NCBI RefSeq assembly: GCF_963921235.1
Contig: NC_086107.1
Coordinates: 105,402,001-105,466,000 of the forward strand
DNA from: Mobula hypostoma
Taxonomy: Eukaryota
Length of the DNA stretch: 64,000 nucleotides
Direction of reading: 5' to 3'
The position numbers were made by a program, and so were the translations under genes. A model generated the notes under the pieces. The model was given only the letters and a program-made list of their open reading frames with translations, searched no databases and had not been told where the DNA came from. Positions 1 through 64,000 of the stretch are shown one piece after another (within the stretch, counting starts at the first letter, position 1; each line of letters opens with the position of its first letter).

Positions 1-925
1 CGACCCACAAAGTTGTGCTGAACATGTCCCTACCTTAGAAATTACTAGGCTTACCTATAGCCCTCTATTTTTCTAAGCTCCATGTACCTATCTAAATGTC
101 TCTTAAAAGACCCTTATTGTATCCACCTCCACCACCGTTGCCGACAGCCCATTCCACGCACTCAGCACTCTCTGAGTAAAAAATTTACCCCTGACATCTC
201 CTCTGTACCTACTCCCCAGCACCTTAAACCTGTGTCCTCTTGTGGCAACCATTTCAGCCCTGGGAAAAAGCCTCTGACTATCCACACGATCAATGCCTGT
301 CATCATCTTGTACACCTCTATCAGGTCACCTCTCATCCTCCTTATCGGAACAGAAGGTGGGGTGCAGTACTGAAGTTGGATATGACATTGGTGACCTATT
401 TGGAGTATTGTCTGCAGTTCTGGTCACCTACTACAGGAAAGATGTCAATAAGATTCAAAAGAGTGCAGAGAAAATTTACTCAGATGTTGCCAGGACTTGA
501 GGATCTAAGCTACAGGGATAGGTTGAATAGGTTAGCACTTTATTCCCTGGAGCGTAGGAGAATGAGGGGAGATCTTTTAGTGTGATACAAAATGATGAGG
601 GGTATAGATAGAGTATAGATAAAGCATGCAGGCTTTTCTCCCCGCGGTCAGGCGAGCCTAGAAGTAGCCATCATAGGTTTAGAGAGAAGGGTGAAACATT
701 TAAGGGGAATCTGAGGGGAACGCATCGTCAGTCAGAGGGTGGTGTGAGCGTGGAATGAGTTGGCGGCAGAAGGGGTAGATGTGGGATCAGTTGTAACATT
801 TAAGAGAAGTTTTGATAGGTAAATGGATGAGAAGGGTATGAGGTGCAGGTATAGATGGGACTAGGCAGAAGACCAGGCTCGCACGGACTAGATGGACTGA
901 AGGGCCTCCCTGTGTACTGTAGTAC
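1..925. mobile_element. Two CR1 3' fragments, divergent (1-343 on -, ~350-925 on +)
   Basis: MRGDLIEVYK..FFTQRV on -; LEYCLQFWSP..RRRMRGDL on +. Confidence 0.85.
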
Positions 926-3900
926 TCCATGCAATTATCTAATAACTACGAACAGGATGCAAGACAAGCTTTTCACTGTATCTCAGTACATGTATCATAG
1001 TAACATCAGCTTAATTCGGGGCGAGGGGTGGAGACTCCTCCACGCATGGGGCAGGAGGGGGCAGCTGCCTCGGGCTCTGTTGCTTATGCAGGGGTTCTGC
1101 GGGCAAGGTTCTCAGTGCCAACACAATGTTCCTTCACTACCCCGAGCACTCATGGGCCAGAAACTCCCAAGAGTTCAGGAATGTTGCACTTATTTTCAGA
1201 GACACTCCAAACACGGCACTCGGCGTAAGTCTTACTATCTATCTATTTATTTATTTGTGTATTGATTGATTGATTGAGATACAGTGTAGAATAGGCCTTT
1301 TTGGCCCTTCCAACCTTGCCACCCAGCAACCCCCGATTTAACCCTAGTTCAATCATGGTAAAATTTACAATGACCAATTAACCAGAAAGCATTCTTCTAG
1401 GGTGCATCACAACCTGGTATGGAAGTTGTCCTGTCCAAGACCGGAAGAAGCTGCAGAAGATAGTGAACACAGCCCAGCACATCACACAAACCAATCTTCC
1501 GTCCTTGGACTCACTTTACACCGCACGCTGTCGGAGCAGTGCTGCCAGGATAATCAAGGACAAGACCCAGCCAGCCAACGCACTTTTCGTCCCTCTTCCC
1601 TCTGGGAGAAGGCTCAGGAGCTTGAAGACTCGTACGGCCAGATTTGGGAACAGCTTCTTTCCAACTGTGATAAGACTGCTGAACAGATCCTGACCCGGAT
1701 CTGGGCCGTACCCTCCAAATATCCGGACCTGCCTCTCGGTTTTTTTTGCACTACCTTACTTTCCATTAATCTATTTTCTATTTATGATTTATAATTTAAA
1801 TTTTTACTATTTACTATTGATTTGTAATCCAGGGAGTGGGAAGCGCAGAATCAAATATCGCTGTGATGATTGTACGCTCTAGTATCAATTGTTTGGCAAC
1901 AATAATGTATAAAGTATAACCTACTAACTGGTACGTATTTGGACTGTGGGAGGAAGCTGGAGCATCCAGAGAAATCCCGTGCGTTCCACGGGGATGACGT
2001 ACAGAGTCCTCACAGATGCTGTTGGAACTGAAATCCAGGGCCCTGAACCGTAATCGCGTCACCCTCACCCCCGCCACCTCCCCCAACCGCGCCCCCTTTG
2101 CAACACCTGGTTATCTAAACACAAGAATTTCTGCAGATGCTGGAAATCCAAACCAACACACACACACAAAATGGTGGAAGAACTCAGCAGGTCAGGCAGC
2201 ATTGATGGGAAAAAGGCAAACAGTCGACATTTCGAGAAGGCTCTCGACCGTTTGCTTATTTCAAAAGGTGCTGCCTGACCTGCTAAGTCCCTCCAGCATT
2301 TTACGTGTTACCTGATTTTCTCGTTTCCTTTTCCTTCTTCGCCCCCGCAAAAAGGCCAACTGGTGTTTCTACTTCCTCAGGAGGCTAAAGAAATTTATCA
2401 AGTCCCCTTTGACCCTCCACAACTTTTATCGATGCACCATAGAAAGCATCCTATCCAGATGCATAATGGCTTGGTACGGCAATCTCAGTACGAGAAACTG
2501 CGGAGAGCTTGGTATGTCTCAGAACCCAGCTTCCTCTCCATGGACCCTGTCCACACTACTCATTGCATCAGTGCAATGACCAAAGGACCCCCCCCCCGAG
2601 CCCCCAGTCCCACCCACACATTCTCTCTTCACCCCTCTCCCATCGGGCAGAAGGTACAAAAGCCTGAAAGCACATACCCCTAGGATCAAGGATTGTTTCT
2701 ACCCCAGTGTTACGAGACCGCTGAGCTGTCCCCTGGTACAAGGAGATGGACTCTTAATCTTACAACCTACCTTATAATGGTCTTGCACCTTATTGTCTCC
2801 TCCAAGAGGACCGCAACCTTGTCGTAGGGTTTGGAGGCTTGCTCTCCAAACCCGGAGAGCTATGTTGGCTGGAGTCAGGGCCTTGTGCTTGGTAGGGTCA
2901 CCCATGCCAAACAGGTCAAAGGGTAGAGGTCAGACTAAGAGTGGTCCACCGGTCCTCCAGGTTCAGGGGTTCACCTCAAGGCTAACAACCCAGACTGGTA
3001 AAACAAAATAGTTACTGAAACAGCAATGGAGAATCCTTTATGTCTGTGTGTGAGGGTATTCCTGAGTCTCCACTCGAAACTCGCATAACTGACGGTAGTG
3101 AAAATCGAGCGACTGACACGATGAAGGAAGCCCTGAACACTGTCAGAGTTGGAGGACCTTCATTGCTGCCCTAAGCACCAGCGATGTTACGGGGAGTAGA
3201 GGCCTTATTGCCTGCCTGCGTTGCATTTTCCTCTGTCACTGGAACACTGGATTCTGCATTCTTGATGTGCTGTTGCAAAGGAAAGACCTGTATGGATGGC
3301 ATGCAAAATATTTTTTTTCATCCTACTGCAGTACATCTGACAATAACATACCAATTTATCAACTTACTTGCCTCCATCTTGTGGTCTATCACCCACAAAC
3401 TTAACCCACTGTGTCCCCTACCTTTTCCCTTCCTATTCCTATCTACCCGCCATCCATTCCCCCACCTGGCTCCATTGCCAACCTTCCTTTCTGAACAGCT
3501 TCCATAACTGTCCATTGCTCATCGCTATATCTGCCCCTCCTTCCCTCCTCTGTTTCCATCTACCCATCAACCCCGTCCACATTTGCATCCAACCTTCACC
3601 TTCCAGTTGCTGCCTCACCCCGTTCCCCTCCACCCTCACAGTCCTGATCCAGGGTCTCCTCCCAAAACTTCAAACATATTTTTGCCTCCACAGATGCTGC
3701 CTGGACCACCCTGTTCATTTTTTTTTTTTTGCTCTGAATTCCAGCATCTGCAGGGTATGTAATATCCTTTCAACCCGGCTGCTTGGATACTGGTGGTTGC
3801 TACGGCAATGCTGTGACAGACTCTCCCCTGGCTGTGCATCCCCTGTGCAAGATGAAATCTGTTCCAGAGCATTGTTCCCATTTTTAAATGTTTTATTCAA

Positions 3901-3989
3901 TGCGATCACCTTCCATCAAACCCATCTGGACTAAAACACATTGCTCAAAAAAAAACTTAGATTCAGGTTCACATTTAGATTCTGTAAAT

Positions 3990-4540
3990 TCAATGGCCAC
4001 TTTATTAGGTACATTAGGTATCTAATTAGCCAATTATGTGGCAGCAAGTCAATGCATAAAAACATGTAGACATTGTCTAGAGGTCCAGTTGCTATTCAGA
4101 CCAAACATCAGAATGCGGAAGAAATGTGATCTAAGTGACTTTGACCGTGGAATGATTGTTGGTGCCAGATGGGGTGGTTTGAGTATCTCAGAAACTGCTG
4201 ATTTCCTGGGGTTTTCATGCACAACAGTCTCTAGAGTTTACAGAGAATGGTGTGGAAAACTAAAAAAAAAAATCCAGTGAGCTGCAGTTCTGTGGGCAAA
4301 ATATCTTATTAATGAGAGAGGTCAGAGGAGAATGGTCGGACTGGTTCAAGCTGACAGGAAGGTGACAGTAACTCAGATAACCACACGTTACAACAGTGGT
4401 GTGCAGAAGATCATCTCTGAATGCACAACATGTCGAACCCTGAAGTGGATGGGCTACAGCAGCAGAAGATCATGAACATACTCTCAGTGGCCACTTTATT
4501 AGGTACAGGAGGTACACAATAAAGCGGCTACTAAGTGTAT
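3990..4540 (+). mobile_element. Tc1-like transposon, same family
   Basis: Same TIR and HTH remnant (ORF 4038-4280). Further copies at ~7675-7925 (-), ~12450-13290, ~14685-15260, ~54960-55530 and ~59355-59850. Confidence 0.85.
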
Positions 4541-7500
4541 ATCGAAGTATACAATGAAATGTGTCATTTGTGCTAATGACCAACACACCTAGGGATGTGC
4601 TGGGTGCTGTCCAAGATTTTGAAGCAATCCAATCCTGACCTCGAGCACTGTCTGTGTGGAGTTTGCATGTTTCCCCCTGTGACCACGTGGGTTTCCTTGG
4701 GATCCTTCAGTTAAGACGGTTAATTGGCCACTGTTAATTGCCTCTAGCGTAGGTGAATGGTGGAACCTGGGGGTCAAGCTAATGGGGATGTGGAGAGAAT
4801 AAAATGGGATTAGTGTTGAATGAGGGGGAAGAAGGCGATGCCAGCAAACAACACGACCAAGGGCAACATCCTTCAGAAAGTTCACAAAACTACTTTCACT
4901 TCGGGCAGGCGGGCAGTCCATGACCTCCTCCTCTGATGTGATGAGGCTCACACTCAGGTTGGAAGAACAACACCTTATATTCCGTTTGAGTAGCCTCCAA
5001 CCTGATGGCATGAACATCGATTTCTCAAACTCCCAGTAATGCCCCCCCCTTCTCCAGTCCCCATCTCCTTTTCCCTCTCTCACCGTATCCCCTTGCCTGC
5101 CCATCGCCTCCCTAATGCTCCTCCCCACTTTTTCTTTCTTCCACGGACTTCTGTCTCTTTCACCCATCAACTTCCCAGCTCTTTACCTCATCCCTCCCCC
5201 TCCAAGTTTCACCTATCACCTGATGTTTCTTTCTCCCCTCCCCCACTGTTTAATCTACTCCTCAGCTTTTTTCCTTCAGTCCTGCCAAAGGGTTTCGGCC
5301 CAGAATGTCGACTGTACTTTTTTCCACAGATGCTGCCTGACCTGCTGAGTTCCTCCAGCATTTTATAAGCTTCTATGCAGTCACCCATCATTCTCCTGTG
5401 CTCCAGGGAACAAAGATCAAGCATGGCCAACTCCTTCCTACGACTCGTGCTCTCCAGTCCAGGCAGCATTCTCGTAAACCTCTTCTGCACCCTCTCCATC
5501 GGAGAACGTCTTCCCTATAACAGGGTGATCGGAACTGATCACAATACTCCAAGTGTGGTCTCATCAACGACTCGTACAACTGCAACATAACGTCCCTGCT
5601 CCTAACCTCATTGCCCTGACGGTGAAGGCCAGCAAGCTAAACGCCTTCTTCCCCACCATTTCTACATGCACAGCTGCTCTCTGTAGACTCTGCACTTGTA
5701 CTCTCAAAGTCCACAACACTCATCTGTGCCCTGCTGTTCACTGTATGTCTTACCCTGGTTTGACTGTCAAAAAGGTGCCATCTGACACTTATGTAATGTG
5801 AATGGTTAGCACACACCTAGCGGGCCAAATGGCCTGTTTCTATAACGTATGGTTCTACTTCAACCTTATCCCAATAAAGTAAACCTCAGTCAATAACAGA
5901 ATCAGAATCAGGTCTAATATCGTCGGCACATGTTGTGGAATTTATCTTTGTGGCAGCAACACAATGCAATACATGATCATAGAGAGAAAAAACTGAATTT
6001 CAGTCTATATCTCAAATATTTACATTAAATAAGAAGTGTAAAAACAGAAGTAAAAAAGTAGTGAGGTTGTGTTCATGGGTTCAATGTCCATTCAGAGATC
6101 GGATGGCAGAGGGGAAGAAGCTGTTCCTGAATCGCTGAGTGTGTGCCTTCAGGCTTCTGTACCTCCTTCCTGATGGTAACAATGAGAAAAGGGCATGTCC
6201 TGCCTGATAGGGGTCCTTAGTAATTGACACCGCCTTTCTGAGGCATCGTTCCTTGAAGATGTCCAGGATACTATGGAGGACAATGCCCATGATGGAGCTG
6301 ATTGACTTTACAACTTCCTGCAACTTGCTTCAATCCTGTGCAGGAACACCCTCCCCCCCCCCCGCCCCCCACTACCAGATGGTGATGTGGCCAGTTCAAA
6401 TGCTGTCCACGGTACATCTGTAGAGATTTACAAATGTTTTAGGTGACAAACTGAATCTCCTCAAACTCCTAATGAAATATAGCTGCTGCTTTGTCTTCTT
6501 TATCGATGCCTCGATATGTTGTGACCAAGGTAGGTCCTCAGAGATCTTGACACCCAGGAACATGAAATTACTCACTCTCCAATGTATTTTGGAAACACAA
6601 CTGTTGTTGTACGCTAATGTGTCCACTGCAAGATTCCTCAAATCTGACAATAACTGCATCGTCAGTTTTAGAGATCTTGATCAAGGGATAAATATGCTGG
6701 GCCCCTTCTGTTCTTCCTTGAAATAATGTGTGGCATGGTAGCGCAGTCTGGTTAAGATGGCTGCCATGGGAGACATCTTCCAGATGGTCCACAGAACCGT
6801 TTCTTTCACTTCCTTTATGTCTCCTTTTTCCTTTAAGTGTGGTTCTGGTACTGTTGGAGCCTGTGATCTACAGCTGGATGGTGTGTTTTCAGGATGATTT
6901 GCTGTCTCCCAGAAGGTTCCAGGAGGTGAGTGGCCTCGAGGCCAAGAAGCTTAGAGATGGGGCACGACGAGCCCAGGATTGACTCCACTTCTCACCAATC
7001 TTGCCAACTAAAGCGTCGAGGAAAATTGAAACATTGAGGCGAGCAGGGAGGGCGAGCGAGCGTTCAGCGCCATCTACCAGCCTCTCACTGGCTGCTGCCA
7101 GAGGAAGGTGTCTGTGCATGATGGTCTCGCTCTCCCTCTCGTTTGCTGCTCCTGAGGGAAGGCCCCTGCGTTCGAATGGTCTCTCTCTCGATTTTGTGTT
7201 TTTATATTCTGTATTTTTGCTCATTCTTTCCTGTTGCTCTTTAGTGCAATTTGTTTTTTGCAAATGGGGGGGGGTCAATGTTCTTGTTGGCATTTGCGCA
7301 ATTTGTTTCTCTTTTAAGTGTGGCAGAGGGTTGATGCTTTTCTTTGAACAGGTTCCATGGTTTTCTTTGTTTCATGGCTGTCTGTGAAGAAGAAGAATCT
7401 CAGGGCTGAATACTGTGTACATACTTTGATCTTTGAACTTTGAATCGCTTTACATCGCTCATGATGACCAATCTGCTCAATTCCCGCTGCTGTCTATGTG

Positions 7501-8143
7501 GAATACCTACATCCCACATTCTCTCCCGTCCCCAGCCTGTCAGTCCTCAAGTTGTGGGGCTTGGTGGACTGTAACATCAGAACATCAAGCTGCCATTCTC
7601 ATTGTTATAGGAACAATTTCTCTCTCTCTCGCTAGTGGAGAGAGAATATCTGAGGTGTTGGGAACCCTGCCCTGGAGACTATTGTGCATGAAAACCCCAG
7701 GAGATGAAGAGTTTCTGAGATACTCAAACCATCCCATCTGGCACCAACAATCATTCCACAGTCAAAGTTGATTAGATCATATTTCTTCCCCACTCTGATG
7801 TTCGTTCTGAACAAGAACTGATCCTCTTGCTTTTATGCGTTGAGTTGCTGCCACTGGATTGGCTGATTAGATATTTGCATTAACGAGTAGATGTACAGGG
7901 GTACTTAATAAAGTGGTCGCTGACTGTGTGTGAGCATATGAAGTGACATGATGGAAAGGAGAAATAAGAAACTTTGAATTTATTGTTGGTTTATTATTTC
8001 ACAAGACTGGCGTGTCTAGTTTTGTTAGTCATTAATATGTAACCCAGTTTATGACTCTGTAACTTATGTCATGTGGCCATACATGGGAAAGGCAATGATT
8101 TTGCAATCATGGTACGCTCTGAGTCAGAGCAGTGATATTTTTG

Positions 8144-8282
8144 ACTTACCCCAGAACTATTTAAGAAACCCATTTTCGTGCTGCTAGGAGGAGTGGGATA
8201 TTTATAGGCCCACCCCTCTCCAACCCAGTGCCGTGGAGCTTGAGCACACTTCATGCCCGTATTCCTGGAGCCCTATTTTTAG
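8144..8282 (-). promoter_or_regulatory. Candidate muscle-type promoter and short first exon
   Basis: Perfect MEF2 site CTATTTTTAG at 8273-8282 and CACCC box at ~8211. On -: TATAAATA at 8206-8199 and donor |GTAAGT at 8149-8144. All lie in a repeat-poor island. Confidence 0.4.
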
Positions 8283-9248
8283 AATGATGATGTCCTCAAC
8301 AACTGACGCAGGTCCTGAGGCTGGGTCTGACTTACATCATTTGCAGATGTTGCAACGGGCTGAGGGCAGCGTGGGGTGTGGTTCCCAGGGAGAGGCAGGC
8401 TGGAACTGTCGAACGTGCCATTCGGCGCATCACCCTGTCCTATCCCTGCTATTTATTCAGCAACCCGCACAGTTAGCAAGTTATTATCCAACTTCATTTT
8501 TCACAAATTCCTGTTGAATCTATGGCCACCTGCCTCTTTACTCAGTGAACTTCAGATCATGACAACTACAGAGTTTATTTCTGACACTTTCCTACAAATT
8601 ATTTTATATCTGTGTCCTTTCGACCTCACCCCTAATTTTTCCCCCCTTTTTTTTCTACCAACAGCCCTCTCAAGGATCCTTAACCTCAGGGGAGAAAAGT
8701 GACTTACCTGATCTGTCCAAGTGCAGATCAGTGAGACGAGGCAGTACAACAGTTCCGCACACACCAGATGGGCCGAAGGGCCTGTTCCTGCGCTGTGGTG
8801 CTCTATGTCATTAATGTCCAGAGATAATTCAGCTAAACTCTGCCTCCAAGACCTTGAAACTGATATAAACTGGTTAAAGTCTTCCAAATGAGGCCAGGCC
8901 ATCGGTCTATGAAGGGGTTAACATGAGCCTCATTCTTGTCGTATCTCCATTTTCTGTTAATGAGCCAGGAAATTCCTCTCTGTTGTTCCGATATTCCTGC
9001 TTTGCTCAAAGACTTGTATGTGAGTGGGGATGAACTAAAAAGAAACACAATGTTGCTGTAAATGTAAAATGCCAGAAATACTTGGCAGGACAGTCAGCAT
9101 CTAGGGGGAGAGAAGCAGGCTCAATTGGTTCAGCTTGGAGACCTTTTATTAGGGGAAATAATGGGTTTGAACAAGAGGAACAAAAGAAGCAGTAGTGGAA
9201 AAATGGTGATAATTCCAGATTTCGGATTCAGATTTATTTATCACGTGC

Positions 9249-9547
9249 GGGCGCCACAGTAGTGTAGCGGTTAGCGCAGCGCTATTGTGTTCCAGAGTTT
9301 GGAGTTCAATTCCGGCCTCCCCTTTAAGGAAACTCTGTATGTCATCCCTGTGGAATGTGGGTTTTCCCTGGGAGCTCCAGTTTCCCCTCGCAGTCCAAAA
9401 CAATACCAGGTAGGTTAATTGGTCGTTGTAAGTTGTGCTGTGATTAGGATAGGGTGAATCGGGGTTGCGGGGTTGCGGGGTTGCGGGGTTGTTGGGGAGG
9501 CGTGGCTCGAAGGGCCGACTCGCCGCTGTGTCGCTAAATAAATAAGT
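9249..9547 (+). mobile_element. tRNA-derived SINE (V-SINE/HE1-like)
   Basis: A-box-like TAGTGTAGCGG and B-box GAGTTCAATTCC, a V-domain-like core and a TAAA tail. Partial copies at ~1920-2050 (-), ~33243-33370 (+), ~39810-39960 (-), ~43350-43495 (-) and ~58130-58290 (-). Confidence 0.75.
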
Positions 9548-10499
9548 ATACACAGAAACAGACAGGGCAATGTGTCGTTTGCGTTAGCACCTGACGCAGC
9601 GTAGGGATATGCTGGGGACAGCCCGCAAGTGTTGCCAAACGTTCCAGCGCCAACATAGCATGCCTACCAACTCAAAAATACAACAAAACAGAACACAACA
9701 AGCAATGAACCAACAACAAAGCAAGCCCCTTTCCTCCATCCCATTCACCCACACACTTAGACAGGCCTCCATGTCCAGGGTGGGCTGCCAGTCTCCTGTC
9801 TCCAGGCATCGGCCATTGGGCTTCCACTTCTCAAGTCTTGATCGAATTTTGGTATCGACCGCCAGATTAGTCGATGACGGGACCACAAAATCACCAGCCC
9901 TCGTACCTCCTGCTTGTAAGAATGTCTGATCCTGGGACTCACCAGCCTGAGACAGCCTGACACCTACATAATATTCCACAAGTCAAACGCTTCCCCACCC
10001 TCGGTATGCAATGCAGCAGTACTAGTGTCAAGATGCTGTTGTCCACATTGTAACACTTTTTGCCCTGTATTTTCCCCGCTTGTTCCACTCGTCTAAATCA
10101 CTCTGAAACCTCCTTATTGTGCTCCTCCCGATTCATAAACACACCAACAGAGAAGGTCAAGCTGCGTCTGTGATGGGAGAAGATCTGTGAGGGTGGGGAG
10201 AGGAAGTCGCTGCGTTTCGGGTTGAAACTCTGAATCGGGACGTAGTCCAGCAGATCGTTCATTGCTGAAGACTCCAGCATCTGCAGTCTCCTTTGTTCAA
10301 AGTCTTGATGTGCACTATGTCCGAGTCCAGTCGTATCTCACTTGTCTCTGTCTGACACCCCAAAGGAGACCCATCTATTCCTGCTCTCTAGTGTCTAACA
10401 AACAATCTCCATTCCACACCAGCATAATATCCATTCTAACTTCAACTACTGCACAGAGTCTTGTCATCTTCAGAAGTTTTCTGATGGCTCTGTCATAGT

Positions 10500-11330
10500 T
10501 GGATGCATCAGCAAGGGAGATGAGGCTGAGTACAGGGCTACAGTAGGAAACTTTGTCACATGGTGTGAGCAGAATTATCTGCAGCTTAATGTCAAAAAGA
10601 CTAAGGAGCTGGTGGTAGACCTGAGGAGAGCTAAGGTACCGGTGACCCCTGTTTCCATCCAGGGGGTCAGTGTGGACATGGTGGAGGATTACAAGTACCT
10701 GGGGATACGAATTGACAATAAACTGGACTGGTCAAAGAACACTGAGGCTGTCTACAAGAAGGGTCAGGGCCGTCTCTATATCCTGAGGAGACTGAGGTCC
10801 TTTAACATCTGCTGGACGATGCTGATGATGTTCTACGAGTCTGTGGTGGCCAGTGCTATCATGTTTGCTGTTGTGTGCTGGGGCAGCAGGCTGAGGGTAG
10901 CAGACACCAACAGAATCAACAAACTCATTTGTAAGGCCAGTGATGTTGTGGGGATGGAACTGGACTCTCTGACGGTGGTGTCTGAAAAGAGGATGCTGTC
11001 CAAGCTGCGTGCAATCTTGGACAATGTCTCCCATCCACTACATAATGTACTGGGTGGGCACAGGAGTACATTCAGCCAGAGACTCATTCCACCGAGATGC
11101 GGCACAGAGCGTCATAGGAAGTCATTCCTGCCTGTGGCCATCAAACTTTACAACTCCTCCCTTGGAGGGTCAGACACCCTGAGCCGATAGGCTGGTCCTG
11201 GACTTATTTCATAATTTACTGGCATAATTTACATATTACTATTTAATTATTTATGGTTCTATTACTATTTAGTATTTATGGAGTAATGAAAACCAATTTC
11301 CCTCGGGATCAATAAAGTATGACCATGACT
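10500..11330 (+). mobile_element. Rex1/Babar-type LINE 3' fragment
   Basis: 192-aa ORF 10612-11190 (LNVKKTKELVVD..YKYLG..QGRLYILRRLRSF..SFLPVAIKLYN), AT-rich 3' UTR, AATAAA and short-repeat tail. Confidence 0.85.
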
Positions 11331-11986
11331 AAACCTCCATGTAGGACTTTTTTTTATAACATAGAATGTCACAGCGATACTGTGCCAACCTGTTAATTAA
11401 TCTAACCCTTCCATCCTACGTAACCTTCCATTTTTCTCTCATCTATGTGCCTTTCTAAGAGCTTCTTAAATGCCCCTAATGTATCTGCCTCTACCACCAT
11501 TCCTGGCAGGGCATTCTACATACCCACCTCTTTCTGTGTAAAGAACGTACCTCTGACATGCCCCCTATACTTACCTTACAATTATACCTCTTTGTATTAG
11601 CCATTTCCACCCTGGGAAAATGTCTCTTACTTTTCACTTGAGCTATGCTTCTTAGTTGCTTGTACACCTCTAACAAGTCATCTCTTACCTTCCTATCTTA
11701 CAGAAAACCCTTAGCATGCCCAAGCTATTTTCATAGGACATGCTCTCTAGTCCTGGTAAATCTCCTCTGCACCCTCTCTAAAGCTTCCACATGAGGTCAC
11801 TTTATCAAAGGTGTTCCGGCTCTCCCTTAATGACTCCATTAGGAGCATTCCCATTCACTCCAGTGGGATTATGAAACATACTTTTCCTTTTTTTTAAACC
11901 CAATTGTTGCAATTGTATCCAGCCCTGCAGCTCAGATGAGAGTTTGTCCATTTCCGTTGATACTTTCTAACCACTGTTCTCACATC

Positions 11987-12405
11987 CTTGGAGTTTAGAA
12001 GAATGAGGGGAGATCTCATAGAAACATTTCCAATGTTGAAAGGCATGGACAGAGTGGATGTGGCAAAGTTGTTTCCCATGATGGGGGAGTCTAGTACGAG
12101 AGGGCATGACTTAAGGATTGAAGGGCGCCCTTTCAGAACAGGAATGCAAAGAAATTTTTTTAGTCAGAGGGTGGTGAATCTATGGAATTTGTTGCCACGG
12201 GCGGCAGTGGAGGTCAAGTCATTGGGTGTATTTAAGGCAGAGATTGATAGGTATCTGAGTAGCCAGGGCATCAAAGGTTATGGTGAGAAGGCGGAGGAGT
12301 GGGACTAAATGGGAGAATGGATCAGCTCATGATAAACTGGTGGAGCAGACTCGATGGGCCAAATGGCCTACTTCTGCTCCTTTGTCTTATGGTCTTATGG
12401 TCTTA
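11987..12405 (+). mobile_element. CR1 3' fragment, same young subfamily as 22770-25921
   Basis: Near-identical to ~25507-25920, including the (TCTTATGG)n tail. Confidence 0.9.
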
Positions 12406-12584
12406 TAGTAGATGCCAGCTTTTGCCTTGCTGTCGATCGCTTTCACAGGTCGCCTGTACGCCTGCTCGTTAATGCAAATATCTAATCAGCCGATCATGTG
12501 GCAGCTACTCACTGCATAAAAGCATGCTGACATGGTCACGAGGTTCAGTTGTTGTTCAGACCAAACATCAGGATGGGGAAGAAA

Positions 12585-13212
12585 TCAGAAGGAGAAGATG
12601 GCAGTGCGACGCAGCGCGCGCAGCTCTCCGGTGAAATGATATTGTTTCTGTTAAATAGGGGCCGTGGACAATTCTGATTTGATGGAGACAGGCATGAAAG
12701 CACAGAGGAACATCTGGAGAAATTTCTGAAACGCCCGTTCGCTGCCGCTGTTACTGGGTGATTGAGAATCTTCCGGAGGGAAGGCCCCAAAATCCCCGGC
12801 TTTGCCTGCTGCTGGCGACCGAGGCTGAGGTCGAGGCATTCGGATAGAGATGGTGCTCAGTACTTGGTGTCGGAGGGCTGATTGGAGGCTTGAAGTTTTC
12901 GGACGACTCAGAGTCGGATTGTGGTTGGGCATGGCAGGGAGAGTTTTCTTCCTTCTCCCGTCTGCGTGAGATGTGGGACTTTCGAGAGACTTTGAACTTT
13001 TTACCATGCCATGGCCTGTTCTTCATCAAGTTATGGTATTGTTGCGCTGTTGTAACTATATGTTATAATTATGTGGTTTTTGTTAGTTTTTCAGTCTTGA
13101 TCTGTCCTGTGTTTTGTGATATCACACCGGAGGAATATTGTATCATTTCTTAATGCATGCATTACTAAATGACAATAAAAGAGGACTGCGTGTCTTCATA
13201 ATCTAAAAAAAA
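12585..13212 (+). mobile_element. ~620-bp non-coding retroposon (SINE or non-autonomous LINE); second copy at ~31700-32335
   Basis: Two highly similar copies with a CpG-rich 5' part and a 3' end ..GACAATAAAAGAGGACTGCGTGTCTTCATAATCT(A)n; this copy splits a Tc1 element at GGGGAAGAAA|TGTGATC. Confidence 0.8.
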
Positions 13213-13669
13213 ATGTGATCTAAGTGAGTTTGACTGTGGATTGATTGCTGGTGCCAGATGGGGTGGTTTGAGTGTGTTAGAAACTCTTGGGTCAAGATAG
13301 TTTAAGGAAATTTCCTGTACTTTAGTGTAAAGACAAAATAAGACAAAATAATTGTTACTCTGGATCCAATGCAGCACAAAAAATAAGAAATACAATAATA
13401 ATAACAATAATAAAAACACAATAAATATAAATACATAAAATCGCTTATATAACGTCATAAAGTGACGTTAGGGTGTACATAAGGTGACTTATGGAATATT
13501 ATACTGTAGTGGTGGAGTTAGTGGGTGGAGGTGTTGATCAGCCTTACTGCTTGGGGAAAGTAGCTGTTTTTGAGTCTGGTGGTCCTGGTGTGGATGGTAC
13601 ATAGCCTCCTCCCTGATGGTTGTGGTAAAAGATTGCAGCTTGCTGCTGTGCAGAGGGACTTGGCAGAGC

Positions 13670-14342
13670 TTGTGCACGAATCACAAAAGGTTGGTTTGCA
13701 GGTGCAGCAGGCTATCAAAAGAAGGCAAGTGGAACGTTGGCTTTCATTGCCAGAGGGATTGAATTTAAGAGCAGGGTGGTCATGCTGCAACTGTACGGGG
13801 TCCTGGTGAGATCGCATCTGGAGTACTGCGTGAAGTTCTGCTCTCCTTACTTGTGGAAAGATATGCTGGCTTTGGAGGTGGTGCAGAGGAGGTTCACCAG
13901 GTTGACTCCAGAGAAGAGGAGGTTAGACTATGAGGAAAGATTGAGATGCCTGGGACTGTACTCGTTCGAATTCAGAAGAATGAGTAGAGATCTTATAGAA
14001 AAATATAAAACTATGATAAGATAGAGACAGGAAAGTTGTTTCCACTGGTAGGTGAGACTAGAATTAGGGGACATAGCCTCAAGATTTGGGGAGTAAATTT
14101 AGGATGGAGATGAGGAGGAACTGCTTTTCCCCAAAGAGTGGTGAATCTGCGGAATTCTCTGCCCAATGAAGCAGTGGAGGCTACCTCAGTAAACAGCTAT
14201 TTGCATAGTAGGGGAATTAAGGGTTACGGGGAAAAGGCGGGTAGGTGGAGATGAGTCCATGGCCAGATCAGCCATGATCTTATTGAATGGTGGAGCAGGC
14301 TCGACGGGCCAGATGGCCGACTCCTGCTCCTATGTTCTTATG
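13670..14342 (+). mobile_element. CR1 3' fragment
   Basis: MAFIARGIEFKS..LVRSHLEYC..VQRRFTRL and a CR1-type 3' UTR. Confidence 0.85.
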
Positions 14343-16854
14343 AACAGGGTGGATGGGACCCTTCGTGATGTCACTGGCCCTTTTCCGGCACCCTTCTGAA
14401 TATATGTGCTTGTCAGCGGGTAGGCCATAGCCCCGTTCTGTCTGCCCATTGGGGATCCTTCCTGCCTGCTGCAGTGCAAATTCCATAGCACGCAGTGATG
14501 CAGCTTTTTATGATGTGATCTATTGCGCATCCGTGGAACGTGGGAGTGAGGACGTGTGAGGTGCAGGTCTTTTCAGCCTGCTCAGAAGCTAGAGGTGTTG
14601 GCGAGCTCTCTTGCCTCATGTGTCCTGGGACCATGGGAGGCTGCGTGAGATGTGAAGTCCCAGGAGTCTGAAGCTGCCACCAGTGCTGATCTCCTGGGAT
14701 TTTCATGCACAGCAGTCTCTGGAGTTTACGGTGTGAAAAACAAAAAAAAAATCTAGTGAGCATCAGCAGTTCCTGGGGAGAAAATGAGAGGGGTCAGAGG
14801 AGAATGGCCAGACTGGATCAAGCTGGAAGGAAGGCAACAGTAACTCAAGTAACAGTTACTCACATTACAACAGTGGTGTAAAGAAGAACATCTCTGAACA
14901 CACAATACATCAAACCTTGCAGTCGACGGGCTCCAGCAGCAAAAGACCATGAACATACACTCAGTGGCCACTTTATAGTTACGGGGTGGGAGGGGGAATG
15001 TCGATTCAGACCATGAGGAGCCTGCGTCGGGCATTTTCATGCCTTACAAGGCGCAGATTGGAAGTCTGTGTGGGGCACCACTCCTCACACAGACTAGAGC
15101 AATGTGTGATTAAGTGCCTTGCTCAAGGGCACAAACACGCTGCCACAGCTGAGGCTCAAACTAGCAACCTTCAGATTACTAGACGAGCGCCTTAACCGCT
15201 TGGCCACGTGCCCAACATGAAGTTACGGCAGGTAGCTAATAAAGTGGCCACTGAGTGTAAAATCCTGTTGTGTTATGGTCATAGTTCCCCCTACGGGCTC
15301 CTCTTCAATGTTATTCATTCAATCCTTTCTCACCACGCAATGCAAGATCCAAAACTGATTTTTGGGATAAACTTTGGGATTGAGGGACCAAGGTCCAGAA
15401 ACACCCCTGGCTTAGGATCTTGTCATATCTTGTTGTAACTGTAATGTTTCTTCTGTTTGTAGAGCGGTTTATTTTAGCTTAAAACCTTAAGTTCAGGTGA
15501 TTGCAGTGCCAGACCCCTCTGTATTGTCTGATTTCTTACCCATATGGAACCCCCATTACTATAACCCCTGCTGCTTAACATTTATATTCAACTTACATTT
15601 AATGTAGTTTATTAATTATATGTCACCCTGGATTTCCAGCATCTGCAGAATCTCCTTGGTTCGCATAGTGTGCTATTTTTATCTTGATTTTACTTTACTT
15701 TTTCTTTCCTTTACCAAACGAGGAATCAAGGGGTTGGGTGTAAAGAAAGAGTTAAACTTGATCCCTCCTTTGTATATGCTAAAATGTGTAATGCCAAATG
15801 GAGGTTTCTAACACAATATGGTGTCAGGTTGGAATGTGATTATAATCTGGAGATGTGCACGTCCTTTTGAATAGGTACTGGGTGGAGAATGGTTTCCTCC
15901 CTACGGAAAGTTGTCTCTCTCTCTCTAAGTCATGTGCCCAGGTCAAAGGTCATAAGAGATAAGCAGGGACAGGATGGTACCGCTAGGGGATGGAAAAGCA
16001 CTGGGGTGGAAGTTATGCTAAAGTTTTGAAGGGATCTTGAAGAGTTTAAATGGAGGTGATTTATTTGTGCAAGTGAAAATCTTCTCTCAGCTGGATCACA
16101 AGTAGTGTTAAGAGCTAGAGATAAGGACAAGGACGTGAGAGGGAGGGACAGAGGGAGGGAAAGACTGGAAAAGCTGTCAGACCCTTCAAAGGTTCAAAAT
16201 ACATTTATTATCAAAGTATGTGTGCAGTATACAACCCTGAGATTCCACTACAGGTTCAAAATGTCAAGCCTTGAAGTGGATGGGCTACAGCAGCAGAAGA
16301 CCATGAAAATGCACTCAGTGCATTCCGGTACTTTAATTAGGTACGGGAAATGGACAGTCGATGTCTCGGGTCAGCTGAAGGGTGATGAAGGATCTCAGAC
16401 CAAAATGTTAACAGTCCATTTCACTCGACAGGTGCTGCCTGGTCCACTGAGTTCCTTCTGTGTAAAACAGACATCAGGGAGGGGTGACGTTTTGAGTACA
16501 GCTCCTACGTGGGTGATCAAATACTCCCTTTACAAGCCTCTACAGCTGAAATCTGCAGGCTAGTACACTACAGGAACACTAAGTGTACTGGTCCCGATGT
16601 GTCCCAGTTAACCGGAATCCACTGTAATCCCTTTACAACTGCAGGCAGGTACATTGTACTAACACTATTTCGGGTTAATTCAAACAACTAGGGATCTCAG
16701 AGCCTGCAGACCCAGGAATCCAGACCATCATGGAGCGAGTGAGGCAGCTGCAAGTTCAGGGGATGCCTCCATTATCTCAGGAAACATGGCTGCCAGGAGG
16801 AGGTTGGGAGGCGGTGTTGTTGGTGGGGAGATAAAACAGAAATACAGGGACATT

Positions 16855-18530
16855 AGAACCCCACCTCCATCTTCCTGGACAATGTTATGCAGTCTCTAGA
16901 AATTACACTAAAGACCTCAGGGCAAGACTACAGTACCAGAGCGACATTAGGGACTGTTGCATACTCTGCTTCACAGAGACATGGCTCACTTCCAGCACTC
17001 CGCTCCAGCCGTAGGGCTTCATCATCCGTGGACCGGACAAGGGCGTCAGGTAAAGATGGAGGAGGCAGCATTTGCTTCATGAGTAACTCTCTGTTGTGCA
17101 CAGATGTGGAGGTTCTGTCCCAGTCCTGCTCCCCTGCATGTTATCTGTTCTATCAACTGAGGGACTCCTCCTCCATCATTCCCTGGCCACTGTCAGGGTG
17201 GCACCAGAGGAGCTGAGCACTGTGATCAACAGTTACAAGACAACACACCCTTATGCCTTCCCAATCAAGGGGGACTTCAACCAGACCAGCTTTAAGAAGT
17301 ACCTGACACACTACCACCAACATGTCACCTACAGAGCCGGAGAAGCCAACACAGTCCTGGTTTCACAACCATCAAATCCAATCACCTGGCTGTACTTCTA
17401 CTCCTGGCAGAGACTGCGGGCCACAGCGCCGGTAATGAGGACCGCGAAGGTATGGTCAAGAGGGGCAGAGGAGCATTTACAGAGCTGCTGTAAATCAGTG
17501 GACTGCACCATATTCAGGGATTAATCTTCGGATCTGAGTGAATATGCCACAGCTATCAATGACTTCATCAAGACCTGCATGGATTGAGTGTGTTCCTTTG
17601 AGAGCATATGGCATCTTCCCAAACCGGCAGCGCTGGAGTCTGCTGAGGGTTAGGTCTGCGGTGTTCAAGAACGTTGATCCAGAAATCTACAAGAAGTCCC
17701 GGTACCAACTACTGAGGAATAGTCAAAGTCAACGTAAATTTATTATTGTGTGTATATCTTACTATATACTACTTTGAGATTAAATTTCTTGCAGGTATTT
17801 ACTGGTAAGGTGGAGATGTGTCTTATCAAAGGAGGTGTAAGGTGCTCCTTCCCTCCGCTAGCCTGCAGGTCACCCTTGGGCAAGGTGTAGCACCTGCTTT
17901 GCCCCTCGATTAGGGTTATGTGAAGCCATGGGAGCAGGTGGTGGATGGCCGTATGAACAGCTGATGCACGTCACAAGTCCTGGTTACGCAACCACGGCAG
18001 AAAATCTCTGAAGAGTATTGATAATGGCTGGGGTCACCCGTCTTTGTAAAGACACTGACCAGAAGAAGGCCATGGCAAACTTTTGGAGAAAAATTTACCA
18101 AGAACAGGCATGGTCAAGACCATGATCGCCTGTGTCATACGGGATGGCACATAGTGATGATGTCATCTGGCACGGCACATGGTGATGATGTCATATGGCA
18201 TGACACATAGTGATGATGTCATATGACACGGCACATAATGATGATGATGAATTATACAAGAAAATAAAGAAATAAAGAGAGTGAAAAGACAAATCCATTT
18301 GAAGTTAAAGCCACAATCAGATGCCATTACTTCCTACAAGGCAAAACCTAATGGCATAAATGGCAGTGATGCTTCACCTTTCGATGAGCTCAATACTTTA
18401 CAGGCACACTTTGGAAGGGAGGATGACACTACGCCCGTATGAATCCCGTGACACTGTGACCTCTGTCTCAGCGATCAATGTCAGAAAATCCTTCAATAGG
18501 GTGAACGATCAGTCCCCAACAATGTACCTG
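16855..18530 (+). mobile_element. Degraded Rex/Babar-like LINE APE region, interrupted by a SINE-like repeat (~17810-18250)
   Basis: GGGSICFMSN, GDFNQTSFKK..YHQHVT and VWSRGAEEHLQSC remnants; the insert ends in tandem ~28-bp GGCACATAGTGATGATGTCAT units. Confidence 0.65.
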
Positions 18531-19339
18531 GAAGGGCTGTGGAGGCCGAGTCCTTGAGTATTTTTAGACCGGAGTTTGATAGGTTCTTGGTTCGTCAGGA
18601 GGAGGCAAGAGAACAGGGCTGAGAGAGATAATAAATCAGCCATGATGGAATGGTGGAGCAGACTCGATGGGCCTAGTGGCCTAATTCTGCTCCTATGTCT
18701 TGTGATCTTATGGTCTAATGAGATGTCTTTGAACCAGGTGGGTATTCATGATATTTCCACAGCCTTAGAGAGAGATAAAGGTCAGTTCCTCATCTTTATG
18801 CTTTTGAAAAGAAGTTCACGTTCTGAAACTGTCCCTGATGGGATTTGATCCTTATTCTCTGCAGTACTGGCCCAGCAACTCAGCCACGATGTTTCACCCA
18901 GTGAACAATAGGATTGCGGAGACACAAGAGCAACATTCCCCGTATTTTTAACCAGCTGGGCAGACCAAAGATTCAAAGTACGTGCGCAGTACACAACCCT
19001 GAGATTCTTCTTCTCACAGATGGCCACAAAACAAAGAAAACCATGGAACCCATTCAAAGGAAAACGTCAAACCCCCAACATGCCAAAAAAAAAGAACAAA
19101 TTGCGCAAACGGCAAAAATGAGTGATAAAACACAGAATATAAAACATCAAACCACAAAGTCATCAAAGCAGCCCAGGAATGTTCAGTTCAGTTTGATCTA
19201 GCGCTGTGTCGTTTGTTGACTGCAGGCCACAGACAGCCCGCCCCGGTCAAAAGTTGCACAAAGTAGCAACACGAAAGGAGCAGCCAGAAACCAGAAACAC
19301 ATCATAACGTGAACTACAGAGTCCATCCATTGCTCTGAG

Positions 19340-19962
19340 CGGGAAATTGTTAGATGGCCTGAAAAGTGTGCAGCATTTTACATGTTTTGTTAAATACATA
19401 CCATGAATATTTAGAATGAAAATTGAAAAATCACTTACTTTTGATTTTACTTATTAATTGAAGGGTGTAATGAAATAAATTACAACAAAGAAATTCTTAT
19501 ACATTTCATAAACCTTTTCTCATCTGTCTTTATTACAAATCCATTGTCTATAAGCATTATTCGGATTAATTTTGCATCCAGATGAAAGATAGAGTACATC
19601 TTCACCCTCATTAGACTATCCAAAGGTTCTGGTCTGTTTCTGGATTTATATTTGATTAAATTGATAAAACTGAATCCACATTCATAGTCAGCACCAGAAG
19701 CTTGAAATGTTCCAACGATGTCAACATGAATTGTCAGTTCTTCAAATTCTTTGTTTCTAAGCACATATCACATATCAGTGAGCGTCTTTACTGCACCAGT
19801 TTTAACTTTCTCAGAACTTTTGAAATCACAGTATTGCTGCAATATTTTTGAGACAATGCTTTCATTGTATATAAATTAAAATTCCAGCTGCATGGCAACA
19901 AAGGCTATGTGCGTGGGAGCATTTCAGTTATTGTGCAGCAGTGCAGCTTAGAGGGAACAGTG
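19340..19962 (-). mobile_element. hAT transposon remnant (C-terminal dimerization domain)
   Basis: ASGADYECGFSFINLIKYKSRNR..LDSLMRV resembles the hAT S..CERGFS.MN.IK...RNRL motif. Confidence 0.7.
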
Positions 19963-20559
19963 CATAAGAGGTTCTAGAATCTGGAGCTGGAGGAGCTCAG
20001 TGGGTCAGGCAGCATCTGTGGAAGGAAATAGACAGTCAGCATTTCAGGAAAAGACCCTTCACCTGGAGTGACAGATTGAGGGGAGGTAGGCAGTGTAAAG
20101 AGATAGGGAAGGAGTGGAGCAAGACCTGGTAGGTGATAGGCGGATCCAGGTGAGGAGGGGTATAGGTAGGTAGAGGAGGAGAAAGCAGGAATAGCCACAG
20201 AGGCTCAAAGGTGATGGGTGGGGGCAACGAGTGGCAGCAGATAATGGAATCTGATAGGAGACGAAGGTGGAGCATGGAATCTAGGAAGCAAGGTGGGGAG
20301 GGCAGGTGGGAACTGATGGGTAGCGGACCCAGTGGAAGGAGTGTGTGGGTGATGGGCAGATGCAGAGGGTGGAGGAGAGGAAAGAACCACTGATGAGTAA
20401 TTGTAGGATGAACTAGATAAATCAGGAGGAGAGCGAAAAGGGACAAAGGAGGGAGCAGGTTGCCTGAACTTTGACAGGCTTGTTATGGGTACAAAAATCT
20501 GGGGGGCCTTGGAATGAAATTTTTAAATTGGTTAACACTTAATCATTATGTGCCTGTCA

Positions 20560-21290
20560 TTCCCTCTTACAATTTAAAGTGGTTCATAGTGCTCACATGT
20601 CTAAAGATAAGCGATCTCGTTTTTATTCGGATATACCTCCTTTCTGTGATAGATGTAATAATGGAGAGGGTTGGACAAGTCCGAGCCCTGAAAGATACTG
20701 GAAGGAAGTATTCCAAACTTTCTCGGTACTTTTCAAGGTAAATTTTAAGCCATAACCCTTTGACTGCATTATTTGGTATTGTTGGAGGAAAATACTTTAT
20801 TTTGGAGACACACTGATTTGCATATTTTGGCTTTTATCTCTCTTACAGCTGGGAGGACGGTGTTGCTTAAATGGAAGGGTGTTGTTCTGCCTACTCATAC
20901 TCAATGGTTACGTGATGCTATGTCATGCTTAAATTTAGAGAAGATCCATTGTTCAGTTTTTGAATCTAGCCAAGACTTTTATACATTGTGGGGACCATTT
21001 TTGAGTTATTTTCAAAACCTTTGATTTGTTGTAAAGATACAGATGGTGGCTAATAATATATTTTATTATATGATAAGGGTTTTTTCCCCCTTTTTTCTTG
21101 CTTTTCCTAACAGCTCTGATTTTGGTAGTGGGTTTAGATTTTTTTTCTGTATGACAAAATTATTATATTTCAATATTACGATTTAATTTAATTTTTATGA
21201 ATACAGGGTTTTGTGATTGTAATTGTATTTGGTACTATTTTATTTTTTTCTTTTGACTTACAATATATATCTTCTTGTACTCTGTAATCT
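20560..21290 (+). mobile_element. L1-clade LINE ORF2 C-terminus and 3' UTR
   Basis: ISLTAGRTVLLKWK..PTHTQWLRDAMSCLNLEKI..LWGPFLSYF, followed by a T-rich UTR. Confidence 0.7.
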
Positions 21291-22769
21291 TCTAACATAG
21301 AACATAGAACATAGAATAGTACAGCACAGTACAGGCCCTTCGGCCCACAATGTTGTGCCGACCCTCAAACCCTGCCTCCCATATAAGCCCCCACCTTAGA
21401 TTCTTCCATATACCTGTCTAGTAATCTCTTAAACTTCACGAGTGTATCTGCCTCCACCACTGACTCAGGCAGTGCATTCCACGCACCAACCACTCTCTGA
21501 GTAAAAAACCTTCCTCTAATATCCCCCTTGAACTTCCCACCCCTTACCTTAAAGCCATGGATAAAGCCATCCTTTCTATATAGAAACTAATAAAAATATT
21601 GAAAGAGAAAAATCTGGGGGCCAGAACAAATAATCCTTAGTTCAGCTCGCCCACTACAGCTGGGAATTTCATAAAATTCCACAATCAATTTCATCGATCC
21701 TTCATCTCATGTTCTCCTTATTTATTGCTGTTTATTTATGTTTGTTGTCTTCTGCACTCTGGTTGAATACCCTAGTTGAGTAGTCTTTCAGTGATTCTAT
21801 TAAAGTTACTATTCTATAGACTTGTTGAGTACGCCCACAGGAAAATGAATCTCAGGGTTGTATGTAATGACATATATGTACTTTGATAATAAAAAAAATT
21901 ACTTTGAACTTCAATAATCAGGAAAATTCCAGTTCACTAAGGTCCTTCACGGAAGGGACAGGGAGGAATATGTTTGGCTCTTTGCTGATTCCAGCAAAGG
22001 CCAGCAAGCCTTCATGATATCAAACACAAATGTGCAGCATTATAGGGGTAAAACTGGACCATAGCCCAATGACATGGACTGTGCTGTGACTGAATGACAT
22101 CTTCCTGTGTGTATCCAGGGCAATCAATGCTGGCCCTGTGAGATAAAGGTTCTGGGTCTTGGTGTAATCCGATTTCATCTACAGAGGGGCTGTAGACTCA
22201 CCCGGCTCCATCCCAGCACAACCCTCCTGGCCACTGAGGTCACCTTCAAAAGGCGGAGCCTCAAGGAGGGAGCGTCCATATGAAGGGCCCTCACTATCTG
22301 GGAGATACCTCTTCTTGTTTCTGCCATTGGGGAGAAGGAACAGGAGCTTTAAGATTCTCACAATGTTTTAGGAACAGCTTCCTCCCCTCTGTCATCAGAT
22401 TTCTGAACCCATGAATACTACCTCGTTATCCATCTTTTGCACGATTTGTTTATTTTGTGACTTATAGTATTTTTTTATGTCTTGCGTTGCACCACTGCTG
22501 CAAAACGACAAATTCTCACGACTTACGTAGGTGATAATAACCCTGACTGTGATTTTGAGAAGGACGTCTCGCAGATTGCCCTCACCGTAACAGCTCTCCT
22601 GTGCCCACTGCTGGTCAGTAGTGGAATAACATTTGCCCAAGGCAAATCCTGGGGATTTGGTAAAAATGTTCAAAAATTCAAAGTAAATTTATTATCAAAG
22701 TACATATATATTACAATATACTACCCTGATACATTTTCTTGCAGGCATTCACAGTAAATACACAGTAAA

Positions 22770-25700
22770 CACCTGAACCCGAAGGGGACCAATATCCTGG
22801 CGGGTAAGTTTAATAGAGCTGTTAGGGAGGGTTTAAACTAATTTGGCAGGGGGATGGGAACCGGAATGATAGAGCAGAGGAAGGGGAAAACAGAAATAAA
22901 TCTAAGATAGTGAGCAGTAAAGATGTCAGGAAAGACAGGCTGGTGACGGGGCAAATTTGTAGCCATTGGGATGAGTTGCAGTGCAATAAAGTTGCAGTGT
23001 AATCAAAGCAAAAAGTACCAAATACTGGTCTTAAGGTGTTATACTTAAATGCACGCAGCATAAGGAATAAAGTGGATGATCTTGTCATACAGCTACAGAT
23101 TGGCAGGTATGATATTGCGGCCATCACTGAGACCTGGCTAAAGGATGCATGTCTCTGGGAGCTGAACGTCCAAGGATACACGGTGTATCAGAAGGATAGG
23201 AAGGTAGGCAGAGGGGGAGGCTTGGCTTTACTGGTAAGAAATGATATTAAATCATTAGGAAGAGGTGATATAGAATTGGAAGGTGCAGAATCTTTATGGG
23301 TTGAGCTAAGAAATTGCAGGGGTAAAAGGACCCTGATGGCAGTTTTTTATAGGCCTCCAAACAGCTGCAGTGATGTGGACTACAAATTACAACTGGAAAT
23401 AGAAAAGGCTTGTCAGAAGGGCAGAGTTATGATAATTGTGGGGGATTTTAACATGCGAGTGGATTGGGAAAATCAGGTCGGCAATGGATCTCAAGAGAGA
23501 GAATTAGTAGAATGTCTGCGAGAAGGCTTTTTAGAACAGCTTGTTGTTGAGCCCACTAGGGGATCAGCTGTACTGGATTGGGTATTGTGTAATGAACCGG
23601 AGGTGATTAGAGAGATTGAGGTGAAGGAACCCTTAGGAGACAGTGATCATAACATGATTGAGTTCACTGAGAAATTTGAAAAAGAGAAGCCGAAATCTGA
23701 TGTGTCGGAGTTTCAGTGGAGTAAAGGAAATTACAGTGGCATGAGAGAGAAACTGGCCAAAGTTGACTGGAAAGGGACACTGGCGGGAAAGACGGCAGAG
23801 CAGCAGTGGCTGAAGTTTATGCGAGAAGTGAGGAAGGTGCAAGACAGGTATATTCCAAAAATGAAGAAATTTTCAAATGGAAAAAGGATGCAACCATGGC
23901 TGACGAGAGAAGTCAAAGCCAAAGTTAAAGCAAAGGAGAGGGCATACAAGCAAGCAAAAATTAGTGGGAAGACAGAGGATTGGGAAGTTTTTAAAAGCTT
24001 ACCAAAGAAAACTAAGAAGGTCATTAAGAGGGAAAAGATTAACTATGAAAGGAAGCTAGCAAATAATATCAAAGAGGATACTAAAAGCTTTTTCAAGTAC
24101 ATAAAGAGTAAAAGACAGGTGAGAGTAGATATAGGACCAATAGAAAATGATGCTGGAGAAATTGTAATGGGAGATAAGGAGATGGTGGAGGAACTGAACG
24201 AGTATTTTGCATCAGTCTTCACTGAGGAAGACATCAGCAGTATACTGGACACTCAAGGGTGTCAGGGAAGAGAAATGTGTGCAGCCACAATTACAACAGA
24301 GAAAGTACTCAGGAAGCTGAATAGTCTAAAGGTAGATAAATCTCCCGGACCAGAAGGAATGCACCCTCGTGTTCTGAAGGAAGTAGCTGTGGAGATTGTG
24401 GAGGCATTAGCGATGATCTTTCAAAAGTCGATAGATTCTGGCATGGTTCCGGAGCATTGGAAGATTGGAAATGTCACCCCGCTATTTAAGAAGGGGGCAA
24501 GGAAGCAAAAAGGAAATTATAGACCTGTTAGCTTGACATCGGTGGTTGGGAAGTTGTTGGAGTCGATTGTCAAGGATGAGGTTACAGAGTACCTGGAGGC
24601 ATATGACAAGATAGGCAGAACTCAGCATGGATTCCTTAAAGGAAAATCCTGCCTGACAAACCTATTACAATTTTTTGAGGAAATTACAAGTAGGCTAGAC
24701 AAGGGAGATGCAGTGGATGTTGTATATTTGGATTTTCAGAAGGCCTTTGACAAGGTGCCACACATGAGGCTACTTAACAAGATAAGAGCCCATGGAATTA
24801 CGGGAAAGTTACATACGTGGATAGAGCGTTGGCTGATTGGCAAGAAACAGAGAGTGGAAATAAAGGGATCCTGTTCTGGTTGGCTGCTGGTTACCAGTAG
24901 TGTTCCACAGGGGTCTGTGTTGGGGCCGCTTCTTTTTACATTGTACATCAACGATTTGGATTATGGAATAGATAGCTTTGTGTCTAAGATTGCTGTCGAT
25001 AGGAAGATAGGTGGAGGGGCTGGTAGTGCTGAGGAAATGGAGAGACTGCAGAGAGATTTGGATAGATTGGAAGAATGGGCAAAGAAGTGGCAAATGAAAT
25101 ACAATGTTGGAAAGTGTATGGTTATGCACTTTGGCAGAAGAAATAAATGGGCAGACTATTATTTAAATGGGGAAAGAATTCAAACTTCTGAGATGTAGCG
25201 GGACTTGGAAGTCCTCGTGCAGGATACCCTTAAAGTTAACCTCCAGGTTGAGTCAGTGGTGAAGAAGGCAAATGCAATGTTGGCATTCATTTCTAGAGGA
25301 ATAGAGTATAGGAGCAGGGATGTGATGTTGAGGCTCTATAAGGCGCTGGTGAGACCTCACTTGGAGTACTGTGGGCAGTTTTGGTCTCCTTATTTAGGAA
25401 AGGATGTGCTGACGTTGGAAAGGGTACAGAGAAGATCCACTAGAATGATTCTGGGAATGAGAGGGTTAACATATGAGGAACGTTTGTCCGCTCTTGGATT
25501 GTATTCCTTGGAGTTTAGAAGAATGAGGGGAGACCTTATAGAAACATTTCGAATGTTGAAAGGCATGGACAGAGTGGATGTGGCAAAGTTGTTTCCCATG
25601 ATGGGGGAGTCTAGTACGAGAGGATATGACTTAAGGATTGAAGGGCGCCCATTCAGAACAGAAATGCGAAGAAATTTTTTTAGTCAGAGGGTGGTGAACC

Positions 25701-25921
25701 TATGGAATTTGTTGCCACGGGCTGCAGTGGAGGCCAAGTCATTGGGTGCATTTAAGGCAGAGATTGATAGGTATCTGAGTAGCCAGGGCATCAAAGGTTA
25801 TGGTGAAAAGGCGGGGGAGTGGGACTAAACGGGAGAATGGATCAGCTCATGATAAAGTGGCGGAGCAGACTCGATGGGCCGAATGTCTGACTTCTGCTCC
25901 TTTGTCTTATGGTCTTATGGG
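22770..25921 (+). mobile_element. CR1 LINE, 5'-truncated: ORF1 esterase tail, nearly complete ORF2 (APE + RT) and 3' tail
   Basis: ORF 23036-25198 has APE motifs (YLNARS, ITETW, GDFN, SDH) and RT motifs (NYRPVSLTS, QHGF, DFQKAFD, VPQGSVLGP). It continues in frame as 25205-25828 after a TAG. ORF1 end HLNPKGTNILAG; (TCTTATGG)n tail. The catalytic FADD motif reads IAVD. Confidence 0.95.
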
Positions 25922-26021
25922 GTAAATATAGGAAATGCAATAGAATCAATGTAAGTCCACCTTCAGCAGGATGTTCAAACAACCAATGTGCAAATGACAA
26001 CAAACAGTGCAAATACAAAAA

Positions 26022-26023
<2 letters not shown>

Positions 26024-26053
<30 letters not shown>
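26024..26053. repeat. (AAT)n microsatellite
   Basis: About 10 perfect AAT units. Confidence 0.95.
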
Positions 26054-26056
<3 letters not shown>

Positions 26057-27240
26057 CCCAACAAATTGACCCCATGTACCAAAACAAAACATGTAATCAA
26101 AATTTGCAAACATTGTTAATACTCTCGACAATATAAATATGCCACAATATTTAGGAAAACTTGAAACATTTGAAGAACTACACACAGTAACATACAGTAC
26201 AGCATGGCAATGCAGTGCAATGGCTCCAAAATAGAGGCACTCATTAATAGAAACCTAAAACTGAGTAATGAAATGAGAATACTGAAATGACAGAAGAAAC
26301 AAAACTGTAACCTTAAGAGCAGAAATAGCCCACCTAGTGGAGTATAAAATGGATAACATGAGCAAGAAAGTTCAGAGAAAAGCTGAGGAAATACCAAGCA
26401 AATATCAGGTCCATACAATATATGATGAAGCTAACAAAAGCATTGTAGAATTCATAGATACACTAAACAAAAGCTTGGTGCATACAAAGCCAGACAAAAT
26501 AAATACACGAAATGTGCCAGATGAAGAAAGTGGAGCTATCAGTTCAGGAACAATGATACACATTTATGCAGGACTTTGAAACTAAATTCAACTCACCAAA
26601 ATGTCATCAACCTTTGGCACAGGATTACCAACAAACACAGAGATAATGAACTTTTGGTCAAATATCTAGTCAAACAGGGTGAAGCACAATCAAGAAACAA
26701 ACTGGATTAGGGAGGAAAAAGAACACACTCACACAATTAAAGACATGCAAGCACCTGAAGTTACAATGGATATTCTAAAAGTGATTATGAAAAATACCCA
26801 CAACTGGAAAGGTACTGGCAGTGATAATATTCATAATTATTGGTATAAAAATGTACCTGCCTTCATCTATACCTATTAATACATATCAACAATTTTCTTA
26901 AAATCCTGAAAAAGTGCCCTGATCTTACCTTTTGGAAAAATCACAGAAGATCCATCAAAATATCTTCCTATTACTTGTTTACAAACTATATATAAAATTG
27001 TAACATTACGCATCCCGCAACTAATCACCACTCACTTAGATAGCCTCAATATACTTACAGAAGAGCAGAAAGGATGCCGTAAAGGTATGAAAGGGTGGAT
27101 GTAAAGAACAACCGATAATAGATTCTGTAATTCTAAATCAAGCCTGGCGGGAAAGGAGAAATCTTTCATGTTGCTATATTGACTACCAAAAAGCACTTGA
27201 TTCTATCCCACGTTCAATTAATAGAAGCTCTTAATATGTA
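26054..27240 (+). mobile_element. R4/Dong-clade non-LTR retrotransposon fragment next to (TAA)n
   Basis: Remnant motifs NWKGTGSDNIHNYWYK, PSKYLPITCLQTIYKI, EEQKGCRKG..GCKEQ..IDSVI and YIDYQKA.DSIP; begins directly after the (AAT)n tract at 26024-26053. Confidence 0.75.
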
Positions 27241-27244
27241 TAAG

Positions 27245-30200
27245 ACCATAAGATATAGGAGCAGAAATAGGCCATTTGGCCCGTCGAGACTGTTCTGCCA
27301 TTTCATCACTGCTGATCCATTTTCCGCCTCAACCCCATTTTGACATATTCAAAGATTCCACATAGACCCTCCATTTTTCAAACATCCATGTGCCTATCTA
27401 AAAGTCTCTTAAATGTCTCTAATCTGCCTCTACCAGCACCTCATCAGTGTTCGATGCACTTACCACTCTGTGTAAAAAATCTACTTCTGACATTCTCTCT
27501 ATAAATTCCTCTAGTCATCTTTAAGTTATTCCCTGTTGTATTACCCATTGCCGCCCTTGGAAAAAGGTGCTAGCTGCCCACTCTATCTATGCCTCTTATC
27601 ATCTTATATACCTCTGTCAAATCATCTCTCATTGCACTTCGCTACAAAGATAAAAGCCCTAGCTCGCTCAACCTCTCCTCACAAAACATGCTCTCTAATC
27701 CAGGCAGCATCATCCTGGTAAACCTCCTCTGCACCCTCCTTAAGGCCCCCACATCCTTCCCATAATGAGGTGACCAGAACTGAACACAATATTTGAAGTG
27801 TGGTCTAACCAGGGTTTTATCAAGCTGCAACGTTACCTTGTGGCTCGAGCTCAATCCCCGCACTTAATAAAGACCAACACACTTACATGGGGTTCTGGAC
27901 TTCCGTGGCAACCTCGAGGAACCTATGGCCGTAGACCCCAAGATCCCTTTGTTCCTCCATACTGCCATTGATCTTGTACTGTCCCTTCAAGTTCGACCTT
28001 CCAAAGTGAATCACACATTAATGGACTGAACTCCATCTGCCACTCCTCAGCCCAGATTTGCAGCTTTTCAATGTCCGGCTGTAACCTTCAACAAACTTCC
28101 ACACTGTCCGCAACACAACCAACTTTTGTGTCATCTGCAGACCTACTAACCCACCCTTCTACTTCCTATCTAAGTCATTATAAAAATCACAAAGACCAGG
28201 AGTTCCAGAGCAGATCCCTGTGGAACTCTCCTAGTCATGGACTTCCAGGCAGAATACATTCCATCTACTATCACCATCTATCTTCTGTGGACAAGCCAAT
28301 CCTGAATCCATGCAGCCAAGTGTCCTAGGATCCCATGCCACCTGACTTTCTGAATGAGCCTACCATGAGGAAACTTATGAATGCCTTACTAAAATCCATA
28401 TACACCACATCCACTGCTCTACCTTCATCAATTTGTTTTGCTACATCCTTGAAAAGTTCTCTCAGGCCCGTGAGGCATGACCTATCCCTCACAAAGCCAT
28501 GCTGACTGTCCCTAATCGGAATACATTTCTCCACATTCTTGTAAACCCAGTCTCTAAGAATCCTTTCCAACAGTTGTCCACCACTGATGTAAGACTTATT
28601 GGTCTATAATTCCCAGGATGATCTAAAGAAGAGTCAATGAATATTAGGGAAGCTGAAGTCCCCCATTTCAACAATCTTGTCTCTTTCCTCATTTCCTGTA
28701 GTAACTTAGGGTATATTCCATTCAGTCCTGGGAACTTATTTATCCAAATGTTTTTTAAAAGTTTCAGCACATCCTATTTCTTAACGTTGACATGTTCCGG
28801 CACATCATCGTGTTTTATGCTGACCTTACATTCATCAATGTCCTCTCAGTGGCGAATACTGGTGACTAGCCTCCCCTACTCCCTCCAACTCCAGTCCCAG
28901 ATTTCCTCTTTCATCCTTGGTCAGTCCTTCCCTCACTCTAGTCATCCTCCTGTTCTTCATGTATGTGTACAACACCTTGAGGGTTTTCTTTAATCTTACT
29001 TACCAATGTCTCCTCATGTCCCCTTCTAGCTCTCCTAAGTCCATACTTAAGCTCCTTTCTGGCTACTTTATAACTCTCAAGTCCCATCTCATCCTTGCTT
29101 CCTAAACCTTAACCTTCCTTCTTCCTCTTGACTAAATGTTCCTCTTCTCTTGTCATCCACAGTTCCTTCACCCTACCATCCTTTCCCATGCCAATAGGAC
29201 AAATCTATCTAGAAGCCATTCAAGTGGTCCCTAAACAACCTGGAAATTTCTGTTATGCATTTCCCTGAGAACATCTGTTCCCAATTTATGCTCCCGAGTT
29301 CCTGCCTAATAGCATCATAATTCACCTTCCTACAATTAAATACCTTCCCAAATGTCTGCACCTACCCCTGTCCACGGCTATGCTACAGTTCAAGGTGTTG
29401 TGGTCTCTTTCTCCAAAATGCTCACCTACCGAGAGATCCGATACCTGACCATATTCATTGCCCTACACCAGATCCTGCATGGCCGCTTCTATAGTTGGCA
29501 TGTCCAGTATTGTGGCTGAAATCCTTCCTTACACTCTGAACAATTTCTGCCCCATCTAAAGAAATGTCAATCAATATTAGGGAAGTGTTTCAACAACCCT
29601 GTTAATTTTGCACCTTTCCAAAATCTTCTTCCCGATCTGTTCCTTGGTGTCTTTGTTTCTATTGGGGAGTCTATAGCATACTCCTAGCAAAGTGATTGCT
29701 CCCTTCCTGTTTTTGTCTTCCACTCACACTGACTCAATCCTCCCTTTCTGCAGCTGTGATACTGTCCCTGATCAGCAATGCCATTCTCCTGTCTCTTTTA
29801 CCTCCCTCCCTGTCGCCTTTGAAACTTCCAAACCTCGGAAGTTCCAACATCCATTCCTGCCCCTCCAGGACAGCCAAGTCTCTAATGGCTACAAAATCGT
29901 AGCTTCAAGTACTGATCCATGCTCTAAGTTTATTGCCTTTGTTGCTGATACTTCTCACGTTAATCTATACACATTTCAACCCATCCAACTGACTGCACTT
30001 ACGCTTTTTCCACTGCCTTTCCCTCTTCACATGTGTCTCTCTACACATTGCATCTATCTTTATACCAACTGCTTCATCATCTGACTTATCACTCTGCTTC
30101 CCACCTGCCTAGCAACCTAGCTTAAGCACCCCCCTGACAGTTCTAGCAAACCTGCCTGCAAGGACATTGCTCACTCTTGGCGTCATGTGTAACCCGTCCC

Positions 30201-30700
30201 GTTGTACAGGTCACACCTTCCCCAGAAGAGATCTCAATGATCCACAAATCTGAAACTTACGCCCTGCACCAAGTCTTCAGTCGTGCATTCATCTGCCAAA
30301 TCATCCTCTTCTTACTCTCATGGGCAGCAATCTAGAGATGACTACTTTTGTGGTACTGCTTTCTGGTTGCCTGCCTAGCTCCCTATATTCACCCTTTTGG
30401 ACCTCATTCCTTTTCCTACCTACAGTATGTTGTTGGTACCAATATGTGCCATGACTTCTGTCTGCTCTCCTTCCCCCTTAAAAATGCTGAGGACCTGATC
30501 TGTGACTTTTCTGACCCCTGCACCTGGGAGGCAACATACCTTCCAGAGTCTCTTTCATGCCCACAGAATCTTCTGTCTCTTCTCCTAACTATTGCATTCC
30601 TCATCCCCAATCTCCTCTTCTCCCCCCGCCCCCCACTTCCCTTCTGAGCCACAGAATCAGGCTCAGTGCCACAGACCTGTTTGCTGTGGCTTTCCACTAG
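27245..30700 (-). mobile_element. Degraded long CR1 LINE (ORF1 esterase to ORF2 3' end)
   Basis: Minus-strand fragments IVRRRDRRFCG (ORF1), NYRPISLTSVV, SQHGFVRDRSCLT..DFSKAF and LVRPHFKYCVQFWSPH; many frameshifts. Confidence 0.85.
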
Positions 30701-30779
30701 TAGGTCATTCCTCCAACAGTATTAATGAAGGGGAAGGTATATTTATATATTTACATACTCAAACACACACACACACACA

Positions 30780-31510
30780 CAGTGGATTCCGGTTCATTGG
30801 GACACGTTGGGGCCAGTATATTTTGGCCCAATTAAGTGGCTGCCCAGATTAGCTGAAGTTCCATGGAAATAGTTATAAAGGTATAAAAATAGACAAACCA
30901 CCATTTAGCTGAGTCACAAATTATGTATTAGTTCCTAATAGAGATTGATGGTATGCTAATATTTATCGATGATGTTCTTTTGATTGACTGCAAACAAACA
31001 AGGTCAGTGCAGACATGCTTTAGATGACGGCATTCTCCAAATCTTCACTTTCACCGTCACATTCAAGATGATTTTTGATGCCCTCAAATTCTTCATAGTT
31101 CCTAACTTGTTGAAGTAGTAAAATTGTTTCATTTTCACTCCCAGCCATGTCCGGGATCTTCAGGCCTCAATGCTTGAAACTGCAGGGAGCAAAACAGTTC
31201 TGAGTTGTCTTACTGCTTATTTCTCGCCAACTATCAGTGAGAAAAATCACTGCTTTTTGAACACAAACACACGCAACTGATGCTATTTACAAACTGTTCA
31301 CTTTAAGCATGGTGTCGAGTCTAACGGCTATAGAAGTGCATATAGCTGGTGCTTATTAGAAACTGTTTAGCAACAGGTTCCTGTTCCAATTAAGCAACAT
31401 AGTGTCCCAAACAAACAAAGGAAATCTCGGCTATTTTCTTGATTTTTTTTCTTTAAGAGTTATTCTAAATAAGTGACTGCCTCAATGAAATGATGGCCAA
31501 ATTAATCAAA
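30780..31510. mobile_element. pogo/Tigger-like DNA transposon remnant
   Basis: Begins CAGTGGATTCCGGTTCATTGGGACAC; the reverse complement of this end also occurs at ~16600-16626 followed by TA. Confidence 0.5.
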
Positions 31511-31608
31511 ATCCAATATATATATACGCACACACATATACATATATACTATGTCTGTGTGAGTGTGTACGTGGAGTGTATGTGTATATATGTATGTGCG
31601 TGTGTGTA

Positions 31609-32655
31609 GTACTGTGCAAAAGTCTTAAGCACATATAAAAAACCTGTAAAGTGAAGATGCTTTCAAAATAATGAAATGAAAGGTTTATAAACATTAAAAA
31701 ACGGCGGGAGGAGAGAGAGCAGCGCACTGCGCGTGCGCAGCCCTCCGGTGAAAAATGATATCGTATCCGTTAAATAGGGGCCGTGGACAAATCTGATTTG
31801 ATGGAGACAGACATGAAAGCACAGAGGAACATCTGGAGAAATCTCTGAAACGCCAGTTCGTTGCTGTCGTTACTGCGCGATCGGGAATCTTTCGGAGGGA
31901 AGGTCTCAAAATCCCTGGCTTTGCCTGCTGGTGGCGACCGAGGCTGAGGTCGAATCGTTCGGACAGAGATGGCGCTCAGTACTCGGTGTCAGAGAGCTGA
32001 TCAGAGCTCGAAGTTTTCGGACGACTCAGAGTCGGACCGTGATCAGGTTTGGCAGGGGGAGTTTTTCTTCCTTCTCCCGTCTGCGTGAGATGTGGGACAT
32101 TTGAGAGACTTTGAACTTTTTACTGTGCTCATGGATTTTCTTCATCAAGTTGTGGTATTGTTGCACTGTTGTAACTATACGTTATAATTATGTGGTTTTG
32201 TCAGTTTTTTCAGTCTTGGTCTGTCCTGTGTTTTGTGATATCACACCAGAGGAAATATTGTATCATTTCTTAATGCATGCATTACTAAATGACAATAAAA
32301 GAGGACTGCGTGTCTTCATAATCTTAAAAAAAAAGTACTATACAAAGATCAATAAGCAGTAAAGAAAAAAGGAAATCAAATCAATACTTGGTGTGATCAC
32401 CCTTTGCCTTTAAAGCTGCATGATTTTTTTAAGGAACACTGTCGTGCAGTTTAATATGAAAATCAACTGGTAGGTTGTTCCAAGCATCCTGGAGAACTTG
32501 CCACAGTTCCTCTATAGACTTTGGCTGTCGCACTTGCTTCTGTTTCTCCAGGTAATCCCAGACAGTCTCAGCGATGTTGAGATCGGGGCTCTGTGGAGGC
32601 CATACTATCTGAAACCATATAAAAACTCTAGCGTGCCTAAGACGTTTGCACAGTA
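31609..32655. mobile_element. Second Tc1-like non-autonomous element, carrying an inserted retroposon
   Basis: TIRs GTACTGTGCAAAAGTCTTAAGCAC and GTGCCTAAGACGTTTGCACAGTAC. Confidence 0.75.
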
Positions 32656-32742
32656 CTCTATATATAGAGAGGGTCGAGCCAGTGTTTTACTCTGATCTTC
32701 CCAGCACTGAGGCTGTGTCAGGCTCCAGCTGCTTTGGGCTTA

Positions 32743-33195
32743 AGGTTGATCTATACTTCTGCGTCAACTCGACGCCGTAGGTATGGCGTAGCCACGAACC
32801 CAACGCAGAGCCTACGCGGATCCCTACGCCGTAGCCTGATGCGCACCTCTCCCAAAACGCAACTATGCGTCGCGGCAACGCAGACCACAACAACTGTGAT
32901 TGGTCCGCTTGGTAGCATCGCATTTCCTCCTACGCTGCAATAGCTTCCCATTGGGCGACTGAAGGGCAAGGAACGAACTCTGGCTGCAATGCTTTCCATA
33001 AAGCTTTACAGACCTCCGAAATTATGGGGGACACATTTCGCTTTTATGAAAAAAGGCCCTCGCTTTAAACTTGTTTACCCCAAGAAAGACTACCCTGGCC
33101 ATGAAGCCTTGCGCGGGCAGGCGTGTGCGCATGCGTGACGTGCGCGAATTGCAGAGCGACGCAGACACACCAACGCGCAAGTATAAAATCAGCCT
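32743..33195 (-). mobile_element. PIF/Harbinger-superfamily element, shorter deletion derivative in the opposite orientation
   Basis: Same TIRs; 32751-33030 is the reverse complement of ~63210-63455. Confidence 0.8.
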
Positions 33196-33589
33196 TAGTG
33201 TCGTGGCAATTTGCGTGATGATGACCTAATTAGGTGGGAGGGAGGCACGAAGGCGTAGCGGATAGCGTAATGCTTTATAGCACTAGCAGTTAGGGTTCAA
33301 TTTCCAGGAGCTTGTATATTCTCCCTGTGACTGCATGGGCTTCCTCCGGTTTCTTCCCAGGTTGCAAAGACGCACAGATTGTCAGTTCTGGGCATGCCAC
33401 GTTGGTGCTGGAAGCACGGCAACTCTTGCGGGCTGCCTGCAGCGCATCTTTGGACTGCGTTGGTCATCGATGCAAACTGACGCACTTCACTGTGTGCTCC
33501 GATGTTTTGATGTACATGTGACAAGTAATCTCCAATCTTGTTAAGGTCAGGCAGCATCTGTGGGAACAAAGCTGACATGTTCGGGTCTG

Positions 33590-34255
33590 ACAGCAGACAC
33601 AAAATGCTGGTGAACGCAGCAGGCCAGGCAGCATCTTATAGGAAGAGGTACAGTCGACGTTTCGGGCCGAGGCCCTTCGTCAGAACTAACTGAAGGAAGA
33701 GTGAGTAAGAGATTTGAAAGTGGGAGGGGGAGGGGGAGATCCAAAATGATAGGAGAAGACAGGAGGGGGAGGGATGGAGCCAAGAGCTGGACAGGTGATT
33801 GGCAAAAGGGATATGAGAGGATCATGGGACAGGAGGCCCAGGGAGAAAGAAAGGGGGAAGCCCAAAGGATAGGCAAGGAGTATAGTGAGAGGGACAGAGG
33901 GAGAAAAAGGAGAGAGAGAGAAAAAAAGTTAATAATAATAATAAGTAAATAAATAAGGGATGGGGTACGAAGGGGAGGTGGGGCATTAACAGAAGTTAGA
34001 GAAGTCAATGTTCATGCCATCAGGTTGGAGGCTACCCAGACGGAATATAGGGTGTTGTTCCTCCAACCTGAGTGTGGCTTCATCTTTACAGTAGAGGAGG
34101 CCGTGGATAGACATATCAGAATGGGAATGGGACATGGAATTAAAATGTGTGGCCACTGGGAGATCCTGCTTTCTTTGGCGGACGGAGCGTAGGTGTTCAG
34201 CGAAACGGTCTCCCAGCCTGCGTCGGGTCTCACCAATATATAGAAGGCCGGGCTG
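33590..34255 (-). mobile_element. Penelope-like element 3' end (GIY-YIG and pLTR with hammerhead motif)
   Basis: LLYIGETRRRLGDRFAEHLRSV..PVATHFN..RLEEQHPIFRLGSLQPDGMNIDFSNF. Related ends at ~4915-5365 (+), ~34430-35390 (inverted pair), ~50165-50590 (+), ~52615-53300 (-) and ~54055-54510 (-). Confidence 0.88.
33651..33688 (-). ncRNA. Minimal type I hammerhead ribozyme motif (Penelope pLTR)
   Basis: Minus strand reads TAGTT-CTGACGA-A-GGGCC TC GGCCC-GAAAC-GTC-GACTG: intact CUGANGA and GAAA cores, 5-bp stem II, palindromic ACGT stem III, GUC cleavage triplet, and stem I with wobble pairs. Confidence 0.75.
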
Positions 34256-35496
34256 GCATGGATATGGTGGGCTGGAAGGCTTTTTTTGTCCTGCAAGGCC
34301 ATCAAACATTGTTCAAGGTGTTCTCTCACTACCACAAGCCAGAACACTCTAACCTGCCGTAACTTGCCCAGTGAGGTATGACTGGGGTCGTTGGCTGGGG
34401 AGAAAACCTGATGGTTCACTCAGAAATTCCACAGTTGCTGGAAATCCAGAGCAACACACACAAAATGCTTGAAGATCTCAGCAGATCAGGCAAGCGCTAT
34501 GGAGGGGAATTAATAGTTGATGTTTCAGGCTGACGCCCTTCATCAGCCAGGGGGCAGAAGACAGAATTAGTAGGTGGGGAGGGGGAGGAGTACAGGCTGG
34601 TAGGTGATAGGTGAGACCAGGTGAGGGGGAAGGTGAGTCGGTGGGGGCAGGGAGGCTGAAGTAAGAAGCTGGGAGCAGATGGGTGGAAGAGGTAAATGGC
34701 TGATGAAGAAGAAGAAGAAGAAGAAGAAGGAGAGATGGGGAGAAATTGGGAGTGCCCACGCTGATTGCATGAACATTAATTTTTGGGCAACCTCCAACTT
34801 GAAAGCATGAGCACTGATTTCTCCAACTTCTGGTAATTTCTCCCCCCTCCATCCTTTCTTTTTCAATTCCCTACTCTGGTTATCCTCTCACCTGTTCTCT
34901 TCTCCTTAATTGTCCTTCAACTTCCTCTGTTTCCCTCCTCCTTCCCTTTCTTCCATGGTCCGCTGTCCTTTCCTATCAGACTCCTCCTTCTTCAGCCCTT
35001 CCCCTCTTCCACCAATCACCTCCCAGCTTCTTACTTCTGACCTTTTACCTCTTCTCACCTGCCTATCACTTCCCCTGGGTCCTCTCCTCCTTCTGCATTT
35101 CTCCCATAATCCACTCTCTTCTCCTATCAGATTCATTCTTCTCCAGCCCTTGACCTTGCCCACCCACCTGGCTTCACCCATCATCTTCCAGCTATCCTCC
35201 TTCCCCACCCCCCCTCCACCAGCTTTTTATCCTGGCATCTTCCCCCCCCCCTTCCTTCTCACTTCTGAAGAAGGGTCTCAGCCAGAAACGTCGACTGTTT
35301 ATTCATTTCCATAGACGCTGCCTGACCTGCTGAGTTCCTCCGGCATTTTGTGTGTATTGCTCTGGATTTCCAGTACCTGCACACTTCCTTGTGTTTGCCG
35401 TGATTGCGTGGGCTCCTTCCAGGTGCCCCGCTTTCCTCCCACATCCCAAAGACCCTGCAGGTTGGTAGTTATTAACTCGTCAATTAATAACTCATC

Positions 35497-35814
35497 AGGG
35501 GTGATTGATAAGTTCGTGGCCTAAGGTAGACGGAGATGAGTTATTAACTTCAAACTTTCTGCATAATCACTCAAAGAGTTGAACTACACGTCCATGTAAC
35601 GAGAGCTGTATAACTCATCTCCTTCTACCTTAGGCCACGAACTTATCAATCACCCATCTGTGGACACTTTCTGGAGGTCCAAGATCTGTATGCTCATGAC
35701 CACCGGACTAAGGGTGTAAATGTAGGAGGAGACTATGCTGAAAAATAAATGTGCTAGGTTTTCCAAAATTGACTCCTTCGACCTTAGGCCACGAACTTAT
35801 CAATCACCCCATCG
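35497..35814 (+). mobile_element. Mariner-derived MITE with three TIR copies
   Basis: TIR AGGGGTGATTGATAAGTTCGTGGCCTAAGGT; inverted copies end at ~35655 and ~35810; mariner transposase C-terminal remnant (..TKGVNVGGDYAEK*). Confidence 0.8.
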
Positions 35815-35819
35815 TACAT

Positions 35820-37380
35820 TCTAGGATGTGCTGGGACACATCATCAGTGACGTCACCTGGGGTCATCGGGTGTTTCGGGTCTTTCAATGTCAGACACTCT
35901 CGACCAGGTGACCCAGCCAGGGTTCATCAGGTCCCAGCTTGTGTCCCAGCAGCATTGGTCCATGGGTCACACCTCTTGATCCATAGGCATCTGGTGGGTC
36001 GGTCAGCAGGCTCTGTGATGGTCCTGATAGCTCTTTTCTTTGCAGCCCCCGTAATGCCAAGGCACGTGGCCAAGTGGCTATGGTGTTGGTCTAGTGATCT
36101 GAAGGTCGCTAGTTTGAGTCTTAGCTGAGGCAGCATGTTGTACCCTTGAGCAAGGCACTTAAGCACACATTGCTCTGCGACGACACCGGTGCCAAGCTGT
36201 ATCAGCCTAGGCCCTTCCCTTGGACAACATCGGTGGCGTGGATAGGGAAGACTTGCAGCTATGGTCTTCCATACAACCTTGCCCAGGCCTCAGTCAACAT
36301 CAAAAATGATGGACAGACGAAGAAGAAGAAGAATGCCAAGGAGACAGTAGGTTCTGGACAGTGAGTAGCCAGCAAAACCTTTACACCCCACCTCTGTAGG
36401 CTTGCATCGTGCCCTCCACCCCTGCCTCTGAGACTGCTCTACCAGCTCCTGGTATTTGGCTTCCTTATATTCAAACACCTCCTCAATCCAGTCTTCCCAA
36501 GAAACTGTCAGTTCCGCCATGACCACCTGCTCAAAGTTCAAAGTATATTTACTATCAAAGTATGTATACATTACACAACCTTGAGATTCGTCTCCTAACC
36601 AGTAGCCACAGAAGCAAAGAAACACAAAAGAACCCACAAAAAGAGAATAACAGTTGAGCACCCAATGTGCAGAGAAAGAAAAAAAAAGCAAATCATGCAA
36701 ACAGCAATTGCAAGCAAGTAGTGTTTTCTGAACTGAAGTCCACAAAGGGAGTCCGAGACCCTTAGTTCAGCGCAGAAACGAGTAAACATTGTGGAGTGGC
36801 GAGCTGAACCAGCCCATCCCTCGCCTCAGTGCCCTAATACCCTAACCTGATCAATATGGCCCAGCACTTAAATCGACGTCCAAACGGCAGGTTTAATCGC
36901 CTTGATACGTTCTGCGGCCTAGACCCCGCTGCCTCGATTCGGGCTGTACTCAACCCTTCCATTCAGCCCGCTGCTTAAATCTTCATCCAAACATCGGGTC
37001 ACCAGATCTCTGAACGGTCCATGAGCCCATGAACACTACCCCATTACCACCTTGCTGCACCACACACTTAGTTTGTACTTCTGTCAATTTTCCGTCTCTG
37101 TACTGTAAAACAACAAAACCCCAGCACATAAGCATGAGGAAATCTGCAGACGCTGGAAATTCAAGCAACATGCACAAAAAATGCCGGTGGAACGCAGCAG
37201 GCCGGGCAGCATCTATAGGAAGAGGTAGAGGCGGTGTTTCGGGCCAAGACCCAATACACTCCGGACCCCACCGCCTCAATTCGGCGTGTACCCAACCTTT
37301 TCGATTTGGCACAGCGCATTCCTCGCTCTTGGCTTCTGACAAAATGGCCACGTCAGGCCTCACGGCGATGGTGCGATGAA
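35820..37380 (-). mobile_element. Hero/NeSL-like non-LTR element 3' end (restriction-like endonuclease), split by later insertions
   Basis: RPDVAILSE (~37330-37363), ELTVSWEDWIEE..KEAKYQELVE..GWRARCKPTEVGCKGF (~36340-36530) and GITGAAKKRAIR..LWIKR (~35930-36057) match the PD..ELT..K..KY RLE signature. Confidence 0.7.
36058..36332 (+). mobile_element. Second tRNA-derived SINE family
   Basis: GGCACGTGGCCAAGTGG A box, degenerate B box, CCTTGAGCAAGGCACTTAA core and (GAA)n tail; reverse copy at ~15000-15213. Confidence 0.7.
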
Positions 37381-37937
37381 GACAGGCAACTTGGTATAAG
37401 TGATGTGAAATCTTGTTGTTTTGCGGTACAAAGACGTAACATTAAAATAAAATACAACATAAGTGTATGGTGTTAAAAAGGTGTAATGAGGTAGTGTTCA
37501 GAGAGCTGATGACGGACAGGAAGAAGCCACTCCTGAAATGACCCCCTACCCCCTCCTGCCCATTTGTGTTGGAGACTGCAGCTCCCACACTGCCCTCATC
37601 AGCAGCTTCAGAACCCAGTTATCCTCAGTCCCTGAGAGGCAATGTAGGGCGCAGGGGTGGTGCTCCAGCAGTTCAGCCTGCCTGCCTCACCCCTGGCCTC
37701 CCAACCCTTTCTTCGGCCACCCTGAACTCTTTCCCGAACGGGTTCCGTGACTGCAGGTCTCTGGGGCATCCGTGGTGACCTTGCCCTGGGCAACACGTTA
37801 CAGGATCCTGGCAGGGTGTGATTATACGAATTACACACCTGTGTGGCGTTCCCTCCAGCCACGCTGTCAGTAAGCAAGACAGCTGCAGCTGGAATCTCAC
37901 CGCAGCCTTTATCACGTTGACCTTCCGCACTTGTTAA

Positions 37938-38215
37938 ACTCTCTCTCTCTCTTGCGATTTCTCTCCCCCTCACTATCTCTCTCTCTCTCTGTCTTACTCT
38001 CTTTCTGTCTATCTATCTCTCTCCCCCCTCTAATGCTCACTTGATATTGCTTCCTCTCCTCTATTTTCTCTTTCCTTCTTTCCCACTCCCCCTTTCTCTT
38101 GCTCTCTGTCTCTTGATATCTCTTCCTCGTCCTCTATCTCCCCCCTCTCTATTTCACTGTCTTTCTCTCTATCTATCTCTCCTTCTCTCCCTCTCCACTC
38201 TATCTCTCCCTATTT
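37938..38215. repeat. CT-rich low-complexity tract
   Basis: About 280 bp of degenerate (CT)n. Confidence 0.85.
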
Positions 38216-40496
38216 CAGAAACAGCTTCTTTCCCTCTGCCTTCCGATTTCTGAATGGACATTGAACCCATGAACACTACCTCACTTTCTTATTAGTTCTG
38301 TTTTTGCACTCCTATTTTTAAATTTAACTATTTAATGCACATATATATACTTACTGTAACTCATTTATTTTTTTCTATATTTATCATGAATTGTACTGCT
38401 GCCGATGTTAACACGGTTCACGACACATGCCCGTGGTATTAAACCTGATTATGATCGCTTCCCCCTTTCCCTCTCTTTCTGTACCTCCCTCCCTGGCCTT
38501 CAGGTCCACCCACATTAATTTCACTTCCACTGCCGCCCCACCGACATCCTTGCACGCTGTTAGAGCAGCTGCCAGTACCTAGGTTCAAACCCGTCCCTGC
38601 GTTCTGTCTGTGCGGAGTTTGCATGTCCTCCGTGACCACTCAGGAGCTCTAGTTTTTTTCCCCTGCAACTCAGAGACATGCAGCTTGATCGGTTCCTTGC
38701 TGCTGTAAATTGCTCCCTGAAGGGTGGCTTCTGTGAGAGGAGTAGATGGGAACGTGGGGAGAATAAGATATAGGATTAGCGAGGGAGCAAAACGCACAAA
38801 GTGCTGAAGGAACTCAGTAACTTGAGTGGCGTCTATGCAGGAGAATAAAGAGTAGGTTCCTGTCCCGCTGAAGGGCCTTGTCCTGAAATATTGACTGTCT
38901 ATTTCCCTCCATTGATGCTGCCTAAATTGCTGGGATCTTCCAGCACAAAAATGAACTTTATTTGTCACAGGAACACCGAAACATTGAAATGCGTCCTCTG
39001 CGTCACCATTTTTACTTGCCATCTGCTGGGGGCAGCCCGTAAAGTGTCGTCACGCCTCTGGCGCCAACATAGATGCCCACATGTATTTGTTTTTTAAAGT
39101 TACTTGCTCGATTTGTCTTCTTTTTCACATCGGTTGTTTGTCTATCCTTGTTTGTGGAAAGGTAGTTACTGCCTGCTACACTCGCTGGCGTTTAGGGCAG
39201 CAATGAAGGTCCTTCACCTCTGCCTGTCCTTAGCCATCTTCTCTATTGTGGTCCAGGTGTGGTTCGTACTTTCCAAAAAACAATTTTGGTCTTGGTGGTG
39301 CTCAGAGATTCCATCATCGTGTCAGCAGCTTCCTCCCGGTTTTCACAACGGTCGGTCGTGCAAGTCCCGGGTGGAGACTCAGGAATACCGTCACACGTGG
39401 ATACAAGATTCTTCACTGCTGTTTCCGTAACAATTTTTTTTTCGACCAGTCGGGGTTGTTGGCTCTGAGCTGAACTCCCAAACCTGGAGTAACAGTGGAC
39501 CACTCTGAGTCTGGTCTGTCTTTGGCGTGGGTGATCCTACCAAGAGCCAAAACACAAGGCCCTGACTCCAGCCAACACAGCTCTCCGGGTTACTGAGTTC
39601 ACACAAACCTCTAAACCCTACAACGAGGTTGTGGACCTCTTGGAGGTTGTTTATGTATAGTCTTCTCGTAAATTTCATTGTATTTCTTTAGTTTCCTGTA
39701 AACGTCTGCAAGGAAATGAATCTCAGGGTGGTATATTGGTGACAAATAGAGTACAGTACGTACTTTGATAATAAATTTACTTTGACTTTGGCACAACTCA
39801 CTGACCCTAACCGTGCGTCTGTTTTTGGACTGCGGGAGGAAACCGGAGCACCGGGAGGAAACTGATGTGATCAGGAGGGGAACGTACAAATTCAAACCCC
39901 AATCGGTGATCAGGGGCACTGTAAAGCCATTGTGCTAAAACCACTACCCTACTGCGCCGCCACACATCTTGTGTGTGTTGCTCAGGGTTTCCTGTATCTG
40001 CAGAATCTCTTGGGTCTAGCATCAGTGCCAGTGCAGGCTTACTGGTTGGCCCTGACCTGCTGGACTTACGAAGTTCAAAGGTCAAGGTAAAAGGTTCTAA
40101 TTCTCTGCTTGATGACTCTATGGCCAACCAAGCACTTCCTATTCATTGCTAAGTGACTTAACAGAGAGTGGCAGCTGCCTTTGCAGCACTGATACCGAGG
40201 GGAATGCTGATCCTGGGTCCCCCCAGGAACTACACGTTGGAAAAAGCAAAAGTGACTGTTCCCTCACGTTCTGACAACCCCCACACATCCTGACACAAAA
40301 GGCAACTTTCCCACTGACTAAAACCAGGAAACAAAGGAACTGCAGAAGAATATTTTCCTGTTGTCCACTTCAATTCATTCTGTGCTGAAAAGCTTGCACC
40401 AGTCTCAAAGTGGTTGGTTTGTGAAAACTCACTGATTTAAATATTTAGGCTCTGTTCCAGCAATTGATCACTTAACCAAGATTTCCACCACAGTGC

Positions 40497-40820
40497 AGTA
40501 CTGAGGGAGTATCTCACTGTTGGAGGGACGGTACTGAGGGAGTATCACACTGTCGGAGGGACGGTACTGAGGGAGTGTCTCACTGTCGGAGGGACGGTAC
40601 TGAGGGAGTGTCTCACTGTCAGAGGGACAGTACTGAGGGAGTGTCTCACTGTCAGAGGGACGGTACCGAGGGAGCACCTCACTGTCGGAGGGACGGTACC
40701 GAGGGAGCGCCGCACTGTCGGAGGGACGGTACCAAGGGAGCGCCGCACTGTTGCAGGGACGGTACCGAGGGAGCGCCGCACTGTCGGAGGGACAGTACCG
40801 AGGGAGTGTCTCAATGTCAG
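40497..40820. repeat. 33-bp minisatellite, ~10 units
   Basis: Unit GTAC(T/C)GAGGGAGYGYCKCACTGTCGGAGGGACG; gives 11-aa periodic spurious ORFs. Confidence 0.95.
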
Positions 40821-41160
40821 ATGTGAGATGCTTTTTATCTTTTCTGAGGAAGGGTTCCTCAGACCAAATCATTAACCAATTTCTCTATCCACAGAAGCTG
40901 CTTGAATGGCTGAGCTCTTCAGCATTCTTGTCTTTGTTACCAGCTTTTGTTTGCTTGTGGACGTTTACCGCTCTAGGCAAGAGGAAACAGGGATCTCTCG
41001 ACCTTTCATGGCCCCTCCTGTTCAGCTTTGTCTGCAGTGTAAACACAGTATATTCAGATTGTAACAGATCCTTTATGAAATCATCCTAACTGTTTTTCAT
41101 TGTGCTGGTCTCCTCCTGCTTATAATTGTCATTGAAGGAAACAGTGGCGGTCTCCTTCGG

Positions 41161-41250
41161 TATATAAAGTGTAAGGCGTGATCAGAAGGTGCAGAAGCAT
41201 ACAACCCACAGCCACCTTCCTCAGTCACAGAAGGGCAACAGAGTGTAAGT
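41161..41250 (+). promoter_or_regulatory. TATA box and non-coding first exon of the parvalbumin-like gene
   Basis: TATATAAAG at 41161-41169 in repeat-free sequence, followed ~80 nt later by a consensus donor |GTAAGT at 41245; lies about 1 kb upstream of the ATG exon. Confidence 0.65.
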
Positions 41251-41920
41251 ACTGTTTTTAACTGATCTGAAACATACCATCGTACTGTTTTATTGTTTGC
41301 ATGGAAGAGTTGTCATTGGAATTATTAAGAATAGAATCCAGTGTGAACTTTCTGCGGAGCAGGAGCTGATTAAATGCTCAGAGAGTTTTGACTTCAATTG
41401 TCCCGGAGAGATAAAGTTGCCCAGAACTATGGAGATGCTCCCTGCGATGTTTTATAGAGGCTGGAGGTTTGAGCCAATGGTGAGATAGGAAGGAAAATGC
41501 ACTTCACACAGGAGGGGTTAAACCAGCCGCAGACCCGAAGTGTTGACTGCTTCTCTTTCCACAGATGCTGCCTGACTTGCTGAGGGTCTCCCACATTTTC
41601 TGTTTTCGTTTCAGGCTTCGAGTGTTGATTTTTAATAAAGCAGCAGTGTATGGAACAGAGAGATCTTTGTGGGGAGAGTTAATGACCAATTGTCAGGAGC
41701 TCAGAGGAATTCATTTAGTGAATAAAGCAACATAAATAAACACAAGAGATTCTGCAGACGCTGGAAATCCAGAGTAACATGCACAAAATGCTGGTGGAAC
41801 TCAGCAGGAAAGGCAGCATCTTTGGAAATATATAAAGAGTTGGGGTTTTGGGACGAGACCCTTCACCAAAATTCTGGGGGAAGTCGGCAGGTCAGGCAGC
41901 ATCTATGGAGAGGAAGAAAC

Positions 41921-41957
41921 TGTCAACGTTTCAGGCCGAGACCCCTCATCAGGACTG
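41921..41957 (-). ncRNA. Minimal hammerhead ribozyme motif (Penelope pLTR) in parvalbumin intron 1
   Basis: Minus strand reads CAGTC-CTGATGA-GGGGTCTCGGCCT-GAAAC-GTT-GACA. Confidence 0.65.
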
Positions 41958-42235
41958 ACCTTCTGAGTTCCTCCAGCACTTTCTGAGACAAAATGCATGC
42001 TGAAGCTTAACAAAAAGTCTGCCGGGGGTACTCAGCAGGTCGAGCGGCACCTGTGGAGGTAAGCGAGTTGTCGACGTTTCGGGTTCGGCTTCCGCAGACG
42101 CTGCCCAGCCCACTGAGTGCCTCCAGCAGGTTGAGCACTGCTCCGGATTCCCGCAGACTGCAATCTCCCGTGCCACCGCCATACATGACAAAACTTATTC
42201 CAGATACACTGAGTCTGCTCACTTCCCATTACCAG

Positions 42236-42303
42236 GTTTACGATGAGCATCACCGATTTCCCCGTCGCTGGAGATGTCGCAGCGGAAATCTCCCTCTTCT
42301 CCC
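42236..42303 (+). pseudogene. pvalb: Parvalbumin-like exon 2 (ATG exon), 3' end degenerate
   Basis: Acceptor ttaccag| then 7 nt of UTR, then ATG AGC ATC ACC GAT TTC (MSITDFPVAGDVAAEISLFS), resembling the oncomodulin N-terminus MSITD..A.D.AA. There is no GT after coding nt 61. Confidence 0.65.
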
Positions 42304-42537
42304 TCCTCCGTTGTTGCTGTCCTTTTCTTTCATGGGGTTCCGGCGTCATCTGAAGTCTGCGTAACCTGGGGTCACTAATCCGAAGTCGTGCATCGCTTCA
42401 ATGCGCTCCCTTGGATCTGGGAGCACAGCACACGAGCAGTCCATTGAAACCTTCTGCAACGTACTAATCCCAGTCCGAACACTGTGCGGTTGGGCTTTCG
42501 TCTGGTAGATTCATGATCAGCATTTAAATGTATTATG

Positions 42538-43112
42538 CACTCAGTGGCCACTTTATTAGGTACACCTGCTCGTTAATGCAAATAGCTAATCAGCCAATCA
42601 GGTGGCAGCAACTCAATGCGTAAAAGCCCGCAGACATGGCCAAGAGGTTCAGTTGTTGTTCAGACTAGACATCAGAATGGGGAAGAAGTGTGATCTAAGT
42701 GACTTTGACTGTGGAATGATTGTTGGTGCCAGATGGGGTGGTTTGAGTATCTCAGAAACTGCTGATCTCCTGGGATTTTCACGCACAACAGTCTCTAGAG
42801 TTTAAAGAGAATGGTGAGAAAAACCAAAAAAAAATCTAGTGATTGGCAGCTCTGTGCCTTTTACCTGTGAAAATGCCAAGTTAATAAGAGAGGTCAGAGG
42901 AGAATTGTCTGACTGGTTCAAGCTGTCAGCAAAGTGACAGTAACTCAAATAGCCACACGTTACAACAGTGGTGTGCTGAAGAGCATCTCTGAACACACAA
43001 CGTGTCAGTCATTGAAGTAGATGGGCTACAGCAGCAGAAGACCATGAACGCACACTCAGTGGCCATTTTATATAGGGACAGGAGTTACCTAATAAAGTGG
43101 CCACTGAGTGTA
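42538..43112 (+). mobile_element. Non-autonomous Tc1-like transposon, most complete copy
   Basis: TIRs CACTCAGTGGCCACTTTATTAGGTA / TACCTAATAAAGTGGCCACTGAGTG followed by TA; transposase N-terminal HTH remnant MGKKCDLSDFDCGMIVGARWGGLSISETADLLGFSRTTVSRV. Confidence 0.88.
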
Positions 43113-43899
43113 TGTAGTAACATTATCTCTTTTTATCCAGCACTCCACACCTTGCTCTGTGTATTAGCTTCTTAAAGGTGAGCCTTATTTATTTATTAAT
43201 CACATGCACATCGGTACCTAGAGTGAAATGTGTCGCTTTGAATCAACTCAGTGAAGATTGCGCAGGGCAGGCCGCAAGTTGAGAGTTCTGGGCGCACTAA
43301 GCTGGCACCACACACCTGGTGCCAACCTAGCCTGTCCACGGCTCACTAACCCTAACTGCACGTCTTTGGACTGTGGGAGCGCCTCGAGGAAACCCACGCG
43401 GTCACGGGGAGGAGGTACAAACTCCTTACAGACGCTGGTGGGAATCGAACCCCGATCTTACAGCTCCAAAGCGTTGCGCTAACTGCTATTGTGCTGCCCA
43501 CTGAAGAATTCCTCTTGGTGTTTATTTCTTCTGACACTGAAGGAGGCCATCGAAGTTGGTAAACTGTTCTTCTCGTCTTGAGCCCTCAGCTCCTCAGTGG
43601 AGCCAAGGCCATCGATGACCTCGCATCTCCATCGACCTCGGAAGTCGATGGTGTGGTTGGAGTTCATCAACACTCCGGCAATCCACTGTACGGGGGATCG
43701 GCCTGTATAGCTGCACTCGAACCCTGTTGACTGACCTTACCTGTTTCCAGCTCTCATGATGGAGATGTAGGGTTGGACTTTGAGAGGCCAGTCAATGGGT
43801 AAATGGGTTTATTATTGTCACAAGATTCAGAGAACAAAATTGTTTTATTACATCAGTACCTCGAGGTAGTGCAAGGAAAAAATACCAACATAATGCAGA

Positions 43900-46210
43900 A
43901 TAAAGATGAAATATGATGGTAAGCAAACCAAAAATCTTGAAGAGGATACCAAAAGTTATTTTAGATATATAAAGAGTAAAAGAGGCAAGAATGGATATTG
44001 GATGTCACTGGAGAGGTAGTAATGGGGGATGAGAATAAATGACAAATAAGTATATTGCATCAGTCTTCACTGCGGAAGACACCAGCAGTACTCTAGAAAT
44101 TCAAGAGGGTCGAGAGGCAGGGTGAGTGTAGTTGCTATTACTAAGGAGAAAAGTTCTTCAGAAGCTGAAAGGTCTGAAGGTAGATGGACTACACCCCAGG
44201 GTTCTGAAAGAGGTAGCTGATGAGATTGTGGAGGCATTAGTAATGATCTTTCAAGAATCACAAGATTCTGGAATGGTTCCGGAGAACTGGAGAATTACAA
44301 ATTTCACTCCACTCTCAGAAGGGAGGGAGGCAGAAGAAAGTAAATTATAGGCCAGTTAGCCTGATTTCAGTGGTTGGGAAAATGTTGGAATCCGTTTTTA
44401 AGGATGAGGTTTTGTGTTACTTGGAGGGGCATCGTAAAGTAGCCCAAAGTCAGCATAAACACGAGGAATTGTGTTTCTGACGAAGGGTCTTGGCCCGAAA
44501 CGTCGACTGTACCTCTTCCTAGAGATGCTGCCTGGCCTGCTGCATTCACCAGCAACTTTAATGTGTGTTGCCCAAAGTCAGCATAGTTTCCTTAAGGGGA
44601 AATCTTCCCTGACAAATCTGTTGGAATTCTTAGAGGAAATAACAGGCAGGATAGACAAAGGAGAGTGGATGTTGTGTACTTGGATTTTCAGAAGGCCTTT
44701 GACAAGCTGCCACACATGAGGCTGCTTAACAAGATAAGAGCTCATGGTATTACAAGAAAGATACTAGCATAGACCTGAAGATTGGCTGATTGGCAGGAGG
44801 TGAAGAGTCGGAATAAAGGGGACTTATTCTTGTTGGTGTTCTGCATGGGTCGGTATTGGGACTGCTTCTTTTTACATTATATGTCAATGATTTGGATGAC
44901 GGAATTGATGGGTTTGTGGCCAAGTTTGTAGACAATATAAAGATAGGTGGAGGGCAGGTATTGTTGAGGAAGCAGAAAGACTTGGACATATTGGGAGAAT
45001 GGGCAAACAAGTGGCAGTTGGAATATAGTATAGGGAAATGTATGGTCATGCACTTTGATAGAAGGAGTAAAGGCATAAACTAATTTCTAAACGGGGAGAA
45101 AATTAAAAAATCAGAGGTGCAAAGGGACTTGGGAGTTCTTGTGCAGGATTCTCTAAAGTTTAACTTGCAGGTTGAGTCAGTGATGAGGAAGGCAAATACT
45201 TATACTTTATTGTCACCAAACAATTGATACTAGAACGTACAATCATCGCAGCGATATTTGATTCTGCGCTTTCCGCTCCCTGGATTATAAATATTAAAAA
45301 TAGTAAAAATTAGTAAATATTAAAAATTTTAATTATAAATCATAAATAGAAAATAGAAAAATGAGAAGTAAGGTAGTGCAAAAAACCGAGAGGCAGGTCC
45401 GGATATTTGGAGGGTACAGCCCAGATCCGGGTCAGGATCTGTTCAGCAGTCTTATCACAGTCGGAAAGAAGCTGTTCCCAAATCTGGCCGTACAAGCCTT
45501 CAAGCTCCTGAGCCTTCTCCCGGAGGGAAGAGGGACGAAAAGTGTGCTAGCTGGGTGGGTGGTGTCCTTGATGCAAATGCAATGTTTGCAAAATTTTCGA
45601 GAGGACTAGAATCTAAGAGCAAGGATGTGATGCTGAGGCTGTAAGGCACTGGTCAGACCTCACCTGGAGTATTGTGAGCAGTTTCGTGTCCCTACTGGCA
45701 TTGGAGAGAGTCCAGGGGAGGTACATGAGAATGATTCTGGGAATGAGAAGGCTAGCATATGAAGAGCATTTGATGGCTCCGGGTCTGTAATCACTGGAGT
45801 TTAGAAGAATTGGGGGGAGGATCGCATTGAGACCTATCGAATATTGAAAGGCCTAGACAGTGGATGTGGAGATGATGTTTCCATTAGTGGGTGAGTCTAG
45901 GACCAAGGGCCCACAACCTCAGGAATGAGAGATGTCCATTTAGAACAGAGATGAGGAGGAATCGCTTTAGCCAGAGGGTGGTTAATCTGTGGAATTCATT
46001 GCCACGAACAGCCATGGAGGCCAGGACATTGAGTAATTCAAAGCAGAGGTTGATTGGTTCTTGGTTAGTGAGGGCATCAAAGATTACATGTAGAAGACAG
46101 GAGAATGGGGTTGAGAGGGATAATAAGTCAGTCATGATGGAATGTTGGAGCAGACTCGATGGGCCGAGTGGCCTAATTCTGCTCTTATGACTTACGGTTT
46201 TATGGTCTAA
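43900..46210 (+). mobile_element. Degraded CR1 ORF2 in parvalbumin intron 2, interrupted by Penelope (44458-44569) and Rex/Babar (~45198-45570) insertions
   Basis: Fragments DGLHPRVLKE, QHSFLKGKSSLTNLLEF, LFTLYVNDLDDG..KFVD and FSQRVVNLWNSLP, plus a CR1 3' tail. Confidence 0.88.
44473..44509 (+). ncRNA. Minimal hammerhead ribozyme motif in a short TSD-flanked insertion
   Basis: GTTT-CTGACGA-A-GGGTCTTGGCCC-GAAAC-GTC-GACTG; core intact, stem I weakened. Confidence 0.65.
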
Positions 46211-46766
46211 AGTTCTACGGTTAAGGAGCAGGTAGATTGTGAAGCCAAGACTCCATTTTATTGTACAAGGGGATCATTCAATAGTTTGATAACGTGGATC
46301 CGAAGCTGACCTTGAGCCTGGTGGTTTGTCCTTTCAGGCTTTTGCCCGATGGGAGGGGAAGAATATAGAATGTCCAGAGTGGGAGGGGCCCTTGATGCCA
46401 GCTCCCAGCAGGACAATCCCATCTCCCATCCATCCCCTTGCCCATTTCCTTATTTTCTGTAGCTCTGCAACTCATTCCATCTCTCATTGACCCAGCCATT
46501 CTCCTTGCGTTGATTTTGTTCTTCACATATATTAAGGCGGGTCTGTTTTAACTACCACTGCATTTTGGGGATGCGGGAGGAAGCCAGGACATCCAACTGG
46601 TCCCAGTGAGAGCATGCAAACTCCAGAGAAACAGCAAAGGAGTTTGGGATCCAACGAGGATCCCTGGAGTTCTGAGGCATTACCCAATGCACCTCCAGTT
46701 CCAAACTCTGAGCAACTCAAAACTTTCCTCCAATGCACTTCCGTTAATGGCTTTGCCCTCTTCCAG

Positions 46767-46899
46767 ATCCGGGCTCCTTCCACTTCAAGAAATTTTCTGA
46801 AACTTCCGGTCTCGCCAAGAAATCTCCTGAAGAGATCACGAAAATGTTCACCATTCTCGACGACGATCGAAGTGGTTTCATAGAGAAGAGAGAGCTCAG
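46767..46899 (+). CDS. pvalb: Parvalbumin-like exon 3 (AB domain and CD EF-hand loop)
   Basis: ttccag|AT...AG|gtaggc, 133 nt, phase 1 to 2. Translates (D)[43 protein letters not shown](R), with a canonical CD loop DxDxSGFIExxE. Confidence 0.93.
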
Positions 46900-47034
46900 G
46901 TAGGCAACTCTTAGTTTTCCCTTAAGCACTGACATGAAATCACAAGAGTTGAGAGCACTGAAGAGTGGAAGGGGGGAGTATCATGGAAATCACGTGAGGT
47001 CATGGATAGTGCTCGGGATGTACAAGAACGCACA

Positions 47035-48170
47035 AAGTGCAGAAGAGGTTCACCAGGATGTTGCCTGGATTGGAGAGTATTAACTATGAGGAGAAGCTCA
47101 AAAGTCAAGAGGTTGTGTTGCAACTTTATAAAACTCTGATTAGGCCACACTTGGAGTATTACATACAGTTCTGGTCGCCTCACTACAGGAAGGATGTTGA
47201 GGCTTTGGAGAGGGTGCAGAAGAGGTTTAGCAGGATGCTGCCTGGTTTAGAGGGTATGTGCTATTATGAGAGGCTGGATAAACTTAGGTTGTTTTCTCTG
47301 GAGCAGTGGTGGCAGAGGGGAGATCTAATAGAGGTTTATAAGATTATGAGAGGCAGCGATAGAGTAGACAGGGAGTATCTGTTTCCCAGGGTAGAGATGT
47401 CTAATACCAGAGGGCATGCATTGAAGGTGAGAGGGGTAGGTTCAAAGGGGATGTGAGGGGTAAGTTTTTTACTCAGAGAGTGGTGGATGCCTGGAATGTG
47501 CTGCCTGGTATGGTGGAAGAGGCAAATACATTAGAGGCTTTTAAGAGACTTTTGGATAGACACATGGATGTAAGGAAGATGGAGGGATATGGACATGGTG
47601 TAGGTAGGAGGGATTAGTGTTTGTGGGCATTTTCGATTTGATTTTTAGCTGGTTCAGCACAACATTTGTGGGCCAAATGACCTGTGTTCCTGTGCTGTAC
47701 TGTTGTAAGTTGGACAGACTTAAAGGCAGAAGGGGTGACCTGATAGATCTATTTATAATTATGAGAGCTATGGAGTGGGTAGATAGTGTTTTTGTTACAG
47801 ATGAAATTGTCAATCAGTAGGACGCCTTTAAGCTGTAAAGGATGCAAGAAAGATTGATGGGATTTTGGAGGACTTAAGTTATAAGGGGAGGCTGGATAGG
47901 CTGGGACATCTCTCATTGGAATATAGGAGCCTAAGAGATATAGAAAACCATGAGGGACATGGATAAGATGGATGTCCACAATCTTTTGTCCAGAGTAGGA
48001 AGGTATAAATGTATAGATTTAAGGTAAGAGGGTAAGTCTTAAAAGGGACCAGAGGAGAAACATTTTCACACGGCAGATGATGGAAAGAAGGAACAAATTG
48101 CTGGAGACAGGTTGAAAAGCCATTTATATAGGTTAATGGATAGAAATGTGTTGGAGGGATATGGGCCTCA
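47035..48170 (+). mobile_element. Stacked CR1 3' fragments in parvalbumin intron 3
   Basis: ORF 47037-47456 (LIRPHLEYYIQFWSPH..RGDLIEVYKIM) followed by further degenerate copies. Confidence 0.85.
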
Positions 48171-49223
48171 AGAATCAGAATCAGGTTTAATAGCACTGGC
48201 ATATGTCATGTAATTTGTTACCTTTGTGGCAGCAATACATAACAATAGACAAAAACATGAATTACAGTAAGTATATATATTATTTATACTAAATAAGTTG
48301 TGCAAAAATAGAAACTTTAAACATAGTGAGGTTCAATCTCCATTCAGAAATTGGACGGCAGAGAGGAAGAAGCTGTACCTGGATCACTGAGTGTGTGCTT
48401 TTGTCGCAAGGCGTCTGTGGAGGCCTAGTCATTGGGTATATTTGAAGTGGAGGTTGATTGGTTCTTGATTAGTAAGAATGTCAACGGTTACAGGGAGAAG
48501 GCAGGAGAATGGGATTGAGGGAGAAAATAAATCAGCCATGATGGAACAGCAGAGCAAACTCGATGGAGCAAATGGCCTCGTGACCTGTACCAACTAGTGG
48601 AGTGGTGTCGCAGCAACAACCTGGCACTCAATGTCAGTAAGATTAAAGAGCTGATTGTGGACTTCAGGGAGGATGAGATGAAAGAACATGTATCAATCCT
48701 CACAGGAGGATCAGAAGTGGAGAGAGTGAGCAGATTCAAGTTCCTAGGTGTCAAGATCTCTGAGGATCTAACCTGGTCCCAACATATTGATGCAGCTATA
48801 AAGAAAGCAAGACAGCGGCTATACTTCATTTGGAGTTTGAAGAGATTTGGTATGTCAACAAGTACACGCAAAAACTTCTATAGATGTACCATGGAGAGCA
48901 TTCTGACAGGCTGCATCACTGTCTGGTATGGAGGGACTACTGCACAGGACCGAAAGAAGCTGCAGGGGGTTGTAAATTTAATTGGCTCCATCTTGGGTAC
49001 GAGCCTACAAAGTATACAGGATATCTTCAAGGAGCAGTGTCTCAGAATGGCAGCATCCATTATTAAGGACCTCCAGCACCCAGGACATGCCCTTTTCTCA
49101 CTGTTACCATCAGGTAAGAGATACAGAAGCCTGAAGGCACACACTCAGCGATTCAGGAACAGCTCCTTCCCCTCTGCCATCCGATTCCTAAATGGACATT
49201 GAACCCATGAGCACTACCTCAAC

Positions 49224-49228
<5 letters not shown>

Positions 49229-49263
<35 letters not shown>
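49229..49263. repeat. (TA)n microsatellite
   Basis: Perfect TA run next to the MITE end. Confidence 0.95.
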
Positions 49264-49267
<4 letters not shown>

Positions 49268-49580
49268 GATTGATAAGTCTGTGGCCTAAGGTAGAAGGAG
49301 ATGGGTTATACAGGTCCCGTTACATGCACATGCAGGTCAACTCTTTGAGCGATTATGCAGAAAGTTTGAAGTTAATAACTCATCTCCTTCTACCTTAGGC
49401 CACGAACTTATCAATCACCCCTGCTGTGGACACTTTCTGGAGGTCCAGGATCCGTATGCTCCATGACCGCTGGACTAAGTGTGTACATGTAGGAGGGGAC
49501 TATGTTGAAAAATAAATGTGCTAGGTTTTCTAAAATTGACTCCTTCGACCTTAGGCCACAAACTTATCAATCACCCCTCG
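49263..49580 (+). mobile_element. Mariner-derived MITE, second copy, inserted beside (TA)n
   Basis: Same TIRs; encodes RWTKCVHVGGDYVEK*; flanked by a (TA)n tract on the left and TA on the right. Confidence 0.82.
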
Positions 49581-51002
49581 TATAAAAATTGATTTACTCA
49601 TTTATTTATTTTTACTTTTTTTCTTCTATGTTATGTATTGCATTTGACTGCTGCTACTAAGTTAACAAATTTCACGACACATGCTGGTGACAATAAACCT
49701 GATTCTGATTCGGATAATTCTGCTCCTACATCTTACGAAGATTCGTGAGACAAGTTTCTTTGCACAGAGAGTGTAGGTGCCCAGAATACCGCCAGGGAGA
49801 GTGGTGGAAGTGTTTAAGAGGCATTTTAATGGTCATGTAAACAGGCAGTGAATGGAGGGAAACAGATCACTTACAGGGAGATGGGATTAGTTAGACTGGC
49901 AGTAAGGTCAGCAAAGACATGATGGACTGAATGGCCTCTTCCTGTTCTGTGTTGTGTAATGATCAGGTTAGTATGTCATGGAAAAAGAAATGGGGAACGT
50001 TGTCCTCTATCACAGGCAGCTTGTAGTACAAGACTGAGAGCCTTGACACAATGCTACAGGATGTCAGTGAGTCCACCCCGGGCTAATGTCCACAAGTCTG
50101 TTCCGTACTTAGAGAGGAACAGCAGCTAAAGTTTATCGCAGTGACTCCTGCCATCCACAGTCAGGAGGATAGCATAAACATTGATATCTCAAACTTCTGG
50201 TAATTCACCTCCCCAACCCTTCACCATTTCCCCATTCCCGTTCCCCTCTCTCACCTTAACTCCTTACCTGCCCATCATCTCCCTCAAGTGCTCCTCCCCC
50301 TTCCCGTTCTTCCACAGTCCTACCCTCTCCTACCAGATTCCCCTTCTCCAGCCCTGTCTCTCTTTCATCAATCCATTTCCCATTTTCTTTACTTCACCCC
50401 CTCCCCGTCTCCCAGTTTCACCCACCACCTGCTGCCTTGTACGTCTTCCTCCCCTCCCCCCACCTTCTCACTTTGACCTCTTCCCTTCCTTTTCAGTCCC
50501 GATGAAGGGTCTCGGCCCGAACCGTCGACGGTTTACTCGTTCCCATAGATGCTGCCTGGCCTGCTGTGTTCCTCCAGCACTTTGTGTGCCTCGATAGTCA
50601 CGAGGGTGTTTGGTAGATGCAGAGGGTTATGCGAGTCAGCAAGGCAAGTGAAGTTTGGGGCAAAGGATCACAGCAGCCGCCATCTTGTTAACAGGCAGAG
50701 CAGGCTTGAGGGTTGAACAACTTACCACTCCTCCTGTGCTTTTGCGTGAGAACGCAGCACAGATACTGAACAGAGAGAAGAGGCTGGAAAGTTATGTGAG
50801 GGGCCAGTTTCATAACGGTTCCCGAAAAACTGTTATTCATGAAAAATGGAACTATAACCATTGACAGGATATCCAACCTTAAAGTCAGGCCCAAGACACA
50901 CATGCATGAACCATGTGCACACGTATGGTTGATCCACTATAGTGCTGTACATACATGTCCCCCTCTGTCCGGGTTTGCTGATAGACCCTCTTATGTTTGA
51001 AG

Positions 51003-51111
51003 GCTCTTCCTTCGGTGTTTCTGCCCGCAAGCCGGGAGCTGAGCGACGCTGAGACAGACAGCTTTGTCTCCGTTGGAGATGAAAATGGCGACGGCAGGAT
51101 TGATTGTGCTG
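51003..51111 (+). pseudogene. pvalb: Parvalbumin-like exon 4 (EF loop) with 1-nt deletion
   Basis: tttgaag|G...G|gtaagt, 109 nt instead of the usual 110. Reads LFLRCFCPQA in one frame and RELSDAETDSFVSVGDENGDGRIDCA in another; the unshifted frame hits TGA at 51040-51042. Confidence 0.9.
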
Positions 51112-51206
51112 GTAAGTTCTCAAGTATTTCTATTCACATTTATAATCCCGATTCACAGCCTGCATATAAATTACCGAAAGAATACTCGCCTTGGAAAGGG
51201 TGCAGA

Positions 51207-51839
51207 CTGACCCCCACTGGGGGAACCGGTCCCACACACACACACTGACCCTCACAGGGGGACAGGTCCCACACACACACTGACCCTCACTGGGGGAACA
51301 GGTCTCACACACACTGACCCTCACTGGGGGAACAGGTCCCACACACACACTGACTCTCACTGGGGGAACAGGTCCCACACCAACTGACCCTCACTGGGGG
51401 AACAGGTCTCACACACACTGACCCTCACTGGGGGAACAGGTCACACACACACTGACCCTCACTGGGGGAACAGGTCCCACACACACACTGACGCTCACTG
51501 GGGGAACCGGTCCCACACACACACTGACTCTCACTGGGGGAACAGGTCCCACACCAACTGACCCTCACTGGGGGAACAGGTCTCACACACACTGACCCTC
51601 ACTGGGGGAACAGGTCACACACACACTGACCCTCACTGGGGGAACAGGTCCCACACACACACTGACCCTCACTGGGGGAACAGGTCACACACACACACAC
51701 ACACACTGACCCTCACTGGGGGATCAGGTCCCACACACACACACTGACCCTCACTGGGGGAACAGGTCCCACACACACACACTGACCCTCACTGGGGGAA
51801 CAGGTCACACACACACACTGACCCTCACTGGGGGAACAG
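51207..51839. repeat. ~34-38-bp minisatellite, ~18 units, with internal (CA)n length variation
   Basis: Unit ACTGACCCTCACTGGGGGAACAGGTCC(CA)n; lies in parvalbumin intron 4. Confidence 0.95.
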
Positions 51840-52099
51840 AGAGAAAAACCCTACCGTGCTCATACTCTCCTCATAAGGTATGTTCTCCAACCCAGGCAGC
51901 ATCTGGGGATAGGGAAATGAGTGCCAGCTTTGCTGACTATGCACACATCCCGTCGGCGGAAGGGCTTGGAGCTGGATGAGGTCATGGTCACCTGTTGTCC
52001 CCACTGACCGTTTGTTGCATTGGGCTCTCTTGGAGGAGGGGCTGCGGCAGGATCGAAAATGAACACAAAATGGTGAAGTGAGTTGTTTTGGAATTGCAG

Positions 52100-52290
52100 A
52101 ATTCCAGAGTCTGGTAACCTCGATGGATCAAATTTGATGAAGATATCCCCCTATGCCGATACTCTCATCCTTCGACTGAACGCCCGTAAACATCTCTGCA
52201 ATTCTTCAAATCGATCAGCACTTATCAAGCTTTATCAAATGGACTGTCACTGTGCTCGAGGTGCTGGAATTATTTAATTGCAATAAAATC
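52100..52290 (+). CDS. pvalb: Parvalbumin-like exon 5 (C-terminus and 3' UTR)
   Basis: ttgcag|AA TTC CAG AGT CTG GTA gives (E)FQSLVTSMDQI*, with TGA at 52135-52137, matching the parvalbumin EFxxLV terminus; AATAAA at 52282. Confidence 0.85.
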
Positions 52291-55200
52291 TCTTTATGAG
52301 CTCATGTTTGGCTTGGCTTTGTCCCTGCGAATAAAGAGTGGAATGTGTTATGCTGCCAACAGTGGTTTTAACCGAATGCCAAGGACAGTCCATTGACAGC
52401 AAAATAGTTTCTTTCAGAATAAGAATGAAAGAGTCAGAATCATTGAGATTGGAGTTTGCTGAATCATTTGGCTTGGCCATTCTATCAGTAATATCACACT
52501 CTCCCTACATTCCCAATTCTGCCCATGTCCAGAAATCTATCAGCCTCTGTCTTGAATGAATTCTGACTGAGTTGCAGGCAAAAATAATTTCATTCACGTA
52601 CGCAGATTCATCCACACATAAGATGCAAGAGGGACTGCAGATGCTGGAGATCGAGAGGATTACACACAATGTTCTGGAGGAGCTCAGCAGGTCAGGCAGC
52701 ATCTATGGATGGGAATAAACAGTCGATGTTTCGGGCCGACACACTTCATCAGGACTGGAAAGGAAGGGGGAAGAAGTCAGAGTGAGAAGGTGGGGGGGGG
52801 GGGAGGAAGAAAGAAAAATAAGGTGGTAGGTGATAGGTGAAATCGGGAGAGGGGGTGGGGTGAAGTAAAGAGCCAGGAAGTCGATTGGTGAAAGAGATAA
52901 AGGGCTGGAGGAGGGTGAATCTGGTAGGACAGAAAGACTATGGAAGAATGGGAAGGGGAGGAGAATTGGGCAGGTAAGGAGAGAAGGTGAAAGGGAAACA
53001 AGAATGGGAAATGGTGAAGAAGTGGGGGGGGGGGGCTCATTACCGGAGGTTCGAGAAATCAATGTTGATGCCATCAGGTTGGAGGCTATCCAGACCGAAT
53101 ATCAGGTGTTCCTCCTCCAGCCTGAGTATAGGCTCATTGTGGCAGTGGAGATCATGGGCTGATGTATTGGAATGGGAATGGAAAGTAGAATTGAAACGGG
53201 TGGCCTCCGGGAAATCCCGCTTTTTGTGGCGGACAGAAGTGAGCGTGCTTGGCGAAGCGGTCTCCCGATCTAGGGCAGGTCTCACCGATATACGGGAGGC
53301 TACACGTATATGCAAGCACGCACTTGCACACGTAGACACATACTGTACACACACGTGCACGCACGCTCGCACCTTGAACACATGCTCATACACACACCAG
53401 CATACACACGCACACCCGTGGTTAATCACGCAATACAACTGAGGCTCTATCTGTCCAAGCCCCAAACACTATATATTGCACTTGACTCCCAGAGCCTAGG
53501 GTTCACTGCTCTTCATGAAGTTTGCTTTCTAACTCAGGTGCTGCCTGTGCCATATTTGCTCCCTTGGATGGCGCCCTCGAAGTAGTCTTTCATTGGCTGT
53601 TGTCCTCTTTGGATGCAGTCAAGGCTATTAGCTGCCAGTTCTTGCTCCAACACCTCACTTCACCCTTTTATGCTGGCGGTCTCCCCTCCATCATTCAGTT
53701 GAGATGAAGAGTCCAGACCTGAAGCATTGACTGTCCATTTCCCTCCACACATGCTGCCTGACCTGCTGAGTTCCTCCAGCATCTGGTCTGTTCAAGGTTC
53801 TTCACTGTTGAGCACTAAGGCAGAGATACCGTTGCTCTGGATGGCTGAATGGGGGAGGGGGGCAGCTAGTTTACCAAGCTGCCGGAGTGACTTTCTATAA
53901 ACTTCACTTGCCTTGAACCAATTGGATGGCGAGGTGTGAGGGTCAATCTTAGTAACTTCAAAGGATAAAGACTTTGAGGGAATCTTTGACTGCAACTGTC
54001 CAAATAAGATAGGGCAGGAAACCCAAGCTCCATTCAGTCTGGCTCCCTGTTGTAGTACAGACAAAATACTGGAGGAACTCAGTAAGTCAGGCAGCATCTA
54101 TAGCAAATAAACAGTTGGGCCGAGACCCTTCGTCAGGACAGGAAGGAAGGGACAGAAGCCAGAATAAGAAGGTGGGGTGAGGGGGTTGGAGCACAAGCTG
54201 GAAGGTGATTGGTGAGGGGGAGGGGAGATGAAGTAAAGAGGTGATAGGAGGGGGCAAAGGGCTGAAGAAGGAACCTGATTGGAGAGGAAAATGGACCATG
54301 GGAGAAAGGGAAGGAGGAGGTGAAAAGCAGTGAGGGAAAGAGAAGGGGTGAGAAGGTAATCAAAATGGAGAATGGAAAAAGAGAGAAGAGGGTGAGGCAG
54401 AGTAAGTACCTTAAGATAGAGAAATCGATGTTCATGTCATCAAGTTGCAGGCTACCCGGGTGGAATATGAGGTGTTCCTCCTACAACTTGAGTCTGGTCT
54501 CTTCATGGCATTAGGGGTTGGTGACTGTGGAGGGGACGATCCCCAGAGGTGAAGTCTGTGACAGTGGCTCGATGATCATCGCTAGGATCCTGACCCAGTC
54601 CAAATGAAGTGTTTTAAGCCGAAGCATCGACTGTCCATTTCCCTCACGGACGCTGCTTGACCCTTTGAATTCCTCCAGTCTTTGTGTGCGGCTCAGACCG
54701 AATGTCAGGTTCAGTTTTTGTGGATGTGAATCTAATCAACATTGAAGGTCGATTACCCCATGATTCCCAGCTCCCTGTTCTGAGGAAAGCCACTACACCA
54801 AGATGACTTCACCTTCATTCTTGTTAATTTACATCTGCCATTGACTTTGCTCAGTCAGCTTGTCTGTCTCTTTGAAGCTTCGTTTCACAATCCATATAGT
54901 TCAGATTGTGTTTCTGAATTCCTTTTGGACTGGTTCCTTAGAATAAATGACGCACAATACATACTCAGTGGCCACTTCATTATTACCTAATAAACTGGCC
55001 ACTGCTTGTTAATGTAATGATCTAATCAGCCAATGATGTTCTGTACACCTGCTTTTTGATGCAATTATCTGATCAGCCAATCATTTGGTAGCAACTCAAT
55101 GCATAAAAGCATGCAGACATGGTCAGGAGGTTCAGTTGTTGTTTAGACCAAGCATCAGAATGGGGAAGAAATGGGATTTAAGCAGAATGGTTGTTGGTGC

Positions 55201-55549
55201 CAAACAGGGTGGTTTAAGCATTTCAGAAACTGCCGATCTCCTGGGGATTTTCACACTACAGTCTCTAGAGTTTACAAAGAACGGTGCAAAAAACAAAAAA
55301 AAAAAAAAAAATCCAGTGCGGGGCAGTTCTGTGGGCAAAAACACCTTTTTAATGAGGGGTCAGAGAACGGCCAGTCTGTTTCAAGCTGACAGCAGCTCAG
55401 ATAACGTTACAATAGCCGTATACAAAAGAAAATCTCTGAATACACAACATGCCGAACATTGAAGAAGATGGGCTACAGCAGCAGACGACCATCAACATTA
55501 TTTGGTACGTAATGAAGTGGTCACTGAGTGCATAGTTTTTGTTGATAGC

Positions 55550-57182
55550 AAGATTTTTTTTTCTTCCTCATGGTGGGGTTGTCCAAAGCAAGAAAGCCTA
55601 AGGTGAGAGATGGGAGGTGAAGAGGAGATCTGGGATGCTATCACACGGAGAGTAGTAGGAATCTGATATCCGGTGCCTGAGAAGCTGGTGAAGGCAGATT
55701 CATCTTTTAAACTCTTTAACAGATATTTAGGCAGTCACTTGAATAATCATGGCATAGAAAACCATAAACTAAATGTGGGTAAATGCGAGCAGCACAGAAA
55801 AATAATTTGTCAGCGTTGATATGGTGGACCAACAATCTATCTTCTCTGTAGGGCACTGTGTGGATAAATAGGGTAAAGCTCTCAAGCTGCTTAATCGTTT
55901 TAGAGATCTCTTGATCTTTCCTACCAAAGTGATCATAAGCCTTGTCTAAGAATCCTTTTCCTCCTACTACTGGAAAAACAATAGGGAGAGCAGTTATATT
56001 GAGTAAATAGCAAACAAGGGTGAAGACCGTGGCCAATGTTACATGAAGATGGAGTTTAACCCAGATAAATGTGAGGTGTTGCACCCCAGTAGGGCAAATT
56101 CAGGGAGACAGTACACCGTTAAGGGCAAGATCCTTAAGTGTTGCTGATCAGAGATCTTGGGATCCAAGTTCATAGCTCCTTGGAAGTGCCTACACAGGTC
56201 CATAGGGCAGTTAAGAAGGCTTATGGAATGCTTGCTTTTGTTGGTCAAGGCATAGAGTTCAAAAGTCAAAGAGGTTATGTTGCAACTTTATAAACATCTG
56301 GTTAGGCCACAGTTTACGAATAAGGGGTAGACAATTTAGAACGGAGTTGCGGAAAAACTTTTTCACACAGAGGGTTGTGGTTCTGTGGAATGCTCTGCCT
56401 CAGAAGGCAGTGGAGGCCAATTCTCTGGATTCTTTCAAGAAAGAGTTAGATAGAGCTCTGAAAGATAGCGGAGTGAAGGAATATGGGGAGAAGGCAGGAA
56501 AAGGGTAGTGATTGTGGATGATGAGTCATGATCACAGTGAATGGTGGTGCTGGCTCGAAGGGCTGAATGGCCTACTCCTGCACCTATTGTCTATTGCCAC
56601 AAACTAAATGTGGGTAAATGGGAGCAGCACAGAAATTTGTCAGCATTGATATGGTGGACCAACAAACTATCTTCTCTGTATTGCACACAGTGCTGGTTGC
56701 CCCGCTACAGGAAGGATGTTGAGGTTTTGGAGAGGGTGCAGAAGAGGCTTACCAAGACGCTGCCTGGTTTAGAGGGCATGTGCTATCATGAGAGGCTGGA
56801 TAAACTTGAGTTGTTTTCTCTAGCGCGGCAGAAGCTGAGGGGAGATCCGAATGAGGTTTATAAGATTATGAAAGGCATAGACAGACAGGGAGTATTTGTT
56901 TCCCGGGGTTGAAATGTCTAAAACCTAAGGGCATGCATTGGGGGGGGGGGTGGATGTGAGAGGTAAGTTTTTTACTCTGAGAGTCGCAGATGCCTGGAAT
57001 GCGCTGCTAGTGGCAAATACTTTGGAGGCTTTTAAGAGACGTTTAGATAGGCACATGAATGTGAGGAAGATAGAAGGATATGGATATTGTGTAGGTAGGA
57101 GGGATTAGTTTTTTTATTTACTTTTTAGCTGGTTTGGCACACTGTGGGACGAAGGGCCTGTTCCTGTTCTATGTTCTATGAA
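55550..57182 (+). mobile_element. Cluster of nested CR1 3' fragments
   Basis: LERVQKRLTKTLPGL..RGDPNEVYKIM, repeated FFTQRV-type segments and a (TTCTATG)n tail. Confidence 0.8.
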
Positions 57183-59983
57183 GTGCCTGGACCAAGTGTG
57201 TCCGTCCCAGGTCAGGGTGGGAGCGCCCAGAATGGAAACGGCACTGAGCTGGGCTGCCCACTGGTCTATACATTAAGCCAGCCCCATCAGACAGTTTGTG
57301 AGAATGTCGCAAGTGTGCGGGCTGCTCGATCGGCTGGGTCTCCCACATGCAGGAGGCGCTCTCATACTGCGTGGGCTTTCGAGTGCACGTTTTTCGTCCC
57401 GGCGGCCCCGCCTAGTCACTCCTGCATCGTAAGTCACCCAGTGTCTACAGCAGCTAACACGACTCAGCAAAACGTTTAACCACACCGCTCCATTGCCATT
57501 CCTCCTCAGCGCATAAGTAACATTAAGGAACTTCAAAATAAATTTTATTTCAACGTTTTTAAGATGCTGCAGTAAAAGAGTACATTGGAGTACATTGGAT
57601 AGAATGGAATAATTGGTTATTTTTCAGCAAGCACAATAACAACAGGATCTGGCACTTACACTGTTAACATAATCGCCAACATGACTAAATCAATAGGATT
57701 GGGAGAGCTAATCAAAGGTCACTATTCATTCTGGATCTTAACCAAGAACTGTTCATTGGAAGCCCAACACTGGAATCAGGTGTAAAGCTCGACAATACAG
57801 TCAACTCCCTATGGAATTTCCTTGATCTTCAAGCCTATGATTTTACTGATTTTTGTTGATTTCTCAAAAGGTAATCAGAACAAATTCTTAAGCTTTTGTT
57901 TTTGGATTTGTTTACATTTTTTCTACTTAAGAAGCATTTCTTTACTATGCTTGTTAAACACTAGATACCATATATAACAAGCAAAAACTTTTCCTTTACC
58001 CTCAATAAATCATCACTAAAATAATCGTCTTTATTAATGTATTATTTACTGCTTATAACAAAGTCATCACCAAAGCTCTCCGCGTTAGTTCCCAATGAGT
58101 AATTTTCGTTAATGATCTGTTCTACTTGGAGTTACAGCACAGTAATGAGGCCCTTTGGCCCATCGAGCCTGTGCTGCCCAATTACACCCATGTGATCAAC
58201 TAACCTACTAACCCACGTTCTTGGAATGTGGGAGGAAACCCACGCGGGCACGGGGAAAACATACAAGCTGATTACAGAGAGCAGTCCAGACAAAACATGG
58301 TCCATGTCTCATCCTCAACTGTTTGGTAACACGGTGGTGGGGGGGGGAAACAATCTCAACAGTAAACAGATGGTAGAGATCAAAAAGCAGATAGAGTGCA
58401 GTTTTAAGCTGGTAATGGTAAGTTTTCACCCCGCCACGCCCGAACGTGAGAGGAGGGTTGGGCAGGGAGCTAGCAACCCCACCTGTAAAGACCCAAAGCT
58501 ACAGCAGAACCAACATTAGCTCCAAAGACCTCATCCCCGGGAGAGAAAGGATCTTCACCTCGAAGGCGTATGAAGTCGTGTGGTGAAAGGGGAAGCCACA
58601 TGGCCCATCAACCTTTTGCCCAGGACAGAGGAGCTGCTGTCGGGTGGCCTATACTCCAGCATGGGTGTTGGCCTTAAGAATAAAAAGAAGCAAGTTATAT
58701 TTTAAAATAAACGGGAGGCACAAGAGCCAACAAATGCTGGAAACTGCAGAGGCGAAAAGTCTGCTGGAGGAATGCTAGCGTTGTCTCCTCGGGTGCAAGG
58801 ACCATGCTTGGAATGTTTCAGGCAGTATGAAATATTAGCGTCAAATTCGCCCCAAGAGTGAAAAGTGAAACTTGCTCCACTCTGACAAAGGCCCAGAACC
58901 AGAAGAACACCGTCAATATAGCTGGATCCATTTCAGTCACGTGCGCCAACCCCATTTCTGACACTGTGTGCCAACCATGTCAAATGAGGGACACTGTTGT
59001 TGTTTTGTACCACTGTGCTTACTAACTGATCTGAGATCTCTCAAGTGTATTTCATGTGACGTAGAAATGACTGGAGCACAAAGACCCTGCAAATCATTGG
59101 GGGACGTGAGGAAGTGGAACAAACGCATTTGGGATAATAAATCAGCCATGATGGTATGGTGGAGCACACTCAATGGGCCAAATGGCCTGATTATGGTCTA
59201 AATGGAGTCCAGATCTAAGTCTGTGGGGTCATGGTGAGATGATGGTGCCCGTTAGAAAGAGACATCAATGAAAAATGTTGGCGGATTTTGCCTGCCAGAA
59301 CTCTTTATGTCATGCTTTGGAATGTTAATCTTTTTGGAATGGTTTATGTACAGATAGTTGCCACTTTATTGGGTATTCCTGCTTGTTAATGCAAATATCT
59401 AATCAGCCAATCACGTGGCAGCAGCGCAATGCACAAAAGCATGCAGACGTGGTCAAGAGGTTCAGTTGGTGTTCAGACCAAACATCAGAATAGGGAACAA
59501 AAGCGGACCGTGGAATGATTGTCGGTGCCAGCCAGGGCAGTTTGAGCACCTCCTGTGATTTTCACGCACAACAGTCTCTAGAGTTTACCGGGAATGGTGC
59601 AACAAAAAAAAACATCCAGTGAGTAGCAGTTCTGTGGGTGAAAACGCCTTGTTAATGAGAGAGGTCAGAGGAGAATGGGCAGACTGGTTCAAGGTGACAA
59701 GAAGGAGACAGTAACTCAGCTAACCATGCATTACAGCAGTGGTGTGCAAAAGAGCATCTCTGAACACACACCACATCCGACCTTGCAGTGGATGGGGCGA
59801 CAGCAGTAAAAGGCCACGAACATACCTAATAAAGTGGCCACCGCGTGTATGTACAGGTTGCACTGAACTAGACTCAAACTACATTGTGGGTTTTAAGTAC
59901 CGCCTTCCCTTGCCCCCGAAGCACCTCCCCTCATTATGCAGGGCATAAGGAGGTTGTGCTCACTCTGAACCCCTGCTCTGAAG

Positions 59984-61960
59984 CTAAGAGAAGTCAAGTT
60001 TGTACAATGAAACAAACCCATTGCCTTGAGTGACGATGAGGCTGTTATCATCGTTAACAGTAATGACACGAGGTTTGTGAAGTCCATTTCCTGTGTTCAA
60101 CAGCTCCTCCCTAAAAGTTCCATCTGACCAAAATAAAAGGATTCTATTTCGCTCAGTGACCAGGATATTGTCATTTACATCCGTGCAAATGCTATACGGT
60201 TTTATTGCACAATCCAGCCCGTTCAAAGTGATCTGCTCACAGACAGTGAGGACCACCCCGTCCCTGTCGAATATGACAATACATTTCTTCCCACTGTCGG
60301 CTACGATGAACTCCTCCGAAGAGTTGATCGCCAGGAAAAGAAACCTGACGCCTTCGTAGCCGTGCGGCTTGACCCTGCTGACCACGTGCCCGTCGACATC
60401 GTAGAGAGACAGGGAGCACAAGGCCCCCTCGCTCACCGCCACATACTCGTCTTCGTAGGCAGCGATGGGGTAACTGGACTCAGAACCACGCAGGAAGAGC
60501 TTCCTCAGAAAACCTCCGTCCAGCTCCAGAAAGTAGAGTTTGTTCCCCGCCGAGCAGGCAATAGTGTCGTCGCACACAGCAATGCTGCACGGGTCGTCGT
60601 CGTCATCGGGCAGCGAGATAGTCTGAATAAGGTGTCCAGCGTCCGTGAAGCATTTCAGACTGGAGTTCTCTTCATCCACGACGATGATGGTTCCATCGCG
60701 GGCAACGCTAACACCAGTCAACTTGGGATCGTACTCTTCGTGCGACAGCTCAGTGTTGAAGCTGAACATGTTCCGCACCTTTTGCTTGGGTTGAGGAACC
60801 GGAACGCTCGCCTGACGAGAATTGCCTGGACTCCTATGCTGCTCTGTTCTGGCTGGAGTAGTTTGGGCCCTAGGAATGGATTCATCCTCGAACGTGATGC
60901 TGAATAGGTTCGATTGAAAAATTTCTTTCTTTACTGATTCATTGACCTTTAGGCTGGGACTGGTTTTCTCTCCCGTGGGCACCTTCAGTGCTTGGACAGC
61001 GTTAACATGCTCTTCTACAATGGACTTCAGGCACACTATCTCTCTCGCCTGGCCAGACTGCAGGATGCGCTCGGCAAACTCCCTGGTCCCTTCCGCCTTC
61101 TTTATCTGGTGCTGAAGGTCCGCCTTGGCATTCCTGTACAACTCCTCCTGTTCCCTGACGTAATCGGCGAGGGTGGCCTTGACGGCGTCGCCTTGCTTGA
61201 TCAGGTTGTTTATGGCCTCTGTCAGGGTACTTTCGATCATTGACATCAGGGAGCACTCTGTAGCTTTCAGCCTGTTCCCTGCATCGCTGAGGCTGTCCTC
61301 CTGCTGGGCCAGTGACTGAAGCTCAGTATTCAGTCTTCCAATGAGCTTCGTCACTAAGGGTCTCGCGGTTTCCACTGCTCTAGCCACTGGCGTTTTTCTA
61401 TGCTGGGCATGAGAGCTCAAGCAACTGGTACAGATGGTGCTGCTGCAGGTGTTACAGAAGTAATCCACCAGCATTCTGGGATGTTGTTGGCAGTACACCT
61501 TCTTCTGCATCTTCACCTCGGCCTCACAGGGGCCCGAGCTGAATCCCGGCAGGCTCTTCAACACGTGGCCCGGGTTGCCCGCCATGTGCCTGACCTTGCA
61601 AGAGGGGCAGAGGTGAACGGAGCAGGTCTTGCACTGAGCTGCCGCAGAAGGCCTGTTCTTCCCCGCCGTGGCGCACAGGCCGCAGGCCGCCTCCTCGCTC
61701 TCCTGCGTCTGGAAGAGGTCCATAAGGCTGTTGATGTGAAAGTTGGTCTTTAGCTGGCTGACGCCGCCGCTCACGTCCACCTCGTCCCTGCACTCGGGAC
61801 AACGGATCCTTCTGTTTCTACTCACCATGCTTTCCAGGCAGTCAAAGCAATAGGTGTGGGCGCAGGGCAACATCTTCGGTTGCTTAAACCTATTAAAGCA
61901 GATCTTGCAGTTTAAAATATCATTTTGGATTTGATCTGCAATGGCTGATGATGTCGCCAT
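59984..61960 (-). CDS. TRIM-family E3 ubiquitin ligase (RING, two B-boxes, coiled coil, NHL-like beta-propeller), TRIM56-like, 658 aa, single coding exon
   Basis: Uninterrupted 658-aa ORF. C3HC4 RING at C18-C57 (CKIC..PCAHTYCFDC..CPEC), B-box1 (CGLC..CKTC..CPSC..H..H) and B-box2 (CQQH..FCNTC..CTSC..HAQH). These are followed by a helical coiled coil, a P/Q-rich linker and NHL-like repeats (GVSVARDGTIIVVD, PYSICTDVNDNILVTE, KPRVITVNDD). Kozak context atcATGG; splice acceptor (tctgtttcag|) 14 nt upstream of the ATG. Confidence 0.93.
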   Translation of the reverse strand: MATSSAIADQIQNDILNCKICFNRFKQPKMLPCAHTYCFDCLESMVSRNRRIRCPECRDEVDVSGGVSQLKTNFHINSLMDLFQTQESEEAACGLCATAGKNRPSAAAQCKTCSVHLCPSCKVRHMAGNPGHVLKSLPGFSSGPCEAEVKMQKKVYCQQHPRMLVDYFCNTCSSTICTSCLSSHAQHRKTPVARAVETARPLVTKLIGRLNTELQSLAQQEDSLSDAGNRLKATECSLMSMIESTLTEAINNLIKQGDAVKATLADYVREQEELYRNAKADLQHQIKKAEGTREFAERILQSGQAREIVCLKSIVEEHVNAVQALKVPTGEKTSPSLKVNESVKKEIFQSNLFSITFEDESIPRAQTTPARTEQHRSPGNSRQASVPVPQPKQKVRNMFSFNTELSHEEYDPKLTGVSVARDGTIIVVDEENSSLKCFTDAGHLIQTISLPDDDDDPCSIAVCDDTIACSAGNKLYFLELDGGFLRKLFLRGSESSYPIAAYEDEYVAVSEGALCSLSLYDVDGHVVSRVKPHGYEGVRFLFLAINSSEEFIVADSGKKCIVIFDRDGVVLTVCEQITLNGLDCAIKPYSICTDVNDNILVTERNRILLFWSDGTFREELLNTGNGLHKPRVITVNDDNSLIVTQGNGFVSLYKLDFS

Positions 61961-62029
61961 GATGAAAGCACAGCCTGAAACAGACGAGAACAGATGTTTG
62001 GTTATATAAAGCTGAGATGGCTTAGGTGA

Positions 62030-64000
62030 TTCTGAACGTCAATGTGCAGCAGATCCTACGCACTTCAGTCCCCCACCAAGAAAGCATCAAGGCTCTCTGG
62101 TTCTTTCTCGACAAAAGAACCGAACATTTCCCCTCCAGCACCACCCTCCTCTGTTGGTCCTCTTCCTCTGAATTTTTCCCTTCCGCTCCTCCCGCTTCCT
62201 CCAGATGCGAGGGGTAGCCCACACGGGTCCCAGCTATGCCTCCCTGTTTGTCGGCTATGTAGATCAGCCCGCATTTTAAGCCTTCCCAGGCAATACTCCC
62301 CAACTCTTCCTCCGCTACATTGACGACTGCATTGGCGCTGCTTCATGCACCTGTGCTGAGCTCGCCAATTTCGTCAACTTTGCCTCTAACTTCCACCCTG
62401 CCCTTAAGCTCACTTGGTCCATTTCTGATACCTTTCTCCCTTTATCTCGAGCTCTCTGTCTCCATCTCTGGAGACAAACTGTCAACTGACATCTTTTATA
62501 AACCTACTGATTCCCATGGCTACCTTGACTCTATACCACTACCCACCCTGTCCCCCTGTAAAAATGGCACTCCCTCTTCTCAATTCCTTCACCTCCACAT
62601 CTATTCCCAGGACACAGCCTTCCTTTCCAAATGTCCTCCTTCTTCAAAGACTGAGCTTTTCCTTCCTCTACTATTGATAATGCCCTCGCCCGCATCCCCT
62701 CCATTTCCTGAACATCTGCACTCACCCCATCTTCCCGTCACCTTATAGGCTGATTTATACTTCTGCACAGTAGCCTAAGCCGTAGCCTATGCAAGTGGCC
62801 TACGCCGTTGTGAGCATTTATACTTGTGCGTTGGTGTGTCTGCATCGCTCTGCAATTCACCGCCAAAACACTAGTTGGCGGTGGGGATTCTATGCCACTG
62901 CGTTGAGGTTCTTCGTGTTCAAACTCAGCACGAAGAAACTCAAACTTCAAACAATGGCAACTGAAACTGGAGGAGGATGAATTTTCTGTGGGCCACTGAG
63001 AGACATAGACGAGGAAGAGCATTTCAAATATTTTCGGATGTCGGCAGGTAGATTTGATGATTTGGTTCATCGTCTCCAACCATTTATTTCGCATCAGTGT
63101 ACGCACAGTATACTCAGAGACTGGCAATCTCCATTCGAGTTTTAGCTTCAGGTGGAAGTCAACAGGCTGTAGCAGCTAGCTACAAACTGGCGTCAAGCAC
63201 AGGGTCCTCCATAATTTCGGAGGTCTGTAAAGCTTTATGGAAAGCATTGCGGCCAGAGTTCCTTCCCTGCCCTTCAGTCAACCAATGGGAAGCTACTGCA
63301 GCGTAGGAGGAAATGCGATGCTACCAAGCGGACCAATCACAGTTGTTGCGGTCTGCGTCGCCACGATGCATAGTTACATTTTTGGGGAGGTGCGCGTCAG
63401 GCTACTGCGTAGGGTACGTAGCTACCTATGGCGTAGATTTGATGCAGAAGTATAAATTGGCCTTAACAGTGATAGTTCCTCTTGTCCTCGTCTACCACCC
63501 CATGAGCCTTTGCATCCAACACATCATTCTGTGTAACTTCCACCATCTCCAAAGAGATATTTACCTCCCCTCCTGCTCCGCTTTCCCTTGGGATAGCTCC
63601 CTCCGTAATTCCCTTTTCCATTCGTTCTCTCCCCCACCCCCACAAATCTCCCACCCAGCACTTATCCCTGCCAGTGGCCCAAGTGCTACACCTGCCCATT
63701 CACCTCCTCCCTCCCCTCCATTCAGGGCCCCAAACAGTCCTTCCAGGCGAGGCAACACCTCACCTGCGAATCTGCTGGGATCGTGCTCGCGAGGCAGCCT
63801 GCTCTACGTTGGAGAGACCCGTCGTAAACTGGGGAGGGGGGGGCTGCTTCAGCGGGTGCCTCCGCTTCATCCACCCAAAGCAGAACTTCCCGGTGGCCAA
63901 ACATTCCCATTCCCGTTCCCATTCTGACATGTCAGTCCACAGCCTCCTCTTGTGCCAAGATGAGGCCACCCTCAGGGTGGAGGGGCAACACCTTATATCC
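62030..64000 (+). mobile_element. Penelope-like element (RT and GIY-YIG remnants), interrupted by a Harbinger element
   Basis: GV..THGSQL/GPSYA, FLRYIDDC and LSTDIFYKPTDSHGYL RT remnants; LLYVGETRRKLG GIY-YIG remnant after 63464. Confidence 0.85.
62747..63463 (+). mobile_element. PIF/Harbinger-superfamily internally deleted transposon
   Basis: TIRs AGGCTGATTTATACTTCTGC / GCAGAAGTATAAATTGGCCT; transposase remnant [53 protein letters not shown]. Confidence 0.82.

What the first reader, a model, noticed from the sequence alone, without database searches (positions are those of the whole stretch)
41161..52290. Hidden five-exon oncomodulin-like parvalbumin gene, apparently caught in pseudogenization
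Seen: TATA, four coding exons with correct order and (where intact) phase, stop codon and AATAAA, scattered across 11 kb of repeats and not called by the ORF track. Known: parvalbumin genes have a non-coding exon 1 and coding exons of about 61/133/110 nt plus a short last exon. MSITD, ETSGL and (A)RELS.AET resemble the oncomodulin/thymic lineage more than alpha-parvalbumin. Inference: three independent lesions with most splice signals still intact suggest recent loss of a divergent parvalbumin paralog.
Basis: partly seen in the sequence, partly recalled or inferred. Interest (0 to 1): 0.75.

Follow-up and report, generated by a model that had tools for sequence, protein, structure and literature searches.

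The report
Dead parvalbumin gene in devil rays
A calcium-binding (parvalbumin) gene that other sharks and rays keep is broken in three places in this ray; one break is shared with the giant manta, so the gene likely died in their common ancestor, and the manta copy looks whole because a second small deletion re-opened its reading frame.

Summary
The five-exon parvalbumin gene is real, and so are its lesions. The window is a close relative of Mobula birostris (exon 3 95% identical).

Contigs of sequencing runs show three breaks: a 19-nt deletion in exon 2, a GT-to-GA exon-2 donor, and a 1-nt deletion in exon 4. The manta-like organism B shares the 1-nt deletion and adds a 5-nt deletion. That re-opens the frame in RefSeq XP_072129098 but removes Arg75, present in 120 of 120 other parvalbumins.

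At least 9 amino-acid-changing differences against 2.6% non-coding divergence fit neutral drift since the two species split. A probable RNA run covers exons 1, 3 and 4 but not exon 2.

The gene is neither alpha-parvalbumin nor the shark oncomodulin. It belongs to a separate cartilaginous-fish lineage, intact in 18 other species and probably orthologous to elephant-shark '1941'.

Verdict: an ordinary genus-level gene loss, with one unusual feature: a compensated frameshift whose uncompensated intermediate survives in a sister species. The scan had not noted it before.

The parts
41161..41169 (+). TATA-like box; use as the promoter not shown
   Evidence: Sequence. No difference listed there in organism B, but the probable RNA run covers 41138-41158 upstream of it.
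41190..41244 (+). Non-coding exon 1 (5' end uncertain, may start further upstream); intact GT donor at 41245
   Evidence: RNA-run depth 16.3 at 41138-41239 and 5.1 at 41262.
42236..42284 (+). Broken exon 2: intact acceptor, ATG at 42243, Leu7 changed to Pro (42262), 19 nt missing behind 42278 between two copies of a 7-nt direct repeat
   Evidence: Organism B contig has 19 more letters behind 42278 and T at 42262; the DNA run of organism A matches the window exactly. Leu7 in 18 of 18 orthologues.
42285..42286 (+). Dead exon-2 donor (GA where organism B has GT)
   Evidence: table 3, row 42286; context.
42535..43113 (.). Element with 28-nt terminal inverted repeats in intron 2 (Tc1/mariner-type by my recall); one of many intronic repeats
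   Evidence: pair I10; very high laid depth.
46767..46899 (+). Exon 3, 133 nt, open, with a canonical CD EF-hand loop; Ile47 changed to Met gives the first in-frame ATG of a message lacking exon 2
   Evidence: RNA depth arithmetic gives 62 nt covered in the bin where 62 exon bases lie.
51003..51111 (+). Exon 4, 109 nt: one base missing at about 51032-51033, premature stop at 51040-51042; the EF-hand loop after it is out of frame
   Evidence: Shared with organism B, which lacks 5 more bases at 51036. RNA arithmetic 111 nt versus 109.
51206..51839 (.). 34-36-nt minisatellite in intron 4
52100..52137 (+). Coding part of exon 5 with normal stop; the four extra C-terminal residues are shared with stingray orthologues and are not a lesion
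   Evidence: Not included in the read laying.
52282..52287 (+). AATAAA poly(A) signal (a second at 52330)
   Evidence: use not tested.

Best explanation
This is a broken five-exon gene of a cartilaginous-fish parvalbumin lineage that is neither alpha nor, most likely, oncomodulin; it carries three disabling lesions, likely died in the common ancestor of this ray and the giant manta, and would make no parvalbumin protein. Shown: the exons, the three lesions in read-derived contigs, the shared 1-nt deletion, and the further 5-nt deletion in organism B and the manta protein. Inferred order: (1) the 1-nt exon-4 deletion fixed before the two species split; (2) both copies then drifted without purifying selection; (3) this lineage lost 19 nt of exon 2 by slippage between two 7-nt direct repeats and mutated the exon-2 donor; (4) the manta lineage lost 5 more bases, re-opening the frame by chance while deleting Arg75 and Leu77, which gives a RefSeq model that is probably not a working protein. 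Inferred present state: the locus is still transcribed and spliced, probably skipping exon 2 and its ATG, so at most a 31-residue peptide ending at the premature stop could be made.
For: Lesions in contigs: organism A DNA contig 41956-42560 has 0 differences; no added base at exon 4 in any of the 3 informative runs of 4 laid. Organism B contig 50559-51190 has exactly 5 gap letters, at 51036, and its changes at 42262, 42278 and 46806 match the named manta protein P0001. Neutrality: at least 9 nonsynonymous differences over 220-234 sites in 99 codons versus 96 of 3708 non-coding differences (ratio about 1.5); omega 0.3 gives P about 1e-4, omega 1 gives P 0.12-0.16. Changes hit conserved sites: L7 118 of 120, R76 120 of 120, L78 119 of 120, G90 116 of 120; S34 and G94 18 of 18 orthologues (Met counted as 1). 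AlphaFold with the same 30 rows: stingray orthologue pLDDT 91.0, manta protein 72.5. Full-length orthologue models in 18 other species. Lineage: clade support 99/96, outside alpha and oncomodulin; on a contig of the same length as alpha-parvalbumin in two stingrays, while shark oncomodulins lie on other contigs.
Against: No whole genome was available, so a second intact copy is excluded only indirectly: one contig at each exon point in a run of depth 6-11, and contigs drop rare variants. The organism A DNA run may be the assembly's own sample. Splice joints were cut from the table, so exon skipping is read from depths; a short exon-2 piece under about 40 nt might not have been laid, and the run's RNA status is a guess. 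Synonymous differences could not be counted, so the neutral rate comes from introns. The link to elephant-shark '1941' is weak alone (85/68), and by identity it is the top outside match only for the skate orthologue (57%), not for the window (50%). Grouping with all oncomodulins (p-AU 0.069) or with alpha (0.060) is not formally rejected. AlphaFold confidence is not a stability measurement.
Confidence: 0.85

Rival explanations
1. The gene is dead only in this species. The manta lineage passed through the frameshifted state and regained a working, two-residue-shorter parvalbumin through the compensating 5-nt deletion.
For: Organism B has an intact exon 2 and donor and an open frame. RefSeq calls it protein-coding. 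Both EF-hand loops keep their acidic ligands. Loss of the R75-E81 bridge left the overall fold of rat alpha-parvalbumin unchanged (PMC9774829 section 3.5.3). Compensatory frameshift pairs occur in vertebrate genes (PMC8935012).
Against: Of the 8 differing positions, 5 changed on the manta branch alone and one on both, several at conserved sites. R76 and L78 are gone. The model's confidence falls from 91.0 to 72.5. The nonsynonymous rate matches neutral. No RNA of organism B was laid.
Confidence: 0.08
2. The locus is now kept for its RNA or for a short one-EF-hand peptide, not as a parvalbumin.
For: A probable RNA contig covers exons 1, 3 and 4 at equal depth; the exon 1, 3, 4 and 5 splice sites are intact; a derived ATG in exon 3 opens a 31-codon frame holding the CD loop.
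Against: The stop lies 69 nt before the last junction, which by the usual rule (recalled) marks the message for decay. The promoter and exon 1 differ from organism B at 10 listed sites in 41138-41239, above the 2.6% background. Residual transcription is common in young pseudogenes (general knowledge).
Confidence: 0.04
3. The gene is the ray's oncomodulin, or a recent duplicate of it.
For: 2 of 3 signature residues (E17, D52) in the lineage. RefSeq names several orthologues 'oncomodulin-like' or 'thymic CPV3-like'. The larger tree has the wider group as a weak sister of oncomodulins (82.5/75). Grouping with all oncomodulins is not rejected (p-AU 0.069).
Against: Sharks have a separate 3-of-3 oncomodulin clade (100/99) on other chromosomes. 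Position 69 is R or K in 0 of 18 orthologues. Union with shark oncomodulins is rejected at p-AU 0.037. E17 also occurs in shark non-oncomodulin parvalbumins.
Confidence: 0.07
4. The breaks are sequencing or assembly errors, or one damaged haplotype, and the species has a working gene.
For: The exon-4 break is a missing base in a short homopolymer, the classic long-read error. The best DNA run may be the assembly's own sample.
Against: The same base is missing in another species and in a probable RNA run from another sample code. The exon-2 deletion and donor change are in read-derived contigs, with no second contig laid at those sites.
Confidence: 0.03

Closest known systems
Mobula birostris 'parvalbumin, thymic-like' XP_072129098.1 (P0001)
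   Same: Direct orthologue, 90 of 99 aligned residues identical; organism B, which matches it, shares the 1-nt exon-4 deletion.
   Different: Intact exon 2 and donor; an extra 5-nt deletion re-opens the frame and removes R75 and L77; annotated as protein-coding.
Full-length elasmobranch orthologues: Hypanus XP_059809202, Hemitrygon XP_072890033, Pristis XP_051898804, Amblyraja XP_032869237, Carcharodon XP_041033663 and others
   Same: One clade with the window (99/96); shared Ser or Cys in place of the core Phe30 in 18 of 18.
   Different: They are full-length models with R75 and L7 kept. I found no report of their function or tissue.
[quoted passage not shown]
   Same: Sister to the clade in both trees (85/68 alone; 96/91 with one unnamed protein); same linkage to alpha-parvalbumin as inferred for the stingray orthologues.
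   Different: Only 50-57% identical; orthology is probable, not proven; it is intact.
Oncomodulin (mammalian OCM, chicken CPV3, teleost pvalb8/9, shark XP_041062350)
   Same: Same fold and exon plan, Cys18, acidic residues at 17 and 52; about 50% identity.
   Different: No R/K69, separate clade, different chromosome in sharks.
Pairs of compensatory frameshifting mutations (Biba et al. 2022, PMC8935012)
   Same: Two nearby deletions (1 + 5 nt) restore the frame in a gene under relaxed selection.
   Different: Their high-confidence set kept only 1-2-nt indels with no observed intermediate. Here the uncompensated intermediate survives in a sister species, and the restored frame is probably not functional.

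Membership tests
Parvalbumin family | Sequence homology to parvalbumins with AB, CD and EF domains | tested here: met
   Top PDB hits of exon 3 are all parvalbumins (E 5e-10); 73-91% identity to named ray and shark parvalbumins.
   133 nt exact; 109 = 110 minus 1; 42 = 61 minus 19.
Parvalbumin family | Ca2+ ligands D51, D53, E62 and D90, D92, E101, and the R75-E81 bridge | tested here: met
   Codons present in the window, but those after the exon-4 break are out of frame; the manta protein lacks R75.
Functional parvalbumin gene | Continuous open frame and working splice sites | tested here: not met
   19-nt deletion, GA donor, 1-nt deletion with stop at 51040.
Alpha-parvalbumin | 12 signature residues (PMC9774829 section 3.6.1) | tested here: not met
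   0 of 12 in the window and in all orthologues; ray alpha-parvalbumin is a separate gene.
Oncomodulin | Signature (D/E)17, (D/E/N)52, (R/K)69 (PMC9774829 section 3.6.2) | tested here: not met
   2 of 3 in the lineage; position 69 is C, F, Y, H or N in 18 of 18 orthologues. The paper notes that none of the three is fully conserved.
Oncomodulin | Groups with oncomodulins in a tree | tested here: inconclusive
   Union with shark oncomodulins rejected (p-AU 0.037); union with all oncomodulins 17.5 lnL worse but p-AU 0.069.
Oncomodulin | [quoted passage not shown] | tested here: not met
Gene order not examined.
Mainstream non-alpha/non-oncomodulin (beta-2, avian thymic hormone type) | Signature L65, N69, K107 | tested here: not met
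   1 of 3 in the window; shark beta-2 genes form their own clade.
Elephant-shark '1941' lineage | Sister grouping plus linkage to alpha-parvalbumin | tested here: inconclusive
Unitary (unprocessed, no working copy) pseudogene | Introns kept and disabling lesions real | tested here: met
Unitary (unprocessed, no working copy) pseudogene | No intact duplicate elsewhere in the genome | tested here: inconclusive
   No genome held. No second contig of 88% likeness or more at the exon points listed in the organism A run; no second copy in the window.

The most novel reading that the evidence does not exclude
A gene killed by a frameshift in the ancestor of devil rays was brought back in the giant manta by a second deletion and now makes a working parvalbumin without the otherwise invariant Arg75. 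The window's species would preserve the dead intermediate, giving a vertebrate gene resurrection with both stages alive today.
Probability: 0.08. Interest if true: 0.7.

Novelty: new member of a known kind. Interest (0 to 1): 0.36.

Why it matters
Gene loss by itself is ordinary, but this case has three uses. First, it flags a RefSeq protein (XP_072129098) as a probable pseudogene whose frame was re-opened by chance. Second, it is a contig-checked pair of compensating frameshifts with the intermediate still present in a sister species, a state that the main survey filtered out. Third, it shows that a barely studied parvalbumin lineage, kept in 18 shark and ray species including the filter-feeding basking shark, was dispensable in devil rays. 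Mantas are reported to have a markedly reduced electrosensory system (PMC4732448, citing Chu and Wen 1979), and a parvalbumin is among the top ampulla transcripts in catshark (PMC11979771). That paper names the alpha gene, however, and the tissue of this paralog is unknown, so any sensory link is untested.

Tried and rejected
Own-genome search: no genome held.

Organism C run X9: it laid only repeats and none of the exon points listed, so the loss could not be dated with a closer outgroup.

No RNA holder was listed as on record; the RNA rows are guesses.

Idea that a transposon insertion split exon 2: rejected. No remainder of exon 2 was found in the window, and organism B shows a 19-nt deletion plus a point change instead.

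Ser at position 31 and the longer C-terminus as lesions: rejected, since orthologues share them.

A tandem parvalbumin cluster in the window: none.

Filter feeding as a simple cause: the basking shark keeps a full-length orthologue.

Expression of the catshark orthologue in ampullae: the supplement of PMC11979771 could not be read; it bears directly on the sensory idea.

Literature: searches listed no paper on this loss; the library lacks most subscription papers. One search gave no usable divergence date. PMC13320880 had one irrelevant passage. Earlier scan notes had nothing on this gene.
Full report
Observation. The region holds a parvalbumin gene on the + strand: a TATA-like box at 41161, a non-coding exon ending at 41244, exon 2 with acceptor before 42236 and ATG at 42243, exon 3 at 46767-46899 (133 nt), exon 4 at 51003-51111 (109 nt), exon 5 from 52100 with its stop at 52135-52137, and AATAAA at 52282. 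The introns are filled with LINE, SINE, inverted-repeat and minisatellite sequence. Exon 3 matches solved parvalbumins best and three ray proteins at 84-95%. tblastn with 13 parvalbumins (output read for 4) finds the coding pieces in order and no second parvalbumin in the 64 kb.

Origin. The best match is Mobula birostris XP_072129098, so the window is a close devil-ray relative; I did not determine the species. No whole genome is held. The protein searches list a 50%-identical paralog for Mobula hypostoma but no orthologue for that species.

Lesions. I laid 4 of 24 listed runs on 41100-51190; exon 5 was left out to avoid the minisatellite. Run X1 (DNA, organism A, possibly the assembly's own sample) has a contig over 41956-42560 with 0 other letters and 0 gaps, so exon 2 reads as in the window. 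Run X5 (DNA, organism B) has 19 more letters behind 42278, T at 42286 and T at 42262. The window has therefore lost 19 nt between two copies of a 7-nt direct repeat (frame-breaking, 61 to 42 coding nt), its donor reads GA instead of GT, and Leu7 became Pro. In exon 4 one base is missing at about 51032-51033, with a stop at 51040. No run shows an added base there in table 4. The X5 contig over 50559-51190 has exactly five gap letters, at 51036. Organism B thus shares the 1-nt deletion and adds 5 nt. This gives the two-residue gap in the manta protein, which organism B also matches at 42262, 42278 and 46806. The tool warned that some differences were not counted for X1, X5 and X9 because so much repeat was laid, and 312 substitution rows were not shown. 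Run X9 (organism C) was uninformative.

Order of events. The simplest reading is one deletion in the common ancestor, then separate decay. A single 6-nt deletion in the manta would not explain the same missing base in both species. Over 99 aligned codons the two copies differ at 8 positions, needing at least 9 nonsynonymous changes on 220-234 sites. Non-coding divergence from eight X5 contigs is 96 of 3708 (2.6%). The ratio is about 1.5; omega 0.3 gives P about 1e-4, omega 0.5 gives 0.003-0.004, and omega 1 gives 0.12-0.16. Synonymous sites could not be counted. The changes hit conserved positions (Met counted as 1; 120 sequences, isoforms included): L7 118 of 120, R76 120 of 120, L78 119 of 120, G90 116 of 120, and S34 and G94 18 of 18 orthologues. 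The R75-E81 pair is part of the conserved core, although removing it left the overall fold of rat alpha-parvalbumin unchanged (PMC9774829 section 3.5.3). AlphaFold with the same 30 rows gives pLDDT 91.0 for the Hemitrygon orthologue and 72.5 for the manta protein; this is a hint, not a stability measurement.

Transcription. Run X10 (organism A, another sample code, RNA by the tool's guess) has depth 16.3 at ten points in 41138-41239, at 46806 and at 51036. It has depth 0 at 42262, 42286, 42310 and at intron point 46742. Bin arithmetic gives 62 nt where 62 exon-3 bases lie and 111 nt where exon 4 has 109, the pattern of a spliced message. The joint rows were cut from the table, so skipping of exon 2 is inferred, and a very short exon-2 piece could have been missed. 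A message of exons 1, 3, 4 and 5 has its first ATG at the derived Met47 and ends after 31 codons, 69 nt before the last junction. Coverage upstream of the TATA box, and about 90 nt of extra depth in the first bin, are unexplained.

Which parvalbumin. By the signatures of Dijkstra and Kondo (PMC9774829 section 3.6) the lineage scores 0 of 12 alpha, 2 of 3 oncomodulin and mostly 0-1 of 3 for the other class. Trees of 55 rows and 27 rows (LG+G4, 109 columns) place the window and the manta copy inside one elasmobranch clade (99/96). Elephant-shark '1941' is its sister (85/68), then an unnamed protein (96/91) and elephant-shark '6256' (94/92). Group labels of unnamed rows are mine, from signatures. 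Shark oncomodulins form a separate clade (100/99). Forcing the clade with them gives p-AU 0.037; with all oncomodulins 0.069; with alpha 0.060. Contig lengths agree: orthologue and alpha-parvalbumin share a 42,863,366-nt contig in Hypanus and a 41,429,085-nt contig in Hemitrygon, whereas in Carcharodon the orthologue (33.1 Mb) and the oncomodulin/beta pair (137.5 Mb) are apart. The paper places '1941' as non-alpha/non-oncomodulin in the alpha-bearing region (section 3.3) and says it did not look deeply at cartilaginous fishes. 'Thymic-like' and 'oncomodulin-like' are automatic names.

What it works like and what it is. The ancestral product would have worked like any parvalbumin, a two-site Ca2+ buffer (family knowledge; not measured for this lineage). 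It is a member of the parvalbumin family, fails the alpha test and two of three oncomodulin tests, and is now a pseudogene.

Papers, as seen. PMC9774829: abstract, 12 passages, sections 3.3, 3.5 and 3.6 whole, supplement passages. PMC8935012: 12 passages. PMC11979771: one passage; supplement unreadable. PMC5429088: 12 passages. PMC4732448: 9 passages. PMC13320880: one passage, not relevant. Bellono et al. 2017 was seen only as cited by these. Searches listed nothing on this loss.

Verdict. A real, contig-confirmed loss of a little-studied parvalbumin in devil rays, older than the split from the manta lineage. It is a new member of a known kind. The compensated frameshift with a living intermediate, and the probably misleading RefSeq model, raise it a little above routine. 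Interest 0.36.

Noticed in passing
window 59984-62038 (-): Open 684-codon single-exon TRIM-NHL frame (RING, B-box, NHL by Pfam); the only other clear host gene seen in the window.
   Followed up: partly
window 23003-25828 (+): Young-looking LINE ORF2 (endonuclease and reverse transcriptase motifs by my reading): 731 + 209 codons separated by one stop.
   Followed up: no
window 41138-41239: Ten listed substitutions versus organism B in about 100 nt of promoter and exon 1, well above the 2.6% background; three are at CpG sites.
   Followed up: partly
window 41100-41436: The probable RNA run covers bases upstream of the TATA box, and about 90 nt of depth in this bin is unexplained; a further 5' exon or an upstream start is possible.
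   Followed up: partly
window 43141-43177 (+): 37-nt stretch in intron 2 with a pyrimidine-rich AG acceptor and a strong GT donor, seen by eye; possible cryptic exon.
   Followed up: no
window 40498-40818 and 51206-51839: Minisatellites of 33 nt (9.7 copies) and 34-36 nt (17.6 copies) just upstream of the gene and in intron 4.
   Followed up: no
proteins P0002-P0011, P0030-P0032, P0123-P0130: The whole lineage has Ser or Cys in place of the core Phe30 (18 of 18), and the CD loop carries Lys or Thr after the conserved Glu59; a distinct, apparently unstudied elasmobranch parvalbumin type.
   Followed up: partly
protein P0146: Unnamed parvalbumin that groups with this lineage and elephant-shark '1941' (96/91); source not looked up.
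   Followed up: no
proteins P0013, P0087, P0132: Ray proteins that sit in the shark beta-2 clade yet score 3 of 3 on the oncomodulin signature, which shows the signature alone can mislead in rays.
   Followed up: partly
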